Source: Candidatus Latescibacterota bacterium (lineage in GTDB: Bacteria; Latescibacterota; UBA2968). From it: a stretch of DNA of 64,000 nucleotides. The notes beneath the pieces are model-generated. The model had not been told where the DNA came from. It saw only the letters and a list, made by a program, of their open reading frames with translations, and did no database searches. The stretch spans positions 832,001-896,000 of the forward strand of contig OZ242320.1 of assembly GCA_965208125.1 (NCBI GenBank). The letters are read 5' to 3'. Both the position numbers and the translations under genes were made by a program. Positions 1-64,000 of the stretch are shown here, piece after piece. How positions within the stretch are numbered: position 1 is the stretch's first letter; the number at the start of each line of letters is the position of its first letter.

Positions 1-455
1 CGATTGATCGGGGCAATCAAGCCACGCACTTTGTGGCTATAATCGTAAAAACCAAGGCCCAAACCCAGATAAGGCGACCACTTGCGGTCGGACATGGTCT
101 CGGCATTTTCCCTGAAAAACCACAGCCAGTTTGAAGCCACGCTATTCCAGATCATCTCTGAATCGGCTTCGGGACTTGGGACCTGCCGATCTTTGTATTC
201 GAACGTGCGCCCGGGAAGATTGGAATTGCGAAACTTCGAGTAGTGATACTCCACCTCTGTGGTCAAACGCGGAGAAATCACATAACTCACATTCAAGCCG
301 AACTTCAAATCACCAGCATACCAGCCGCTCAAAGGACCTGTTGGCTGGTGATAGTTCACCAATCCGCCAATAGCCCACAGATCTGCATCGCGGGCGTCTG
401 CGGAAGATACAGCAAATAAGAAAACCCCGGCGTACAAAGCTAAAAATCTTTTCAA
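1..455 (-). CDS. Exported outer-membrane beta-barrel-like protein (3' end runs off the window; not in ORF track)
   Basis: Manual translation from TTG at 455 with SD AAGGAGG at 461-467: MKRFLALYAGVFLFAVSSADARDADLWAIGGLVNY...KFGLNVSY...SPYLGLGLGFYDY; signal peptide and alternating beta-strand pattern, open to position 1. Confidence 0.7.
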   Translation of the reverse strand, partial: MKRFLALYAGVFLFAVSSADARDADLWAIGGLVNYHQPTGPLSGWYAGDLKFGLNVSYVISPRLTTEVEYHYSKFRNSNLPGRTFEYKDRQVPSPEADSEMIWNSVASNWLWFFRENAETMSDRKWSPYLGLGLGFYDYSHKVRGLIAPIN

Positions 456-821
456 AAGTGCCTCCTTGGGTTTGGGGTGAGCAAAAAAGAGGGGATAGTA
501 TAATGCCTAATAATTGGCAAGACAAGCGTTTTTTAAAGCACACAACAAGGTTAATCAAGCTTCAAAAAAAGCATTCAAAACCATGGCAAAAATCGAGAAT
601 CTTTTGAGTCTTTTTGTACGGAATTACATATATTTCATTTTAAAACAATAATTTATGGAAATTACAAATTCCAAAAACTTATGAAATATAACGCGAAAAA
701 TAAGATTCTCTAAATCGTCATATTAAACGTAAACAAATAGAAATAAAAGAGTTAAAACAACCTTGTCAACGAAAAGTTTGTTAAAGTTTGTAACAGGGCA
801 ATTATTTTTAATTTATAGGAC

Positions 822-1814
822 TTACATATTCAAAATTCGATCGATCTCTGCCGCATTCAATTTTCTTTCAAAACGCGGACCGTATTTGGCGACAACGCGC
901 GAGGAAACATAAGTCGCGAGCCTCGCGGCCTGAGCCGCGTCATACCCCCGGGTCACAGCAAACAAATACGCCCCGGCAAACGAATCGCCCGCGCCATTGG
1001 TATCCACAGCATCTACCACAAAACCCGGCGCATGCAACGCATCACCACCGTCGCAAACCCGGGCACCGTCAGCACCATACGTCACAACCAAACCACCTAC
1101 GCGATGGCGCAACGCACCAAAAACCTCTTCTGTTGTCTCGGCACCGGTAAATATCCTGCCCTCATCCTCATTGCAAAACAGCATATCCACACCTGCATCG
1201 ACCAATGCTGTCATCCTATCCTTAAAAGCAGCCACAATAGACGGATCGCTCAGGGTAAGCGCGACCTTTGTCCCGCGCTCCTGCGCCACCTTTTGCGCCA
1301 CCTGTGCCGCTTCGAAGCCATCGTCTGCCGCAATCAAATAACCCTCGATATAAATATACTGGCTATCGGCAATCACAGCATCCTCAACCTGCGCCACACC
1401 AAACGTACTCGTAATCCCCAAAAATGTATTCATCGTGCGATCCGCATCCTCCGTAATCATCACCAGACACTTGCCCGTAACCCCTTCCCCGCGATGTGAC
1501 GGATTGCACGCCACCCCCGCAGCACTGAGATCGCGAAGATAAAACGCGCCATCTGCATCCTCAGCCACCTTACATCCGTAATAGCCCTGTCCACCACAAT
1601 TGGCCAACGCGATCATCGTATTGGCTGCCGAACCGCCCGACGAGCGCGCCATCTCCTTCCCGCCCAAAGCATCGATCAACGCGCGCTGGCGATCTCCGTC
1701 AATCAGCGTCATCACACCCTTGTCAATCCCCATCGCCTGAAAAAATGACGGATCAACCTGAAACTGAATATCCACCAGCGCATTGCCCAGCCCATACACA
1801 TCGTATTGACGCAT
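822..1814 (-). CDS. PfkB-family carbohydrate/adenosine kinase
   Basis: GNALVD, SGGSAANT and DTNGAGDSFAG PfkB signatures. Confidence 0.9.
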   Translation of the reverse strand: MRQYDVYGLGNALVDIQFQVDPSFFQAMGIDKGVMTLIDGDRQRALIDALGGKEMARSSGGSAANTMIALANCGGQGYYGCKVAEDADGAFYLRDLSAAGVACNPSHRGEGVTGKCLVMITEDADRTMNTFLGITSTFGVAQVEDAVIADSQYIYIEGYLIAADDGFEAAQVAQKVAQERGTKVALTLSDPSIVAAFKDRMTALVDAGVDMLFCNEDEGRIFTGAETTEEVFGALRHRVGGLVVTYGADGARVCDGGDALHAPGFVVDAVDTNGAGDSFAGAYLFAVTRGYDAAQAARLATYVSSRVVAKYGPRFERKLNAAEIDRILNM

Positions 1815-1912
1815 GACTTCTCCTCTCTCAATGTAATACCCACCTCAATCAAAAATTAAAATTAAAAACTGATATTACGCAATACTCAAGTACAGAGCGG
1901 CACAATTCACAT

Positions 1913-3220
1913 TCATGGATGCAATCTGTTGGGGGTGCGGGACAAAAAGGTCGTCTCGCGCACAGAGGGCAAGTCGAGCATAACCATGAGCAAACGCGAC
2001 AGGCCAAAACCAAATCCCCCGTGCGGAGGACATCCGTACTTAAAAAAATCGAGATAAAACTGGATAACCTCTAAATCCAGCCCCTTCTCTCTCGCCTGCG
2101 CCCTCAGGACATCGGGACGGTGTTCGCGTTGCGCGCCTGTGGTAATTTCCACACCACGATAGAGAAGGTCAAAACTCCTGGTCAAATCAGGATATTCTGG
2201 ATGACGCATGTGGTAAAATGGCCGCACAGACACCGGGTAATCTATCACAAAAACATAATCGCATCCCCGGGTTTTGCGGATATATTCACCTATCAGACGC
2301 TCGCCCTTTGGATCGAGATCGCCTTCCCGCTCTGGCGCGTGGCCCTGTTCAGACAACACTGCCAATGCTTCGGCCATCGTAATCCGCGGAAAAGGCAACG
2401 CTGGCACCGCGAGTTCAACACCGTAATTTTCGGCAATAGCGTCACCGTGTCTTTCTCGCACTGTATAAATGACATGTTGTAGCCATTGTTCTTCAAATGC
2501 CATCACATCCTCGTGACTATCAATCCATGCGATCTCGACATCCACACTCGTAAACTCTGTCGTATGGCGCGAAGTAAATGAGGGATCGGCGCGAAAAACG
2601 GGTGCAATCTCAAACACGCGATCAAAACCTGACGCCATCGCCATCTGTTTGTAAAACTGAGGCGATTGCGCCAGATAAGCTGTGGAATTGAAATACGGCA
2701 GCGCAAACAATTCAGCTCCCGATTCACTGGCTGTGCCCATCAGTTTGGGAGAGTGTATCTCGATAAAATGATTCCGCATCCAGTACTCGCGCATCGCCAT
2801 TTCAACAGTGGTCTGTATCTCAAAAATCAACCGATTGCGCGGAACGCGAAGATCGAGATGCCGCCAATCCAGCCGATGGTCAATACCCGATGCATTTTCG
2901 GAAAACGGATCCAGAGGCAACGGCGATTCAGCTGCATTGACAACACTCAGTTCTGCAAGCTGAATCTCAACACCACCCAGGCGAACACCTGTATTTTCGA
3001 CAACGCGTCCGCTTATGCATATCGCCGATTCTCGCGTAAGAGCAGAAACCCGCTCTGCCAACGCCCCTGTCTTTTCTTGAACGACCTGTACACTTCCCGT
3101 GCGATTTCTCAAAATGAGAAACTGAACATACTTCTGATCGCGCAGGGCATGCACCCATCCGTGAAGCGTAACGGTTTGGCCGATATATTTGGACAGTTCA
3201 GATATTGCTATGTATTTCAT
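1913..3220 (-). CDS. aspS: Archaeal/eukaryal-type aspartate--tRNA ligase, probably non-discriminating (Asp/Asn)
   Basis: 435 aa, no GAD insertion; GWVHALRD, YLAQSPQFYKQ, FRAD..RH, GAQREH, PPHGGFGFGLSR; start moved to ATG 3220 (SD AGGAG just upstream). Confidence 0.9.
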   Translation of the reverse strand: MKYIAISELSKYIGQTVTLHGWVHALRDQKYVQFLILRNRTGSVQVVQEKTGALAERVSALTRESAICISGRVVENTGVRLGGVEIQLAELSVVNAAESPLPLDPFSENASGIDHRLDWRHLDLRVPRNRLIFEIQTTVEMAMREYWMRNHFIEIHSPKLMGTASESGAELFALPYFNSTAYLAQSPQFYKQMAMASGFDRVFEIAPVFRADPSFTSRHTTEFTSVDVEIAWIDSHEDVMAFEEQWLQHVIYTVRERHGDAIAENYGVELAVPALPFPRITMAEALAVLSEQGHAPEREGDLDPKGERLIGEYIRKTRGCDYVFVIDYPVSVRPFYHMRHPEYPDLTRSFDLLYRGVEITTGAQREHRPDVLRAQAREKGLDLEVIQFYLDFFKYGCPPHGGFGFGLSRLLMVMLDLPSVRETTFLSRTPNRLHP

Positions 3221-3248
3221 GACAAACTCCTTTTTGAATTTCAGGCAC

Positions 3249-3285
3249 AAAAAAAGCCCGTTGTCGCATTTTTTCGACAACGGGC
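3249..3285 (-). terminator. Attenuator terminator upstream of aspS
   Basis: mRNA GCCCGUUGUCG-loop-CGACAACGGGC (11 bp) followed by U7. Confidence 0.85.
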
Positions 3286-3316
3286 ACTTTACTCTACGAT
3301 ACTGGCACAAGACGAC

Positions 3317-3406
3317 CTATGCCGGTCCAGCCCGTCGCCGGATCGGATTATTGTCGTCATTATTATTGCCAGAGAACTGAGCGATTTGGAAATAGTGTAT
3401 ATGCAT
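3317..3406 (-). CDS. aspS leader peptide MHIHYFQIAQFSGNNNDDNNPIRRRAGPA
   Basis: 29-codon ORF with seven consecutive Asn/Asp codons; contains CGGCGACGGGC (3330-3340), complementary to the terminator 5' arm. Confidence 0.8.
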   Translation of the reverse strand: MHIHYFQIAQFSGNNNDDNNPIRRRAGPA

Positions 3407-3411
3407 GGGAT

Positions 3412-4149
3412 TTATCCAGTTTTCCTCCCGCCAAAAACAGCGAGTTCAAAAAGCTTAAAATAACAATCTACATCTGAAAAACCAATGTCTCTGAGCCATT
3501 CGCATTGGTCTTCAACAGACGCGAGAATATTCGCCTGTTTGTCATCGCGATAATAATAAGCCCGCGCGATTTCATCGCGAGAAGCGTTTGGATCTCGCCG
3601 CGTGACAGAATCGTAAAGCGCGTCAATAAAGCGATCGGCAAAACGCGACTCAACCCACTTCGACGGAGAGCGGACATGCTCGACATTGACAAACACCCCA
3701 TTGGGAGAAAGCAGATCAAAAATTTCGCCATAAACCTCGCGCTTGCGTTCATCGCTCTGGTGATGAATTGAAAAACCCGACACAATCGCATCATAAGGTG
3801 CGTCATCTGCAACCAGACTGAGCCAATCGGACGTCGCATAATCGCCAATAACAAAACGATGCTGTGACGCCGTTTCCCCAAACCGTTTCCGCGCAGCCTC
3901 GATCATAGCCTCAGAAAAATCCACAAACACGCCGCGTGCATCCGGGTGGTGCTCAATAACCGCAGCGCCGAGTATGCCATCCCCACAACCCAGATCCAGC
4001 ACAGTATTGACCCTGTGATCATCCGCATTGATCACCCGGCACATAACGGCAATCTGCTCATCGGACAGCGGAATTGCCTGCCGAATATTTTTCAAATATT
4101 TCTGCGCCAGATCCCGCGCCTGCCAGGCAGTGTCTTTGCGTTTGTCCAT
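3412..4149 (-). CDS. Class I SAM-dependent methyltransferase
   Basis: VLDLGCGDG motif I, VDFSEAM, YDAIVSGFSIHH; start moved to ATG 4149, just after the ggt stop. Confidence 0.85.
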   Translation of the reverse strand: MDKRKDTAWQARDLAQKYLKNIRQAIPLSDEQIAVMCRVINADDHRVNTVLDLGCGDGILGAAVIEHHPDARGVFVDFSEAMIEAARKRFGETASQHRFVIGDYATSDWLSLVADDAPYDAIVSGFSIHHQSDERKREVYGEIFDLLSPNGVFVNVEHVRSPSKWVESRFADRFIDALYDSVTRRDPNASRDEIARAYYYRDDKQANILASVEDQCEWLRDIGFSDVDCYFKLFELAVFGGRKTG

Positions 4150-4153
4150 GATT

Positions 4154-5734
4154 TCAATACCCCACTGCCAGACCGTCCTTGCGGGGATCGGAAGCCGCGC
4201 AATAGCCATCGTCCAGTTTATAAATGAGCTGCCCCCCGCCATATCCAATAGCCGGTGGAATTTGGATATCGTGTCCTCGAGCGCGAAGATCGTCCAGCAC
4301 ACCGGCATCCACCCTGGGTTCAATCCCCACACCCAAACCCCCAAAAACCTGCCATCGGGGCGCATCACACGCAGCCTGTGGATTCTGACCATAAGCAAAA
4401 ATCCGAATCATCATCTGCGCGTGACCTTGCGGCTGCATATGCCCGCCCATAACGCCGAAAGACATCACCGGTTGGCCCTCCCGGGTCGCAAACGCCGGAA
4501 TAATCGTATGATATGGTCGCTTGTCCCCATCCACGCGATTGGGATGGCCCTCCGTCAAAACAAACCCCGCACCCCGGTTCTGCATGCTAATACCCGTATC
4601 CGGAATCACAATACCAGATCCAAAACCCATATAATTGGACTGAATAAACGAAACCATCATCCCATCTTCATCCGCCGCCGTGAGATAAACCGTATCCCCA
4701 CGCGGCATGCCAAAAGCGGGCATCCCCGCCCTTTTCAAATCAATCAACCTCGCGCGCTGAGCCAGATAATCCGGATCGAGCAACTGCGCGTACTCAACAT
4801 CCCGCGTACCCGGATCAGACACGTACCTGTGCGTATCCGCATACGCCAACTTCATCGCCTCAATCTGAAGATGTAAACTATCTGCCGAATCAACAGCATA
4901 CCCGGACAAATCCCAATTCTCCAGTATCCCCAGCGCAATCAGCGCCGCAATACCCTGACCATTCGGCGGAATTTCGTGCAGCGCATAACCCCCAAAATCC
5001 ATCGTCATCGTATCCACCCAATCTGCCCGATGCGCTGCCAGATCTTCTTCTCTCATCGCACCACCAGTGCGCCTTGCATGCGCCGCGATCTTCTCCGCCA
5101 GATCACCCGAATAAAAAGCCTCTCCTCTTGTCTCCGCAATGCGCTCAAGCGTACGCGCCTGCGCTTCACACACAAATTTCTCACCAATTTTCGGCGCGCG
5201 CCCCCCCGGTGCAAAAGTCGCCATCCAATCGGGCATATCGCCGTAATTATGCACAGCCTGTGCCCAGCTATGTCCCGTAATAGGCGAAACCGCAAAACCA
5301 TCGCGGGCATAGTGAATCGCGGGTTCAAACAACGCCTCGAACGGCAACACGCCAAACCGATCTGAAAGCGCGGCCCACGCCGAAACACAGCCGGGTACAG
5401 TCACGGCATCCCAACCCCTCTGGGGCATCACAGCGTGCCCTGTAAATAAATCGGGCGACCACGCCTTTGGGGAACGCCCCGATGCATTGAGACCGTGTAT
5501 TTGCTCACCATCCCACAAAATGCAAAACGCATCGCTACCTATACCATTCATATTGGGTTCAACAACAGTCAGCGCCATAGCTGTCGCCAGAGCCGCATCT
5601 GCGGCATTGCCACCTTTGAGCAACATCCGCAACCCCGCCTGAGCGGCCAGCGGTTGAGAAGTCGCAACCACATTGCGCGCCATAACGGGCATGCGTTGGG
5701 AAGAATACGGAAAAGACCAGGACAATTCGGGCAT
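4154..5734 (-). CDS. ggt: Gamma-glutamyltransferase family protein
   Basis: GGNAADAA, GDTVYL (catalytic Thr), KRPYHTIIP, GVMGGHMQPQG, ASDPRKDG. Confidence 0.9.
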   Translation of the reverse strand: MPELSWSFPYSSQRMPVMARNVVATSQPLAAQAGLRMLLKGGNAADAALATAMALTVVEPNMNGIGSDAFCILWDGEQIHGLNASGRSPKAWSPDLFTGHAVMPQRGWDAVTVPGCVSAWAALSDRFGVLPFEALFEPAIHYARDGFAVSPITGHSWAQAVHNYGDMPDWMATFAPGGRAPKIGEKFVCEAQARTLERIAETRGEAFYSGDLAEKIAAHARRTGGAMREEDLAAHRADWVDTMTMDFGGYALHEIPPNGQGIAALIALGILENWDLSGYAVDSADSLHLQIEAMKLAYADTHRYVSDPGTRDVEYAQLLDPDYLAQRARLIDLKRAGMPAFGMPRGDTVYLTAADEDGMMVSFIQSNYMGFGSGIVIPDTGISMQNRGAGFVLTEGHPNRVDGDKRPYHTIIPAFATREGQPVMSFGVMGGHMQPQGHAQMMIRIFAYGQNPQAACDAPRWQVFGGLGVGIEPRVDAGVLDDLRARGHDIQIPPAIGYGGGQLIYKLDDGYCAASDPRKDGLAVGY

Positions 5735-5752
5735 AGATCTACATCTCCTATA

Positions 5753-6214
5753 TCAGTTCAAAGTAATTTCTTTTTTAATATCATTCATCAAATCATCGCC
5801 ATCAACAGATGCGCGTAGCGGCTCTGTAAAATTGAGCCGATAACCATTGGGATCTATCACAATAACCTCTCGCGCATTCCACGGGCGATCGTGCGGACCG
5901 GAAACCTGGACATTGCCATCGCGTCGCACCCGTTCGGCAATCGCATCAACCGACTCGCGCAACACCGTAAAATTGAGTGTAACACCCGCGCCCCGAGAGC
6001 TTGAAATCAAAACATTTGGCCCCTCCTCCATCAGAATCAAATCCGCATGGGGTGCCCACCGCAAATGCGACATAATCGGATCGCCATTCGCACCCGGCAT
6101 CTGTGAAATTAGAGAAAAACCGAGCGTATCGCAATACCACCGCGTAGATATATTGAGATCGTGAACCATCAGAGTTGTATAGGACGGCATCTGGTAGTCG
6201 AAATCGGATTCCAC
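5753..6214 (-). CDS. VOC (glyoxalase/bleomycin resistance) family protein
   Basis: LMVHDL..STRWYCDTLGF and PWNAREVIVIDPNGYRLNF VOC motifs. Confidence 0.8.
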   Translation of the reverse strand: MESDFDYQMPSYTTLMVHDLNISTRWYCDTLGFSLISQMPGANGDPIMSHLRWAPHADLILMEEGPNVLISSSRGAGVTLNFTVLRESVDAIAERVRRDGNVQVSGPHDRPWNAREVIVIDPNGYRLNFTEPLRASVDGDDLMNDIKKEITLN

Positions 6215-6256
6215 CTTGCATGTCCTTTCTCCCCGAAGGGATAGATAGCCACCAAC

Positions 6257-6289
6257 AAAAAAACCCGCCGAAGCATCTTCAGCGGGTTC
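6257..6289 (-). terminator. Intrinsic terminator in the leader of the VOC gene (putative attenuator)
   Basis: mRNA AACCCGCUGAAG-AUG-CUUCGGCGGGUU followed by a U-tract, about 40 nt before the VOC start. Confidence 0.8.
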
Positions 6290-6319
6290 GTTTTTTCAAG
6301 ACTATTATGTACTTTACGT

Positions 6320-6502
6320 CTATCGTCTCATTTTGAACCCGCCAATAATATTTTTGTCATTACCCGTGAAAACCGCGAGATTAATGCCACTTTCCGGGCA
6401 CACATGGCCAGTGGTACGGACAAATGACATCTGCACGGATGCACTGATAGCGCAGTTATCCATCATCTGCTGGGTATTATTCTGGTGGGTTACAAAAATC
6501 AT
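6320..6502 (-). CDS. Putative 60-aa leader ORF (MIFVTHQNNTQQMMDN...IIGGFKMRR)
   Basis: Lies between a predicted promoter and the terminator; its 3' end carries UUGGCGGGUUC (6335-6345), complementary to the terminator 5' arm. Confidence 0.45.
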   Translation of the reverse strand: MIFVTHQNNTQQMMDNCAISASVQMSFVRTTGHVCPESGINLAVFTGNDKNIIGGFKMRR

Positions 6503-6544
6503 ATTACTCTCACTATATCTGCGAAATAGAACTGAACGGTGCAG

Positions 6545-6573
6545 AAGATATATCGGGGACACAGTAAAGTCAA
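6545..6573 (-). promoter_or_regulatory. Sigma70-type promoter TTGACT-N17-TATCTT
   Basis: Near-consensus hexamers with 17-nt spacer; same -10 as the ilvB promoter. Confidence 0.65.
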
Positions 6574-6587
6574 GCGGGTTTTTCGCG

Positions 6588-7373
6588 CTAAGGTCGCTTG
6601 CGATGAAAAATGAGATCTGCAAACGCGCCCGTCACCTTACTACCCGTATTATCCGAGTCAGACATGAGATACACACGCACAACCTCTGCGGGTTCTTCAT
6701 CGGGATAAAAGCGCTTGAAATCCCTGTAAAAATTGCGCGACTCTCCAACCCACTGATTCACATTTTGATCTCCGCTCTCTGCCACAATGCGGTACCACTT
6801 ATATTTGACAATTCCCAGCGCAACAGACGTCACCTGTGTCAGCGAAGTCTCTTCGGGTATGGTGCGCGTCCAGAGATAGGCAATCTCCCGCAACTTCCCC
6901 CTATTATTGAGAACAGAAATACCGATCTTAGCTGCAAAATCATCGCCTGATTTCTGAATCTTGCCTTTGTGATCCGCCGTACCACTATCATCAATCGTAT
7001 TGCTGACCCGCCAGCGCCACGAAACATAGGGATACTCAGTTGCAGATATGAGATCATACTGCCCCTGAGCCTGTTTGCGAACATCCTTCCCAAATCCTCT
7101 GGGTGGTCGGTCACAGCGCCTGACCCAATCCTGACTGCGATCAACAGCCAACGCCGTGCCATTCTTTGTCGGCACCTGCCAGAAAAGCGCAGCCGCATGA
7201 TCGCTGCGAATCGCAAACACCCCATCTCGATGTTGCCCCGTAACATTCTCGCCGCAATCGTCCCAATCGCGTCGCAGCCAATCGCTCCCCATATCCACGG
7301 CAACGCGATCCTGCGCTTGCACAACACCTAAAAAAATAAAAAAGCCTATCATAAAAATAATAATGCGAATCAT
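6588..7373 (-). CDS. Exported DUF3047-like protein
   Basis: Signal peptide; YPYVSWRWRV, GDDFAAK and LMSDSDNTG motifs. Confidence 0.7.
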   Translation of the reverse strand: MIRIIIFMIGFFIFLGVVQAQDRVAVDMGSDWLRRDWDDCGENVTGQHRDGVFAIRSDHAAALFWQVPTKNGTALAVDRSQDWVRRCDRPPRGFGKDVRKQAQGQYDLISATEYPYVSWRWRVSNTIDDSGTADHKGKIQKSGDDFAAKIGISVLNNRGKLREIAYLWTRTIPEETSLTQVTSVALGIVKYKWYRIVAESGDQNVNQWVGESRNFYRDFKRFYPDEEPAEVVRVYLMSDSDNTGSKVTGAFADLIFHRKRP

Positions 7374-7519
7374 ATCTACCTTTTGTTGAAATATTGAAAA
7401 CTAATTAAAACCGCTCTTCGAATGTGAATCAAATTCACACCTGTTGTGGAAACACCACAAATAAGCGCGGTTTTCACCGGGATTTTATCCATTATACGCA
7501 CAAATGCAAATTTTATACC

Positions 7520-7554
7520 AAAAAAAAGCGCGACGGGAAAAAACCGCCGCGCTT
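7520..7554 (-). terminator. Intrinsic terminator after the Spy/CpxP-like gene
   Basis: AAGCGCGGCGG/CCGUCGCGCUU stem followed by a U-tract. Confidence 0.7.
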
Positions 7555-7571
7555 ATGAGTTTAAATGTAAA

Positions 7572-7599
7572 GTAGGGGCGAGGCATGCCTCGCCCCTAC
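7572..7599. repeat. GTAG-type REP palindrome
   Basis: Perfect 28-bp palindrome GTAGGGGCGAGGCATGCCTCGCCCCTAC. Confidence 0.8.
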
Positions 7600-7630
7600 A
7601 ATCCGGATGACTTCGTTATGCCGCGATGCA

Positions 7631-8305
7631 CTACATCTCTGATGACTCTTCACTGTGGTGTTCGGACTTCTCTTGCGTCTCGGACTTTTCCTGAGCCTCA
7701 GATTCCTTTTTCATCTGATCGCGATCTCCACCTCGGCGACCACGAAACCAGCCGCGACCTCTAAACCGGGGACCATCATCATCTCTGAAACCCGGACCAC
7801 CGCGACCCCTGAACCCAGGACTGCCACGCCCTCTGAAACCCGGACCACTGCGGCCTCTGAAACCGGGTCCCCCACGCCCGCGAAACTCCAGGCGTCCACC
7901 TCCTCGTCTCTCACCGAGCTTCTCCTTTTGTTCAGCGGTCAGCAAATTTTTAATATCCATACTATGCTGAATTTCGCGCGCCATAATTTTCCCCTGCGCC
8001 GCCGTCACAGCATCGACCTTAGCCTGAATATCCGAAGCCGATGGATTTTCTTCATTGCGAATCGCGCCCAAATCAATCCGCGCCTTTTGGTGTACCGCGC
8101 GCAAATCGACCATCGCCTTTTGATGGGCAGAACGGAGACTGTTCATTTTCTCTTTCTGCTCATCTGTCAACTCCAGCGCCGCCATACCACCGCGCATACC
8201 GCGGCGTTTGCCCCTTTGGGCGTCTGCATGTTTCACAAAAGCGACACTTCCAATAACGCCAATCACAAAAACACCGATAATTGCATAGATAATTTTGCGT
8301 TTCAT
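7631..8305 (-). CDS. Spy/CpxP-family periplasmic protein with RG-rich repeat tail
   Basis: N-terminal hydrophobic export segment; LELTDEQKEK and LLTAEQKEK (LTxxQ) motifs; RGRGGPGF-type repeats. Confidence 0.75.
   Translation of the reverse strand: MKRKIIYAIIGVFVIGVIGSVAFVKHADAQRGKRRGMRGGMAALELTDEQKEKMNSLRSAHQKAMVDLRAVHQKARIDLGAIRNEENPSASDIQAKVDAVTAAQGKIMAREIQHSMDIKNLLTAEQKEKLGERRGGGRLEFRGRGGPGFRGRSGPGFRGRGSPGFRGRGGPGFRDDDGPRFRGRGWFRGRRGGDRDQMKKESEAQEKSETQEKSEHHSEESSEM
7753..7885 (-). repeat. Degenerate 24-nt coding tandem repeat (RGRGGPGF, about 5 copies)
   Basis: RGRGGPGF-RGRSGPGF-RGRGSPGF-RGRGGPGF-RDDDGPRF in translation. Confidence 0.8.
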
Positions 8306-8423
8306 GATACCTGCTCCTTATAGTTAAACAGCAGTTTCCCTGCATGCTGTCTGTTTGTGGTAAAAATCAACAACCCTCGGCTGTGCTCAGGCCGGCATCT
8401 GTTCACAGCGCGAAAGTCGCGAG

Positions 8424-8861
8424 TTATGGTCCTCGGCGGGGACCGGGTGGACGGTCTCCCGGGGGACCTCGTCGGCCGCCACCTCGGCCGCGGAATCCTT
8501 GACGTCTATTTTTTTCCTCAAATTTTGCAAACTGCTCAGGCGTGAGAATCGTCTTCAACTTCTCGCGCAATTTTTGCACCTGCGACCGCATATCTTCGCC
8601 AATTTGTCGGCGCATCGTATCAATCTCGCGCCGATACTCCTGAAATGCAGCCCGCACAGCGCTTTTTTGTTCATCCGACAAAGCGAGATCATCGCTCAAA
8701 CGCTCAATCATGCGATTGTAGTCATAAGGCCGTCCGCGCACCCCAGGTGAGCCGGGTGAGCGCAAAAACTTGCGCTCGACAATAGTACCACACACCAGCC
8801 CAAGGGCAAAAATGCCCAAAAATAAAAGAACGGCCTGTGTGCGAGGAGAAAAAGAAAACAT
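8424..8861 (-). CDS. Membrane-anchored Spy/CpxP-like (LTxxQ) protein
   Basis: N-terminal TM; LALSDEQKSAV and ILTPEQFAKF motifs. Confidence 0.7.
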   Translation of the reverse strand: MFSFSPRTQAVLLFLGIFALGLVCGTIVERKFLRSPGSPGVRGRPYDYNRMIERLSDDLALSDEQKSAVRAAFQEYRREIDTMRRQIGEDMRSQVQKLREKLKTILTPEQFAKFEEKNRRQGFRGRGGGRRGPPGDRPPGPRRGP

Positions 8862-8881
8862 GATAGTCCTTTTGTGGTCGT

Positions 8882-9280
8882 TTACTCGGGATAGATAATC
8901 AGGCTATCGGCTTGCACCTCCGACAGCACCATCTCGGTTTGCGAATCAAAATAATCCGACACCGTATTTGCCTCGGTATCTCCATTATCTATCAGCACCA
9001 TAAAAATAACAGCAGCGGCAGCGGCCAAAGGCACGAGACGTTTGCCCGCCCATACCAGGCTATTCCAGAGACTCTCTTCCCGAATCTGTGTCTGAACCCC
9101 ATCCCACAACCCCGGCGAAGGCGCCATAGGACGCTGACTCAGACGTCTCTGTACATGGCGAAGCAAATCGTACTCAGCGCGAAACTCAGCATCTTCTGCT
9201 ATCCGCGCTTCAATTTCGCGCACATGCTCCGCAGACAAATTACCGTCAACATAGAGCAACAATTTATCGTGGTCAGTCAT
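8882..9280 (-). CDS. Transmembrane anti-sigma factor
   Basis: ATGA overlap with the ECF sigma stop; LLLYVDGNLS..EIEARI anti-sigma-like N-terminus and one TM. Confidence 0.75.
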   Translation of the reverse strand: MTDHDKLLLYVDGNLSAEHVREIEARIAEDAEFRAEYDLLRHVQRRLSQRPMAPSPGLWDGVQTQIREESLWNSLVWAGKRLVPLAAAAAVIFMVLIDNGDTEANTVSDYFDSQTEMVLSEVQADSLIIYPE

Positions 9281-9870
9281 ATATTTTCCCCTTGCCATTC
9301 GCGGTAAAGCGGCAAAAGCAAATCGCGTAAACGCGCCCGTGCCCGCGAAAGCCTCGATTTAACAGTGCCGACAGAAACATCTAAAACATCGGCAATCTCT
9401 TCTTGAGAAAAACCCTCTATATCTTTCATAATCACCACCGCGCGATGCTCGGGCGACAGGTAATCGAGCACCTTCTGAATCTCCTCGCGCAAACCAATGC
9501 GCTCAATATCATTTTGCGGTTCATCCGTACCCAAAAACCGATCCAGTGCCATATCGCTCGCCTCTTGCATCCTCTCTATCGAAACACTATCGGGCCGCCG
9601 TTGCTCGCGCTGGGCAAACGTGAGACAAACATTGGTAGTAATGCGATACAAATACGTGTAAAAACTCGACCGCCCTTCAAACCTTCCCAGTGCTTTATAC
9701 ACTCTGACAAACGCCTCTTGCGCCGCATCCCTTGCCGCTTCCGGATCGCCGAGAATCGAACACGCCAGACCGTAAATTCGGTCTTCATAACGTTCAACCA
9801 ACTGGCGGAAAGCCTGCACATCGCCCTTTTGGCATTGACGAATCAGATCTCGTTCATCAAAATCAGCCAT
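9277..9870 (-). CDS. ECF RNA polymerase sigma factor (RpoE-like)
   Basis: DAAQEAFVRVY (region 2) and EIADVLDVSVGTVKSRLSRAR (region 4). Confidence 0.92.
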   Translation of the reverse strand: MADFDERDLIRQCQKGDVQAFRQLVERYEDRIYGLACSILGDPEAARDAAQEAFVRVYKALGRFEGRSSFYTYLYRITTNVCLTFAQREQRRPDSVSIERMQEASDMALDRFLGTDEPQNDIERIGLREEIQKVLDYLSPEHRAVVIMKDIEGFSQEEIADVLDVSVGTVKSRLSRARARLRDLLLPLYREWQGENI

Positions 9871-9915
9871 GTTATATCTTTCCTCTGATTCGCCTATTCT
9901 ATCCGTTTCGCAGGA

Positions 9916-9944
9916 TTAGACCACCAGACCAGCACTCGCGTTCC
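9916..9944 (-). promoter_or_regulatory. Candidate ECF autoregulatory promoter GGAAC-N18-GTCTAA
   Basis: Resembles RpoE-type -35/-10 elements directly upstream of the sigma gene; spacer slightly long. Confidence 0.4.
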
Positions 9945-9953
9945 CTATAAAAC

Positions 9954-9985
9954 AAAAAAATGGACATCGCATTCAGGGATGTCCA
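9954..9985 (-). terminator. Intrinsic terminator downstream of ilvB
   Basis: UGGACAUC/GAUGUCCA stem followed by U7. Confidence 0.7.
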
Positions 9986-10004
9986 GGGTTGGAGGGATCG
10001 AGAT

Positions 10005-10029
10005 GGGCGACCACGAGGGTCGCCCCTAC
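10005..10029. repeat. GTAG-type REP element
   Basis: GGGCGACCACGAGGGTCGCCCCTAC, same family as 7572 and 25000; followed by CCATCTGCG x2. Confidence 0.75.
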
Positions 10030-10086
10030 ATTATGATTTTCCATCTGCGTCCATCTGCGGATCGCCTTTGGGGACAGTTGGGCTAA

Positions 10087-11853
10087 CTACTCCGTAATAA
10101 TATCGGCAAACGTCATACCCGAGGGAATCATGGGCAGCACATGCTCTTGATACGGCACAACCACATCGAGCAAATAGGGACCATTGGAAGAAATCATGCG
10201 ATCAATAGCCGGCACGAGATCCTCCTTGCGTATCGCCCGTTCGGCAGGCACGCGAAAACCCTTTGCTATCGCCACATAATCGGGAAAAATCGCGTGACTC
10301 GGCGGAATATTCATATCTTCGTGCGCCTGCGCCGCTTCCGGATCCCCAATAAACGTATGCCCGCGATTGCTCTTGTAAAAGCGATCCTCCCACTGCACCA
10401 CCATACCCAGATGCTGATTGTTGAGAATCATAGTCTTAACGGGAATTTTCTCTGCATAAAGCGTCGCCAACTCCTGTACATTCATCGCAAAACTGCCATC
10501 GCCATCAATATCAATAACCAGCGCATCGGGAAACGCCAACTGCGCCCCCAGCGCAGCGGGCAAACCAAAACCCATCGCCCCCAGACCGCCCGACGTGAGC
10601 CAACGGCGCGGCTCATCAAAAGGATAAAATTGCGCCGCCCACATCTGGTGCTGCCCCACCCCTGTGGATATAATGGCCTTCCCGTCCGTCATCTTATAGA
10701 GCATCTCAATCGCATATTGGGGCAAAATGACATCTTCCACATCCTTGTAATTGAAAGGATATTTCTCCCGCCACGTTTCAATCTCATCACACCAGGCCTG
10801 ATAATCGCCCGGCACAACAACACTATTTAGCTCTTGCAGGGCATATTTAATATCGCTCACAATCGGCAAATGGGCGACCTTGTTTTTATTGATCTCAGAA
10901 GGATCGATATCGATATGCACAATGCGACCGTGTTTGCAAAACTCCTCGAGCTTGCCCGTCACCCGATCATCAAAACGCACCCCAAATGCCAGCAACAAAT
11001 CGGCGTGATTGATGGCGTAATTGGCATAAACCGACCCGTGCATCCCCAGCATTTGCAAAGACTGTGGATCTGTTTGCGGGAAAACACCCAACCCCATCAG
11101 CGTCTGCGCCACGGGAATGCGTGTCTTTCGGGCAAACTCGCGAAGCTCTTCCGCCGCATCTGCAGTCACAATCCCTCCGCCGGCATAAATAAGCGGGCGT
11201 TTGGATTCTAAAATCGCCTGCGCAACCTCTTGAATTTGCGCGCGGCTGGCGTGCAAATGGCTGGGGGTATAGCTGCGAATAGCCACCGTCTCGGGAAAAT
11301 CGGGCACACAAACACTTTGCTGCACATTTTTGGGGATATCGACCAGCACAGGACCGGGCCGCCCAGAAGAGGCAATGTAAAACGCCTCTTTGACAACGCG
11401 GGGAATATCTTCAATGCGGTCCACGAGATAATTGTGCTTCGTAATCTGCCGCGTAACCTCAATAATCGGAGTCTCTTGAAAAGCATCGCGACCAATAACA
11501 GCAGTGGGGACCTGACCCGTGATGGCAACAAGCGGCACAGAGTCCATTTTGGCATCGGCCAGCCCCGTGACCAGATTGGTAGCACCCGGTCCAGACGTTG
11601 CCATACACACCCCGACTTTGCCCGAGGCTTTGGCATATCCTTCAGCCGCAAAAATTTCGCCCTGTTCGTGCCGGCACAACACAACCTGGATATTGGAACG
11701 CGTGAGGGACTGGTGCATTTCCATGCTGGCCCCTCCGGGATAGCCAAAGAGAACTTCGACCCCCTCGCGGATGAGACATTCAACCAGAATATCGGCACCC
11801 CTCATTTCGCCAGAGGTGGAGCCAGATGTCGGAGTCTGGGGTTTGCTCGCCAT
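10087..11853 (-). CDS. ilvB: Acetolactate synthase large subunit, biosynthetic type
   Basis: [53 protein letters not shown]. Confidence 0.95.
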
Positions 11854-11876
11854 TGCAAAAATCTCCTTTATTAAAC

Positions 11877-11909
11877 AAAAAAACCGTCATTGCATTGTAG
11901 CGATGACGG
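11877..11909 (-). terminator. ilvB attenuator terminator
   Basis: mRNA CCGUCAUCGC-loop-GCAAUGACGG followed by U7. Confidence 0.8.
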
Positions 11910-11938
11910 GACAAGATTTTCTTTATGCAATCCCACCA

Positions 11939-12019
11939 TCACATAGGTACAAGTACTACAACACGGCCTACAACAGCCGTTGTAATTGCAATGTGGGATG
12001 TGGTAATCGGATGTGTCAT
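11939..12019 (-). CDS. ilvB leader peptide MTHPITTSHIAITTAVVGRVVVLVPM
   Basis: 26 codons rich in Thr/Ile/Val/Leu; GUGAUGGUGGGA over the stop codon pairs with UCCCGUCAUCGC of the terminator (12 bp). Confidence 0.85.
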   Translation of the reverse strand: MTHPITTSHIAITTAVVGRVVVLVPM

Positions 12020-12050
12020 AACTTTAGCTCTCTTTTTCAATTAGAAAGAG

Positions 12051-12079
12051 AAGATACAGGCTTAGTCCAGTTCTGTCAA
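12051..12079 (-). promoter_or_regulatory. Sigma70 promoter TTGACA-N17-TATCTT for the ilvB leader
   Basis: Consensus -35 and 17-nt spacer about 30 nt upstream of the leader ATG. Confidence 0.75.
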
Positions 12080-12092
12080 GAAAACTCGCTTC

Positions 12093-12872
12093 TTACACCT
12101 CTCTACTATCCTTCTCACCCATCATATTAATCCGATCTCGAAGCTCAGCAGCGCGTTCAAACTCCTCGTTGTCAATCGCTTCCAGCAATTCTTTCTTAAG
12201 ACGCTCAGATTTTGTGAGCGGGCGCTGTTGCTCAAGCTCGTTGAGCAATTCATTCAGAGACTCAACGGAGCGTTTCTTTTCAATATCAAATTCTTCTGCT
12301 TCTACTTCTTCCAGATTTTCGATCTTGTCGAGCACATCTCGAATAATTCGTATGCCCTCCGCAAAATTGTTCTTTTGCGATTCAATCATCACGCGCGCAA
12401 TCGCGTGGATTCGCAAAACATAAGGCCACCATTTTTCGAGATTGAGGCGATCGTTTTCCGCAGCAGCGTATTGGTTGACAAAACGAAACAGCCTCATGTT
12501 GCGCTCTGTATCTCGAAGAACGCGGTCATAGTCTCGTATTTGAAGTAAAAAAACATACCGCTCGTAGAGCAGTCGGCTTTCATCAAAGAGTTCACGACAG
12601 TGCGCCTTTTTCAGTGAAAAACCATCGGATGTACCGTGTTCTTCAATGAAATGATGAAGCCTATCGGTAAAATGATCCAGAACAAACGCGCTATTGCGTG
12701 GTCTGCGCCCATCGGGACGCCCGTCGAGTTCCATCTGTAGAATACCTTGAAATGGACCCTGATCTATGCGTACTTGAATTTTTTCAACGCCTTTGGACGA
12801 GAAAATTTTGCGAATACTATTTTTGGGATCATAGGGCCAGTGCTTCAGCAAAGGGCCAATATCTTCGGTCAT
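12093..12872 (-). CDS. Conserved protein with C-terminal UvrB/UvrC (UVR) motif
   Basis: C-terminal LLEAIDNEEFERAAELRDRI; GILQMELDGRPDG core. Confidence 0.7.
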   Translation of the reverse strand: MTEDIGPLLKHWPYDPKNSIRKIFSSKGVEKIQVRIDQGPFQGILQMELDGRPDGRRPRNSAFVLDHFTDRLHHFIEEHGTSDGFSLKKAHCRELFDESRLLYERYVFLLQIRDYDRVLRDTERNMRLFRFVNQYAAAENDRLNLEKWWPYVLRIHAIARVMIESQKNNFAEGIRIIRDVLDKIENLEEVEAEEFDIEKKRSVESLNELLNELEQQRPLTKSERLKKELLEAIDNEEFERAAELRDRINMMGEKDSREV

Positions 12873-12982
12873 GGCGAATTCCCCTGATATGTGGGAGAGA
12901 CATCCCTTGAACTGCTAATACCCGAACCTATCGCGCTATAGGTTTCAATCTAATTGCATTTGCTCCCAGACGCAAGTATCAT

Positions 12983-13076
12983 GTGAAGTGTAAAGTGTAA
13001 AGTGTGAAGTGTGAAGACCACCCAACACCACCCCTGGGCGGGTGCTGCTTTTCACGTCTCACGTTTTACGTCTCAC
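12983..13076. repeat. Inverted heptamer tandem-repeat element
   Basis: (GTGAAGT/GTAAAGT)x5, spacer, then (GTCTCAC/GTTTTAC-like)x4 in roughly inverted orientation. Confidence 0.7.
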
Positions 13077-13111
13077 TGCCTTTAATGTTTCACCAAAAAA
13101 AGGAAAAACAA

Positions 13112-14443
13112 ATGGGAACAGAAAAAATCACAGGATCAATCGCTGAATTTTTCAAATTTAACGCGCAAAACACAAATTGGCGCACAGAAATAACAGGTGG
13201 GGTGACGACATTTGTGACAATGGCTTATATCGTAGCCGTAAACCCGGGCATCATGTCTGACGCATTGGGCGTGGATTTATTTCCCGAACTGTTATTTGCA
13301 ACGTGTGTTTCTGCGGCCATCGCAACAATACTTATGGGACTTCTGGCAAATTATCCCTTTGCCCTGGCGCCGGGCATGGGCCTCAATGCGTTTTTTACCT
13401 ACACAATTGTACTGGGCATGGGCGTACATTGGAAATTGGCTCTGGGCGTGGTCCTCGCTTCCGGACTCCTATTTTTATTATTAACCGTATTGCGGGTACG
13501 CGAAGCCATTATCACAGCAGTACCCCAACCTCTCAAGCTCGCCGCCGCCGCGGGTATTGGACTATTCATTGCATTCATCGGATTTAAGAATGCGGGTTTT
13601 ATTGTCGATGATCAGGCCACATTGGTCAGCCTTGGCAATGTGTACTCAGGACCTGTTGGATTGGCGCTGGTAGGACTCTTGGGCACGGCCATCATGCTGG
13701 CGCGCGGCATCCGCGGTGCGATTTTACTCGGCGTAATCGGCGTCACCTTATTATCCATGATCATCGGACTTACGCCCTGGCCAACAGGCGTCATAAGCCT
13801 GCCTGTCTGGCCCACCCATCTCTTTGGAGAAGCCATCTATCATTTGCCCCTCGCATTTCACACCGCAGTAATAGAACTCGTCTTTGCCTTTCTCTTTGTC
13901 GATCTATTTGATACCATGGGCACGCTGGTGGGATTATCCGAACGCGTGGGATTCCTGGACAAGCGAGGGCAATTGCCACGCGCCAACAAAGCACTGCTAT
14001 CAGACTCTATTGGAACCGTATGCGGCAGTGTATTGGGCACATCAACCGTGACCACCTATATCGAAAGCGCCGCTGGCATATCTTCGGGCGCGCGCACGGG
14101 CTTTGCCAGCCTGGTAACCGGCGGACTATTCATCTGCGCCTTATTTCTCACACCTCTGGTACAGGCCATACCATCCTTTGCCACAGCGCCCGCGCTCATT
14201 GTCGTAGGCGTCATGATGATGGCCCCGGCTGCGCGTATTGTCTGGGATGATATGTCGGATGCTGTACCCGCTTTTTTAACGCTAATTGCCATACCCCTGA
14301 CATTCAGCATTGCCGACGGGCTGGCATTCGGATTTATCGCCTATCCCATAATCAAACGATTGAGCAAAAAAGGCTCTGAAGTACATCCGCTCATAGATGT
14401 ACTGGCCATCATATTTATTCTCAAATATGTCTTTATGGCGTGA
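13112..14443 (+). CDS. NCS2/AzgA-family purine permease
   Basis: TTFVTMAYI.VNP, APGMGLNAFF, DLFDTMGT, TTYIESAAG..GARTG; start moved to ATG 13112 (SD AAGGA). Confidence 0.9.
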   Translation: MGTEKITGSIAEFFKFNAQNTNWRTEITGGVTTFVTMAYIVAVNPGIMSDALGVDLFPELLFATCVSAAIATILMGLLANYPFALAPGMGLNAFFTYTIVLGMGVHWKLALGVVLASGLLFLLLTVLRVREAIITAVPQPLKLAAAAGIGLFIAFIGFKNAGFIVDDQATLVSLGNVYSGPVGLALVGLLGTAIMLARGIRGAILLGVIGVTLLSMIIGLTPWPTGVISLPVWPTHLFGEAIYHLPLAFHTAVIELVFAFLFVDLFDTMGTLVGLSERVGFLDKRGQLPRANKALLSDSIGTVCGSVLGTSTVTTYIESAAGISSGARTGFASLVTGGLFICALFLTPLVQAIPSFATAPALIVVGVMMMAPAARIVWDDMSDAVPAFLTLIAIPLTFSIADGLAFGFIAYPIIKRLSKKGSEVHPLIDVLAIIFILKYVFMA

Positions 14444-14541
14444 GAGGCGTGGTCCTGATCGCTGCTTTTGTTCGTGACATTTGTATTTTTTTTTTCTATT
14501 ATCTTTCAAATAACTATAAGAAAATATTTTAAGGAGGCGTT

Positions 14542-17400
14542 ATGCGCACATTGTGTATCATTTTTCTCGTACTGTGGAGTACTTGCTCAGTCATAGCTCA
14601 GGATATGGGTAGCTTGACTGGAAAAGTGGAAGATGAGACGGGAGAAGCATTATTCGCGGCCAATATCACAGTCAAAGGACCGGCCATTGAGGGCGTAAGG
14701 GGCGCAATCACCAACGACCAGGGCAACTATCGCATCGACCGCTTGCCGCCGGGGACTTACGAAATCACCATCAGTTATATCGGCTATGAAACCATCGCCG
14801 CAACCGGCGTAGAAATCCGCGCTGGCGAAAGTATAACGCGAGACTTTACGCTGACCGCTGTCGTCCTCATCGGTCAGCAAGTCGTCGTATCGGCATCGCG
14901 CAAACAGGAAAAAGCCCTGGACGCACCCGCTTCAATAGCAACGATCGAAGCATCTGAAATCAGAGATCGGGGCGTCTTGTCACCGACTGAGCATATCAAG
15001 ACCCTGCCCGGTGTTGACTTTTCCAAAACGGGCATCTCACAAAGCAACGTGGTGGTTCGCGGATTCAACAATGTATTTTCTGGCGCACTGCTCACACTCG
15101 TTGACAATCGCATTGCCCGCGTCCCTTCCCTGCGTTTCAATGCCTTTGATATGATCCCCGTTACCGGTGACGACATTGAGCGTATTGAAGTGGTATTAGG
15201 ACCCGGATCTGCGCTTTACGGTCCCAACACCTCCAGTGGCGTCATGCACATTATCACCCGCTCGCCATTTGGATCGGAAGGCAATACAATTTCCATATCT
15301 GGCGGGCAGCGCAGTGTGAGAAAATTATCACTGCGCCACGCCAGCAGCCTCAACGACAAGATCGGGATCAAAATTTCGGTTGGGCACAGTTCAGCCCATG
15401 ACTGGGAGTACATCGATCCTCTGGAAGTGGAATCACGCGGTTTTAATCCACGCGATTACAACGCAAAAAAGACATTGGGAGAACTGAGACTCGATTTTCG
15501 ACCAACAGATGACCTGACAATCATAGGATCAACGGGTTATACAAAAACAAGCGGTATTGAATTGACGGGTTTGGGCGCGGGTCAGGCAAAAGACTGGACC
15601 TATAATTTTTATCAAGGCCGCCTGCTCTATCGCGAGTGGTTTGCACAGGTCTTCTTCAACGCCAGTGATGCAGGTCAAACGAGAATGATCGCAGCCGACG
15701 ACCCAATTGTAGATAATTCATATTTGATGGTTCTGCAATTGCAACACAATGCCAATTTGGGACAGAAACAACACTTTGCTTATGGTGCTGATGTACTGCG
15801 AACCCGACCCAAGACAGGGGGCACAATAAATGGCATGCATGAAGACATTGATAACATCGATGAATACGGGGTCTATTTGCAAAGTGAAACCAGCCTGAGT
15901 GATCAAATCGAGCTGGTATTGGCCGGGCGCATAGACAAGCACAGCCATGTTGAAGATCCATTTTTCTCACCCCGCGCAGCGCTGGTCATTAAACCCAGGC
16001 CACTCAACACCCTGCGATTGACGTATAACCGCGCATTTAGCACGCCTTCGACCACCAACTTATTTTTGGACCGGATCGGCCTCCCCGATCCCTTTGGGTT
16101 CGGGGCATTGCAACCGGCATTGGGATTTAGTCCAGCAATTGACGTTCGCGCACAGGGCACCGCCGGTACCGGATTCACATTTCGCAGAGACGACAATGGC
16201 CTACCCATGTATCGGACCTCCTTTGCGCCCATAGCGGGCTTGTCAAAAGATCACTACTTCTCTCTGCACGATCCGCAAGGTACCAATTTGATGTGGGGCG
16301 CTGCCAGATCAATAATAATGAGTATCCTTTTGGCGGAACTGGAACCTCTCGCAACAGGGCTTTTCGTAGATCGGCTTGGGCTACCACAAGATCAAGCGGC
16401 TGCGGTAGCCGCACAACTGGTTGCAGACTTCCCCGGGATTATCCCAGAACAACTGCCGGGCTTGCAAAATACGGCCGGCACACTGAATACGGCAACGGCG
16501 AGTTTTGATCCCGAGCCCAGCCTCGCCAATGCAGTGGCAGACATAAACAAAATCGAATCGACCATCTCAGAAACCTTTGAAGTGGGATACAAAGGCGTCA
16601 TCAATAACAAACTCATTCTCGCAGCCGATGCCTACCTGAGCAGAAAAAGAAATTTCACCAGCCCGTTGCGGATTGTAACACCCAGTGTGTTTCTCGCAGC
16701 CGGTCCCTTGAGCGAAGCTCTGGAAAACGGAATTACCGAGAACTTGAGAGACCCCGCCAATGCAAGTCTCGCAATTGCCATCGGCCTTTTAGATCAACTC
16801 AACCTGCCGGATTTGGGCCTGGTTGGCAATGGCAATGGCACGGGCATAGATGAATTGACGCAGTTATTTGTATCCAACGCCGCGGGAATTCCCTTTGGTA
16901 CCATGTCTGCCGAACAGGCATCAGACCCCACTGCAGTCATGGTCGCATATCGCAATTTCGGTCGCATAACGCTCTACGGTGCCGACCTGTCGTTTGCGTA
17001 TTATCCAAACGAAATGTGGACTTTTACCGGCAATTACTCCTATGTCAGCGATGATTGGTTCCCCAATTTAGACAACATCGGCGACATTGCCCTCAATGCC
17101 CCCCGGCACAAATTTAACATCGGAGTCGATTGCCAACTGCCCAATATGCCACTCACCATTCGCGGAAAATTGAGCTATCGCGGTAGTTTTCCAATGCAAT
17201 CGGGTGTATATGTAGGCGATGTAGATGCTTACACTGTTTTGGACCTGAATGCCGCATATCAGTTGCCACTCTCAAATGACCGCTTCAAGATCACCTGGAA
17301 TGTGGAAGCCAGCAACGTGTTAAACCAGGAATATCGATCATTTATCGGTGCGCCATTTATTGGACGCCTGGTCTTAACGGGCCTGAATATTCGATTCTAA
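14542..17400 (+). CDS. TonB-dependent receptor with N-terminal carboxypeptidase-regulatory-like domain (copy 1)
   Basis: Signal peptide, VVVSASR, DIERIEVVLGPGSALYG plug motif, C-terminal Phe. Confidence 0.92.
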   Translation: MRTLCIIFLVLWSTCSVIAQDMGSLTGKVEDETGEALFAANITVKGPAIEGVRGAITNDQGNYRIDRLPPGTYEITISYIGYETIAATGVEIRAGESITRDFTLTAVVLIGQQVVVSASRKQEKALDAPASIATIEASEIRDRGVLSPTEHIKTLPGVDFSKTGISQSNVVVRGFNNVFSGALLTLVDNRIARVPSLRFNAFDMIPVTGDDIERIEVVLGPGSALYGPNTSSGVMHIITRSPFGSEGNTISISGGQRSVRKLSLRHASSLNDKIGIKISVGHSSAHDWEYIDPLEVESRGFNPRDYNAKKTLGELRLDFRPTDDLTIIGSTGYTKTSGIELTGLGAGQAKDWTYNFYQGRLLYREWFAQVFFNASDAGQTRMIAADDPIVDNSYLMVLQLQHNANLGQKQHFAYGADVLRTRPKTGGTINGMHEDIDNIDEYGVYLQSETSLSDQIELVLAGRIDKHSHVEDPFFSPRAALVIKPRPLNTLRLTYNRAFSTPSTTNLFLDRIGLPDPFGFGALQPALGFSPAIDVRAQGTAGTGFTFRRDDNGLPMYRTSFAPIAGLSKDHYFSLHDPQGTNLMWGAARSIIMSILLAELEPLATGLFVDRLGLPQDQAAAVAAQLVADFPGIIPEQLPGLQNTAGTLNTATASFDPEPSLANAVADINKIESTISETFEVGYKGVINNKLILAADAYLSRKRNFTSPLRIVTPSVFLAAGPLSEALENGITENLRDPANASLAIAIGLLDQLNLPDLGLVGNGNGTGIDELTQLFVSNAAGIPFGTMSAEQASDPTAVMVAYRNFGRITLYGADLSFAYYPNEMWTFTGNYSYVSDDWFPNLDNIGDIALNAPRHKFNIGVDCQLPNMPLTIRGKLSYRGSFPMQSGVYVGDVDAYTVLDLNAAYQLPLSNDRFKITWNVEASNVLNQEYRSFIGAPFIGRLVLTGLNIRF

Positions 17401-17455
17401 AGCTGCCCCTCTCCCATCTTAAAAAACTCCAGATCATTGCGATAAGGAGGATTTG

Positions 17456-20317
17456 ATGCGCTTATTATATATCCTTGCTTTCGTACTGTGGAATGCTTAC
17501 TCGGTCATAGCTCAGGATTTCGGCGGCTTGACTGGAAAAGTGAAAACAGAGGACGGAGTAATTTTATTCGGTGCCAATATCATAGTCAAAGGACCGGCCA
17601 TTGAAGGCACCCGGGGTGCAATCACCAATGACCAGGGAAACTATCGCATCGACCGCTTGCCGCCGGGCATTTACGAAATCACCATCAGTCATATCGGCTA
17701 TGAAACGGTGGTTGTATCGAATGTAGAAATCCGCGCTGGCGCAAGTATGACGCGAGATTTCAAATTGACCGCCGTAGTCCTCATTGGTCAACAGGTCGTG
17801 GTATCGGCATCGCGCAAACAGGAGAAAGCCCTGGACGCGCCTGCCTCAATTGCAACAGTCGAAGCGTCTGAAATCAGAAATCGAGAAGTCTTGACAATGA
17901 GTGAATATGTCAAGACTCTGCCCGGCGTTGACTATGCTCAAACAGGCATATCGCAAGGCAGCATGGTCGTTCGCGGATTCAACAAGGTATTTTCTGGCGC
18001 ATTGCTCACACTCGTTGACAACCGCATTGCCCGCATCCCTTCCCTGCGCCTCAATGCCTATGATTTGATCCCCCTTACCAGTGACGACATTGAGCGCATC
18101 GAAATCGTTCTGGGACCCGGATCCGCACTTTACGGTCCCAACAGTGCCAATGGCGTGATGCACATTATCACCCGCTCGCCATTTGGATCGGAAGGCAATA
18201 CAATTTCCATATCTGGCGGGCAGCGCAGTGTGAGAAAATTATCGCTGCGACACGCCAGCAGCCTCAACGACAAGATCGGGATCAAAATTTCGGGTGGATA
18301 TGTTGCAACCCATGACTGGGAATATGTCGATCCCCTGGAAGTGGAATCGCGCGGTTTTAATCCACGCGATTATAGCACAGAAAGGACAAGTGGAGAGTTC
18401 AGGCTCGACTTTCGACCAACAGATGACCTGACACTGATAGGATCGGCAGGCTATTCAAAAATGAGCGGCCTTCAACAGACGGATTTGGGTGCGGGCCAGG
18501 CAAAAGACTGGACCTATAATTTTTATCAAGGCCGTCTGCTCTATCGCGGGTGGTTTGCACAAATCTTCTACAACACCAGTAATGCGGGCGACACGGAACT
18601 GATCACAGCCGGCGACCCAATTGTAGATAATTCACATTTGATGGTCTTGCAATTGCAACACAATGCCAGTTTGGGCAAAAAACAACACTTCGCTTATGGT
18701 GCCGATGTACTGCTCACCCGACCCAAAACACAGGGCACAGTACACGGCATGCATGAAGACAATGACGACATCGATGAATACGGGATCTACCTGCAAAGCG
18801 AAACCAACCTGAGCGATCAAATCGATCTGATAATGGCCGGGCGTATCGACAAACACAGCCATATCGAAGATCTGTTTTTCTCACCCCGCGCAGCACTGAT
18901 CATTAAACCCAGCCCGTTCAACACCCTGCGATTGACATATAACCGAGCATTTAGCACGCCCTCAACCCCAGACTTATTTGTAGATCGAATCGGCGTCCCC
19001 GACGTCTTTATGCTGGGGACAAGTTTCAGCCCGATATTGGAATTTAGTCCAGCAATTGACCTTCGCGCACAGGGCACTGCCGGTACCGGATTCACATTTC
19101 GCAGAGACGACAATGGGCTACCCATGTTTCGGACGCCCTTCGCGCCTATAGCGGACCTGTCAAAAGATCACTACTTCTCTCTGCACGATCCCCAGGCCAC
19201 CAATTTGATGTGGCGTGCTGCCAGAGAGGCAATACTGAACGGCTTTCTATCTGAACTGGAACCTCTTGCAACAGAGCTTATCGCAGGCGGGCTTGGGCTA
19301 CCACCAGATCAAGCCGTTGCGCTGGTCGAAAAACTCGTCGAGATCTTTCCCGGAACTATCCCAGAGCAACTGCCGGGCTTGCAAAATACGGCTGCGATAC
19401 TGAATGCAGAAACGCAGGGTTTCGATCCCATACCCGACCTCGCCAATGCAGTGACAGACATAGAAAAACTCGGACCAACCATCACAGAAACCTTTGAATT
19501 GGGATACAAAGGCGTCATCAAAAACAAACTGATCCTGGCAGCCGATGTTTATCAAACCAGAATCAAAAATTTTGTCAGCCCGTTGCGGATTGAAACGCCC
19601 AACGTATTTCTCGCACCCGGTCCCTTAAGCGAAGCCCTGACAGACGCGCTTACCGAGAACCTGAAAGATCCTGCCAATGCAAGCCTCGCAATTGCCCTTA
19701 TTTTTTTAGATCAGCTCAACGAGCCAGAGTTGGGGTTGGTTGGCAATGGCAATGGAACAGGCGTGGATGAATTGACGCAGTTATTCGTAGCCAACGCCGC
19801 GCTGATCCCCTTTGGTACGATAGTACCCGAACAGGCAGCAGACCCCAATGCGGTGATCGTCGCACCTCGCAATTTTGGCAACATAACGCTCTACGGTGCT
19901 GACCTATCGCTTGCGTATTATCCAAACGAAATATGGGCTTTTACCGGCAATTATTCCTACGTCAGCAAGGATATGTTTCGCAATTTAGACAACATCGGCG
20001 ACATAGCCCTCAATGCTCCCAGACACAAATTTAATATCGGTATCGATTGCCAATTGCCCAATATACCGCTCACGATCCGGGGAAAATTTCGCTACCGCGA
20101 TGGCTTTCCAATGCAATCGGGTATATATGTCGGCAATGTAGATGCTCATACTGTTTTGGATTTGAATTTGACCTATCAGTTGCCACTTTCAAATGATCGC
20201 TTCAGCACCTCCTTAAATTTGAATGCCAGCAATTTGCTAAACCAGGAATACCGATCATTTGTCGGTTCGCCCTGGATCGGACGCCTGATTACAAGCAGCT
20301 TGCATGTTCGGTTCTAA
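17456..20317 (+). CDS. TonB-dependent receptor (copy 2, tandem paralogue)
   Basis: Colinear and highly similar to 14542-17400; SD AAGGAGG. Confidence 0.92.
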   Translation: MRLLYILAFVLWNAYSVIAQDFGGLTGKVKTEDGVILFGANIIVKGPAIEGTRGAITNDQGNYRIDRLPPGIYEITISHIGYETVVVSNVEIRAGASMTRDFKLTAVVLIGQQVVVSASRKQEKALDAPASIATVEASEIRNREVLTMSEYVKTLPGVDYAQTGISQGSMVVRGFNKVFSGALLTLVDNRIARIPSLRLNAYDLIPLTSDDIERIEIVLGPGSALYGPNSANGVMHIITRSPFGSEGNTISISGGQRSVRKLSLRHASSLNDKIGIKISGGYVATHDWEYVDPLEVESRGFNPRDYSTERTSGEFRLDFRPTDDLTLIGSAGYSKMSGLQQTDLGAGQAKDWTYNFYQGRLLYRGWFAQIFYNTSNAGDTELITAGDPIVDNSHLMVLQLQHNASLGKKQHFAYGADVLLTRPKTQGTVHGMHEDNDDIDEYGIYLQSETNLSDQIDLIMAGRIDKHSHIEDLFFSPRAALIIKPSPFNTLRLTYNRAFSTPSTPDLFVDRIGVPDVFMLGTSFSPILEFSPAIDLRAQGTAGTGFTFRRDDNGLPMFRTPFAPIADLSKDHYFSLHDPQATNLMWRAAREAILNGFLSELEPLATELIAGGLGLPPDQAVALVEKLVEIFPGTIPEQLPGLQNTAAILNAETQGFDPIPDLANAVTDIEKLGPTITETFELGYKGVIKNKLILAADVYQTRIKNFVSPLRIETPNVFLAPGPLSEALTDALTENLKDPANASLAIALIFLDQLNEPELGLVGNGNGTGVDELTQLFVANAALIPFGTIVPEQAADPNAVIVAPRNFGNITLYGADLSLAYYPNEIWAFTGNYSYVSKDMFRNLDNIGDIALNAPRHKFNIGIDCQLPNIPLTIRGKFRYRDGFPMQSGIYVGNVDAHTVLDLNLTYQLPLSNDRFSTSLNLNASNLLNQEYRSFVGSPWIGRLITSSLHVRF

Positions 20318-20340
20318 TACTTCTCTGTTTTCATCTCTAT

Positions 20341-20376
20341 AAAAAAAATCCGAATCATTGCGATTCGGATTTTTTT
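20341..20376. terminator. Bidirectional intrinsic terminator
   Basis: A-run, TCCGAATC/GATTCGGA stem, T-run between convergent genes. Confidence 0.85.
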
Positions 20377-20388
20377 ATTCTTCGAGAT

Positions 20389-21579
20389 TTACCCAGGCGG
20401 CTGATAGGGCCGGGATTCTGGATCGCGTTCGGGAAGCCCCAAACTATCCCAAAAAATTGTGTGATCAAATGGCGTGAGGCGAAAATCCGGAATGGGAACT
20501 GGCGCACCGCCCAACTCGGCGGATTTATTTGCCAGAATCCCCGGCAGACAGTATTCAATGGCGCGATACACATCAATCGGCGATGGCTTGCCAGCGAGAA
20601 TAGACTGTGTAAAATGTCGGGCGAGTTTTAAGTCTGCACCGCCGTGACCTGCAGAAGTATCATCGCCATGTGCGCCAAGGCCAACAGGCAAAACCTCCCA
20701 ACCACTGCGATGATCCGCCCCTCGAGAAAAGCGACGAGCGTGTTTTTCATAGCTAAACCATTCGGCACCGCCCTCAACGCCAAAAATGCGATAGCGATGT
20801 TCAGAAGGCCGGGCCGTATTGAGCGTAACCATAATTTTAATAAGCGCGCCCTTTGCTGTTTCGAACACCGCGATCTGACCGTCGGAACGCAGAGGCGCGT
20901 CAGCACTTCGGAACGGCGCGCTGCGACAAGAAACAGAAACACAGCGATCGTCAATCACTTCGAGCAATGGCCCCAGGTCATGCGTCAGATATTGAATAGG
21001 AGGTTGATCGGCACGCCAGATCGGCATTGTATCGGTATAACCGGCTGCCCGCGCTCGCGTCGGCGTATGCCGCGAACTATCCGGGCGCAAAAGCGTGGCC
21101 GGCAAATGGTGAATATATTCGCCTTCGGCAATGGAAATAGGGCCAAATCGATCTTCGACAACCCACTTGCGGAAATAGCGAAAAAAATCCCAATAACAGG
21201 TATTTTCTCCCAGCATATAGGTTTTGCCCGTATATTCAACAGTCTGGCGCAAATTCATACACTCTTCTTGCGTATAAGCCCCCGGCACTTCCGAAAGCAC
21301 ATGACACCCCGCGCGCATCGCCTCACACCCGTGTTTCACCTGTAATTTCCCATTCGTAGCAACCACAATAGCATCGGGGTTGAGATCGAGCAAATCGTCA
21401 AACTCGGGCAAAATCGGAGCCGTTGCACCAACCGATGTCAGGTGTTGCTCGGCGCGTTCTCTCAAACGCGGAAAGCGGTCACAAGCACCAATAACCTCAG
21501 CCTCTTCCAGAGCGAGAAAATTTCTGAAATGCGTAAAACCGCGACCGAGGCCCAGAATACCAACTTTGAGCTTATCCAT
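20389..21579 (-). CDS. Gfo/Idh/MocA-family oxidoreductase
   Basis: LKVGILGLGRG Rossmann motif, HVLSEVP, AEGEYIH, GHGGAD; start moved to ATG 21579. Confidence 0.85.
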   Translation of the reverse strand: MDKLKVGILGLGRGFTHFRNFLALEEAEVIGACDRFPRLRERAEQHLTSVGATAPILPEFDDLLDLNPDAIVVATNGKLQVKHGCEAMRAGCHVLSEVPGAYTQEECMNLRQTVEYTGKTYMLGENTCYWDFFRYFRKWVVEDRFGPISIAEGEYIHHLPATLLRPDSSRHTPTRARAAGYTDTMPIWRADQPPIQYLTHDLGPLLEVIDDRCVSVSCRSAPFRSADAPLRSDGQIAVFETAKGALIKIMVTLNTARPSEHRYRIFGVEGGAEWFSYEKHARRFSRGADHRSGWEVLPVGLGAHGDDTSAGHGGADLKLARHFTQSILAGKPSPIDVYRAIEYCLPGILANKSAELGGAPVPIPDFRLTPFDHTIFWDSLGLPERDPESRPYQPPG

Positions 21580-21597
21580 AGTTAAACCCCTCAATAT

Positions 21598-21677
21598 GCG
21601 AATCAACGAATCAACGAACCCTGCCCATCCTCCCCAAACCAGTATTTATCTCCATTCGTCTATTCGTCTATTCGTCC
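21598..21677. repeat. Inverted octamer tandem-repeat element overlapping the pheT stop
   Basis: About 3 copies of ACGAATCA, spacer, then ATTCGTCT x3. Confidence 0.65.
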
Positions 21678-23360
21678 AGCAGACACAATGCGGATATCAA
21701 TCTCAAATGCACTGACGGGATAATTTATACCCCAAGTTTCGAGAACGCCGGGATGCACTTCGCCAATAAGCCCGTAAACGCGCTCGCCTATGCGGATCTC
21801 ACCACTGCGCCCGGGCAAAAATGTGGGATGATCAATCGGCGCAATAGTATATTCAAAATTAAAATAATAGGATAACACCTCGAGAAAGCTCTGAATACCG
21901 GACAAATTGGCTTCGTCACTCGCTTCGAGCGCGCAAAGATGAATATCTGTGCGCGTACCGTAATTTTCCCCCAGATCGAGCACCCCCACTTCCCCCACCT
22001 CAAAAATCCGATGTGGGTACAGCGCGCGACGGCTTGTGGCTTCGGTCTTCAGCAAACCGGGCAACAACGACCCTCGAATCGCGCTGTAATTTTCGGACAT
22101 GGGATTTGAAATCGAAATAATCTTTGCATCCGGATTATTCATATCCACAGTCTGTTCTTTTTGAGAACAGAGAATTGGCAAAAAGACCTCTTGAAATCCG
22201 CTCCCAACCATGAGATTGCGAAATCGGTCTGCGAGATCCTCTTCTGGCGCTGCTTTGCCAACCGTAAAATCCCGGGGCATCTCGGGTTCAAAAGCCTCGT
22301 ACCCCACGCCGATCACAACATCTTCCACAACATCTACGGAATGTAAAATATCGTCGCGATACGGTGCTGGACGCACGCTGATACGCTCGTCCTGTACATC
22401 GATATCCCGATAACCCATAGCGCTGAGCGCAGTCTGAATCTGCCCCATCGAAATATGTGCCCCAACCACCTTGTAAATCTCATCTAAATCCACCTGCACA
22501 GGCTCGGTCAAATCATAGGGACACGTCACATCTCGTCCTCTCGGCGTCTGATATGGATAGCGCACAGTTACGGGATAAATGCGGCCACCCCGGTCAGCCA
22601 TATTGACCGCCATAATCGCCATAGACAATAAAATAGCATCGAGTTCAGGCCCCGTCGCTTCGCAAAATAAAAACGCATCCCCCACTTCAACGCGCCCCAG
22701 ACTCTGGCTATTAATCACAGGAGGCATAGAAAGAACCTCGCCGCGCGAATCTCGGATCAGGGGAAACTTATCCTTCCCCTCGAGGAGATGTGCATACGTT
22801 CTGCCCGTGGGATGATCGGACAAAATCTGTCGCAAAGACATCTCATCCTCAAACTCCAGAGGAACAAAAGCAGTTTTATCGGGATCAACCGCATCGTATC
22901 GCACCGGATACACAATATCTGATGCATCGTAAATCCCAATCGCAACAACACTGCGACCGCGACCATATCCATCGGAGAGTTTTTCCTGCGCCTCGATAAG
23001 CGCGTCAAGTGCTGCCTCGTCAATCGCAATACCCTCACACGCAAAAGCGGCAATATAAGGACGGATATTTTGCAACCCGGGATCGACAATAACCTCCCGT
23101 TCTTCCGATACACCAGACGCATCAAAAAAAGAATAGTCCGGCTGAACATTCTCCCGATGGCTTTTGAGCAACCGCGCAAGCCCCTCTGCCGACCAGAGAT
23201 CGGGGCGGTTGGTATCTTTGAGCTGAATGCGAAGCGTATCGCCCTCTTCCGCATCGATCTCGGCCTTGGCAGTTTCAAGCGCAGCACTCAAACTCTCCGA
23301 AGAATAAACCTGCCCTGCGAGACGTTCAAAATCGGGTTTATTAACTGTAATCGTTGGCAT
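21660..23360 (-). CDS. pheT: Phenylalanine--tRNA ligase beta subunit, archaeal/eukaryal type
   Basis: 566 aa; MPTITV start, DTNRPDLWSAEG, LSMPPVINS, YRDDILH..DVVED; lacks bacterial B2 and B8 domains. Confidence 0.92.
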   Translation of the reverse strand: MPTITVNKPDFERLAGQVYSSESLSAALETAKAEIDAEEGDTLRIQLKDTNRPDLWSAEGLARLLKSHRENVQPDYSFFDASGVSEEREVIVDPGLQNIRPYIAAFACEGIAIDEAALDALIEAQEKLSDGYGRGRSVVAIGIYDASDIVYPVRYDAVDPDKTAFVPLEFEDEMSLRQILSDHPTGRTYAHLLEGKDKFPLIRDSRGEVLSMPPVINSQSLGRVEVGDAFLFCEATGPELDAILLSMAIMAVNMADRGGRIYPVTVRYPYQTPRGRDVTCPYDLTEPVQVDLDEIYKVVGAHISMGQIQTALSAMGYRDIDVQDERISVRPAPYRDDILHSVDVVEDVVIGVGYEAFEPEMPRDFTVGKAAPEEDLADRFRNLMVGSGFQEVFLPILCSQKEQTVDMNNPDAKIISISNPMSENYSAIRGSLLPGLLKTEATSRRALYPHRIFEVGEVGVLDLGENYGTRTDIHLCALEASDEANLSGIQSFLEVLSYYFNFEYTIAPIDHPTFLPGRSGEIRIGERVYGLIGEVHPGVLETWGINYPVSAFEIDIRIVSAGRIDE

Positions 23361-23368
23361 TTTTACTC

Positions 23369-24910
23369 CTACCGCGTATTCCTGACCAGATCCAAATCCG
23401 TACTGAACAAATCGCGTATATCGTTAATACCCAGCGCGACCATCGCCATTCGATCAACCCCCAGACCCCAGGCAATCACTGGAACATCCACACCCAGCGG
23501 TCGTGTAAGCTCAGGACGAAAAAGACCCGCGCCCCCAAGCTCGATCCAGCCCAGAACGGGATGCTTCGCCTGAAGTTCTACCGAAGGCTCGGTAAAAGGA
23601 AAATAATCGGGCACATAGCGCACATCTTCGGCCTGCGCGATCTCAAGCGCGAACAACTTGAGCAAACCGAGCAAACTGCGAAAATTTATCTCCTCGCCCA
23701 AAACAATACCCTCAGCCTGAAAAAAATCCGCTGCATGCGTGGCATCCACATCATCCGGGCGAAAGCAACGCGCAAGCGCGAAATACTTACCCGGCACATT
23801 TAGCTCTGAAGCCAGCGTACGCGCCGAAAGCGCGGTACCCTGACTCCGCAAAATAAGGCGGCGCGACTGTTCGGAATTGAACTCATAACGCCACCCGCGC
23901 GAACCTGTCTCGCCCCCATGATGATGCGCCTCAGCCACCCTGGAAAAATAGGGTTCTTCAGCCTCTCGGGATCGCGTCGGCTCCGTCAAATAATAAACAT
24001 CGTGAATATTGCGCGCCGCGTGGAACTGCGGCATAAAAAGCGCATCCATATTCCAGAACTCGGTCTCCACCAGCGAACCTCTCATCTCTTCAAAACCGAG
24101 CGCCATCAATCGACGCCGCACATTATCGAGATACGCCCGATAGGGATGGTGCTTTCCAATAAGCACACGCGGCGGCTTAATCGACAGATCATATCGGCGA
24201 AAAGACGCGCCCTGCCATGTGCCCTTCTGAATCATTTCCGGCGTAAGACGAGAAATCTCATCACCCGTAAGATTGGCTTTGACAACCTCCACAAGCACGC
24301 GCCGTCCTTCTTCCGTAAGACAATAAACCCGCTCTATACGCTCGTCCAAACGAACAGGTCCCCTGCTCCCACCGCGTTTGCGGGCATTGGCTTCAATATA
24401 TTGGACAATATCACCGGGAAAATCATCAATCTCAATTCCAGTATCGGAAAATTTGTGAAAAAATTCTGGCATCAGTCGATCAACAAAAAAAGAAGCCCGA
24501 TCTGTATCGACAATAACAATAGCCCCCTTATCCAGATCGATAACCCCATCCTTTTTCAAACCGCCAAACGCACTGCCCCAGGCACCTCTGTCAAACCGCT
24601 CGTCGGCTTGCAAGTCCTGGATCCCGACGCGCTCTGCGCTCGCCCGGGCCAAAAGTGCGGTCTCTGGCGTCGCGCCCTTTGAGGCAAAATCCCGTCCCAC
24701 TTCCGTAAGCGAAACAGTTACTTGCGTATTTTCCCCGGTAACTTCCAGCAAATGCTTGGAAATCAGCCACTCAACCGCGCGCCGAACCTGTCCTTCGCCG
24801 AGATCCGCACCACTTTGAAGCTGTGCATCGGACTGCTCGGCACTGGCATTATTCTCATATACACGCAAAATGCGAATTTCGAGGGCATGTAAAGAAGCGA
24901 GATCAATCAA
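23369..24910 (-). CDS. pheS: Phenylalanine--tRNA ligase alpha subunit, archaeal/eukaryal type
   Basis: 513 aa with long N-terminal extension; FWNMDALFMPQFHAAR, FRPD.VDATH, YFPFTEPS, AWGLGVDR; TTG start with SD AAGGAG. Confidence 0.92.
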   Translation of the reverse strand: MIDLASLHALEIRILRVYENNASAEQSDAQLQSGADLGEGQVRRAVEWLISKHLLEVTGENTQVTVSLTEVGRDFASKGATPETALLARASAERVGIQDLQADERFDRGAWGSAFGGLKKDGVIDLDKGAIVIVDTDRASFFVDRLMPEFFHKFSDTGIEIDDFPGDIVQYIEANARKRGGSRGPVRLDERIERVYCLTEEGRRVLVEVVKANLTGDEISRLTPEMIQKGTWQGASFRRYDLSIKPPRVLIGKHHPYRAYLDNVRRRLMALGFEEMRGSLVETEFWNMDALFMPQFHAARNIHDVYYLTEPTRSREAEEPYFSRVAEAHHHGGETGSRGWRYEFNSEQSRRLILRSQGTALSARTLASELNVPGKYFALARCFRPDDVDATHAADFFQAEGIVLGEEINFRSLLGLLKLFALEIAQAEDVRYVPDYFPFTEPSVELQAKHPVLGWIELGGAGLFRPELTRPLGVDVPVIAWGLGVDRMAMVALGINDIRDLFSTDLDLVRNTR

Positions 24911-24951
24911 AAGAAACTCCTTATGCAGCGATCAACACTCTACTGACTGTC

Positions 24952-25025
24952 GGGACGGCACAGGGGCCGTCCCCTACGATGCTATTGTTAATCCAATTTG
25001 TAGGGGCGACCCCCTGTGGTCGCCC
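24952..25025. repeat. Pair of GTAG-type REP elements in the pheS leader
   Basis: GGGACGGCACAGGGGCCGTCCCCTAC (24952-24977) and GTAGGGGCGACCCCCTGTGGTCGCCC (25000-25025). Confidence 0.75.
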
Positions 25026-25034
25026 ATTAACAAC

Positions 25035-25302
25035 AAAAAAGCCCCTTCGTCATCATAGGGACGAAAGAGCTTTTCGCGGTACCACCCTATTTGCGCTAAA
25101 AAGCACCACTCAATAGATGGCCATCACCATCCTGTCCATTGTCGGCGGACCCACCGGCTCGGCTTAATAGGAAACTATCTTTCCATTCGGCTTTGCAGCT
25201 CGGGAGGGAACTTCGCCTGTGCATCCTGCAGATGTGCTTTCAGCCCAGGACACATCCTCTCTGTGCAGTTGGGAACAGGTTACTTTTCTCCGTCATTGCT
25301 TT
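25035..25302 (-). ncRNA. T-box riboswitch (Phe, specifier UUC)
   Basis: AGUA box, AGAGAG, GCUGAAA, specifier GAAG-UUC-C (25208-25210), T-box AAUAGGGUGGUACCGCG, antiterminator partner CGUCCCU and terminator with U-tract. Confidence 0.92.
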
Positions 25303-25310
25303 GGAGAGAA

Positions 25311-25339
25311 AACATAGAAATTTGCACTACAAGTGTCAA
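25311..25339 (-). promoter_or_regulatory. Sigma70 promoter TTGACA-N17-TATGTT for T-box-pheST
   Basis: Consensus -35 and 17-nt spacer immediately before T-box stem I. Confidence 0.75.
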
Positions 25340-25355
25340 GCCGAAAGTCGCAAAC

Positions 25356-28300
25356 CTATCCGCCAACCGATTTGCCAAAGACACTCACAAGCAGAAGAAA
25401 ATCGGGAAAGTCAACAGCACCGTTCCCATTGATATCGTATTGGGCCTGGGACGATCCAAAGGCACTCACAAACAGGAGAAAATCAGTAAATTCGACTACG
25501 CCATTGCCGTCAAAATCCGATTTGGCCTCCACAGAAAGCGGCTGGACAACGCCAGAAATCGTCAGCGTATGCTTTGCGCGATCCGGATCATTACTCGAAA
25601 TGGTGATAAGCCCCGAAAATGTGCCTTCCATGGGTTTGGGAAACGCAATCATAACCGTCGCCGAACTATCCGGAGGCAACGTAAACATCACAGGATCAAA
25701 TGTCAAACCCGACACATCGCTCTCAATACCCGTAATCTCCAACGGCGCAGTACCCGTATTCGTAATCGTAAAAGTCTGCTGGGCCGTCTTTTCGGCATCA
25801 ATAGTACCGAAATCAATTGCGGATTCTCCCACAACCAGCACCGGCGCAGGTGCCGCCTGCACAATCACAGACACAGATAATGTCTGGGTTGCACGATCCG
25901 GATCATTACTCGAAATGGTGATAAGCCCCGAAAACGTACCCTCCACAGAACTCGGAAACGTCACTGTCACTGTGCGCGAACTATCCGGAGATAGTGTAAA
26001 CATCACAGGATCAAACGTCAGACCCGACACATCGCTCTCGATACCCGTAATCTCAAGGGGAGCCGTACCCGTATTCGTCACCGTAATCGTCTGCTGAACC
26101 GGTTGAGCAAACGCAACTGTGCCAAAGTCAATTGCTGTTTGCTGAACAGTGATAGCCGGAACAGGTCGCGGTTGAACAATCACAGAAATTGACAGCGTAT
26201 GCTTTGCGCGATCCGGATCATTACTCGAAATAGTGATATTGCCTGAAAACGTGCCCTCCACAGAACTCGGAAACGTCACTGTCACCGTCTGTGAACCATT
26301 AGGTTCCAGCGTGAACATCGTATTATCAAACGTCAAACCCGACACATCACTCTCAATACCCGTAATCTCAAGGGAGGCCGTGCCCATATTCGTAATTGTA
26401 ATCGTCTGCTGAACCGGTTGAGCAAACGCAACTGTACCAAAATCAATTGACGTTTCCTGAACACTAATCGCTGGCACAGGTGCCGCCTGTACGATCACAG
26501 ACACAGATAATGTCTGCTTTGCGCGATCCGGATCATTACTCGAAATGGTGATAAGCCCCGAAAACGTACCCTCCACAGAACTCGGAAACGTCACTGTCAC
26601 TGTGCGCGAACTATCCGGAGATAGTGTAAACATCGCAGGATCAAAGGTTAGACCCGACACATCGCTCTCAATACCTGTAATCTCCAAATCCGCGGTACCT
26701 GTATTTGTAATCGTAATCGTCTGCTGAACCTGTTGCTCAAACGCAACAGTGCCGAAATTAACTTCCTCTTGTGGCACAGAGATCGCCGGAACAGGGGGCG
26801 GTTGAACGATCACAGAAATTTTCAGCCTATGCTTCGCTTGATCCGGATCATTACTCGAAATAGTGATATTACCTGAAAACGTGCCCTCCACAGAACTCGG
26901 AAATGTCACCGTCACCATCTGTGAACCATTAGGTGCCAGCGTGAACGTTGTAGTATCAAACGTCAGCCCCGACACATCGCTCTCTATACCTGTTATCTCT
27001 AAATCCGCGGTACCCGTATTTGTAATCGTAATCGTCTGCTGAACCGATTGGGCAAATGCAACAGTACCAAAGTCAATTTTCGTTTCCTGAACACTGATCG
27101 CTGGCACAGGTCGTGGCTGAACGATCACAGAAATTTTCAGCCTATGCTTCGCTTGATCCGGATCATTGCTCGAAATAGTGATAAACCCCGAAAACGTGCC
27201 CTCCACAGAACTCGGAAATGTAATCGTAACTGTCTGTGAACCATTAGGTGCCAGCGTGAATATCGTCGTATCAAACGTCAGCCCCGACACATCGCTCTCT
27301 ATACCCGTAATCTCAAGAGGCGCTGTTCCAGTATTCGTGATCGTAATCGTCTCTTGAACCGGTTGGGCAAACGCAACAGTACCAAAGTCAATCGCTGTTT
27401 GTTGTACCGAGATCGCTGGCACAGGTGCCGCCTGCACAATCACAGAAATCGATAGCGTATGCCTTGCGCGATCCGGATCATTGCTCAAAATATTGATACT
27501 ACCCGAAAACGTACCCTCTGTCGAATTCGGAAACGTCACTGTAACCGTGCGTGATCCATTGGGTTCCAGCGTGAACATCGTAGTATCAAATGTCAATCCC
27601 GACACATCGCTCTCAATACCCGTTATCTCCAACGAAGCTGTGCCCGTATTTGTAATCGTAATCGTCTCTTGAATCGGTTGACCTACCTCAACAGTACCGA
27701 AATCAACTGCCGTTTGTTGCACACTGATCGCAGGCACAGGAGGCGGCTGCACAATCACAGACACGGATAATGTCTGTGTTGCACGTTCCAGATCGTTACT
27801 CGAAATAGTGATATTCCCTGAAAACGTGCCTTCCGTCGAACTCGGAAACGTCACCGTCACCGTGCGCGAACCGCCAGGTTCCAGTGTGAACGTAGAAGGT
27901 TCAAACGTCAATCCCGACACATCGCTCTCAATACCCGTTATCTCAAGAGGCGCTGTTCCCGTATTTTGGACTGTGAAAGTCGCTTGAACCGATTGTGCAA
28001 ACGCAACAGTACCGAAATCAATCACTGTTTCCTGAATAGAGATCGCTGGCACAGGTCGCGGTTGGACAATACCAGAAACGGATAAGGTCTGTGTTCCACG
28101 TTCCAGATCGTTACTCAAAATAGTGATATTTCCCGAAAACGTACCCTCTGTCGAACTCGGAAACGTCACCGTCACCGTCCGCGAACTATTGGGTTCCAAT
28201 GTAAACATCGTAGTATCAAACGTCAGACCAGACACATCGCTCTCTATACCTGTAATCTCCAACGTTGCAGTACCCGTATTCGTAATCGTAATCGTATCCT

Positions 28301-30416
28301 GAACCGGTTGGGCAAACGCAACAGTACCAAAATCAATCGCCGTTTGCTGAACACTGATCGCTGGCACAGGTCGCGGTTGAACGATCACGAACACAGATAA
28401 TATCTGGGTTCCACTCTTCGGATCATTACTCGAAATAGTGATATTACCTGAAAACGTGCCCTCCGTCGAACTCGGAAATGTCACCGTCACCATCTGTGAA
28501 CCATTAGGTGCCAGTGTAAACATCGTAGCATCAAACGTCAGCCCCGACACATCACTCTCTATACCTGTAATCTCAAGAGGCGCTGTTCCAGTATTCCTGA
28601 TCGTAATCGTATCCTGAACCGGTTGTGCAAACTCAACAGTACCAAAATCAATTGCAGTCTCCCGCACAGAGATCGCAGGCACAGGTTTCGGTTGAACGGT
28701 CACAGAAACAGATAATGTCTGTGTTCCGCGTTCCAGATCATTACTCGAAATAGTGATATTGCCTGAAAACGTGCCCTCCGTCGAACTCGGAAACGTCACT
28801 GTCACCGTCTGTGAACCATTAGGTGCCAGCGTGAATATCGTATTATCAAACGTCAGGCCCGACACATCACTCTCTATACCCGTAATCTCAAGAGGCGCTG
28901 TTCCAGTATTCCTGATCGTAATCGTCTGTTGAACTGGTTGTGCAAATGCAACTGTACCAAAATCAATCGCCGTTTGCCGCACAGAGATCGCTGGTGCAGG
29001 CGGCGGTTGGACGATTACATAAACGGATACAGGGTACTCCGCATGATCTGGATCATTACTCAAAATATTAATAAGTCCTGAAAATGTACCTTCTGTCGAA
29101 CTCGGAAATGTCACTGTCACCGTGCGCGATCCATTGGGTTCCAATGTGAACATCGTAGTATCAAATGTCAAACCCGACACATCGCTCTCTATACCTGTAA
29201 TCTCAAGAGGACCTGTACCCATGTTCGTAATCGTAATCGTTTGTTCACCCGTTTGACCTGCCTCAATAGTACCAAAATTAACTCCTTCTTGTGGCACAGA
29301 GATCGCCGGTACAGGGGGCGGTTGAACGGTCACGGACACAGATAATGTCTGTGTTCCGCGTTCCAGATCATTACTCGAAATAGTGATATTACCTGAAAAC
29401 GTGCCCTCCGTCGAACTCGGAAACGTCACCGTCACCATCTGTGAACCGCCAGGTTCCAGCGTGAACATCGTAGTATCAAATGTCAAACCCGACACATCGC
29501 TCTCAATACCTGTTATCTCCAAATCCGCGGTACCTGTATTTGTAATCGTAATCGTCCGCTGAACCTGTTGTGCAAACTCAACAGTGCCGAAATCAACTGC
29601 TGTTTGCGGTACCGAGATCGCTGGCGCAGGGGGCGGTTGGACTATGACAGACACGGATAATGTGCTTGTTGCACTATTTGGGTCATTACTCGAAATCGTG
29701 ATATTACCCGAAAACGTGCCCTCTGTTGAACTCGGAAACGTCACTGTCACTGTCTGTGAACCGTTGGGAGCCAGTGTGAACGTCGTAGTATCAAACGTCA
29801 AACCCGATACATCACTCTCAATACCTGTAATCTCCAAATCCGCAGTACCCGTATTCGTAATCGTAATCGTCTCCTGACCTGTTTGACCCGTGTCAATAGT
29901 ACCGAAATCAACTCTCTCCTGCACTGAAATCGCTGGTGCAGGTGATGGTATTTGCGCCAACAGTTCATCAACCTTGGCTTCCGCAGTAGAAATGACGTTT
30001 GAAATAAAGCCTCCGGACCATTCTACATTCCCATCAGTACCAACCACAACGAGGCGATCATACGTGGTCGTAGCATCACTCCTACTCGCACTTAGAAGCA
30101 TGGGAAAAGTGATGCCTCCATTCGCGCGAAAACCCTCAACTTGAGCACGACTACCATTCCAGAGATCGAGACCGAGCATGGCAACATTGGGGTTATCGTT
30201 ATACTTTTGCCATAATGTTTCGAGCGACCTACCTGCCGCTCTACAGGTCGGTCAGCCATACCCGATGACTGCAAGTATGAGCACCTGGCCGCGATAGTCA
30301 GAAGCACTATATGTACTGCCGTCGAGGCCCGTTAAAGAAAAATTAACCGTTTGTGCAAAAGCAGACCCAGCGAGCAAGAACAGCATCATTGGGATAGATA
30401 AAAGATATTTGCGCAT
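25356..30416 (-). CDS. 1686-aa secreted selenoprotein: redoxin (TlpA/AhpC-TSA-like, UxxC) + 14 Ig-like (ASH/choice-of-anchor-D-like) repeats + dockerin-like tail
   Basis: ATG 30416 (SD GAGGA) is in frame with the 1607-aa ORF; signal peptide ...AGSAFA, FSLTGLDGSTYSASDYRGQVLILAVIGYG-TGA-PTC; TGA at 30252-30254 followed by a SECIS; C-terminal DFDGNGVVEFTDF..DINGNGAVDFPDF. Confidence 0.85.
25546..29945 (-). repeat. 14 tandem 315-bp (105-aa) coding repeats
   Basis: LEITGIESDVSGLTF occurs 14 times with a 315-nt period. Confidence 0.95.
30222..30241 (-). promoter_or_regulatory. Bacterial SECIS element
   Basis: GAGCGGC-AGGUAG-GUCGCUC hairpin at +14..+33 from the U of UGA; GCAGGU at +19..+24 as in E. 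coli fdhF SECIS (G23, U24). Confidence 0.8.
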
Positions 30417-30450
30417 GGTATTTATCCTCATATATTGGTTAAGTTAAGGA

Positions 30451-30474
30451 TCGGGAAAAGGATTTCCCTCCTAC
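30451..30474. repeat. GTAGGAG-type REP half element
   Basis: TCGGGAAAAGGATTTCCCTCCTAC, related to the right end of the element at 43064-43148. Confidence 0.55.
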
Positions 30475-30566
30475 GGGTCCCTCAATAATGTATTACCTGT
30501 ACTAAAAGTATCAACGCTTCAATTTAACAGAAGTTTCTCCACAGGTCAATTCACAAGGAGCGAGCG

Positions 30567-31406
30567 ATGGGCATCCTCACCGAACAAAAAAAAGCGTTCT
30601 TTGACACCTTTGGGTTTCTCGCATTTCCGGGATTATTGTCAGATTGCATCGACGAAATTATCGAAGCATTTGAAACAATATGGACACAACGGGGAGGTGG
30701 ACACAACGGGCAACCGCACGACGGCAAACGCCGATCGTGTATCGTGCCATTTATCGACCAGCACGAACGCCTGTGCGCCCTCTTAGATGATCCGCGGATA
30801 AAAGAAATCCTGATCGGATTACTGGGTGAAAATTTCAATTACATGGGATCAGACGGAAATTATTATGCCGGAGACACGCAATGGCATTCGGATGGCTGGG
30901 GCAAGGAAATTCGATTTGTAAAAATTGCCCTGTACCTGGATCACTTAACGCGCGACACGGGTTGTTTGCGCGTCATTCCGGGAAGTCACCATCTCAAAGA
31001 TCAATATGCAAATAATGTCGAAAACACCGTCCGAAATTCTCAGGAGCAATGGGATATTCACGGATCAGATGTCCCTGCACTACCACTGGAAACCAATCCG
31101 GGCGACGTCGTCCTATTCAACCACAACTTAAAACACGCAGCCTTTGGCGGCAGTCCACGTCGGCGCATGTTCACCATCAACTGCAGCGAACGCTTCCCCG
31201 AAGACGAAGAACACATTGAACTGTTAAAAACACAGATTGCCGCACGCGCGCGGTTCTGGAACGATCGCGCTTACGGAAAAATCATGGTCGCAACCGCTGG
31301 ACCCGAACGACAAAAACATCTATCGCAAATCATGGCGCACGACGATCACCTCGCCGAACTCTCCGCACGCGCAAGAGAAGAAATGCCCGAGCCATCGCGT
31401 GGATAA
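30567..31406 (+). CDS. Phytanoyl-CoA dioxygenase (PhyH) family Fe(II)/2OG dioxygenase
   Basis: FFDTFGFL, WHSD, GCLRVIPGSH, PGDVVLFN..LKHA. Confidence 0.88.
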   Translation: MGILTEQKKAFFDTFGFLAFPGLLSDCIDEIIEAFETIWTQRGGGHNGQPHDGKRRSCIVPFIDQHERLCALLDDPRIKEILIGLLGENFNYMGSDGNYYAGDTQWHSDGWGKEIRFVKIALYLDHLTRDTGCLRVIPGSHHLKDQYANNVENTVRNSQEQWDIHGSDVPALPLETNPGDVVLFNHNLKHAAFGGSPRRRMFTINCSERFPEDEEHIELLKTQIAARARFWNDRAYGKIMVATAGPERQKHLSQIMAHDDHLAELSARAREEMPEPSRG

Positions 31407-31434
31407 CTCGCGATAGCCAGCCTATCAAAACCAG

Positions 31435-31460
31435 AAAGCCCTGTAACGCAGGGCTTTTTT
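31435..31460 (+). terminator. Intrinsic terminator after the PhyH gene
   Basis: AAAGCCCTG/CAGGGCTTT stem followed by a T-run. Confidence 0.8.
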
Positions 31461-31542
31461 TATTTAGGAATTCGCTCTTCGGAGTCACATATATATAGCG
31501 GGCGGAAAACAACCAATCAACAATCGTCTATCCGGAGTTACA

Positions 31543-32772
31543 ATGAGCAAACGCGATGCAGAGCAAATTCAAAAAGTATTGGCTGGCGACCAGGCTGCTT
31601 ACGAACCGCTGGTCAATGCGTATCAAGGGCGCATCTTTGCCTTTGTAGCTGGTCGAATCCGCAACTTTTCCGCAACTGAAGACATCGTCCAAAATGCGTT
31701 TGTGGAGGCATACATGCACCTCAAGTCTCTAAAATCGCCCGAAAAATTCTCAGGTTGGCTGCGGGGAATAGCACTCAATTTGTCAAACAAATGGCTTCAA
31801 CAAAAGCGTCCAGTCGTCTCAATCGACGACACATCGCGGGATATAACGCCTGAAGCATCGGAAGTTCCATTGCCGGACTTACCCGACGAAGCACTGGAAA
31901 AAACCGAAACAAAAGAAGTCGTTATAGCCGCCGTTGATGCATTGCCAGACATTTATCGAGAATCAGTACTGCTCCACTACATGGAAGGCATGACCTATCC
32001 CGAAATCGCCGCATTTCTCGACATCCCCGAAAGCACAGTAACCGGTCGCCTTCAGGTTGCGCGCAATCGCTTGCGCGACGAATTGATGCCGCTGGTAGAA
32101 GACACACTCCGCGAAAAACGTCCGACACCTCAACTGACGCGCAAAATAATAGCCGCATTACCCCCGCTATGGTACGCAGTACCAACGCAGGCGAGCCTGC
32201 TCGCCAAACTGAAAGGAACAGGCATGATAAAAATAATGGGTATCATCGGTGCAGGAATCGCGGGAACGGGATTGTACTTTGGTGGGATTTCGGCAGTCTT
32301 GAATTTAGAACAAGAAAACACCGAGCCATCTCAGGTACCCCAAATACAACTCGAATTGGAAAACCCCGCTCAAAATGAGCAGTCCGTTCCTGAGAAAACT
32401 GACGAGACAGAGGCCGTAGAATCTTTTTTACAAAAGGTCCAATCCGATTCCAATACAAGTGGCGACCCACAAACAGAAAAACTGGACTTCAGAATGGAAA
32501 GTACGCCACAAGATTCACTGGTAAAAATTGTGTACTGGCTTCCGAAAACGATTTATTCAGACTCCGTCTTTGTAGAACTCAATTGCTATAATGTTCAGGG
32601 CCTGATAGTAGCCAGGCCGGTGAATAAAATGCACAATCCCGGTTCTTATACTGTCTTCTTGTCTAAACAGGGACTTCCCGACGGAACATACTTCGTGCAA
32701 TTAAAAGCAAACCGATCACCAAAAAATGCCCAGGTGAGGAAATTGAATCTAATTTGGACAGATAGAAAGTGA
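31543..32772 (+). CDS. ECF sigma factor with fused TM segment and C-terminal Ig-like (T9SS-CTD/FlgD-like) domain
   Basis: EDIVQNAFVEAY and YPEIAAFLDIPESTVTGRLQVAR; hydrophobic IMGIIGAGIAGTGLYFGGISAVL; C-terminal YNVQG..PGSY..LPDGTYFVQL..RKL. Confidence 0.8.
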   Translation: MSKRDAEQIQKVLAGDQAAYEPLVNAYQGRIFAFVAGRIRNFSATEDIVQNAFVEAYMHLKSLKSPEKFSGWLRGIALNLSNKWLQQKRPVVSIDDTSRDITPEASEVPLPDLPDEALEKTETKEVVIAAVDALPDIYRESVLLHYMEGMTYPEIAAFLDIPESTVTGRLQVARNRLRDELMPLVEDTLREKRPTPQLTRKIIAALPPLWYAVPTQASLLAKLKGTGMIKIMGIIGAGIAGTGLYFGGISAVLNLEQENTEPSQVPQIQLELENPAQNEQSVPEKTDETEAVESFLQKVQSDSNTSGDPQTEKLDFRMESTPQDSLVKIVYWLPKTIYSDSVFVELNCYNVQGLIVARPVNKMHNPGSYTVFLSKQGLPDGTYFVQLKANRSPKNAQVRKLNLIWTDRK

Positions 32773-34064
32773 GGCTCAACATGTATTTCAACAAGTGCAA
32801 ACTGGTAGCAAGTCTGGCGATATGTCTAATTGCATATTCCCCGTGTCTTGCACAACAGCCAACCCATTCTAAAGAAGAAATGAAGCGGTTTCGCCAATTT
32901 GCGTCCGGATACCTCCCCAAGACCCCAGATCAGTATTGGGAGGGCATTCTGGGACTGGAGCAACTGCTTGCAGATTATCCCAATACCTTTTTGAAAGGCG
33001 ACATCTCCATCACCCTGTTGACTTATTACCAACAGGTCACCGATGATCCACATCTGTTGATAGAACTATGCGACAAAATGCTCGCATTGCGAATGCACAC
33101 CAATGGCGCTTATGAAACGGCTGCTCGGGCACTCGTAGATAAGAAAGTTCGGTCTGATAAAACGCTTCTATATGCACAAAACGCATTAAAAGAAGCATTG
33201 CAGAACCAGGAAAAATGGGAAAATTACGGTAAAAGAGAACTAATCTGCCGGGATCTATTGGCGCGTGCTCATCAACTCTTTGGACAACACGACCGTGCTG
33301 TCGGAGAAATAAAGACCGCGATTCGCGGTTGGCAAACCCGAGAAGATTTAGGCGACCTGGAACTGGCATCTCGGCAGGCGTCAGTAGATAGAGCAAAGAC
33401 CCACTTACTTCGGATTTATATCGACCAAAAAGCCTGGAAAACGGCTTATGAACTCGCCTCAGAATTATTGCTAACCTCAGTCATACGCCAGGATATAGCA
33501 GAACTGTGGAGCCAGGCTTATGTTGGCAAATTCGGTTCAGGTGCAGGGATGAGCAAAGCCTATGCTTCCTTAAAATCCGAGCGGAAGAAAAAAATCATCC
33601 AAAGCGTCGAAAAAGAACGCATTTTACGCTCAGCACCGGCCTTTGAAGTCCAAAAGCTGGACGGTGAAAAAATCACTTCAGAGGACTTAAAAGGCAAAGC
33701 TGTGGTACTAACGTTTTGGGCGGGATGGTGCAGCCCGTGCATTGAAGAACTGCCCTATCTCCAAAACCTCAAAGCGCAATTTCTCAAGCAAAATGTCGAA
33801 TTTTTAGCGGTAAATATCGACCAGGATGGCTCAATGCGCCGGGATATGGTCGCCAGCTTTCGGTACCAGAGCGCACCGCTCTTAACCTTTGCACTGGGCG
33901 ATCTGGAAATGCGAAAAGCGTTTGGCTCCGCCGAGATTCCCTATACATGTATCATCGATCAGAACGGACAGATTCGATATGAACGCAAAGGATTAGGTGC
34001 AGATTTCAGCGTGGCAATGGCGCATCAATTGGAGTGGATCATCGGAATGAACGAAGCACAGTGA
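32769..34064 (+). CDS. Exported TPR-like + TlpA/redoxin thiol-disulfide oxidoreductase
   Basis: Signal peptide, helical N-domain, APAFEVQKLDGEKITSEDLKGKAVVLTFWAGWCSPC; GTGA overlap with the sigma gene. Confidence 0.85.
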   Translation: MRLNMYFNKCKLVASLAICLIAYSPCLAQQPTHSKEEMKRFRQFASGYLPKTPDQYWEGILGLEQLLADYPNTFLKGDISITLLTYYQQVTDDPHLLIELCDKMLALRMHTNGAYETAARALVDKKVRSDKTLLYAQNALKEALQNQEKWENYGKRELICRDLLARAHQLFGQHDRAVGEIKTAIRGWQTREDLGDLELASRQASVDRAKTHLLRIYIDQKAWKTAYELASELLLTSVIRQDIAELWSQAYVGKFGSGAGMSKAYASLKSERKKKIIQSVEKERILRSAPAFEVQKLDGEKITSEDLKGKAVVLTFWAGWCSPCIEELPYLQNLKAQFLKQNVEFLAVNIDQDGSMRRDMVASFRYQSAPLLTFALGDLEMRKAFGSAEIPYTCIIDQNGQIRYERKGLGADFSVAMAHQLEWIIGMNEAQ

Positions 34065-34087
34065 GCGCTATAGATAATACTCAATAC

Positions 34088-34118
34088 AAAGGGACGCGAA
34101 ACAATTCGCGTCCCTTTT
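34088..34118. terminator. Bidirectional intrinsic terminator
   Basis: AAAGGGACGCGAA/TTCGCGTCCCTTT 13-bp stem between convergent genes. Confidence 0.85.
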
Positions 34119-34136
34119 GTTTTTTAATTGCCAAAA

Positions 34137-35066
34137 TTACTGCGAGAGAATCTCATCAATCTCTTCCATCTCCTCATCACTGAGATCCCAACCAACCGTC
34201 GCGGCATTTGCCGTGACTTGCTCGGGCGTAGTAGCTCCCGCAATCACAGAGCACACACGGGGATTGGCGAGAAGCCATGCAAAAGCCAGATCGAGAATCG
34301 TGTGATCGCGTTCTCGTGCAAATTCTCCCAGCGCTTCCAGAATATCAAAATTCTTATCCGTAAACATACCGCGGTCACCCTCTGCCAAACGCGTACCCTC
34401 GGGTGCTGGTTTATCTCGACGATATTTACCCGTAAGAAAACCACTTGCAAGGGGAAAATAGGGCAAAATGCCGATATTGTAATGCTTGCAAAACGGCACA
34501 AGCTCAGCTTCAACCTCGCGGTCCAGCATACTATAGCGGGGTTGCACAGTCGAAAACGCAACCAAATTCTTCGCACGCGAAGTCCAGATCGCCTCACAGA
34601 CCTCCCACGCCATAAAATTGGAACAACCGATATAGCGCACCTTGCCCTGAGCAACGAGATAGTCAAGCGCGTGCAAAGTCTCCTCAATAGGCGTATTGGC
34701 GTCTGTCTGATGAATCTGATACAAATCGATATAATCCGTACTGAGACGTCTGAGACTCTCCTCAACCTCTTTGAGAATATGATAACGCGAATTGCCGCGC
34801 ATATTCGGTCCATCCCCCATACTCATCGACACCTTGGTCGCCAGAATGAACGCATCGCGCTTGCCCTTAATCGCCCGGCCAATATAGGACTCCGACAGCG
34901 AATCCCCGTACATATTAGCCGTATCGATCAACGTAATACCTTCATCCAGCGCCCGATCCATAACACGCGCCGTAGCTCTGGCGTCGAGACGCCAGCCGAA
35001 ATTATTGGTCCCCAACCCAATAGCCGAAACCTGAAGCCCTGAATTGCCGAGTTGCCGATATTCCAT
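34137..35066 (-). CDS. Aldo/keto reductase
   Basis: MEYRQLGNSGLQVSAIGLGT, IDTANMY, SLRRLSTDYIDLYQIH, GKVRYIGCSN; start moved to ATG 35066. Confidence 0.92.
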   Translation of the reverse strand: MEYRQLGNSGLQVSAIGLGTNNFGWRLDARATARVMDRALDEGITLIDTANMYGDSLSESYIGRAIKGKRDAFILATKVSMSMGDGPNMRGNSRYHILKEVEESLRRLSTDYIDLYQIHQTDANTPIEETLHALDYLVAQGKVRYIGCSNFMAWEVCEAIWTSRAKNLVAFSTVQPRYSMLDREVEAELVPFCKHYNIGILPYFPLASGFLTGKYRRDKPAPEGTRLAEGDRGMFTDKNFDILEALGEFARERDHTILDLAFAWLLANPRVCSVIAGATTPEQVTANAATVGWDLSDEEMEEIDEILSQ

Positions 35067-35080
35067 TTTCAAACTCCTTG

Positions 35081-36262
35081 TCAAAAAATATCACCCCGAT
35101 ACAACTGCTGCAAAAATTCTGCAACGGGCAAAACATCCACACCATCAAAATAATAGCTCCGCTTGCCCGTATAAACCCCCACCATGCGATCAACGCAAAT
35201 CTGTGGAGATTGACTCATATCGCGCATCTGGCGTTCCCAGCGTCTATCCCACCGGTCAGACAGCTTAACTTCGAGACACACCACATGCGCCCGAGAAGAT
35301 ACTGTTCGCTTCCGCGTTTCAATAATAAAATCGATTTCCCCTCCTGTAGCTGTGCGATAAAATGCAATAGGACGGTGTTTTTCTCGCGTGTGATTGTACA
35401 CGCGCAACTCGTGATAAATCAACGTCTCTAACGCCGTTCCCAACCAGACGCGGTCAAGCGGATCATCGAGCAACCCCGCTGCTGCACGCGCAACACCCGG
35501 ATCAAACCAGTAGAATTTGGGCCGGGTCTGCTCTCGAACTTTAATATTCGGGCGATAAGCCAAAAGCTTGTGCCCCAAAAGCGTATCTTCCAGAATCGAA
35601 AAATAGATATCGATACTGCTGCGAGAAACCGCTGCGTCTCGCGCGAGACTTTGCGCGTTAACCTGTTGGGCATTAATCTGACCAGCAATGCTTAAAAATC
35701 GGAGAAAAGGAGGCAGATTGCGCACAACCCCCTCTTCTTTAATCTCTTCTCTAATATAGGTATTAACATAAGCATCGAGAATATCGCGGGCATACTTGCG
35801 GTCTAATTGCACCGTGGGCAACAAACCGTATTGCAGTGAAAAGTCGAGATCAAAAAGCGCACCGAGTTCTGCACTACTAAACGATTCCATATGGCGAGTA
35901 ATTGCACGACCAGCAAGCAAATTAGTACCGCCCCCTCGCAACTTGCGCGCAGAAGAACCGCAAAGCACGAACCGCCATTGTTTATTTTCAATCAACCGAT
36001 GAACCTCATCCAGCAAAGCGGGAATCTTTTGAACTTCATCCAGAACAACCCAAGTCTGCTCTGGACGATTGCCGATCAAAGCCTCGAGATGATGGGGCGA
36101 CTGAGAGAGCGTGAGATAAAGTGAAGAATCGAGCAAATCGAGATAAATCGCACCGGGCAAAACCTGGCGCAAATAGGTACTCTTACCTGTTGAGCGCGGT
36201 CCAAAAAGAAAAAACGAGCGATCTGGTAATGCCAGAAGGCGTTTTAATAAAGTATTTTCCAT
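35081..36262 (-). CDS. AAA_14 ATPase with DUF4143 and nuclease-like C-terminus
   Basis: GPRSTGKS, LDEVQK, GSSA, LAGRA, KFYWFDPG, EIDFII, LEVK. Confidence 0.85.
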   Translation of the reverse strand: MENTLLKRLLALPDRSFFLFGPRSTGKSTYLRQVLPGAIYLDLLDSSLYLTLSQSPHHLEALIGNRPEQTWVVLDEVQKIPALLDEVHRLIENKQWRFVLCGSSARKLRGGGTNLLAGRAITRHMESFSSAELGALFDLDFSLQYGLLPTVQLDRKYARDILDAYVNTYIREEIKEEGVVRNLPPFLRFLSIAGQINAQQVNAQSLARDAAVSRSSIDIYFSILEDTLLGHKLLAYRPNIKVREQTRPKFYWFDPGVARAAAGLLDDPLDRVWLGTALETLIYHELRVYNHTREKHRPIAFYRTATGGEIDFIIETRKRTVSSRAHVVCLEVKLSDRWDRRWERQMRDMSQSPQICVDRMVGVYTGKRSYYFDGVDVLPVAEFLQQLYRGDIF

Positions 36263-36330
36263 ATTGCAAATTTACAAGATTATTGGAAAAAAACAACGTA
36301 AATTTACAAAACTATTGTAAATTTGCAATA
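36262..36330. promoter_or_regulatory. 16-bp inverted repeat with three operator-like GYAAATTTRC boxes
   Basis: TATTGCAAATTTACAA (36262-36277), GTAAATTTAC (36298-36307), TTGTAAATTTGCAATA (36315-36330). Confidence 0.6.
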
Positions 36331-36376
36331 CCACAGAGACAAATGACCACCCGTAGAGACAAATTTGTATGTGAAA

Positions 36377-37195
36377 TCAAAAAGAATAAGATGCAGAGAG
36401 GGACAAAGGCGTGTGGGAGCGGTTGAATTTGAGGCGGTCCAATGGAATAGATTGCCAGGTCTCATAGCTGGCAAGTTTGCCAATAATACTGCCAATACCG
36501 GCACCGACCCCAGAAATAACAACAGTTTTGGGGCTTAGAACAATATTGGCAAGCGCTGACCATCCTGTCTCATTACTTCTGTTCAAATCGGACGAGGAAA
36601 AAATGACACCAATACAAAAACCCGTAACCAGACCGGCTTTGAATCCCTTCCCGATATGGGATGTCTTGCTCAAATTAATCGACAATTGATCGAGTTCCGA
36701 AGCCGTCAGGATTTTATACTCATCGCGCTTATGCGTATCTGCCAAAACGATCAAAGAATCGCTCACACTCGCAATAATACCCGAAAATCGGCTATCTGCT
36801 GCTTCCGCAATGCCAATAACGGCTTGGTGCCCGGGTATGACGCCGGTCCGGGTCAAAAATTGACGCGCCTGGGGATTGAACTGCACGGCAATTTTTTTCG
36901 TCTTCTTTACGCGCAAATGATCAATAGACTGGTAGATAATACGGCGTCTATAGGGCAATTGGTCTGTGATAATTGTAACCGCATACCCCTGTGTGCGATT
37001 GATATAGCCTCGAAACCGACTTTTTTGTGCGCCAACAAAATACGCACCCTCGACATACGTCCCGATATCGAGTTTTTGTATTTTCTCTTTTGCATCACTC
37101 GCATAACTCTGCGTACAAAGCTGTCCCAGCAGAAATATCAGAAGTATCAAACAGATCTTAAAAGCGGGAAAAAAAAAGAAAGACAAGATAGGCAA
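36377..37195 (-). CDS. Hypothetical exported/membrane protein
   Basis: Hydrophobic N-terminus, Gly-rich hydrophobic hairpin, C-terminal LSLSASYSF; no family recognised. Confidence 0.55.
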   Translation of the reverse strand: MPILSFFFFPAFKICLILLIFLLGQLCTQSYASDAKEKIQKLDIGTYVEGAYFVGAQKSRFRGYINRTQGYAVTIITDQLPYRRRIIYQSIDHLRVKKTKKIAVQFNPQARQFLTRTGVIPGHQAVIGIAEAADSRFSGIIASVSDSLIVLADTHKRDEYKILTASELDQLSINLSKTSHIGKGFKAGLVTGFCIGVIFSSSDLNRSNETGWSALANIVLSPKTVVISGVGAGIGSIIGKLASYETWQSIPLDRLKFNRSHTPLSLSASYSF

Positions 37196-37212
37196 TCCGT
37201 GAATGGAAAATA

Positions 37213-37575
37213 TTACGTTTTGTCTTTGGATGGAATATAGCGATTGGCAAGCTCGACATAATCCTCGCGAATCGGCGAAAAAATATCGAGAGCGACACAG
37301 GGACCATCTACTGCCTCAGCCCGGTGTGGCACATGGGCGGGAATGAGAAAGGCCTCGCCGGATTCAACCGTGCGAGTCTCCCCATCAATAGTGAACTTCA
37401 TCCTCCCCTCAAGCATCATCCCCCCCTGCTCATGGGGATGGCTGTGCATCGGCACGACAGCACCCGCATCAAATTCAACGCGAGAAAGCATCAAATTCTC
37501 CCCATAAGGCGTCCGAATGCGCACGCCAGGCGCGACTTCGTTAGCAGGATATTTATCCCAATCAATAAACGACAT
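37213..37575 (-). CDS. Cupin domain protein
   Basis: VPMHSHPHEQ and IPAHVPH cupin motifs; start moved to ATG 37575. Confidence 0.85.
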   Translation of the reverse strand: MSFIDWDKYPANEVAPGVRIRTPYGENLMLSRVEFDAGAVVPMHSHPHEQGGMMLEGRMKFTIDGETRTVESGEAFLIPAHVPHRAEAVDGPCVALDIFSPIREDYVELANRYIPSKDKT

Positions 37576-37622
37576 CTTGTTCAGCTTTCGAAAAGTGACC
37601 AACAGGAATATTTTCTGTCCTC

Positions 37623-38066
37623 TCAGGAGACTGCACGCGCCTCTGCGTCAATCGCGCCAAAAAGTTGCCGCGTCATCAAACGGGCTGCACTGGCGTGCAT
37701 GCGCTGCCCCACAGCGGCGATTGGCCCGCCGATTTGCACATCGCCCTCAAATGAAATCCGCGTATTCTCGCCTTCAGGGGCGAGTTCCACAATACCCTCC
37801 CCCTTGACAAATCCCGTCGTACCCTTGATATCGACCACCATCGTATAGCGCTCGGGCGGTTGAATATCTGAAAGCGTGACACTACCCGTGTATTTGCCGC
37901 GAACGGGACCAATCCCCGCTGAAACGGCCATGTCATAAACCCCATCTTCCCTGTGTTCCAGCTTATCGCAACCGGGCATACAACGAGCGAGCACCTCCGG
38001 ATCAATAAGCAATTCAAAAGCGCGCTCAACCGGCGCGCCAACAGTGTGTGTACCCGTGAGTTTCAA
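37623..38066 (-). CDS. coxG: CoxG/SRPBCC family protein
   Basis: DPEVLARCMPGC, GIGPVRG, GGPIAAVGQR; TTG 38066 with SD GGAGG. Confidence 0.8.
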   Translation of the reverse strand: MKLTGTHTVGAPVERAFELLIDPEVLARCMPGCDKLEHREDGVYDMAVSAGIGPVRGKYTGSVTLSDIQPPERYTMVVDIKGTTGFVKGEGIVELAPEGENTRISFEGDVQIGGPIAAVGQRMHASAARLMTRQLFGAIDAEARAVS

Positions 38067-38122
38067 AACGCCTCCTGAAAAAATACAGCCCCCTCCCCGA
38101 AAGAGAAGGGGGCCTGCTACAA

Positions 38123-38980
38123 TCAAGCTGCGCGTTCAATTGCCTCGCTCAATGCCCGTTGTGCAAACACACGAGCCAAATGGGCGCGGTAATCGCCAGA
38201 CGCGTGGTGATCTTCCTGAAATTCCTCTACACCATCAGTCGCATGGGCTGCCGCATCGGCAACAGCGTCAATACCCTGCCCCACAAGCGCGTCTTCGACC
38301 GCATGTGCGCGATATGCAGCAGGTGCAACGCCGGTAACACCTACAGCTACAGAAGCGCAATTGCCTACGTCATCCAGCGTCACCTGAGCCGCAACGCCTG
38401 CAAGGGCAAAACCGGACGCAGATTGTCGCATCTTGACATACGCACCACCCGAATTCTCGGGTGGAGTGGCAATGCGAATACCAGTAAGGACCTCGCCGGG
38501 TTGCAAATCTGTAATAAAGAGATCCACAAAAAAATCTGACGCAGCAACCGAGCGTTCACCATCTGGCCCAGCAATATCGAATTGTGCATCGAGAGCGAGC
38601 ATAGTCGCCGGCCAATCTGCAGCCGGATCGGCATGGGCAATACTCCCACCCACAGTGCCCCGATTCCGCACCTGCGCATCGCCAATTTCCGCTGCAGTCT
38701 CGGGCAAAAGTGAACATTTCGAAGGCAACAAGCGATGGCTTTCCACAGCATAATGCGTGGCCAGAGCACCAATGGTAATGGTCTCATTGCCCGCCGTCAC
38801 TCTTTTTAAGCCAGCAACGCCGCCCAGGTCAATAACGACCGAAGGCGCGGCAAGACGCAATTTCATAGACGGAATCAGACTGTGACCGCCCGCCAGTACT
38901 TTGGCATCGTCGCCGAACTCCTGCACCAGCCGCATCGCGCTTCTCAGAGTTTTGGGTGCGTGATAATCAAAGGGGGTCAT
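38123..38980 (-). CDS. coxM: Molybdenum hydroxylase FAD-binding medium subunit (CoxM-like)
   Basis: LAGGHSLIP, QVRNRGTVGGSIAHADPAAD. Confidence 0.88.
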   Translation of the reverse strand: MTPFDYHAPKTLRSAMRLVQEFGDDAKVLAGGHSLIPSMKLRLAAPSVVIDLGGVAGLKRVTAGNETITIGALATHYAVESHRLLPSKCSLLPETAAEIGDAQVRNRGTVGGSIAHADPAADWPATMLALDAQFDIAGPDGERSVAASDFFVDLFITDLQPGEVLTGIRIATPPENSGGAYVKMRQSASGFALAGVAAQVTLDDVGNCASVAVGVTGVAPAAYRAHAVEDALVGQGIDAVADAAAHATDGVEEFQEDHHASGDYRAHLARVFAQRALSEAIERAA

Positions 38981-38983
38981 TGT

Positions 38984-41317
38984 TTATGTCTCCTGCATGA
39001 GTTTCCAGAGTTTTTCAGGACGCAAAGGCAGATCGATATGTCGCACACCAAAAGGGTTTAGCGCGTCAATCACCGCATTGGCTATCGCGGGTGTAGAACC
39101 AATCGTACCCGCTTCGCCCACACCTTTGACACCCATCGGATTGACGGGCGAAGGCGTAACCGTATTCGCCAATTCAAAGCGCGGGAAATTGTGCGCTTTG
39201 GGCAAGGCATAATCCATAAATGAACCGGTGATCATCTGCCCGCTTTCGTCGTAAATGGCTTCCTCGTAAAGGGCTTGTCCCACCCCCTGTGCAATACCGC
39301 CGTGTACCTGACCTTCAACAATCAGCGGATTGATAATATTCCCGCAATCGTCAACGGCGATATAACGCTGTATCTCAACCTCACCTGTATCCGCATCAAC
39401 CTCGACCACGGCGATGTGCGTGCCAAAGGGATAGGTAAAGTTAGGCGGCTCAAAAAAGTGCGACTCAGCCAAACCGGGATCTGTGCCCTCGGGCAGTTCC
39501 ACACCCACATGAGCTACCATCGCGATTTCGCCCAAAGTGAGACCCGACTCGGGCGCACCCTGAACGCAGTATTTGCCGTCTTCAATCACAATATCCTGCG
39601 GATTGCTCTCCAGCAGATGCGCGGCAATATTGACCACTTTATCTTTCACCTTGCCCATCGCATGCACCATCGCTGTACCACCCACAGCCGTCGCGCGACT
39701 GCCAAATGTACCAATACCGTATTGTACCGCATCCGTATCGCCGTGGATAATGCGAACATCGTCAATATCAACGCCCAATCCATCGGCAATAAGCTGGGCA
39801 AAAGTGGTCTCCTGTCCCTGTCCGTGAGGCGATACACCCGTGAGCACAGTAACCTTACCCGTGGGATCTACGCGCACAGTACTGCTTTCCCAACCACCCG
39901 CGGGCATCGCAGCAGAAGGACCCATTCCGCAAATCTCCACATAAGTGGAAAATCCAATCCCGAGGTATCGTCCCTCTTCGCGCAAATTGGCCTGTTGCTC
40001 GCGCAAAGCCTCGTAATCGGCGATCTTGAGCGCCTTGTCGAGCGCAGCCGTATAATCGCCACTATCATAAGCCAGAGCAGTCCCCGTTTCAAAGGGAAAA
40101 GCATCTTTACCGATAAAGTTTTTGCGTCGCACCTCCAGAGGATCCAGATCCAGATCGTGCGCCACCACATCGATCATGCGCTCGATGAGATACGTGGCCT
40201 CGGGACGTCCCGCACCCCGATAGGCATCCGTGGCCATCTTATTCGTAAAAGCGGCTGTGAGATTCATCTGCACATTTTTAAAAGTGTAAGAACCGCACAA
40301 CATCAATCCCGTAAGCGTGGGAATGGCCGGCGTGAGCAACTGATAATACGCTCCCACATCCGCCGTAACCGTATATTTGAGGCCGAGGATCGTACCGTCG
40401 TCTTTCACCGCAAGATCGACATCTCCGGTCTGGTCGCGTCCGTGAATCGTATGCACAAAGTTTTCACGCCGTCCCTCAATCCACTTCACGGGCTGCCCGA
40501 GATATTTCGCCATATGCCCGAGCAGAGCCTCTTCGGCGTACACATTGAGCTTACAACCAAAGCCACCACCCACTTCGGGCGCGATAACGCGCACATGATT
40601 TTCGGCCATACCCAGCATAACGGATATTTGCGTGCGCAAAAGATGGGGAATTTGCGTAGATGACCATAAATTGAGCTGATCTTTACCGGGCAGATATTGG
40701 GCAACCACGCCGCGCGTCTCCATCGGATTGGGAACCAGGCGCTGATGGTCAATCCGCTGGCTAACGACATGATCGGCTTCGGCAAAAGCCGCATCCACAT
40801 CGCCCCCGGCAATACTCCAGGTAAAAGCCATATTATCGTCCCAATCTTCGTGAATAACAGGCGCGCCATCGGCAAAAGCAGCCTCAACCGAATTGATGGC
40901 ATCGAGAGGTTCATAATCGACTTCAATCAAATCCAATGCATCCTGGGCGATATACGCATCGGTCGCTGCAACAGCGGCGATGGGTTCGCCGACAAAACGC
41001 ACCTTTCCCGTAGCAAGCACGGGATGGTGGGGCACCTTAATACCGGGGAACCCCTCGGGATCTGTAGCCGCACAGGGAATTCCACCAATGACATCTTTGA
41101 CATCATCGCCAGTGACAACAGACTTGACGCCGGATAAATTTTGAGCCGCATCGGTATTAATACCATTGATGCGCGCATGGGCATAAGGGCTTCGCAAAAT
41201 CGCGACATGCAACAAATTGGGCAGCTTGATGTCATCGACATAATGTGCAAGGCCCTGAATCAATCGGGGGTCTTCTCGGCGCTTAATACGGGCGCCAACA
41301 GATTTGCTAACAGGCAT
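38984..41317 (-). CDS. coxL: Molybdenum hydroxylase large subunit (form II CoxL-like)
   Basis: VGGGFGCK, AYRGAGRPEA (form II motif), PHGQGQET, GVKGVGEAG. Confidence 0.88.
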   Translation of the reverse strand: MPVSKSVGARIKRREDPRLIQGLAHYVDDIKLPNLLHVAILRSPYAHARINGINTDAAQNLSGVKSVVTGDDVKDVIGGIPCAATDPEGFPGIKVPHHPVLATGKVRFVGEPIAAVAATDAYIAQDALDLIEVDYEPLDAINSVEAAFADGAPVIHEDWDDNMAFTWSIAGGDVDAAFAEADHVVSQRIDHQRLVPNPMETRGVVAQYLPGKDQLNLWSSTQIPHLLRTQISVMLGMAENHVRVIAPEVGGGFGCKLNVYAEEALLGHMAKYLGQPVKWIEGRRENFVHTIHGRDQTGDVDLAVKDDGTILGLKYTVTADVGAYYQLLTPAIPTLTGLMLCGSYTFKNVQMNLTAAFTNKMATDAYRGAGRPEATYLIERMIDVVAHDLDLDPLEVRRKNFIGKDAFPFETGTALAYDSGDYTAALDKALKIADYEALREQQANLREEGRYLGIGFSTYVEICGMGPSAAMPAGGWESSTVRVDPTGKVTVLTGVSPHGQGQETTFAQLIADGLGVDIDDVRIIHGDTDAVQYGIGTFGSRATAVGGTAMVHAMGKVKDKVVNIAAHLLESNPQDIVIEDGKYCVQGAPESGLTLGEIAMVAHVGVELPEGTDPGLAESHFFEPPNFTYPFGTHIAVVEVDADTGEVEIQRYIAVDDCGNIINPLIVEGQVHGGIAQGVGQALYEEAIYDESGQMITGSFMDYALPKAHNFPRFELANTVTPSPVNPMGVKGVGEAGTIGSTPAIANAVIDALNPFGVRHIDLPLRPEKLWKLMQET

Positions 41318-41327
41318 GGGGCGCCTC

Positions 41328-41792
41328 CTATCTGGTCATTTTTTTCGATGCGTACTGAACCGCATCAACAATGTGTTGATACCCTGTACAGCGGCACAAA
41401 TTGCCTTCTATACCGCGTCGAATATCGGCTTCACTGGGTTTGGGATTGCGTTCTAAAAGCTGGTGCGCGGCAATAATCATGCCCGGGGTGCAAAAACCGC
41501 ACTGCAATCCGTGACATTCCCAGAAGCCCTCCTGAATAGGGTGCAATTCACCATTTTGGGCAAAGCCCTCAATGGTAGTAATTTCAGCACCATCGGCTTG
41601 CACTGCCAGAATCGTACACGATTTGACAGCATCTCCATTGAGCATCACACTGCACGCGCCACAAAGGCTGGTCTCACAGCCCACATGCGTGCCAGTAAGC
41701 CCGACGACATCGCGCAAAAAATGCACGAGCAACATCCGCGGTTCCACATCGTGGCTTTGATGCTCCCCGTTCACAGTGACTTCAATTTTCAC
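41328..41792 (-). CDS. coxS: 2Fe-2S small subunit (CoxS-like)
   Basis: [27 protein letters not shown]. Confidence 0.9.
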
Positions 41793-41895
41793 GCAAGCCT
41801 CCTTTGAAAAGGGGGGGAAGAAAAATAAACTTACACTCTATCGCAAGATATGGCGCATGAGAACGCCATGCAAATAGTTTCTCTTGTGTGCCAGA

Positions 41896-43026
41896 TTACT
41901 TTAATTTTTCAAGTGCTTTGCGGGCAGATTCTTGTTTCGAATTCCACTTAAGGGCAGTTTGAAACGCTTCGCGAGCTTCTTGAATTTTGTTTTGATGGAG
42001 ATAAATTTGCCCTATCAGGTTATATGCGTCACCTCTTGATCGTTTTGAACCTGATGGTATAATTTGCAAACATGCTTTCAGGTATTCAAGACCGCGATCA
42101 AGTCTGTCTCCGGATTCTGCTGATATGCGTCCTAAAGCGTATAACGCTCTCCATTGACGTCCTTGAAATAGTACTATCTCTTTAAATGATGAAACAGTTG
42201 TATCGCGCCTTACCGATAGAGAATCGGTCATCATTTTGAGACGCTGTTCCGCAGCGCGATATGCCCGGTCATATTGTTTGAGTTCTCGAAAATATGTGCT
42301 GAGAGTGTTTAAGGCACGACTGGAAAAAGGGTATTGTTGCACATAAGAATCGAGCAGATCAACAGCTTCTTCACGGCGTTCTGTTCGACTGAGATACCCA
42401 CTAAGCTGTAAAACGGGCAAGTCATTGGATGGGTCTTTTTCTAACGCAGTTCTCAACTCCTGTTCGGCTTTGTCCCCTTCATCCTTTCTGCGATAAATTT
42501 GAGCTTGTGCTAAATGCCCTCTGATGGGATCGCGCATCTTAATCTGATCGGCCTGATTTTGGGCTTCTTTTTTTTCACCTCCCAAAATACCCGGTGCATT
42601 GAGGTGATATCCCATCAAGTAAAACCGTGCCTGAATGTGGTCTGGGTCTAAAGCAATAGCTTTTTCAGCAGCTTTTCTTGCATTGCGGGCGTGTCCAGGT
42701 TTTCTGAAAATGCTGGCTTTGATTGCTTTTTGACCATACATTTGCGCCAGCCAATAATAATAATCGGCACTTTGGGGACTGAATTTAGTAGCTTTCTCAA
42801 AATGGTCAAAAGCATCATCTATTCTGCCATCCCAAAATGCTAATCGACCCAGAAGAAAATGTATCTGGTCTTTATCCGACGATGTTTTTAAGAGCGTTTG
42901 TAAATGCGCCTCTGCTTCCTCATAGTGCCCGGCAATAAATACATCGAACACCTGGCGCAACGACGCATCGGCCTGTCCCATCAAGAGTAGAATCCACAGA
43001 GCCAGAATTAAATATCTCAAACGCAT
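41896..43026 (-). CDS. Exported tetratricopeptide repeat protein
   Basis: Signal peptide; repeated TPR patterns (FEKATKFSP, AEKAIALDP, ALEKDP). Confidence 0.8.
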   Translation of the reverse strand: MRLRYLILALWILLLMGQADASLRQVFDVFIAGHYEEAEAHLQTLLKTSSDKDQIHFLLGRLAFWDGRIDDAFDHFEKATKFSPQSADYYYWLAQMYGQKAIKASIFRKPGHARNARKAAEKAIALDPDHIQARFYLMGYHLNAPGILGGEKKEAQNQADQIKMRDPIRGHLAQAQIYRRKDEGDKAEQELRTALEKDPSNDLPVLQLSGYLSRTERREEAVDLLDSYVQQYPFSSRALNTLSTYFRELKQYDRAYRAAEQRLKMMTDSLSVRRDTTVSSFKEIVLFQGRQWRALYALGRISAESGDRLDRGLEYLKACLQIIPSGSKRSRGDAYNLIGQIYLHQNKIQEAREAFQTALKWNSKQESARKALEKLK

Positions 43027-43063
43027 TATTTTTAACCCCTTTCGTATTTATGAATGATGAACT

Positions 43064-43148
43064 GTAGGAGCGGCATCCCTGCCGCGATCAAGGTCGGGAG
43101 GCGATGTACAACTGGTCATTAGACCAGTTCAAAAGATTTCCCTCCTAC
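43064..43148. repeat. GTAGGAG-type REP doublet containing an internal palindrome
   Basis: GTAGGAG...CTCCTAC ends; internal AACTGGTC-ATTA-GACCAGTT hairpin. Confidence 0.6.
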
Positions 43149-43174
43149 TTCCCATTATACAACAGGAGAACCCC

Positions 43175-43783
43175 ATGAAAACACTTTACTACGTCGCCGA
43201 CCCCATGTGTTCCTGGTGCTGGGGATTTCAACCAGTATTGGAAAAAGTAAAAGAAGCAGTCCCCGAAGAATTGTCACCCGTATATATCATGGGTGGATTG
43301 GCGCGCGACACCGATGACCCCATGCCCGATGTGATGCGGGCGCATATCCAGCGCGCATGGCGCGAAGTCGCAGCCATAACAGGTGCGAATTTTAACTGGG
43401 ACTTTTGGGGAAAATGCAAACCGCGACGATGCACCTATCCATCTTGCAGGGCATTTTATGCGGCTCAAAATCAGGGAGCGGGAACTGAGATGTTCGACGC
43501 GATTCAACGCGCCTATTATCAGGAAGCGCGCAACCCCTCAGATGTAGAAGTCCTCGTTGCATTGGCGGGTGAAATCGGATTAGACACACAGCAATTTGCT
43601 CAAGATCTGGCATCACCCGAAATAGAACAACAGATGCAAGATGGATTTAACATCAGACGGTCGATGAATGCCAATCAATTTCCAAGTCTCGTCATAAGAA
43701 ACAACGCATCCGTAACCTTTATCACCCGAGGGTATAACGATGCGGAAACCGTATTGGCCTACCTGCACGCAGCACTAAAATAA
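43175..43783 (+). CDS. DsbA-family thioredoxin-fold protein
   Basis: YVADPMCSWCWGF CxxC motif, FPSLVI cis-Pro loop. Confidence 0.85.
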   Translation: MKTLYYVADPMCSWCWGFQPVLEKVKEAVPEELSPVYIMGGLARDTDDPMPDVMRAHIQRAWREVAAITGANFNWDFWGKCKPRRCTYPSCRAFYAAQNQGAGTEMFDAIQRAYYQEARNPSDVEVLVALAGEIGLDTQQFAQDLASPEIEQQMQDGFNIRRSMNANQFPSLVIRNNASVTFITRGYNDAETVLAYLHAALK

Positions 43784-43843
43784 AAAATCCGCTATAGACC
43801 CTCTCGCATCTTGCTTAGCGGATTGGACGAACTTAAAGCTAAC

Positions 43844-44449
43844 CTATTCCCAGAGCCTGCGGACATCGAGTTCAAAATTGGGCAAGAGAGGATCGCCAGA
43901 AATGGTTTCCGGATCGGACAGACAAACGACCTCTTCACCTGGACGATAGACATAAACATTTCGCTCTCTCGGATCGATAAGCCAGCCGAGTTGCGCGCCA
44001 TTATCGATATATTCCTGCATCTTATCTTTTATCGTCTCAAGGCGATCCGTACGAGAGAGCAGTTCGACGACGAAATCAGGACAAATTGGGGCAAACTCCT
44101 CCTGCTCGTCTTCTGAAAGTATCTCCCACCGCTCTTTTCGAATCCACGCCAGATCGGGAGCACGCACAGCGCCATTGGGAAGGGTAAAACCCGCGGACGA
44201 ATCAAAGCCCAAACCCGTTTCGTCAGATTGCATCCAACTATAAAACTGACCGATAAGTCCAAAGTTGCGCTGTCCAGATTTGCTCCCCGTTGGTGGCATA
44301 ATAATTATATCTCCATCGCAATTAAGTTCCATTCTCAAATCGGGATTGGCCTGGCAAAATTCAAAAAACTCATGCCTGTCCATGTGCAATACAGACCCGA
44401 AATGAAGCGTAAGAGCATCCTGATCTGTTTGTAATGCAACCGCACTCAT
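43844..44449 (-). CDS. Uma2-family endonuclease
   Basis: FDSSAGFTLPNGAVRAPDLAW, PDFVVELLS, KMQEY..GAQLGWLIDP. Confidence 0.9.
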   Translation of the reverse strand: MSAVALQTDQDALTLHFGSVLHMDRHEFFEFCQANPDLRMELNCDGDIIIMPPTGSKSGQRNFGLIGQFYSWMQSDETGLGFDSSAGFTLPNGAVRAPDLAWIRKERWEILSEDEQEEFAPICPDFVVELLSRTDRLETIKDKMQEYIDNGAQLGWLIDPRERNVYVYRPGEEVVCLSDPETISGDPLLPNFELDVRRLWE

Positions 44450-44652
44450 GGAAAATCCTCCAAATGCAAAAATCGAGAGGGCCTTTTCTATTTATTCTAA
44501 AAAATACTCACAATCAAAATTTTGTGCAACTCGATAAGCGGGTATTTCTCGTACATTCACAGCACAGCGAACATCGCCTTGACATCCATAAGAAGTTTTG
44601 AAATATTAAAGCCCAATATATCTGCAACCAAAATGGGAAGGAGAGCGCAGAA

Positions 44653-45009
44653 ATGGCCGACCAGAACATACCGACACAAGATCAACAAAACGAATTGTTA
44701 TTCATGCAACTGGTCATGATGTTTCAGGGCATGGCATTGCAAAACCTGGGCAAAGTGATGAACCCGATGACCAACCAGATCGAGCGCAACCTGGAACAGG
44801 CCAAAAACATGATTGACATCCTGGGCATGCTGGACGAAAAAACAAAAGGCAACTTAAACGACAACGAGCAAAGATTAATGGAACACGTATTATTTGAACT
44901 GCGAATGAATTATGTAGATGAACTCAAAAAGGACGAATCCGCAGACGAGCAGACAGACGAGCAAGCAGAAGATAATAGCACAGAAGAGGACGCGGAGGAA
45001 AAAAATTGA
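44653..45009 (+). CDS. DUF1844-like protein
   Basis: LGK..NP..NLEQAKNMIDILGMLDEKTKGNL..ELRMNYV. Confidence 0.8.
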   Translation: MADQNIPTQDQQNELLFMQLVMMFQGMALQNLGKVMNPMTNQIERNLEQAKNMIDILGMLDEKTKGNLNDNEQRLMEHVLFELRMNYVDELKKDESADEQTDEQAEDNSTEEDAEEKN

Positions 45010-45518
45010 GCGCATCAAAAAAGTGGTCGGCTTGTTGCTTACTGCTCATCATGTATCTACCCTTGAGCTGTGCTTATTATTCCACCTCAGCCACGGGCAG
45101 TGGTGGCATTCGCTCCGTCGCTGTACCTCTACTCGACAACGAAAGCCTCGAAGCCGGTATTCACCAGGCACTAACAGACAGCTTAATTCAGGGATTTGTC
45201 TCTGATGCGGCCTTGCGCGTAGTCGAAGAAGATCAGGCCGATGCCATATTGCAGGGCACGGTCCTCGAAATCAAAGAAGAACCCTTTACATATAGCGGTC
45301 AGGCGAGTGCCGAACAATATCAAATCTCCGTCTATGTAAAAATGGCTTTCTACGACACGCGGGAAAAACAAACACTCTGGGAAATTGATCGCATGCGCGG
45401 TTACGGCATCTACGACGCGGCAAGCCAACGCGACCTCGCCCGTACACAAGGCATCGGCGACGCGCTGCGCATGCTCTCCAAAGACGTAGTAGATCGCACC
45501 CAGGTAGGAGGATGGTAA
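45006..45518 (+). CDS. lptE: LptE-family lipoprotein
   Basis: Lipobox-like LSC-AYYS, IRSVAVP..NES, ADAILQG. Confidence 0.7.
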   Translation: MSASKKWSACCLLLIMYLPLSCAYYSTSATGSGGIRSVAVPLLDNESLEAGIHQALTDSLIQGFVSDAALRVVEEDQADAILQGTVLEIKEEPFTYSGQASAEQYQISVYVKMAFYDTREKQTLWEIDRMRGYGIYDAASQRDLARTQGIGDALRMLSKDVVDRTQVGGW

Positions 45519-45521
45519 CGT

Positions 45522-46460
45522 ATGCCAGAAGACAATGTCGTGGTCGATGACTTCATGCAATTGATCGGCGGAACGCCACTAATTCGCTTAAACAACCTGG
45601 CGACATCCGACATGGCCGAAGTCGTCGTCAAAATGGAATCACTAAATCCAGCTCGCACCGTAAAAGATCGCATTGCCCTCTCCATGATCGAAGCCGCAGA
45701 ACGCGACGGACACTTAAAACCGGGCATGACCATCGTCGAGCCAACCAGTGGCAACACCGGCATTGGTCTGGCAATGGTCGCAACCGCGCGGGGTTATCGC
45801 CTGATATTAACCATGCCCGACTCCATGAGCCGGGAGCGACGCGACCTGCTCGAAAGTTACGGTGCTGAATTGATATTAACACCGGGCGACCTCGACATGC
45901 CCGGCGCTGTCGCAGAAGCCGAACGAATCGTAAATGAATCACCCGAAACAACCTTTATGCCACAGCAATTCAACAACCCGGCCAACCCGGAAATACACCG
46001 CCAAACCACAGCCCGGGAAATATTAGAAGCCGTTGACGGCCACCTCGACGCCTTTGTCGCAGGCGTAGGCACGGGAGGAACCATCACAGGCGTGGGTGAA
46101 GTCTTAAAAGCCGAATTAGACCACATACGCGTGATCGCGGTTGAACCCACCAAATCCGCGGTCCTATCGGGCGGAGATCCAGGACTGCACGGCATCCAGG
46201 GCATAGGTGCTGGATTCGTACCCTCAGTACTCAACCGCGATATTTTTGACGCACTAATATGCGTGCGCGATGAAGACGCCATCAAAACGGCTCGGAAACT
46301 CGGTCGCGAGGAAGGCATCCTCGCTGGCATATCAGCCGGAGCAAATGTATTCGCCGCCCTGCAAATTGCCCGCGACCTGGGCCCGGGAAAGCGAGTCGCA
46401 ACGATAATCTGCGACTCGGGCGAGCGGTACTTCAGCGTACCTGAATTCCTACAAGCGTAG
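45522..46460 (+). CDS. cysK: Cysteine synthase A
   Basis: IGGTPL, VKDRIA (PLP Lys), EPTSGNTG, QQFNNPAN, GVGTGGT, HGIQGIGAGF. Confidence 0.93.
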   Translation: MPEDNVVVDDFMQLIGGTPLIRLNNLATSDMAEVVVKMESLNPARTVKDRIALSMIEAAERDGHLKPGMTIVEPTSGNTGIGLAMVATARGYRLILTMPDSMSRERRDLLESYGAELILTPGDLDMPGAVAEAERIVNESPETTFMPQQFNNPANPEIHRQTTAREILEAVDGHLDAFVAGVGTGGTITGVGEVLKAELDHIRVIAVEPTKSAVLSGGDPGLHGIQGIGAGFVPSVLNRDIFDALICVRDEDAIKTARKLGREEGILAGISAGANVFAALQIARDLGPGKRVATIICDSGERYFSVPEFLQA

Positions 46461-46488
46461 TTGACCCCACTTACAAACGGAGACCCTC

Positions 46489-47535
46489 ATGAGCAATATC
46501 CCCAATTATTTAAAAAATTACGCCGACCTCTACGCCGATAACCCGCGTGCTGCCGCACTCCAGTGGTTCCGCGAAGCGCGTTACGGTCTGTTCTTACACT
46601 ACGGACTCTACTCTTTAATAGGGCGACACGAATGGGTGCAATTGCGAGAACTCATTCCCGTAGCCGAATATGAAAACCTCATCAACGACTTCACCGCTGA
46701 AAACTTCGATGCCGAGCGCATTGCACAATTTGCCGTTGACTGCGGGATGAAATACATCAACATCACCACGCGGCATCACGACTCATTCTGCCTATTCGAC
46801 ACCGCCGAAACGGATTTCAACAGCACCAATGCCCCGGCGGGCCGTGATCTAATCAAAGAACTGGCCGAAGCGTGTGATCGCCACGCCCTGGGATTGTGTT
46901 TGTACTACTCCCATGGACGGGATTGGAAACATCCGCATGCCCCCAACAACGACGAATGGGGGGGACAGGCAAGACCCAAATACGACCCGCCCGAACAGAG
47001 CTATGCCACTGGCTCCGCGCACAACTTGCAAATCTATCTCGACTTTATGCAAGCGCAAATCACAGAACTACTCACAAATTACGGACCCGTAGCCGCAATC
47101 TGGCTGGATGGAATTGGCGTTCTCAACAACGGCGACAGATCGAAATTTAAGTGCCAGGAACTCTACGACTATATCCACAGCGTACAACCACAGGTACTGG
47201 TCTCCTACAAACAGGGCTTGCTGGGCACCGAAGACTTTCAGGCACCTGAACATCAAGCCGTAGAACAGGCGAACAAGCCCATGGAAATTTGCACCACAAT
47301 GTGTTCAGGACCAGGTGGAAAAGGCGTATCCTGGGGCTATCTCGCCGAAGGGGGCCACCACAAAAATGAGGAAGAAGTTTGGACGGCACTGACAGCAGCG
47401 CGGAAAAGCAGTTGCAATCTATTGTTAAATACCGGTCCCTTGCCCGATGGATCACTCGATGAAAAAGATGTGCCAGTACTGCTCGCAGTGGGCGAACGCA
47501 TCCGAAAAGAGGGATTCCCTGGAGAAGGAACCTGA
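46489..47535 (+). CDS. Alpha-L-fucosidase (GH29), no signal peptide
   Basis: WFREARYGLFLHYG, TTRHHDSFCLF, ELLTNYG..IWLDG, NLLLNTGP. Confidence 0.85.
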   Translation: MSNIPNYLKNYADLYADNPRAAALQWFREARYGLFLHYGLYSLIGRHEWVQLRELIPVAEYENLINDFTAENFDAERIAQFAVDCGMKYINITTRHHDSFCLFDTAETDFNSTNAPAGRDLIKELAEACDRHALGLCLYYSHGRDWKHPHAPNNDEWGGQARPKYDPPEQSYATGSAHNLQIYLDFMQAQITELLTNYGPVAAIWLDGIGVLNNGDRSKFKCQELYDYIHSVQPQVLVSYKQGLLGTEDFQAPEHQAVEQANKPMEICTTMCSGPGGKGVSWGYLAEGGHHKNEEEVWTALTAARKSSCNLLLNTGPLPDGSLDEKDVPVLLAVGERIRKEGFPGEGT

Positions 47536-47541
47536 TCTATC

Positions 47542-49497
47542 GTGTCAATTCGCGCTACCGACATACAGGAGCCCCAACCCCTGAAGCAACGATCACCCTG
47601 GTGGGCAATTGCACTGGCCGTATTGATCACCGTATCAATCAACGCAATCATCCCCTATACCCATCATTACATGCACACCATATCACTGGTCGAAGGCATG
47701 ATACCGATGGGTATTTTTATGCCATTTCTGGTACTGATCTTTATCGTAAATCCCGTATTACGCGCTCTGGGATATGCATTACAACCCTGGGAATTGATCT
47801 TCATTTTTGCGGTAGGCTACGTGAGCATGTCCATCAATGAACTGCTCGGGCGCGTACTGGCAACCTATGCTGTAATGCACTACATGGCAACGCCGGAAAA
47901 CCTCTGGGAAGAATATGTCTTTGGTCTCGTCCAACCCTATCTCGTAGTCGAAGATGCCAAAGATCAATTGGCCTGGTTTTACGAGGGCTTGCCGCGCAAC
48001 GCAATCATCCCCTGGGCAATCTGGATACGCCCCACATTCTGGTGGCTGAGCTTTATCGCCGCGCTCGGCCTGGGATCAGTCGCACTGGCGACAATCCTGC
48101 GCCGGCAATGGGTCGAGCAAGAGCGGTTGCCATTTCCCTTTGCACAAGTCGCCGAAGAACTCGCCGAAACAGCGGGGCCAAAGGGATTTCCCGAATACAT
48201 GAAACAGCCGTTATTCTGGGCTGGCTTTTCCATTCCCGCAGTTATCGTCCTCTGGTACATCATCGGCTACTTCGATCCCAGCTTCCCCGTAATTACCGTG
48301 GGGATTCAGAATCACACGATCTCACTGGGACGGTACGTGCCCTACCTGCACGGGCGGCTCAACTTTTTAATTATCGGGTTTGCGTACTTTACCGATCTAC
48401 AGGTCTTATTTTCGATCTGGGTATTCTGGGTACTCACCTGGCTTCAAATAGGGATGACCAATAGGCTGGGTCTGGCAGAGGGACTGGGAGAATTTGCCGG
48501 CACGCGGCAGCAAGCACTGGGGGGATTTATCGTATTTTGTCTGTGGGGATTGTGGATTGCGAGGCACCATCTCAAAGCAGTATTTCAACAGGCATTTCAT
48601 CAAATAAAAAATATAGACGACCAGAACGAATTGATGTCTTACCGCACTGCAGTCGCCACATTTCTCGCCTGTGCGCTATTTGCCATGTTCTGGTTATTCA
48701 AGGGAGGGATGACACCGTTTTGGGCAGTATTGGTCACGATATTCTGGTTTGTTTTTTACACCGGATTTGCCAAAATCGTAGCAATGACCGGACTCGTATT
48801 CCTGGAATCGCCCAGCAGTCTGGGCACTGGCATAATGGGATTCGCACCGCCCGATTCACTGTCGCCAAACACAATTGCCATGCGGCAACAAGTGGGCAGC
48901 ATGTATCAAAATGGCAAAAGCTTCACCATGCCCGCGGCTGCCCATGCCGCGCGGTTGAGTATCGGCCTGGGCAATCGAGCGCGTGTATTGGGCTTAACCA
49001 TCGCATTTGCATTTGTATTTTCCCTCATTGCCGCCGCCGCATCGACAATTTATCTGGGCTATACTGACGGTGCATTTAATTTTGGCTCGTACATGTTCCG
49101 GGTTGCCGCACCGCGTTATTACGACGGCATTGTATCGTCCATCCGCGACATTGGCAAAGAGACCCACTACGGTCTTCGGATGGCATTTACCGCATTTGGC
49201 GCGCTGACAATGGGCATCTTAACCCTCTGCCAATACCGATTCACCTGGTGGCCTCTCCATCCTATCGGTTTTACAGTCGTAACCTTTTATTCGGCGCGCA
49301 CCGCCATTTTATCCGTATTTCTCACCTGGCTAATTAAATTTATTATATTCCGCCTGGGAGGAATCGCGCTATATCGCAGGGCAAAACCCTTTTTCATCGG
49401 CATAATCGTGGGATACACCCTATCGCTCATAGTGAGCATGGGCGTCGATCTCATCTGGTTCCCCGGGCAAGGGCACAATCTATATTGGGGAGACTAA
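47542..49497 (+). CDS. Polytopic membrane protein, DUF6785/DUF6784-like
   Basis: Many TMs; IPWAIWIRP, RRQWVEQERLPFP, WWPLHPIGF, GGIALYRRAKPFFIG. Confidence 0.7.
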   Translation: MSIRATDIQEPQPLKQRSPWWAIALAVLITVSINAIIPYTHHYMHTISLVEGMIPMGIFMPFLVLIFIVNPVLRALGYALQPWELIFIFAVGYVSMSINELLGRVLATYAVMHYMATPENLWEEYVFGLVQPYLVVEDAKDQLAWFYEGLPRNAIIPWAIWIRPTFWWLSFIAALGLGSVALATILRRQWVEQERLPFPFAQVAEELAETAGPKGFPEYMKQPLFWAGFSIPAVIVLWYIIGYFDPSFPVITVGIQNHTISLGRYVPYLHGRLNFLIIGFAYFTDLQVLFSIWVFWVLTWLQIGMTNRLGLAEGLGEFAGTRQQALGGFIVFCLWGLWIARHHLKAVFQQAFHQIKNIDDQNELMSYRTAVATFLACALFAMFWLFKGGMTPFWAVLVTIFWFVFYTGFAKIVAMTGLVFLESPSSLGTGIMGFAPPDSLSPNTIAMRQQVGSMYQNGKSFTMPAAAHAARLSIGLGNRARVLGLTIAFAFVFSLIAAAASTIYLGYTDGAFNFGSYMFRVAAPRYYDGIVSSIRDIGKETHYGLRMAFTAFGALTMGILTLCQYRFTWWPLHPIGFTVVTFYSARTAILSVFLTWLIKFIIFRLGGIALYRRAKPFFIGIIVGYTLSLIVSMGVDLIWFPGQGHNLYWGD

Positions 49498-49991
49498 ACT
49501 TCAAACACCTGCGACACCCAATCGGACAATCGGGTATTGAGCGGTTTTAACATCACGAGTGCATCTTCGCGGGGGTGTGTATAATACGCTTTTCTAATCG
49601 CCAGAGTCTCAAACCCCATCTTCTTATAGAGATCAATGGCAGCACAATTGGACATACGCACTTCCAGAGACACCACGCGCGCCCTTGTCTCCAACAGATC
49701 AAATACAGCTTTTAGCGTTCTTCTACCCAACCCCATCTTTTGAAAATCAGGTGCAATAGCAAAATTCACCAGATGAAACTCCCGATCAATCAAAAAACCC
49801 ACAACATAGCCCACAATCTCGCACTCGACCATAACCACCCGGCAAAAACCGTTTTCGCGACTGCGCGCAAACTCAAAATCACGCCGTTTCCAGGGAGAGG
49901 AAAAAACAGCCCTTTCAATCTTTATAACCCGGTCGAAATGCGAAGGGACCATCTCCACCAGCACGGGTGTCATCGAATTATCCATCACCAC
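49494..49991 (-). CDS. rimI: Ribosomal-protein-alanine N-acetyltransferase
   Basis: IERAVFSSPW, LEVRMSN..AIDLYKKMGF..RKAYY..EDALVM; follows tsaB. Confidence 0.88.
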   Translation of the reverse strand: MVMDNSMTPVLVEMVPSHFDRVIKIERAVFSSPWKRRDFEFARSRENGFCRVVMVECEIVGYVVGFLIDREFHLVNFAIAPDFQKMGLGRRTLKAVFDLLETRARVVSLEVRMSNCAAIDLYKKMGFETLAIRKAYYTHPREDALVMLKPLNTRLSDWVSQVFEV

Positions 49992-50691
49992 TCAACCGCG
50001 CTTCTCGCACGCGCTCTGCTTGTGTTCGCCGCAAATAAAAAGGCTCTGCCGTCTCCGCATCATCCACCTCTCCCCGTTCGCAACGCACCTGCCCCAGCAG
50101 CGCAACAGCCCCAGCAGTGGGACGACCCAGAGTGGCAAAATACACATCTCGTCCCAACGCATCGACAATAACATCGCGATAAGCCTGGGCGCCATCTCCC
50201 ACTACAGTCACGGGACGCGGCAGACGCGTAACCCAATTGGAAACCGCATCTGCGCGATCGGGCATTCTCGAAATCGGGTCCCCTGCAACGAGATCATATA
50301 CCCCCGCATACACATCGCCTCGCCGAGCATCCAGCATCGGACAAACGGGCACCCCCTCTACCCCCGTCCCAAAAGCCATTGCCGCAAGGGTTGACACGCA
50401 CACAAACACAAGATCCGCACCGCGACACAACCCCTTTGCCAGACCCATACCGATACGCAACCCCGTAAACGAACCGGGACCAGCAGCCACAGCCACGCCA
50501 TCCAGATCGCCAACACTTAAACCCGCTTCCCGCAACACCATTTCAACCATCGGCTGCAACCGTTCCGAATGATGTGAACCCATTTCCAAAGTGTATTCCA
50601 CAATCACGCGGGCATCGCATGATAGAGCCACACTGCACACCGCTGTTGAAGTCTCAATACCCAAAAATTTTGTCACCTTACAATACCTCAA
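49978..50691 (-). CDS. tsaB: tRNA t6A biosynthesis protein TsaB
   Basis: [32 protein letters not shown]; start could be GTG 50676. Confidence 0.92.
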
Positions 50692-51713
50692 AACAACGTA
50701 CTTTGTGGCTCTTCTTCAGGCGGTGTTTTCCCCAAATGCAAATATGCCCGCGCCGTTGCCTGACGCCCCCGATGCGTGCGCACCAGGAACCCCTCCTGAA
50801 TCAGATAGGGTTCATACACTTCCTCCAGCGTATCTGTCTCTTCACTCAGCGCAGCACCCAGATTATTCAAACCAACGGGACCCCCGTCGAATTTATCGAT
50901 CAGCGTTTCCAACAATCGGCGATCCATTTCATCCAACCCCTTTGCATCCACCCCCAACAATGCCAGTGCCTTAACCGCAACTTCTTCTGTAATCACCCCA
51001 TCGGCGCGCGCCTGTGCATAATCGCGAGACCGCGACAACTGACGCCCGGCAATGCGCGCTGTTCCCCGCGACCTGTGGGCAATCACATGTGCGGCATCCT
51101 CTTCAATCTCAATGCCCAAAATACGCGCAGCCCTCATCACAATGGCCTGCAACTCTTTGGGAGCGTAAAAATCCAGCCGCTCCAGCAAACCAAAGCGCGT
51201 TCGCATCGGCGCTGTGAGCAATCCCATTCGCGTTGTTGCGCCCACCATAGTAAAAGGTTCAAGCGGAATTTGATACGACCTGGCACTCGGTCCGCTATCG
51301 ATCATAATATCCAGCGTAAAATCCTCCATTGCCGAATACAAATGTTCTTCTACCACCCGATTCATGCGATGAATCTCGTCGATAAACAGCACATCGCGCT
51401 CATTCAAATTCGTCAAAATCCCCGCCAGATCAGCTGGGCGTTCAAGCACCGGTCCCGATGTCACATGAATTTCGACCCCAAGCTCGTGCGCTATCACATA
51501 AGCCATCGTCGTTTTGCCCAGACCGGGAGGCCCGTGCAACAAAATGTGATCCATAGCCTCATTGCGATGACGCGCAGCCTCCACAGCAATACGCAAATTC
51601 GTCTTCGCCTTTTCTTGCCCGACCATATCGTCAAATCGAATCGGACGAATCCGTTGATCGCGCTCAAAATCGTCGCCATCCTGAAACTCGGGATCGGTAA
51701 ATCGTTCATCCAT
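50688..51713 (-). CDS. ruvB: Holliday junction branch migration helicase RuvB
   Basis: [32 protein letters not shown]. Confidence 0.97.
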
Positions 51714-51731
51714 AAAATAGCCTTATGACCG

Positions 51732-52328
51732 CTAAATACTCCTCAACGCTCGCTTAATCACTTCCTCAATCGGCGCATCGTCGCCCATCTCCTGCAAAAC
51801 AGTCGCAACAACTTTGCGCGCCTGCACTGGATTCGCGCCCAAACCAGATAGGGCAGCAGCGGCTTCGTCTAATACATCGGGATCTGCATGCCCCACGGCA
51901 TCGGAAGTAAAATCTTCTGGCGCAATATCGCCAATCTTGTCCTTCATCTCCAGCACCAGACGCTGCGCGAGTTTTTGACCAATGCCTTTAATGCGCGTCA
52001 GCCCCCGAGCATCTTCTGCGGCAACCAACCGCCTGAAATCGGCAATGGGAATACCCGACAAAATTTTCAATGCCATCGGTGGACCAATACCCGAAACCGC
52101 GATCAGGCGCTCAAACAAATCGCGCTCGGCCACTGAAGCAAATCCGTAAAGCGTCATCGCGTCTTCCCGTACATGCAAATGCGTGAGAATTTTTACGCGC
52201 CCATCCTCAACCAAAAGCGATTCATAGCTCGACAGTGAAATATTGACGTGATACCCCACGCCCTGAACATCGACAATAACATGGGTCGGGTGTTTTTCGA
52301 TCAGTAGCCCTTGTAGAAACGCAATCAT
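51732..52328 (-). CDS. ruvA: Holliday junction DNA-binding protein RuvA
   Basis: MIAFLQG, GVGY, VREDAMTLYGF, VSGIGP, KGIGQK. Confidence 0.95.
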   Translation of the reverse strand: MIAFLQGLLIEKHPTHVIVDVQGVGYHVNISLSSYESLLVEDGRVKILTHLHVREDAMTLYGFASVAERDLFERLIAVSGIGPPMALKILSGIPIADFRRLVAAEDARGLTRIKGIGQKLAQRLVLEMKDKIGDIAPEDFTSDAVGHADPDVLDEAAAALSGLGANPVQARKVVATVLQEMGDDAPIEEVIKRALRSI

Positions 52329-52332
52329 TGTA

Positions 52333-52956
52333 TCATCTTCCCCTTCGATTCAAACGCCGCCGCGACTTCGCACTCACGCCGATCTCCTTGAGTTTCTCAT
52401 CAAAACGACTCTGCTCTCTACCACCCTGTTTCAACGCCTCAATCTTCTCTGCCAGTTTATTTTGCCGTACCCCAGATCCCTGCACAGCGACCTTCTGATG
52501 CGCGTGGCACAGGGCAATCGCCACGGCATCTGTCGCATCAAATCCCTGATCCACTGCTTCTTTCCCAAGCAATCGCTGGATCATAAACTGCACCTGTTCT
52601 TTGGACGCACCCCCCCGGCCCACAACAGCTCTTTTCACTTCGCGGGGCGAGTACTCAAAAATGGGCAAATCGGAATTGGCCAGCGCCGTCACAATAGCCC
52701 CTCGCGCCTGACATAACTTAATCAGCGATTGTGTATTGACACCGTAAAAAACAGATTCAAGCGCGACTTCATGCGGGCCTGCATCTGCGACCAGCGCGAG
52801 CAAGTGATCGTAGATATAGAGCAAGCGCCGGGGGAAAGACAATTTATTACCGGGTCGAATACAGCCGCATTGCAGCAACCGATTTTTCCGATTCTGGTGC
52901 TCAACCAGACCAAAACCAGTCACCACACTACCCGGATCAATACCCAGAATGATCAC
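52333..52956 (-). CDS. ruvC: Crossover junction endodeoxyribonuclease RuvC with C-terminal extension
   Basis: ILGIDPG, ALESVF, EYSPREVK, DATDAVAIALCH; start moved to GTG 52956. Confidence 0.93.
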   Translation of the reverse strand: MIILGIDPGSVVTGFGLVEHQNRKNRLLQCGCIRPGNKLSFPRRLLYIYDHLLALVADAGPHEVALESVFYGVNTQSLIKLCQARGAIVTALANSDLPIFEYSPREVKRAVVGRGGASKEQVQFMIQRLLGKEAVDQGFDATDAVAIALCHAHQKVAVQGSGVRQNKLAEKIEALKQGGREQSRFDEKLKEIGVSAKSRRRLNRRGR

Positions 52957-53050
52957 GCGGACCACCTTTTGAAGTGTGGAATGGTGTACAACTGGTCGCA
53001 GTCCAGACCAGTTCACGATGAAGTGTGAAGTGCGAAGGGGGAGGGGAAAA

Positions 53051-53800
53051 TCAAGCTGTCAGGGCTGATAGTTCACTATCGTCAATCTCAAAATTGGCAT
53101 ATACCCGCTGCACATCGTCATTGTCTTCGAGCATTTCCATCAAGGTTAACAATTGCTGCGCGGTTTTGCCTTCAACGGGCACAGTACTTTGCGGAACGCG
53201 CGTCAATTCAGCGCGTTCAATCTCAATGCCCGCACCTTCAACCGCCTTGCGAACGCTTTCAAAATCGGGCAGGGATGCATAAACTTCATAGACATTCTCT
53301 TCTTCTGCAATATCCTCGGCACCGGCATCCAACACCACCAGCATTATCTCTTCCTCTTCCACACCCTCTTTGGGCACCGAAATCAGCCCCTTTTGCTCAA
53401 ACACCCATGCCACGGCGCCGCTTTCGGCCATACTGCCGTTGTATTTGCTAAACAAATGCCGCACTTCGGACACCGTGCGATTGCGATTATCTGTCAGAGT
53501 TTCAATAAACATGGCCACACCGCCCGGCCCGTACCCCTCGTAAATCGCACCTTCATAAGACTCGCCTTCAAGCTCTCCCGTACCCTTTTTAATCGCGCGA
53601 TCAATATTGACCATGGGCATATTTTCCGCCTTCGCACTCAGAACAGCCGCACGCAGACGAGGGTTATTCGCTTCATCGCCGCCACCCTCGCGGGCAGCCA
53701 CAGTAATCTCTCGAATCAATTTGGTAAACGCCTTGCCTCGAGCCGCATCCTGACGGCTCTTGCGATGCTTGATATTTGCCCATTTAGAATGTCCAGCCAT
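53051..53800 (-). CDS. yebC: YebC/PmpR family protein
   Basis: MAGHSKWANIKHRK, YEGYGPGG, TDNRNRT, DDVQRVYAN. Confidence 0.96.
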   Translation of the reverse strand: MAGHSKWANIKHRKSRQDAARGKAFTKLIREITVAAREGGGDEANNPRLRAAVLSAKAENMPMVNIDRAIKKGTGELEGESYEGAIYEGYGPGGVAMFIETLTDNRNRTVSEVRHLFSKYNGSMAESGAVAWVFEQKGLISVPKEGVEEEEIMLVVLDAGAEDIAEEENVYEVYASLPDFESVRKAVEGAGIEIERAELTRVPQSTVPVEGKTAQQLLTLMEMLEDNDDVQRVYANFEIDDSELSALTA

Positions 53801-53889
53801 TCTGCCATACTCCTTTATTTACAGGTCTCCTATTACCTTGATCCAAATGTAGTCAGAAGCCCGCAGTTGTGCAATAGGAAATACGCTAT

Positions 53890-55320
53890 TTACGACGCGC
53901 GAATCTGCAACATATCCATAAATTCCCACACGGGCATCGTATCCAAATCCGAACTTTCAAACACAGCTAAAATATCTCGCACCTGCTGTGCCTCAAACCG
54001 CGTCGTCATATTTTCCACAAACTTTTCCACCAGCAAGGGCGTGGCCTCCTGCCGCCTTCTTCGATGCCCAATGGGATATTCAACCGTCACGGACTCTGTG
54101 GCCGATCCATCTTCGAAAAACACCTGCACAGTATTGGCAATTGACCGCTTGTGCGGGTCGTGATAATTCCGCGTAAACCGCGCGTTTTCCGTCACCACCA
54201 TCTTTTCTCTCAACACATCAATACGCGCGTCCTCAGCGCGCTCCTCTTCATAGTCATCTGCGGTCAAATCGCCAAAAATCAGCCCTATCGCCACCATATA
54301 TTGCAAGCAGTGGTCCCGATCTGCGGGATTGTACAGCGGACCGGTCTTATCGATAATTTTAATAGCCGCTTCGTGGGTCTCAATCGCCACCCGCTCGACT
54401 GCATCCAAACGCGGCGCCACCTCATCGTGCAATGCAAACGCAGCTTCTACCGCTGTCTGTGCGTGAAATTCGGCGGGAAAAGACACCTTGAACAACACAT
54501 TTTCCATCACATAAGAGCCATACAAACGTTGGAACTGAAACCGATCGCCATTCCACAAGCGGTCGTAAAAACCCCACACGGGTGCAGATAGAGCCGTTGG
54601 ATATCCCATCTCACCGCGCCTTGTCTGCAATGCCAAAAATACACCGCGTGCTGTCGCATCTCCCGCCGCCCAACTCTTGCGCGAACCCGTATTGGGCGCA
54701 TGCCGATAGGTTCGCAAAGGCCCCAAATCACACCACACCTGCGACAAGGCATTGACCACCTGCGCCTCATCACAGCCCAACAACCCAGCAGAGACCGCTG
54801 CACTCGCCAACTTCACCAAAATCACATGATCCAGTCCCCGGGCATTAAAACTGTTTTCCAGCGCCATCACGCCCTGAATCTCGTGCGCCTTGATCATCGC
54901 CACGAGCATATCCCGCATCACCAGCCCTTCTCTCCCCTGTGCCCATTGCGTGCGCGACATCCAGTCCGCCACCCCGAGAATTGCACCCAGATTATCCGAA
55001 GGATGGCCCCACTCTGCCGCCAACCACGTATCGTTAAAATCCAGCCAGCGCACCAGTGTCCCAATATTAAACGCGGCAGTCACCGGATCGAGTTCGCAAT
55101 CAGTACCCGGCACCCGCGCACCGTGCGGCACAATTGTTCCCGGCACCACGGGACCGAGCATCTTCGTACACTCAGAAAACCGCAATGCCAGCACCGCACA
55201 CCCCAAACTATCCATCAGACACAAACGAGCCGTCTGAAAAGCCTCTGCGGAGTTCACCTCACAATTCAGCACGTACTGTGCAATAGTCACCAGCTCTCTA
55301 TCCGGTGTCCGATCATCCAT
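53890..55320 (-). CDS. prpD: 2-methylcitrate dehydratase
   Basis: [59 protein letters not shown]; start moved to ATG 55320. Confidence 0.95.
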
Positions 55321-55336
55321 GGCAGTCCTCAAACCA

Positions 55337-56440
55337 TTAACCCCTGTCTTCTATCGGCATATAATCTCGCGCCTCTACCCCCGTGTATTCTGCCAGAGGC
55401 CGAATCAGCCTGTTATCCGCCCGCTGCTCCACCACATGAGCAGCCCAACCGCTACAACGACTGAGCACAAATACAGGTGTGAAAAGCGCCGTCTCGATAC
55501 CAGCCATATGATACGCTGTTGCCGAATAAAAATCCAGATTTGGAAACAATTTTTTTTCATCCCACATAACCCGCTCAATCACTTCAGAAATCTCGTACAG
55601 ACGCATATCGCCCATTGCTTCACTCACCTGACGCGCCCAATCTTTAATAATCGCATTGCGCGGATCTCGCACGCGGTAAACCCCGTGCCCAAACCCCATA
55701 ATCAATTCTCTGCGCGCCAGCATCTCTCGCACACCTGTTGCCGCGTCTTCGGAGGTCTCGAACTGCTCGATCAATTCCATTGCCCGCTCGTTCGCGCCCC
55801 CGTGCAAAGGCCCGCTCAAAGTGCCAATTGCCCCGGTAATACATCCATAAAAATCGGCAAGCGTAGAAGCGCATACTCTCGCCGTGAATGTCGAGGCATT
55901 AAACTCGTGCTCGGCATACAAAATCAACGACGCATCCATCAGCCGACATTCCAACTCCGAAGGCACCTCCTCTTTGAGCATATGCAAAATATAAGTCGCG
56001 TGCTCATCCACATCCACATCCAAAACATCAGTCCCTATATGCCAGACCCCCAGCATAGAGGGCAACGCTCCTAAAAGCCTTACAGCCACAGCCTCACCAT
56101 CTGCCAAATCTCGCTCTGGCTCGGCAATGCCAAGCGCCGATACACCGGTTCGCAAAACATCCATCGGATGTGCATCTGAAGGCAGCGAACTCAGAATCCG
56201 CACAACCAGATCTGGCAACTGCCGGTGCGCCCGCAACTGCGTTTTCAATGCATCCAATTCCCTTTGAGTAGGCAGTGTATCCCACAACAGCAAATGCACA
56301 ATTTCCTCAAAACAGGCATATTGTGCCAGGTCTTCAATAGCATAGCCCCGATAGTGCAAACCGTGACCTTCCGCCCCCACAGTACAAATCGACGTACTAC
56401 CAGCCTTAACACCTCTCAAGCCTGTCGTCTGTTTGCTCAC
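55337..56440 (-). CDS. prpC: 2-methylcitrate synthase
   Basis: [31 protein letters not shown]; between prpB and prpD. Confidence 0.9.
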
Positions 56441-56463
56441 AATATCCTCCTATCATGTCGGTC

Positions 56464-56500
56464 AAAAAAAGGTCGTGAGCATTTTCACTCACGACCTTTT
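56464..56500. terminator. Terminator-like hairpin between prpB and prpC
   Basis: AAAAGGTCGTGAG/CTCACGACCTTTT 13-bp stem with a U-tract on the minus strand. Confidence 0.7.
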
Positions 56501-56523
56501 CTCGCAAAATCTCCTCAGGTGAT

Positions 56524-57399
56524 TCACGCGCCATAAATTCGATTAACCTGCGCCTCATACCTGTAATAATCCAGCAATTCGTAAAGTTCTTCCCGCGTCT
56601 GCATCTCGTTTATCAACGTCCCCTGTGCGCCCTGTGTCCGCAGCGTTTTATACGCCCGATAAGCAACTGCATTCATCATTCTAAACGCCGTGAGAGGATA
56701 CAGCACCATGGCGACACCCGCACCTCTCATCTCGTCCAGATCAAACAGAGGCGTTTGCCCAAACTCGGTGAGATTCGCCAGCACGGGTACAGAGAGATTA
56801 TGGGCAAAGCTGTGGAAATCCTCCAGTGAACACAAGCTCTCTGCAAAAATCGCATCCGCACCGGCAGCAATGTATTCCTGGGCGCGATTGAGTCCGCACG
56901 CCAGACCTTCATTGGCTACGGAATCCGTTCGCGCCATAATCACAAACTCTCTGTCTGACCGCGCATCAACTGCTGCCTTGATTCGGTCGCACATCTCATC
57001 GGCAGGTACCACCTGCTTTCCGGGGCGATGTCCACAGCGTTTTTGCAATACCTGGTCTTCAATATGAACAGCGGCAACGCCAATTTTTTCCAGCGTCTTT
57101 ACCGCGCGACCAATCGAAAAAGAAGTGCCACCGAACCCGGTATCGATGTCAACCAGCAGCGGCAAATCCACCACATCTGTAATCCGCCGGGCATCCTCGA
57201 CCACATTATCCAGCGTTGTAATACCCAAATCGGGCAAACCATAAGAAGCAGCAGCCACGCCCGAACCGGAAAGATAAAGCGCGCGAAATCCCGCTTGTTT
57301 TGCCATCAGCGCAGATACGGCATTGATGGTACCCACAATTTGCAAGGGTCGTTCGGCATCCAGTGCCGCCCTGAACCTGCGCCCGGCTGACATCACCAT
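56524..57399 (-). CDS. prpB: 2-methylisocitrate lyase
   Basis: YLSGSG, GLPDLG, VDIDTGFG, EDQVLQKRCGHRPGK, NLTEFGQTP. Confidence 0.95.
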   Translation of the reverse strand: MVMSAGRRFRAALDAERPLQIVGTINAVSALMAKQAGFRALYLSGSGVAAASYGLPDLGITTLDNVVEDARRITDVVDLPLLVDIDTGFGGTSFSIGRAVKTLEKIGVAAVHIEDQVLQKRCGHRPGKQVVPADEMCDRIKAAVDARSDREFVIMARTDSVANEGLACGLNRAQEYIAAGADAIFAESLCSLEDFHSFAHNLSVPVLANLTEFGQTPLFDLDEMRGAGVAMVLYPLTAFRMMNAVAYRAYKTLRTQGAQGTLINEMQTREELYELLDYYRYEAQVNRIYGA

Positions 57400-57403
57400 C
57401 TCC

Positions 57404-59485
57404 TCACGCTTCTACCAACTCGCGATCGTGTTCGGACTCCTCAATAACCTTTTGCGTCACATCGTGAGGAGCAGACTCATAGTGGGAAAACGCCATGGTA
57501 TAATCGCCTGTGCCCTGCGTCATAGAACGAAGAGAAGTCGAATACTTATAAAGATCGGCCAGCGGAACTTCGGCGTGAATAACCTGGAAATTACCTTCGG
57601 GATCCATGCCTTGAATACGCCCGCGTCGCCCATTGAGATCCGCCATCACATCTCCCATATAGGAATCGGGAACAACGACGCGAACCTTATAGATGGGTTC
57701 TAACAAAATGGGTCTGGCATCCATAAATGCATTTTGAAATGCGAAAGAACCGGCCAGCTTAAAAGCCATATCAGAAGAGTCAACCGGATGGAAAGACCCA
57801 TCGTAAACCGTGACCTGTGTATCGACAACGGGATATCCGGCGAGCACACCGCGTTGCATGCATTCCACAACACCTTTTTCAACAGCCGGAATAAATTTTC
57901 CGGGAATCGCACCGCCTACAACCTCGTCTATAAATTCGAAACCATCACCGCGCTGCCTGGGCGCAATGCGCAAATAAGCTTCGCCATATTGACCGCGCCC
58001 ACCGCTTTGTTTTCTGTGCCGATACTGAGCTTCTGCACGCGAAAGAATGGTCTCGCGGTACGGTATTCTCGGTTCGGCCACTTCTATATCCACGCCAAAC
58101 TTGCTCTTCAACTTGTCAAACACAACCGTCAAGTGCAACTCGCCCTGTCCCTGCGCAATAATCTGACGCAATTCCGAGTCATACCCGGCGACAAAGCTCG
58201 GATCTTCTTCGTGAATGCTTTGCAATCCCGCGCTAATTTTGTCTTCGTCGCCTCGTGATTTGGGTTCTACGGCCACGCGAATCAAAGGGTGTGGAAATTC
58301 GACCGGCTGAATTTGCAAGCGCGTGTTTCTGCTGCAAAGGGTATTGCCCGTATGCGTGTCCTTTAGCTTGATCAACGCGCCAATATCACCTGCGCCCACA
58401 ACGTCCATATCCTCGCGCTTTCCGCCACTCATCGAATAAATTTGACCGATGCGCTCACTGGCTCGGCGATTGGGATTAAATACATCGTCACCAGATTGGA
58501 CACTGCCGGAATACACGCGCAAAAATGACAGATCACCTACAGACTCGGAAATCGTTTTGAACACCACGGCAGCCAGAGGATCACCATCGCTTACAGTAAG
58601 TGCTACTTCTTCTTCGGATCCTTCTTTATAGGCTGTGGGAATTGGCAAGTCGAGCGGACCGGGTGCGAATGCAGAAAGAAAATCGAGCAATAAATCAACA
58701 CCGATATTTTTGTTGGCGGCACTCACAAAAATGGGAAACAAAGTGCGATTGACCATCCCAATTTTTAATCCTTGTGCGATCTCTTCGTCTGTCAATTCCC
58801 CTTCTTCTAAATAGCGCTCAATCAGATCATCATCGCTTTCTGCCGCCCCTTCAACCACCTGTTCCCTCAAGTCCTCAGCCTGGTCTTGCCATTCCTCGGG
58901 AATCTCTGAAGCCTCGGCTTTGCCATCGGTATAGGTTACCAATTTCATCTGCAAAATATCGATGATCTGATTAAACCCCTCGCCGACATTGACCGGAATC
59001 TGAAAGGGAACAGCCCCATTTCCAAAATGCTCCTGGATTGCCGCAAGCGCACCATCGCAATCGGCAAATTCCCGATTGACGTGATTGATTAAAAACACAG
59101 TTGCGCGATTAAATTCATCGGCAAAACCAAACGCCTTATCTGTTCCAATCTCTACACCACTGGACGCATTGACCAGCGTAAGGGCAATATCAGATGCCCA
59201 AATCGCAGCTTTGGCATCGCCAATAAAGTCGGCATAACCCGGAGCATCCAAAATATTCATTTTGGTACCCTTCCAATCGCAGTGCAACATGGATGTACTG
59301 ATAGAGATTTGGCGCTCAATCTCCGCATCGGTATAATCCGACATCGTATTTCCTTCATCGACTACCCCGAGTCGATTGGTCGCACCAGCAGAAAACACCA
59401 TGGCTTCGGCAACGGACGTCTTGCCCGTGCCGCCGTGACCCGAGAGGGCGATGTTCCTGATATTTTCAGGTGTATATCTATTCAC
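57404..59485 (-). CDS. fusA: Elongation factor G paralogue (EF-G2-like)
   Basis: GHGGTGKT, ERQISI, DAPGYADF, KQSGGRGQYG, YDGSFHPVDSS; GTG 59485 with SD AAGGAGG; not in an str operon. Confidence 0.9.
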   Translation of the reverse strand: MNRYTPENIRNIALSGHGGTGKTSVAEAMVFSAGATNRLGVVDEGNTMSDYTDAEIERQISISTSMLHCDWKGTKMNILDAPGYADFIGDAKAAIWASDIALTLVNASSGVEIGTDKAFGFADEFNRATVFLINHVNREFADCDGALAAIQEHFGNGAVPFQIPVNVGEGFNQIIDILQMKLVTYTDGKAEASEIPEEWQDQAEDLREQVVEGAAESDDDLIERYLEEGELTDEEIAQGLKIGMVNRTLFPIFVSAANKNIGVDLLLDFLSAFAPGPLDLPIPTAYKEGSEEEVALTVSDGDPLAAVVFKTISESVGDLSFLRVYSGSVQSGDDVFNPNRRASERIGQIYSMSGGKREDMDVVGAGDIGALIKLKDTHTGNTLCSRNTRLQIQPVEFPHPLIRVAVEPKSRGDEDKISAGLQSIHEEDPSFVAGYDSELRQIIAQGQGELHLTVVFDKLKSKFGVDIEVAEPRIPYRETILSRAEAQYRHRKQSGGRGQYGEAYLRIAPRQRGDGFEFIDEVVGGAIPGKFIPAVEKGVVECMQRGVLAGYPVVDTQVTVYDGSFHPVDSSDMAFKLAGSFAFQNAFMDARPILLEPIYKVRVVVPDSYMGDVMADLNGRRGRIQGMDPEGNFQVIHAEVPLADLYKYSTSLRSMTQGTGDYTMAFSHYESAPHDVTQKVIEESEHDRELVEA

Positions 59486-59597
59486 AGTAACCTCCTTAAT
59501 ACCTATTAAATACTCGTTTTGAAATTCGAAAAATAAGGCGCGTATAATTGCAAAACAAACGGGTTTTGTCAAGCACTCTTTTGATCTTGTATAACAC

Positions 59598-59633
59598 AAA
59601 AAAAGCCCGGATTTTTATGTCCGAGCTTTTTTT
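59598..59633 (-). terminator. rRNA operon terminator
   Basis: A7-GCCCGGA..TCCGAGC-T7 hairpin immediately after 5S. Confidence 0.8.
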
Positions 59634-59636
59634 AAT

Positions 59637-59753
<117 letters not shown>

Positions 59754-59828
59754 AAAATTTAATTGAATGTGAATTGAGCATCAAACAACCAAACAAAGCA
59801 CAGAAGCGATCTGCTGAAAAATGTTAAA

Positions 59829-62858
<3,030 letters not shown>

Positions 62859-62986
62859 AAAACAGGTTTTCAGCAGATCACTACTGTGCTCTGCAAAGAA
62901 TCCATACTTCAGTTTGGCAAATTGTGTATACCCAATTCATATTCAATTGTCAAAGAGCAGTTACAAATTCTGTTAAAATACAACTT

Positions 62987-63062
62987 TGGTGGAGATAACC
63001 GGGATCGAACCGGTGACCTCCGGCTTGCAAAGCCGGCGCTCTCCCGTCTGAGCTATATCCCC
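62987..63062 (-). tRNA. tRNA-Ala(TGC)
   Basis: 76-nt cloverleaf GGGGATATAGCTCAG...TTGCAA...GGTTCGATCCC...CCACCA. Confidence 0.97.
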
Positions 63063-63079
63063 AAATATTTTAATTATTT

Positions 63080-63156
63080 TGGTGGGCCTAAGTGGAGTTG
63101 AACCACTGACCTCGCGCTTATCAGGCGCGCGCTCTAACCAACTGAGCTATAGGCCC
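63080..63156 (-). tRNA. tRNA-Ile(GAT)
   Basis: 77-nt cloverleaf GGGCCTATAGCTCAGTTGGTTAGAGC...CTGATAA...CCCACCA. Confidence 0.97.
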
Positions 63157-63272
63157 GCCTTAAAAAGCCGGGAAAAATCCCGGCTTTAAAAACCAAATAA
63201 CGTGCACATGCCAAACCTGGTATTGACCTTAGGAGTAGATGTAAGCGCCTGTAGCCTTACATCGCGTCTCCC

Positions 63273-64000
<728 letters not shown>

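What the first reader, a model, noticed from the sequence alone, without database searches (positions are those of the whole stretch)
25356..30416. Hidden giant secreted selenoprotein: UxxC redoxin at the end of a 14-repeat Ig-like stalk
Seen: the 1607-aa ORF extends 79 codons upstream in frame to an ATG with an SD and a signal peptide. The only interruption is a TGA at codon 55 in GYG-TGA-PTC, the position of the first Cys of a TlpA/AhpC-TSA CxxC motif. The redoxin is followed by 14 x 105-aa Ig-like repeats and a double EF-hand/dockerin-like tail. Established: Sec commonly replaces the first Cys of thioredoxin-fold CxxC motifs, and small UxxC redoxins are known. Inference: a selenocysteine redox head displayed far from a C-terminal anchor (tens of nm if each domain spans about 4 nm), possibly acting on extracellular or host thiols or peroxides. 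I do not recognise this architecture as described, and standard annotation would split or truncate it.
Basis: partly seen in the sequence, partly recalled or inferred. Interest (0 to 1): 0.88.

Follow-up and report, generated by a model that had tools for sequence, protein, structure and literature searches.

The report
Surface-displayed selenocysteine redoxin on Ig stalk
This is a real but mis-annotated bacterial gene for a 1686-residue secreted protein whose tip is a selenocysteine-containing thiol-disulfide enzyme, held on a stalk of 14 repeated domains with a docking module at the far end; it is one member of a whole unreported family in Latescibacterota.

Summary
On the minus strand, the 1607-aa ORF continues 79 codons upstream to an ATG at 30416. 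The only interruption is a TGA at codon 55 (GYG-U-PTC).

**Evidence that the TGA is selenocysteine:**
- The genome, a Latescibacterota MAG, has selA, selB, selD and tRNA-Sec.
- 45 of 46 family genes that I extracted carry TGA at this column. One carries TGT, and distant homologues have WCPPC there.
- A hairpin 11 nt after the UGA meets the published bacterial SECIS constraints.

**Protein parts:**
- The head folds as a ResA/TlpA-like thioredoxin domain (pLDDT 87).
- Fourteen exact 105-aa choice-of-anchor D/DUF1573 Ig-like units follow.
- The tail is dockerin-like.
- U55 and C58 are the only Sec or Cys residues in the protein.

**Wider picture:**
- Stalk length varies from 0 to 16 units across the family.
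- In sister families the same Sec head is fused directly to a type IX secretion sorting domain, which argues for display at the cell surface.
- All 12 large relatives found in public protein data begin at the Met after the TGA, so all are truncated.

UxxC redoxin selenoproteins are a known kind. The modular, surface-anchored architecture seems undescribed. Substrate, electron donor and anchoring remain inference.

The parts
25356..30416 (-). Complete coding sequence, 1686 codons plus a TAG stop at 25356-25358, read through one UGA as Sec.
   Evidence: There is one in-frame TGA and no other stop.
30425..30429 (-). Shine-Dalgarno-like GAGGA, 8 nt upstream of the ATG at 30416. An alternative in-frame ATG lies at 30431.
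   Evidence: Read directly.
30354..30416 (-). Signal-peptide-like N-terminus, residues 1-21, with AFA|Q as the likely cleavage site.
   Evidence: By eye. The same pattern is kept in homologues. No predictor was run.
29961..30353 (-). ResA/TlpA-like thioredoxin-fold redoxin head, residues 22-152.
   Evidence: Pfam AhpC-TSA and Redoxin over their cut-offs. AF2 model pLDDT 87, pTM 0.83. Foldseek top matches are ResA, E 3e-11, TM 0.74-0.82. PDB profile search: 2ls5 6e-24, ResA 3e-19.
30252..30254 (-). UGA codon 55, read as selenocysteine, the first position of the U-P-T-C active-site motif.
   Evidence: TGA sits at this column in 45 of 46 family genes, with Cys in the other one and in distant homologues.
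30243..30245 (-). Cys58 codon, the only Cys in the protein and the partner of U55.
   Evidence: Cys positions [58]. The column is invariant in alignment A2.
30222..30241 (-). SECIS-like hairpin: 10-nt spacer after the UGA, 7-bp stem GAGCGGC/GUCGCUC, 6-nt loop AGGUAG.
   Evidence: The energy is -11.7 kcal/mol, and 1 of 643 other 28-nt windows of the gene folds as well. It meets all four constraints of the published bSECIS model (quoted).
25551..29960 (-). Fourteen tandem 105-aa Ig-like units (choice-of-anchor D / DUF1573 / HYDIN-VesB-CFA65-like), residues 153-1622.
   Evidence: Pfam 611 bits in 14 stretches. NF012200 70.8 bits, cut-off 45. Exact 105-aa spacing, protein identity 58-90%, DNA identity 66-88%. 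TRF period 315.
25389..25520 (-). Dockerin-like tail with two DxNGNG..DF calcium-loop-like segments, inside the C-terminal residues 1623-1686.
   Evidence: Dockerin_1 25.2 bits, cut-off 22.9, and EF-hand_1 27.5 bits. NF041540 dockerin_GC 28.2 bits, cut-off 29, so just below. Listed among 56 dockerin matches in the genome.

Best explanation
The gene encodes one 1686-residue secreted selenoprotein.

Shown:
- The UGA at codon 55 is a conserved, SECIS-accompanied Sec codon, in a genome that has the full Sec machinery.
- It lies at the first position of the UxxC motif of a ResA/TlpA-like thioredoxin-fold domain.
- The domain is followed by 14 choice-of-anchor D Ig-like units and a dockerin-like tail.

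Inferred:
- After Sec-dependent export, the protein is held at the cell surface by its C-terminal dockerin-like module. The likely partners are the genome's cohesin proteins, which themselves end in type IX secretion sorting domains.
- The Ig-like units act as a spacer of variable length.
- The U55/C58 pair at the distal tip carries out selenol/thiol-disulfide exchange (reduction or isomerisation of disulfides) on substrates outside the cell, cycling through an intramolecular selenenylsulfide.
- Sec rather than Cys would give a nucleophile that is deprotonated at neutral pH and resists irreversible over-oxidation. That would suit an enzyme working outside the cell, away from cytoplasmic repair.

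The electron donor and the substrate are unknown.
For: Sec decoding:
- selA 494 bits, selB 396 bits, selD 365 bits with its own in-frame TGA, and tRNA-Sec next to selD.
- TGA is otherwise a normal stop: it ends 422 of 1082 open frames of at least 500 codons.
- Two paralogues in the same genome, 66% and 32% identical in the head, have TGA at the same column.
- 39 of 41 related genomes have matches, and nearly all matches carry exactly one TGA.
- In my extraction, 45 of 46 genes have TGA and 1 has TGT. Distant homologues in other phyla have WCPPC.
- Coding conservation continues on both sides of the TGA (alignment A2).

SECIS:
- All 45 TGA genes have a hairpin with a G in the first two loop positions, 16-22 nt after the UGA.
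- 34 of 45 also reach -7.5 kcal/mol or lower (criteria quoted from PMC13188914, Fig. 2 legend).
- Stem sequences differ between subfamilies while the hairpin is kept.
- In one fixed register, 69.8% of cells pair, against 38-51% when the partner is slid.

Fold: pLDDT 87, and the top matches are ResA/TlpA-like. U and C are the only invariant columns, and they are the only Sec or Cys residues in the protein.

Surface display:
- The repeat is a choice-of-anchor D domain.
- The genome has 56 dockerin matches.
- Its cohesin proteins end in FlgD_ig/Por_Secre_tail. SprA is present at 641 bits.
- In sister families of the same class, the Sec head is fused directly to a type IX sorting domain, or to a dockerin-like tail.
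Against: - There is no experimental evidence for selenium incorporation, for export or for activity.
- The signal peptide was judged by eye only.
- The Dockerin_1 score is marginal (25.2 against 22.9), and NF041540 is just under its cut-off.
- How a dockerin-bearing protein would cross the outer membrane is unexplained. The target itself has no type IX sorting domain. The best PorV-like match is under its cut-off (158 against 250 bits).
- 11 of 45 hairpins miss the -7.5 kcal/mol criterion.
- Formal covariation in a single register is modest: 3 pairs show changes on both sides, which is no more than in the shuffles.
- The loop GGU is also the Gly codon of a conserved AGP motif, so part of its conservation could be a protein constraint.
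- No conserved proline precedes strand 4 (alignment A2; alignment to 3kcm). The cis-Pro loop typical of thioredoxin-fold oxidoreductases (recalled) therefore seems absent, which leaves the catalytic style less certain.
- ResA/TlpA-type enzymes are normally recharged by a membrane CcdA/DsbD (recalled). A tip tens of nanometres from the membrane has no obvious donor.
- The repeat count was not checked against reads across the array.
Confidence: 0.8

Rival explanations
1. The head works as a surface peroxidase of the GPx/Prx type. Sec is oxidised by a peroxide to a selenenic acid, C58 resolves it, and external thiols recycle the enzyme. It would not be a disulfide reductase or isomerase.
For: The best Pfam match is AhpC-TSA. 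GPX4 structures appear among the Foldseek matches at TM 0.74-0.75. One sister-family member has a weak GSHPx hit at 19 bits. The review lists 'Prx-like thiol:disulfide oxidoreductase' selenoproteins with UxxC under PF00578.
Against: The Prx motif PxxxTxxU/C quoted in the review is absent: the residues before U are G-Y/H/F-x, with no conserved Thr. The top sequence and structure matches are ResA/TlpA-like, ahead of the Prx and GPx entries. The invariant i, i+3 U..C pair is the dithiol-oxidoreductase arrangement.
Confidence: 0.2
2. The protein stays in the periplasm and serves as a TlpA/ResA-like reductant for envelope proteins. The Ig units and the dockerin-like tail would mediate periplasmic assembly rather than surface display.
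For: The only export signal on the target is a Sec-type leader. The organism has TonB-dependent receptors, so it is probably diderm. Known relatives of the head are extracytoplasmic but cell-bound (names).
Against: Sister-family members carry type IX secretion sorting domains, which direct proteins across the outer membrane. The genome's cohesin proteins carry the same domain. Choice-of-anchor D domains are named for surface proteins. Fourteen Ig-like domains in a row would probably exceed the width of the periplasm (inference from typical domain size, not measured).
Confidence: 0.12
3. The U..C pair is a binding site for a soft metal or metalloid (mercury, copper, arsenic or selenium species), so the protein is an extracellular capture or sensing device rather than a catalyst.
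For: Selenolate-thiolate pairs bind soft metals strongly (general chemistry, recalled). The review notes metal-binding selenoproteins in its Table 1. The protein has no other Cys.
Against: There are no metal-handling genes beside it; its neighbours are pheS/pheT, a PhyH-like gene and an ECF sigma factor. The fold and the CxxC-type spacing match oxidoreductases. No metal-binding family was matched.
Confidence: 0.06
4. The TGA is a genuine stop: a pseudogene, or a 54-residue peptide followed by a separate 1607-aa gene.
For: This is the reading that gene callers adopt. The window's own product is on record as 1607 aa, and 12 of 12 large relatives start at the internal Met.
Against: The thioredoxin fold spans the TGA. 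The 1607-aa form would start mid-domain without a leader, although it carries surface-protein modules. The TGA is kept at one column across 28-71% identity in 45 of 46 genes, with conserved coding sequence on both sides. A SECIS-like hairpin follows it, and the Sec machinery is complete.
Confidence: 0.02

Closest known systems
[quoted passage not shown]
   Same: Sec sits at the first position of a UxxC motif in an AhpC-TSA/TlpA-like thioredoxin fold. A bacterial SECIS lies in the coding sequence just after the UGA. Cys-containing homologues are far more common.
   Different: Those entries are listed as single families defined by one domain. The passages I read say nothing about leaders, secretion or appended modules: 'secreted' and 'signal peptide' occur 0 times in that review. 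Here the head is the N-terminal module of proteins of 234-1686 aa (one 186-aa outlier in G021 lacks a dockerin motif) that carry Ig-like stalks, dockerin-like tails, LRR regions, a beta-lactamase-fold domain or type IX sorting domains. I could not fetch the example accessions, so identity with those families is untested.
ResA (Bacillus subtilis) and TlpA-like extracytoplasmic thiol-disulfide oxidoreductases (PDB 1su9, 3c71, 1jfu; also 2ls5 from Bacteroides thetaiotaomicron)
   Same: Same fold (Foldseek E 3e-11, TM 0.74-0.82). Profile match 6e-24 to 2ls5 and 3e-19 to ResA. The active-site pair sits at the start of helix 1. The proteins are exported.
   Different: Sec replaces the first Cys. Sequence identity is only 17-24%. 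The NCBIfam ResA model scores 30 bits against a cut-off of 170, so this is not a ResA orthologue. No conserved Pro sits at the cis-Pro position. The head is soluble and far from the membrane, whereas ResA/TlpA are membrane-tethered (the tethering is recalled).
ResA-like WAxxUGC motif selenoprotein (NCBIfam NF041054)
   Same: It is a named ResA-like selenoprotein family with a Sec in the active site (model name seen).
   Different: The target's motif is GYGUPTC, not WAxxUGC, and the head gave no NF041054 hit at E <= 0.01. The neighbouring Cys-type redoxin at window 32769-34064 did hit that model weakly (44.6 bits, cut-off 300).
Cellulosome-type dockerin-cohesin display
   Same: The tail is C-terminal, has two calcium-loop-like segments and matches Dockerin_1. 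The genome has many dockerin-bearing genes (56 matches) and a few cohesin proteins.
   Different: The cargo is a redox selenoenzyme, not a glycoside hydrolase. The cohesin proteins end in type IX secretion sorting domains rather than in the SLH or sortase anchors of Gram-positive cellulosomes (recalled). Binding has not been shown.

Membership tests
Bacterial selenoprotein gene (UGA decoded as Sec) | In-frame UGA aligned with Cys in homologues | tested here: met
   45 of 46 family genes have TGA and 1 has TGT. Distant homologues have WCPPC at the column.
Bacterial selenoprotein gene (UGA decoded as Sec) | bSECIS stem-loop just downstream: 3-9 nt loop, 4-16 bp stem, G in the first two loop positions, 16-37 nt from the UGA, MFE <= -7.5 kcal/mol (criteria quoted) | tested here: met
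   The target has a 7-bp stem, loop AGGUAG, spacing 17 nt and -11.7 kcal/mol. Across the family, 45 of 45 meet the first three criteria and 34 of 45 meet all four.
Bacterial selenoprotein gene (UGA decoded as Sec) | selA, selB, selC and selD in the genome | tested here: met
   All protein models scored over their curated cut-offs.
Bacterial selenoprotein gene (UGA decoded as Sec) | Selenium found in the polypeptide | not testable with these tools
   This needs 75Se labelling or mass spectrometry.
TlpA/ResA-like thioredoxin-fold thiol-disulfide oxidoreductase | Thioredoxin fold with the CxxC-type pair at the N-terminus of helix 1 | tested here: met
   AF2 pLDDT 87. U is at model residue 34 and the helix runs 35-51. 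Foldseek and PDB profile matches are to ResA/TlpA-like chains.
TlpA/ResA-like thioredoxin-fold thiol-disulfide oxidoreductase | Pfam AhpC-TSA/Redoxin gathering score | tested here: met
   36.3 bits (cut-off 26) and 34.5 bits (cut-off 26.6).
TlpA/ResA-like thioredoxin-fold thiol-disulfide oxidoreductase | Conserved cis-proline loop before strand 4 (the feature is recalled, not taken from a call) | tested here: not met
   The only nearly invariant prolines in A2 are P42 and P84. The VP of 3kcm aligns with non-Pro residues. The best PDB match, 2ls5, also lacks a Pro there.
ResA orthologue (NCBIfam NF002854) | Score over the curated cut-off | tested here: not met
   30.1 bits against a cut-off of 170.
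Peroxiredoxin | PxxxTxxC/U active-site motif (quoted) | tested here: not met
   No conserved Thr three residues before U and no conserved Pro seven residues before it. The local sequence is (V/I/F)(I/F/L)G(Y/H/F/W)xU.
Type I dockerin | Pfam Dockerin_1 gathering score and a duplicated calcium-loop segment | tested here: met
   25.2 bits against 22.9, which is marginal. Two DxNGNG..DF segments are visible. The tail is conserved in 32 family members.
Type I dockerin | Binds a cohesin | not testable with these tools
   Cohesin matches exist in the genome. Binding needs a bench assay.
Choice-of-anchor D / DUF1573 / HYDIN-VesB-CFA65-like Ig domain | Model score over the cut-off | tested here: met
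   NF012200 70.8 bits, cut-off 45, for one unit. PF22544 611 bits and PF07610 584 bits, each in 14 stretches.
ResA-like WAxxUGC selenoprotein (NF041054) | Motif and model match | tested here: not met
   The motif is GYGUPTC, and there was no hit at E <= 0.01.

The most novel reading that the evidence does not exclude
One class of Latescibacterota has a modular system for displaying selenoenzymes on the cell surface. A catalytic selenol-thiol redoxin head is mounted on interchangeable anchors: either a dockerin-like tail that plugs into cohesin proteins attached through type IX secretion, or a direct type IX sorting domain. The reach is set by 0-16 Ig-like spacer units, and the head works on disulfides or peroxides of the surroundings, possibly of a sponge host. 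These would be the first bacterial selenoenzymes known to act outside the outer membrane, and they would need an unknown extracellular route to recharge them.
Probability: 0.35. Interest if true: 0.8.

Novelty: new variant of a known kind. Interest (0 to 1): 0.66.

Why it matters
Bacterial selenoproteins are catalogued mostly as single-domain redox proteins. The 2026 review I read in passages does not use the words 'secreted' or 'signal peptide' at all.

This family would place a selenol catalyst outside the cell, on a stalk whose length changes quickly between species. That raises three testable questions:
- What recharges an extracellular selenoenzyme?
- What is its substrate?
- Why is reach tuned?

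There is also a concrete annotation fault. All 12 large relatives found in public protein data, and all 26 matches to the small paralogue's head (321-322 and 295 aa, covering 19-35% of it), lack the leader and the active site. These surface proteins are therefore currently read as leaderless proteins of unknown role. Selenoproteome sizes for this phylum are under-counted by at least three genes in this genome.

Tried and rejected
- **Cohesin-dockerin complex prediction.** I used the cohesin module of the 268-aa protein P0031 (alignment A4) with the tail (alignment A3). The result was no verdict (score 0.05, mark 0.32). I do not use it either way.
- **Rfam.** A scan of window 30100-30500 gave only one chance-level match below threshold (Tombus_3_IV, 18 bits against 33). 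I found no curated bacterial SECIS family that could serve as a test.
- **Single-structure fold.** RNAfold of 73 nt around the UGA preferred a different pairing that includes the UGA, with z = -1.0. I moved to per-gene local windows.
- **Fixed-register covariation.** The count is only modestly above its controls, because subfamilies use registers that differ by 1-3 nt.
- **Metagenome contig scan.** With the single head protein it found only 12 distant Cys-type relatives and added nothing.
- **Genome-contig scan.** It gave 4 close Latescibacterota relatives and 13 distant ones.
- **Paralogue par2.** Pfam scans of its middle and C-terminal parts found no cohesin, dockerin or peptidase family. 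The HExxH motif there was seen by eye only.
- **Sequencing runs.** Small-share rows that I did not lay are not used as evidence. Parts of the stretch without cover in X4, X9 and X10 mean nothing.
- **Paper supplements.** They were closed and not requested. The supplements of the selenoproteome surveys cited in PMC13188914 may list family members that I could not see.

Full report
**What is in the sequence**

One search lists a minus-strand ORF 25356..30179 of 1607 aa. Translating further upstream with TGA shown as U gives one uninterrupted frame from the ATG at 30416 to the TAG at 25356-25358. It has 1686 codons and a single TGA at codon 55 (window 30254-30252), inside GYG-U-PTC. A GAGGA lies 8 nt upstream of the ATG. 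Residues 1-21 look like a Sec-type leader ending in AFA|Q, judged by eye because no predictor was available.

The domain matches are as follows.
- Residues 24-119 match AhpC-TSA (36.3 bits, cut-off 26) and Redoxin (34.5 bits, cut-off 26.6).
- The middle gives 14 stretches of HYDIN_VesB_CFA65-like Ig (611 bits) and DUF1573 (584 bits).
- One unit alone scores 70.8 bits on NCBIfam choice-of-anchor D, cut-off 45.
- The last 60 residues match Dockerin_1 (25.2 bits, cut-off 22.9) and EF-hand_1.

The units are exactly 105 residues apart. They are 58-90% identical as protein and 66-88% as DNA (TRF period 315). The array is therefore diverged, not a stack of identical copies. The whole protein has one Cys (C58) and one Sec (U55).

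**Is the TGA selenocysteine?**

The window lies in a single 5.75-Mb contig. The closest named relatives are Latescibacterota MAGs.

The genome has the Sec machinery:
- selA, 494 bits;
- selB, 396 bits, next to selA;
- selD, 365 bits, with its own in-frame TGA;
- a tRNA-Sec with anticodon tca directly beside selD.

TGA is otherwise an ordinary stop. It ends 422 of 1082 open frames of at least 500 codons, so a code that reassigns TGA is excluded.

The same genome has two paralogues with a TGA at the same column. One is 66% identical in the head (GYSUPSC, 1118 aa) and the other 32% identical (GYNUGTC, 436 aa).

Among 41 genomes of the same order, 39 have matches, and almost every match down to 28% identity carries exactly one TGA. 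I extracted 46 distinct family genes from the fetched loci. Of these, 45 have TGA and one has TGT at the column. Distant homologues in other phyla (Anaerolineae, Chromatiaceae and others) have WCPPC there. The protein sequence is conserved on both sides of the TGA, and U and C are the only invariant columns.

A profile search over 151 genomes of the phylum found TGA-bearing matches in the two families of the order and in two further families of the same class. Matches in the other classes mostly have no stop, so they are Cys forms.

**The SECIS element**

In the target, a 10-nt spacer follows the UGA. Then comes a 7-bp stem, GAGCGGC/GUCGCUC, closing the loop AGGUAG (30241-30222). Its energy is -11.7 kcal/mol, and only 1 of 643 other 28-nt windows in the gene folds as well.

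The published bacterial SECIS model asks for four things (PMC13188914, Fig. 2 legend, read as a passage):
1. a 3-9 nt loop on a 4-16 bp stem;
2. a G in the first two loop positions;
3. 16-37 nt between the UGA and the loop;
4. an MFE of -7.5 kcal/mol or lower.

All 45 TGA genes meet the first three criteria, and 34 of 45 meet all four in a 30-nt window. The other 11 score between -4.8 and -7.4.

The stems differ between subfamilies: GAGCCGCG/CGCGACUC, GGGCGG/CCGUCC and AGGGGCGGG/CCCGCCUUU. In sister families they are CGCGG/CCGCG and UCUCGC/GAGAG, and a hairpin is still found at that position.

A count in one fixed register gives 69.8% paired cells, against 38-51% when the partner is slid. The number of pairs with changes on both sides is no greater than in the shuffles. 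The registers differ by 1-3 nt between subfamilies, which blunts that test.

One caveat applies. The loop GGU is also the Gly codon of a conserved AGP motif, so protein and RNA constraints overlap.

The single Cys-form gene, the middle gene of a tandem trio in one genome, still has a weak hairpin. That fits a recent change from Sec to Cys.

**Reads**

A near-identical contig from a public run, possibly the source of the assembly, covers 29900-30500 with 0 differences. A 472-nt contig of a relative, from a run labelled sponge metagenome, covers 29900-30316. A 199-nt contig from an RNA library covers 30137-30330 and so crosses the TGA. None of the listed differences falls on 30252-30254, but 18 differences were not shown. 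These are contigs, so they do not show that the gene is transcribed.

**What the head is**

An AlphaFold2 model built on a 41-sequence alignment has pLDDT 87 and pTM 0.83. It shows a thioredoxin-fold order of strands and helices, with U at the residue just before helix 35-51.

Foldseek ranks ResA structures first (E 3e-11, TM 0.74-0.82). Other thiol-disulfide oxidoreductases follow, and GPX4 and Prx entries come further down. A profile search of PDB sequences gives 2ls5 at 6e-24, 3kcm at 8e-22, ResA at 3e-19 and TlpA at 1.7e-11.

The head is not a ResA orthologue, since the NCBIfam model scores 30 against a cut-off of 170. It also does not hit the named ResA-like WAxxUGC selenoprotein model. 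The Prx motif is absent. No conserved Pro lies at the usual cis-Pro position.

**Family and architecture**

Among the 46 genes, the stalk has 0-14 Ig-like units. Nearly all complete genes end in the same dockerin-like tail.

Public protein data hold the window's product only as the 1607-aa form. They hold 11 further large relatives of 979-1817 aa with 8-16 units. All 12 begin at the same internal Met (MLGLD...), and all contain no Cys. The small paralogue's relatives are likewise on record as products of 321-322 aa (a few of 295 aa), and the only source names given are 'choice-of-anchor D domain-containing protein'. The target is large, but it is not the largest.

**Where it probably sits**

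- The genome has 56 Dockerin_1 matches.
- It has a handful of cohesin matches over the cut-off.
- The cohesin-bearing proteins are 1606 aa, 2154 aa and a 268-aa one. The last lies 1.9 kb downstream of paralogue par2. All three have leaders and end in FlgD_ig/Por_Secre_tail, that is, a type IX secretion sorting domain.
- The 268-aa protein has matches in 41 of 41 related genomes and is 80-97% identical within the genus.
- SprA is present at 641 bits.
- The best PorV-like match is below its cut-off.

In sister families of the same class, the same Sec head is fused directly to such a sorting domain, in proteins of 280-639 aa. One of these has a beta-lactamase-fold domain in between. In others the head is fused to a dockerin-like tail. 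This alternation of anchors on one head is the best indirect evidence that the head is meant for the cell surface.

It remains unexplained how the dockerin-bearing forms cross the outer membrane.

**Mechanism, with what is shown and what is inferred**

Shown:
- There is one polypeptide.
- Sec sits in a UxxC site of a ResA/TlpA-like fold.
- The stalk and the tail are modular.
- The gene family is lineage-wide.

Inferred:
- The protein is exported and docked at the surface.
- The stalk acts as a spacer.
- The tip carries out selenol/thiol-disulfide exchange through a U55-C58 selenenylsulfide.

The main rivals are a peroxidase role, a periplasmic role and metal binding. The reading of the TGA as a true stop is all but excluded.

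**Novelty**

UxxC redoxin selenoproteins are catalogued (PMC13188914, Table 1, passages read). I found nothing on this architecture in the following searches.

| Search or paper | Result |
|---|---|
| 'Latescibacter' + 'selenocysteine' | 4 papers, none on this |
| 'selenocysteine' + 'dockerin' | 7 papers, 6 listed; titles and abstract starts unrelated, one preprint checked in passages |
| 'selenocysteine' + 'type IX secretion' | 1 paper; title and abstract start unrelated, not opened |
| 'selenoprotein' + 'choice-of-anchor' | 0 papers |
| Sponge-Latescibacterota genome paper PMC12993501 | 0 occurrences of selen-, dockerin, cohesin, thioredoxin |

The library lacks most subscription journals, and supplements were closed. 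I rate the finding as a new variant of a known kind, with interest 0.66.

Noticed in passing
G000:C1:4826807-4830163 (+), outside the window: Paralogue par2 is 1118 aa. It has the same leader and a Sec head (GYSUPSC), followed by a dockerin-like segment seen by eye, seven LRR_8 stretches, a weak Big_9 hit and a C-terminal region with an HExxH motif seen by eye that matches no family. The head therefore also rides on proteins without an Ig stalk.
   Followed up: partly
G000:C1:640631-641941 (+), outside the window: Paralogue par3 is 436 aa. It has a Sec head (GYNUGTC), two Ig-like units and a dockerin-like tail. Orthologues occur in most genomes of the genus, all with the TGA.
   Followed up: partly
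G000:C1:4832074-4832880 (+) and C1:1729284-1730087 (-): This is a 268-aa protein with a leader, a weak cohesin match and a type IX sorting domain. Matches occur in 41 of 41 related genomes, it is 80-97% identical within the genus, and this genome has at least two full-length copies. It is a candidate minimal surface socket for dockerin-bearing proteins.
   Followed up: partly
G000:C1:4775256-4821843: Nine of the 56 Dockerin_1 matches cluster within about 47 kb, just upstream of par2 and the small cohesin gene. This may be an island of dockerin-bearing genes.
   Followed up: no
window 31543-34064 (+): An ECF-type sigma factor ORF of 409 aa overlaps the start of a 431-aa ORF whose C-terminus is a Cys-type ResA/TlpA-like redoxin. 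That redoxin scores 84.7 bits on the ResA subfamily model and 44.6 bits on the WAxxUGC selenoprotein model, both under their cut-offs. The pair lies upstream of the selenoprotein gene, on the opposite strand and transcribed away from it, with a PhyH-like gene (30567-31406) in between.
   Followed up: partly
G000:C1:1005357-1006482 (-): selD carries its own in-frame TGA, and the tRNA-Sec gene lies about 100 nt downstream of it. selA and selB are adjacent at C1:61052-64086.
   Followed up: partly
L131 (G083:C25) 263-2179 (+): A sister-family gene fuses the Sec head (FNUPFC) to a Beta-lactamase-family domain (217 bits) and a type IX sorting domain. This is another cargo on the same head.
   Followed up: partly
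L066 (G036:C1:5119300-5123500): Three family genes lie in tandem. The middle one has TGT (Cys) where the others have TGA, and it keeps a weak hairpin after the codon. It looks like a recent Sec-to-Cys replacement.
   Followed up: partly
window 29331-29645 (-): One Ig-like unit hits NCBIfam NF041425, 'OS_HP2 family (seleno)protein', weakly (33 bits, cut-off 100). The stalk domain therefore resembles a domain family that has selenoprotein members of its own.
   Followed up: no
G000:C1:4796721-4796981 (+): A sub-threshold cohesin match (20.6 bits) contains one in-frame TGA. It could be another Sec gene or a broken gene.
   Followed up: no
window 14542-20317 (+): Two adjacent TonB-dependent receptor genes of about 950 aa each carry an N-terminal CarboxypepD_reg domain. 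This is consistent with a diderm envelope.
   Followed up: no
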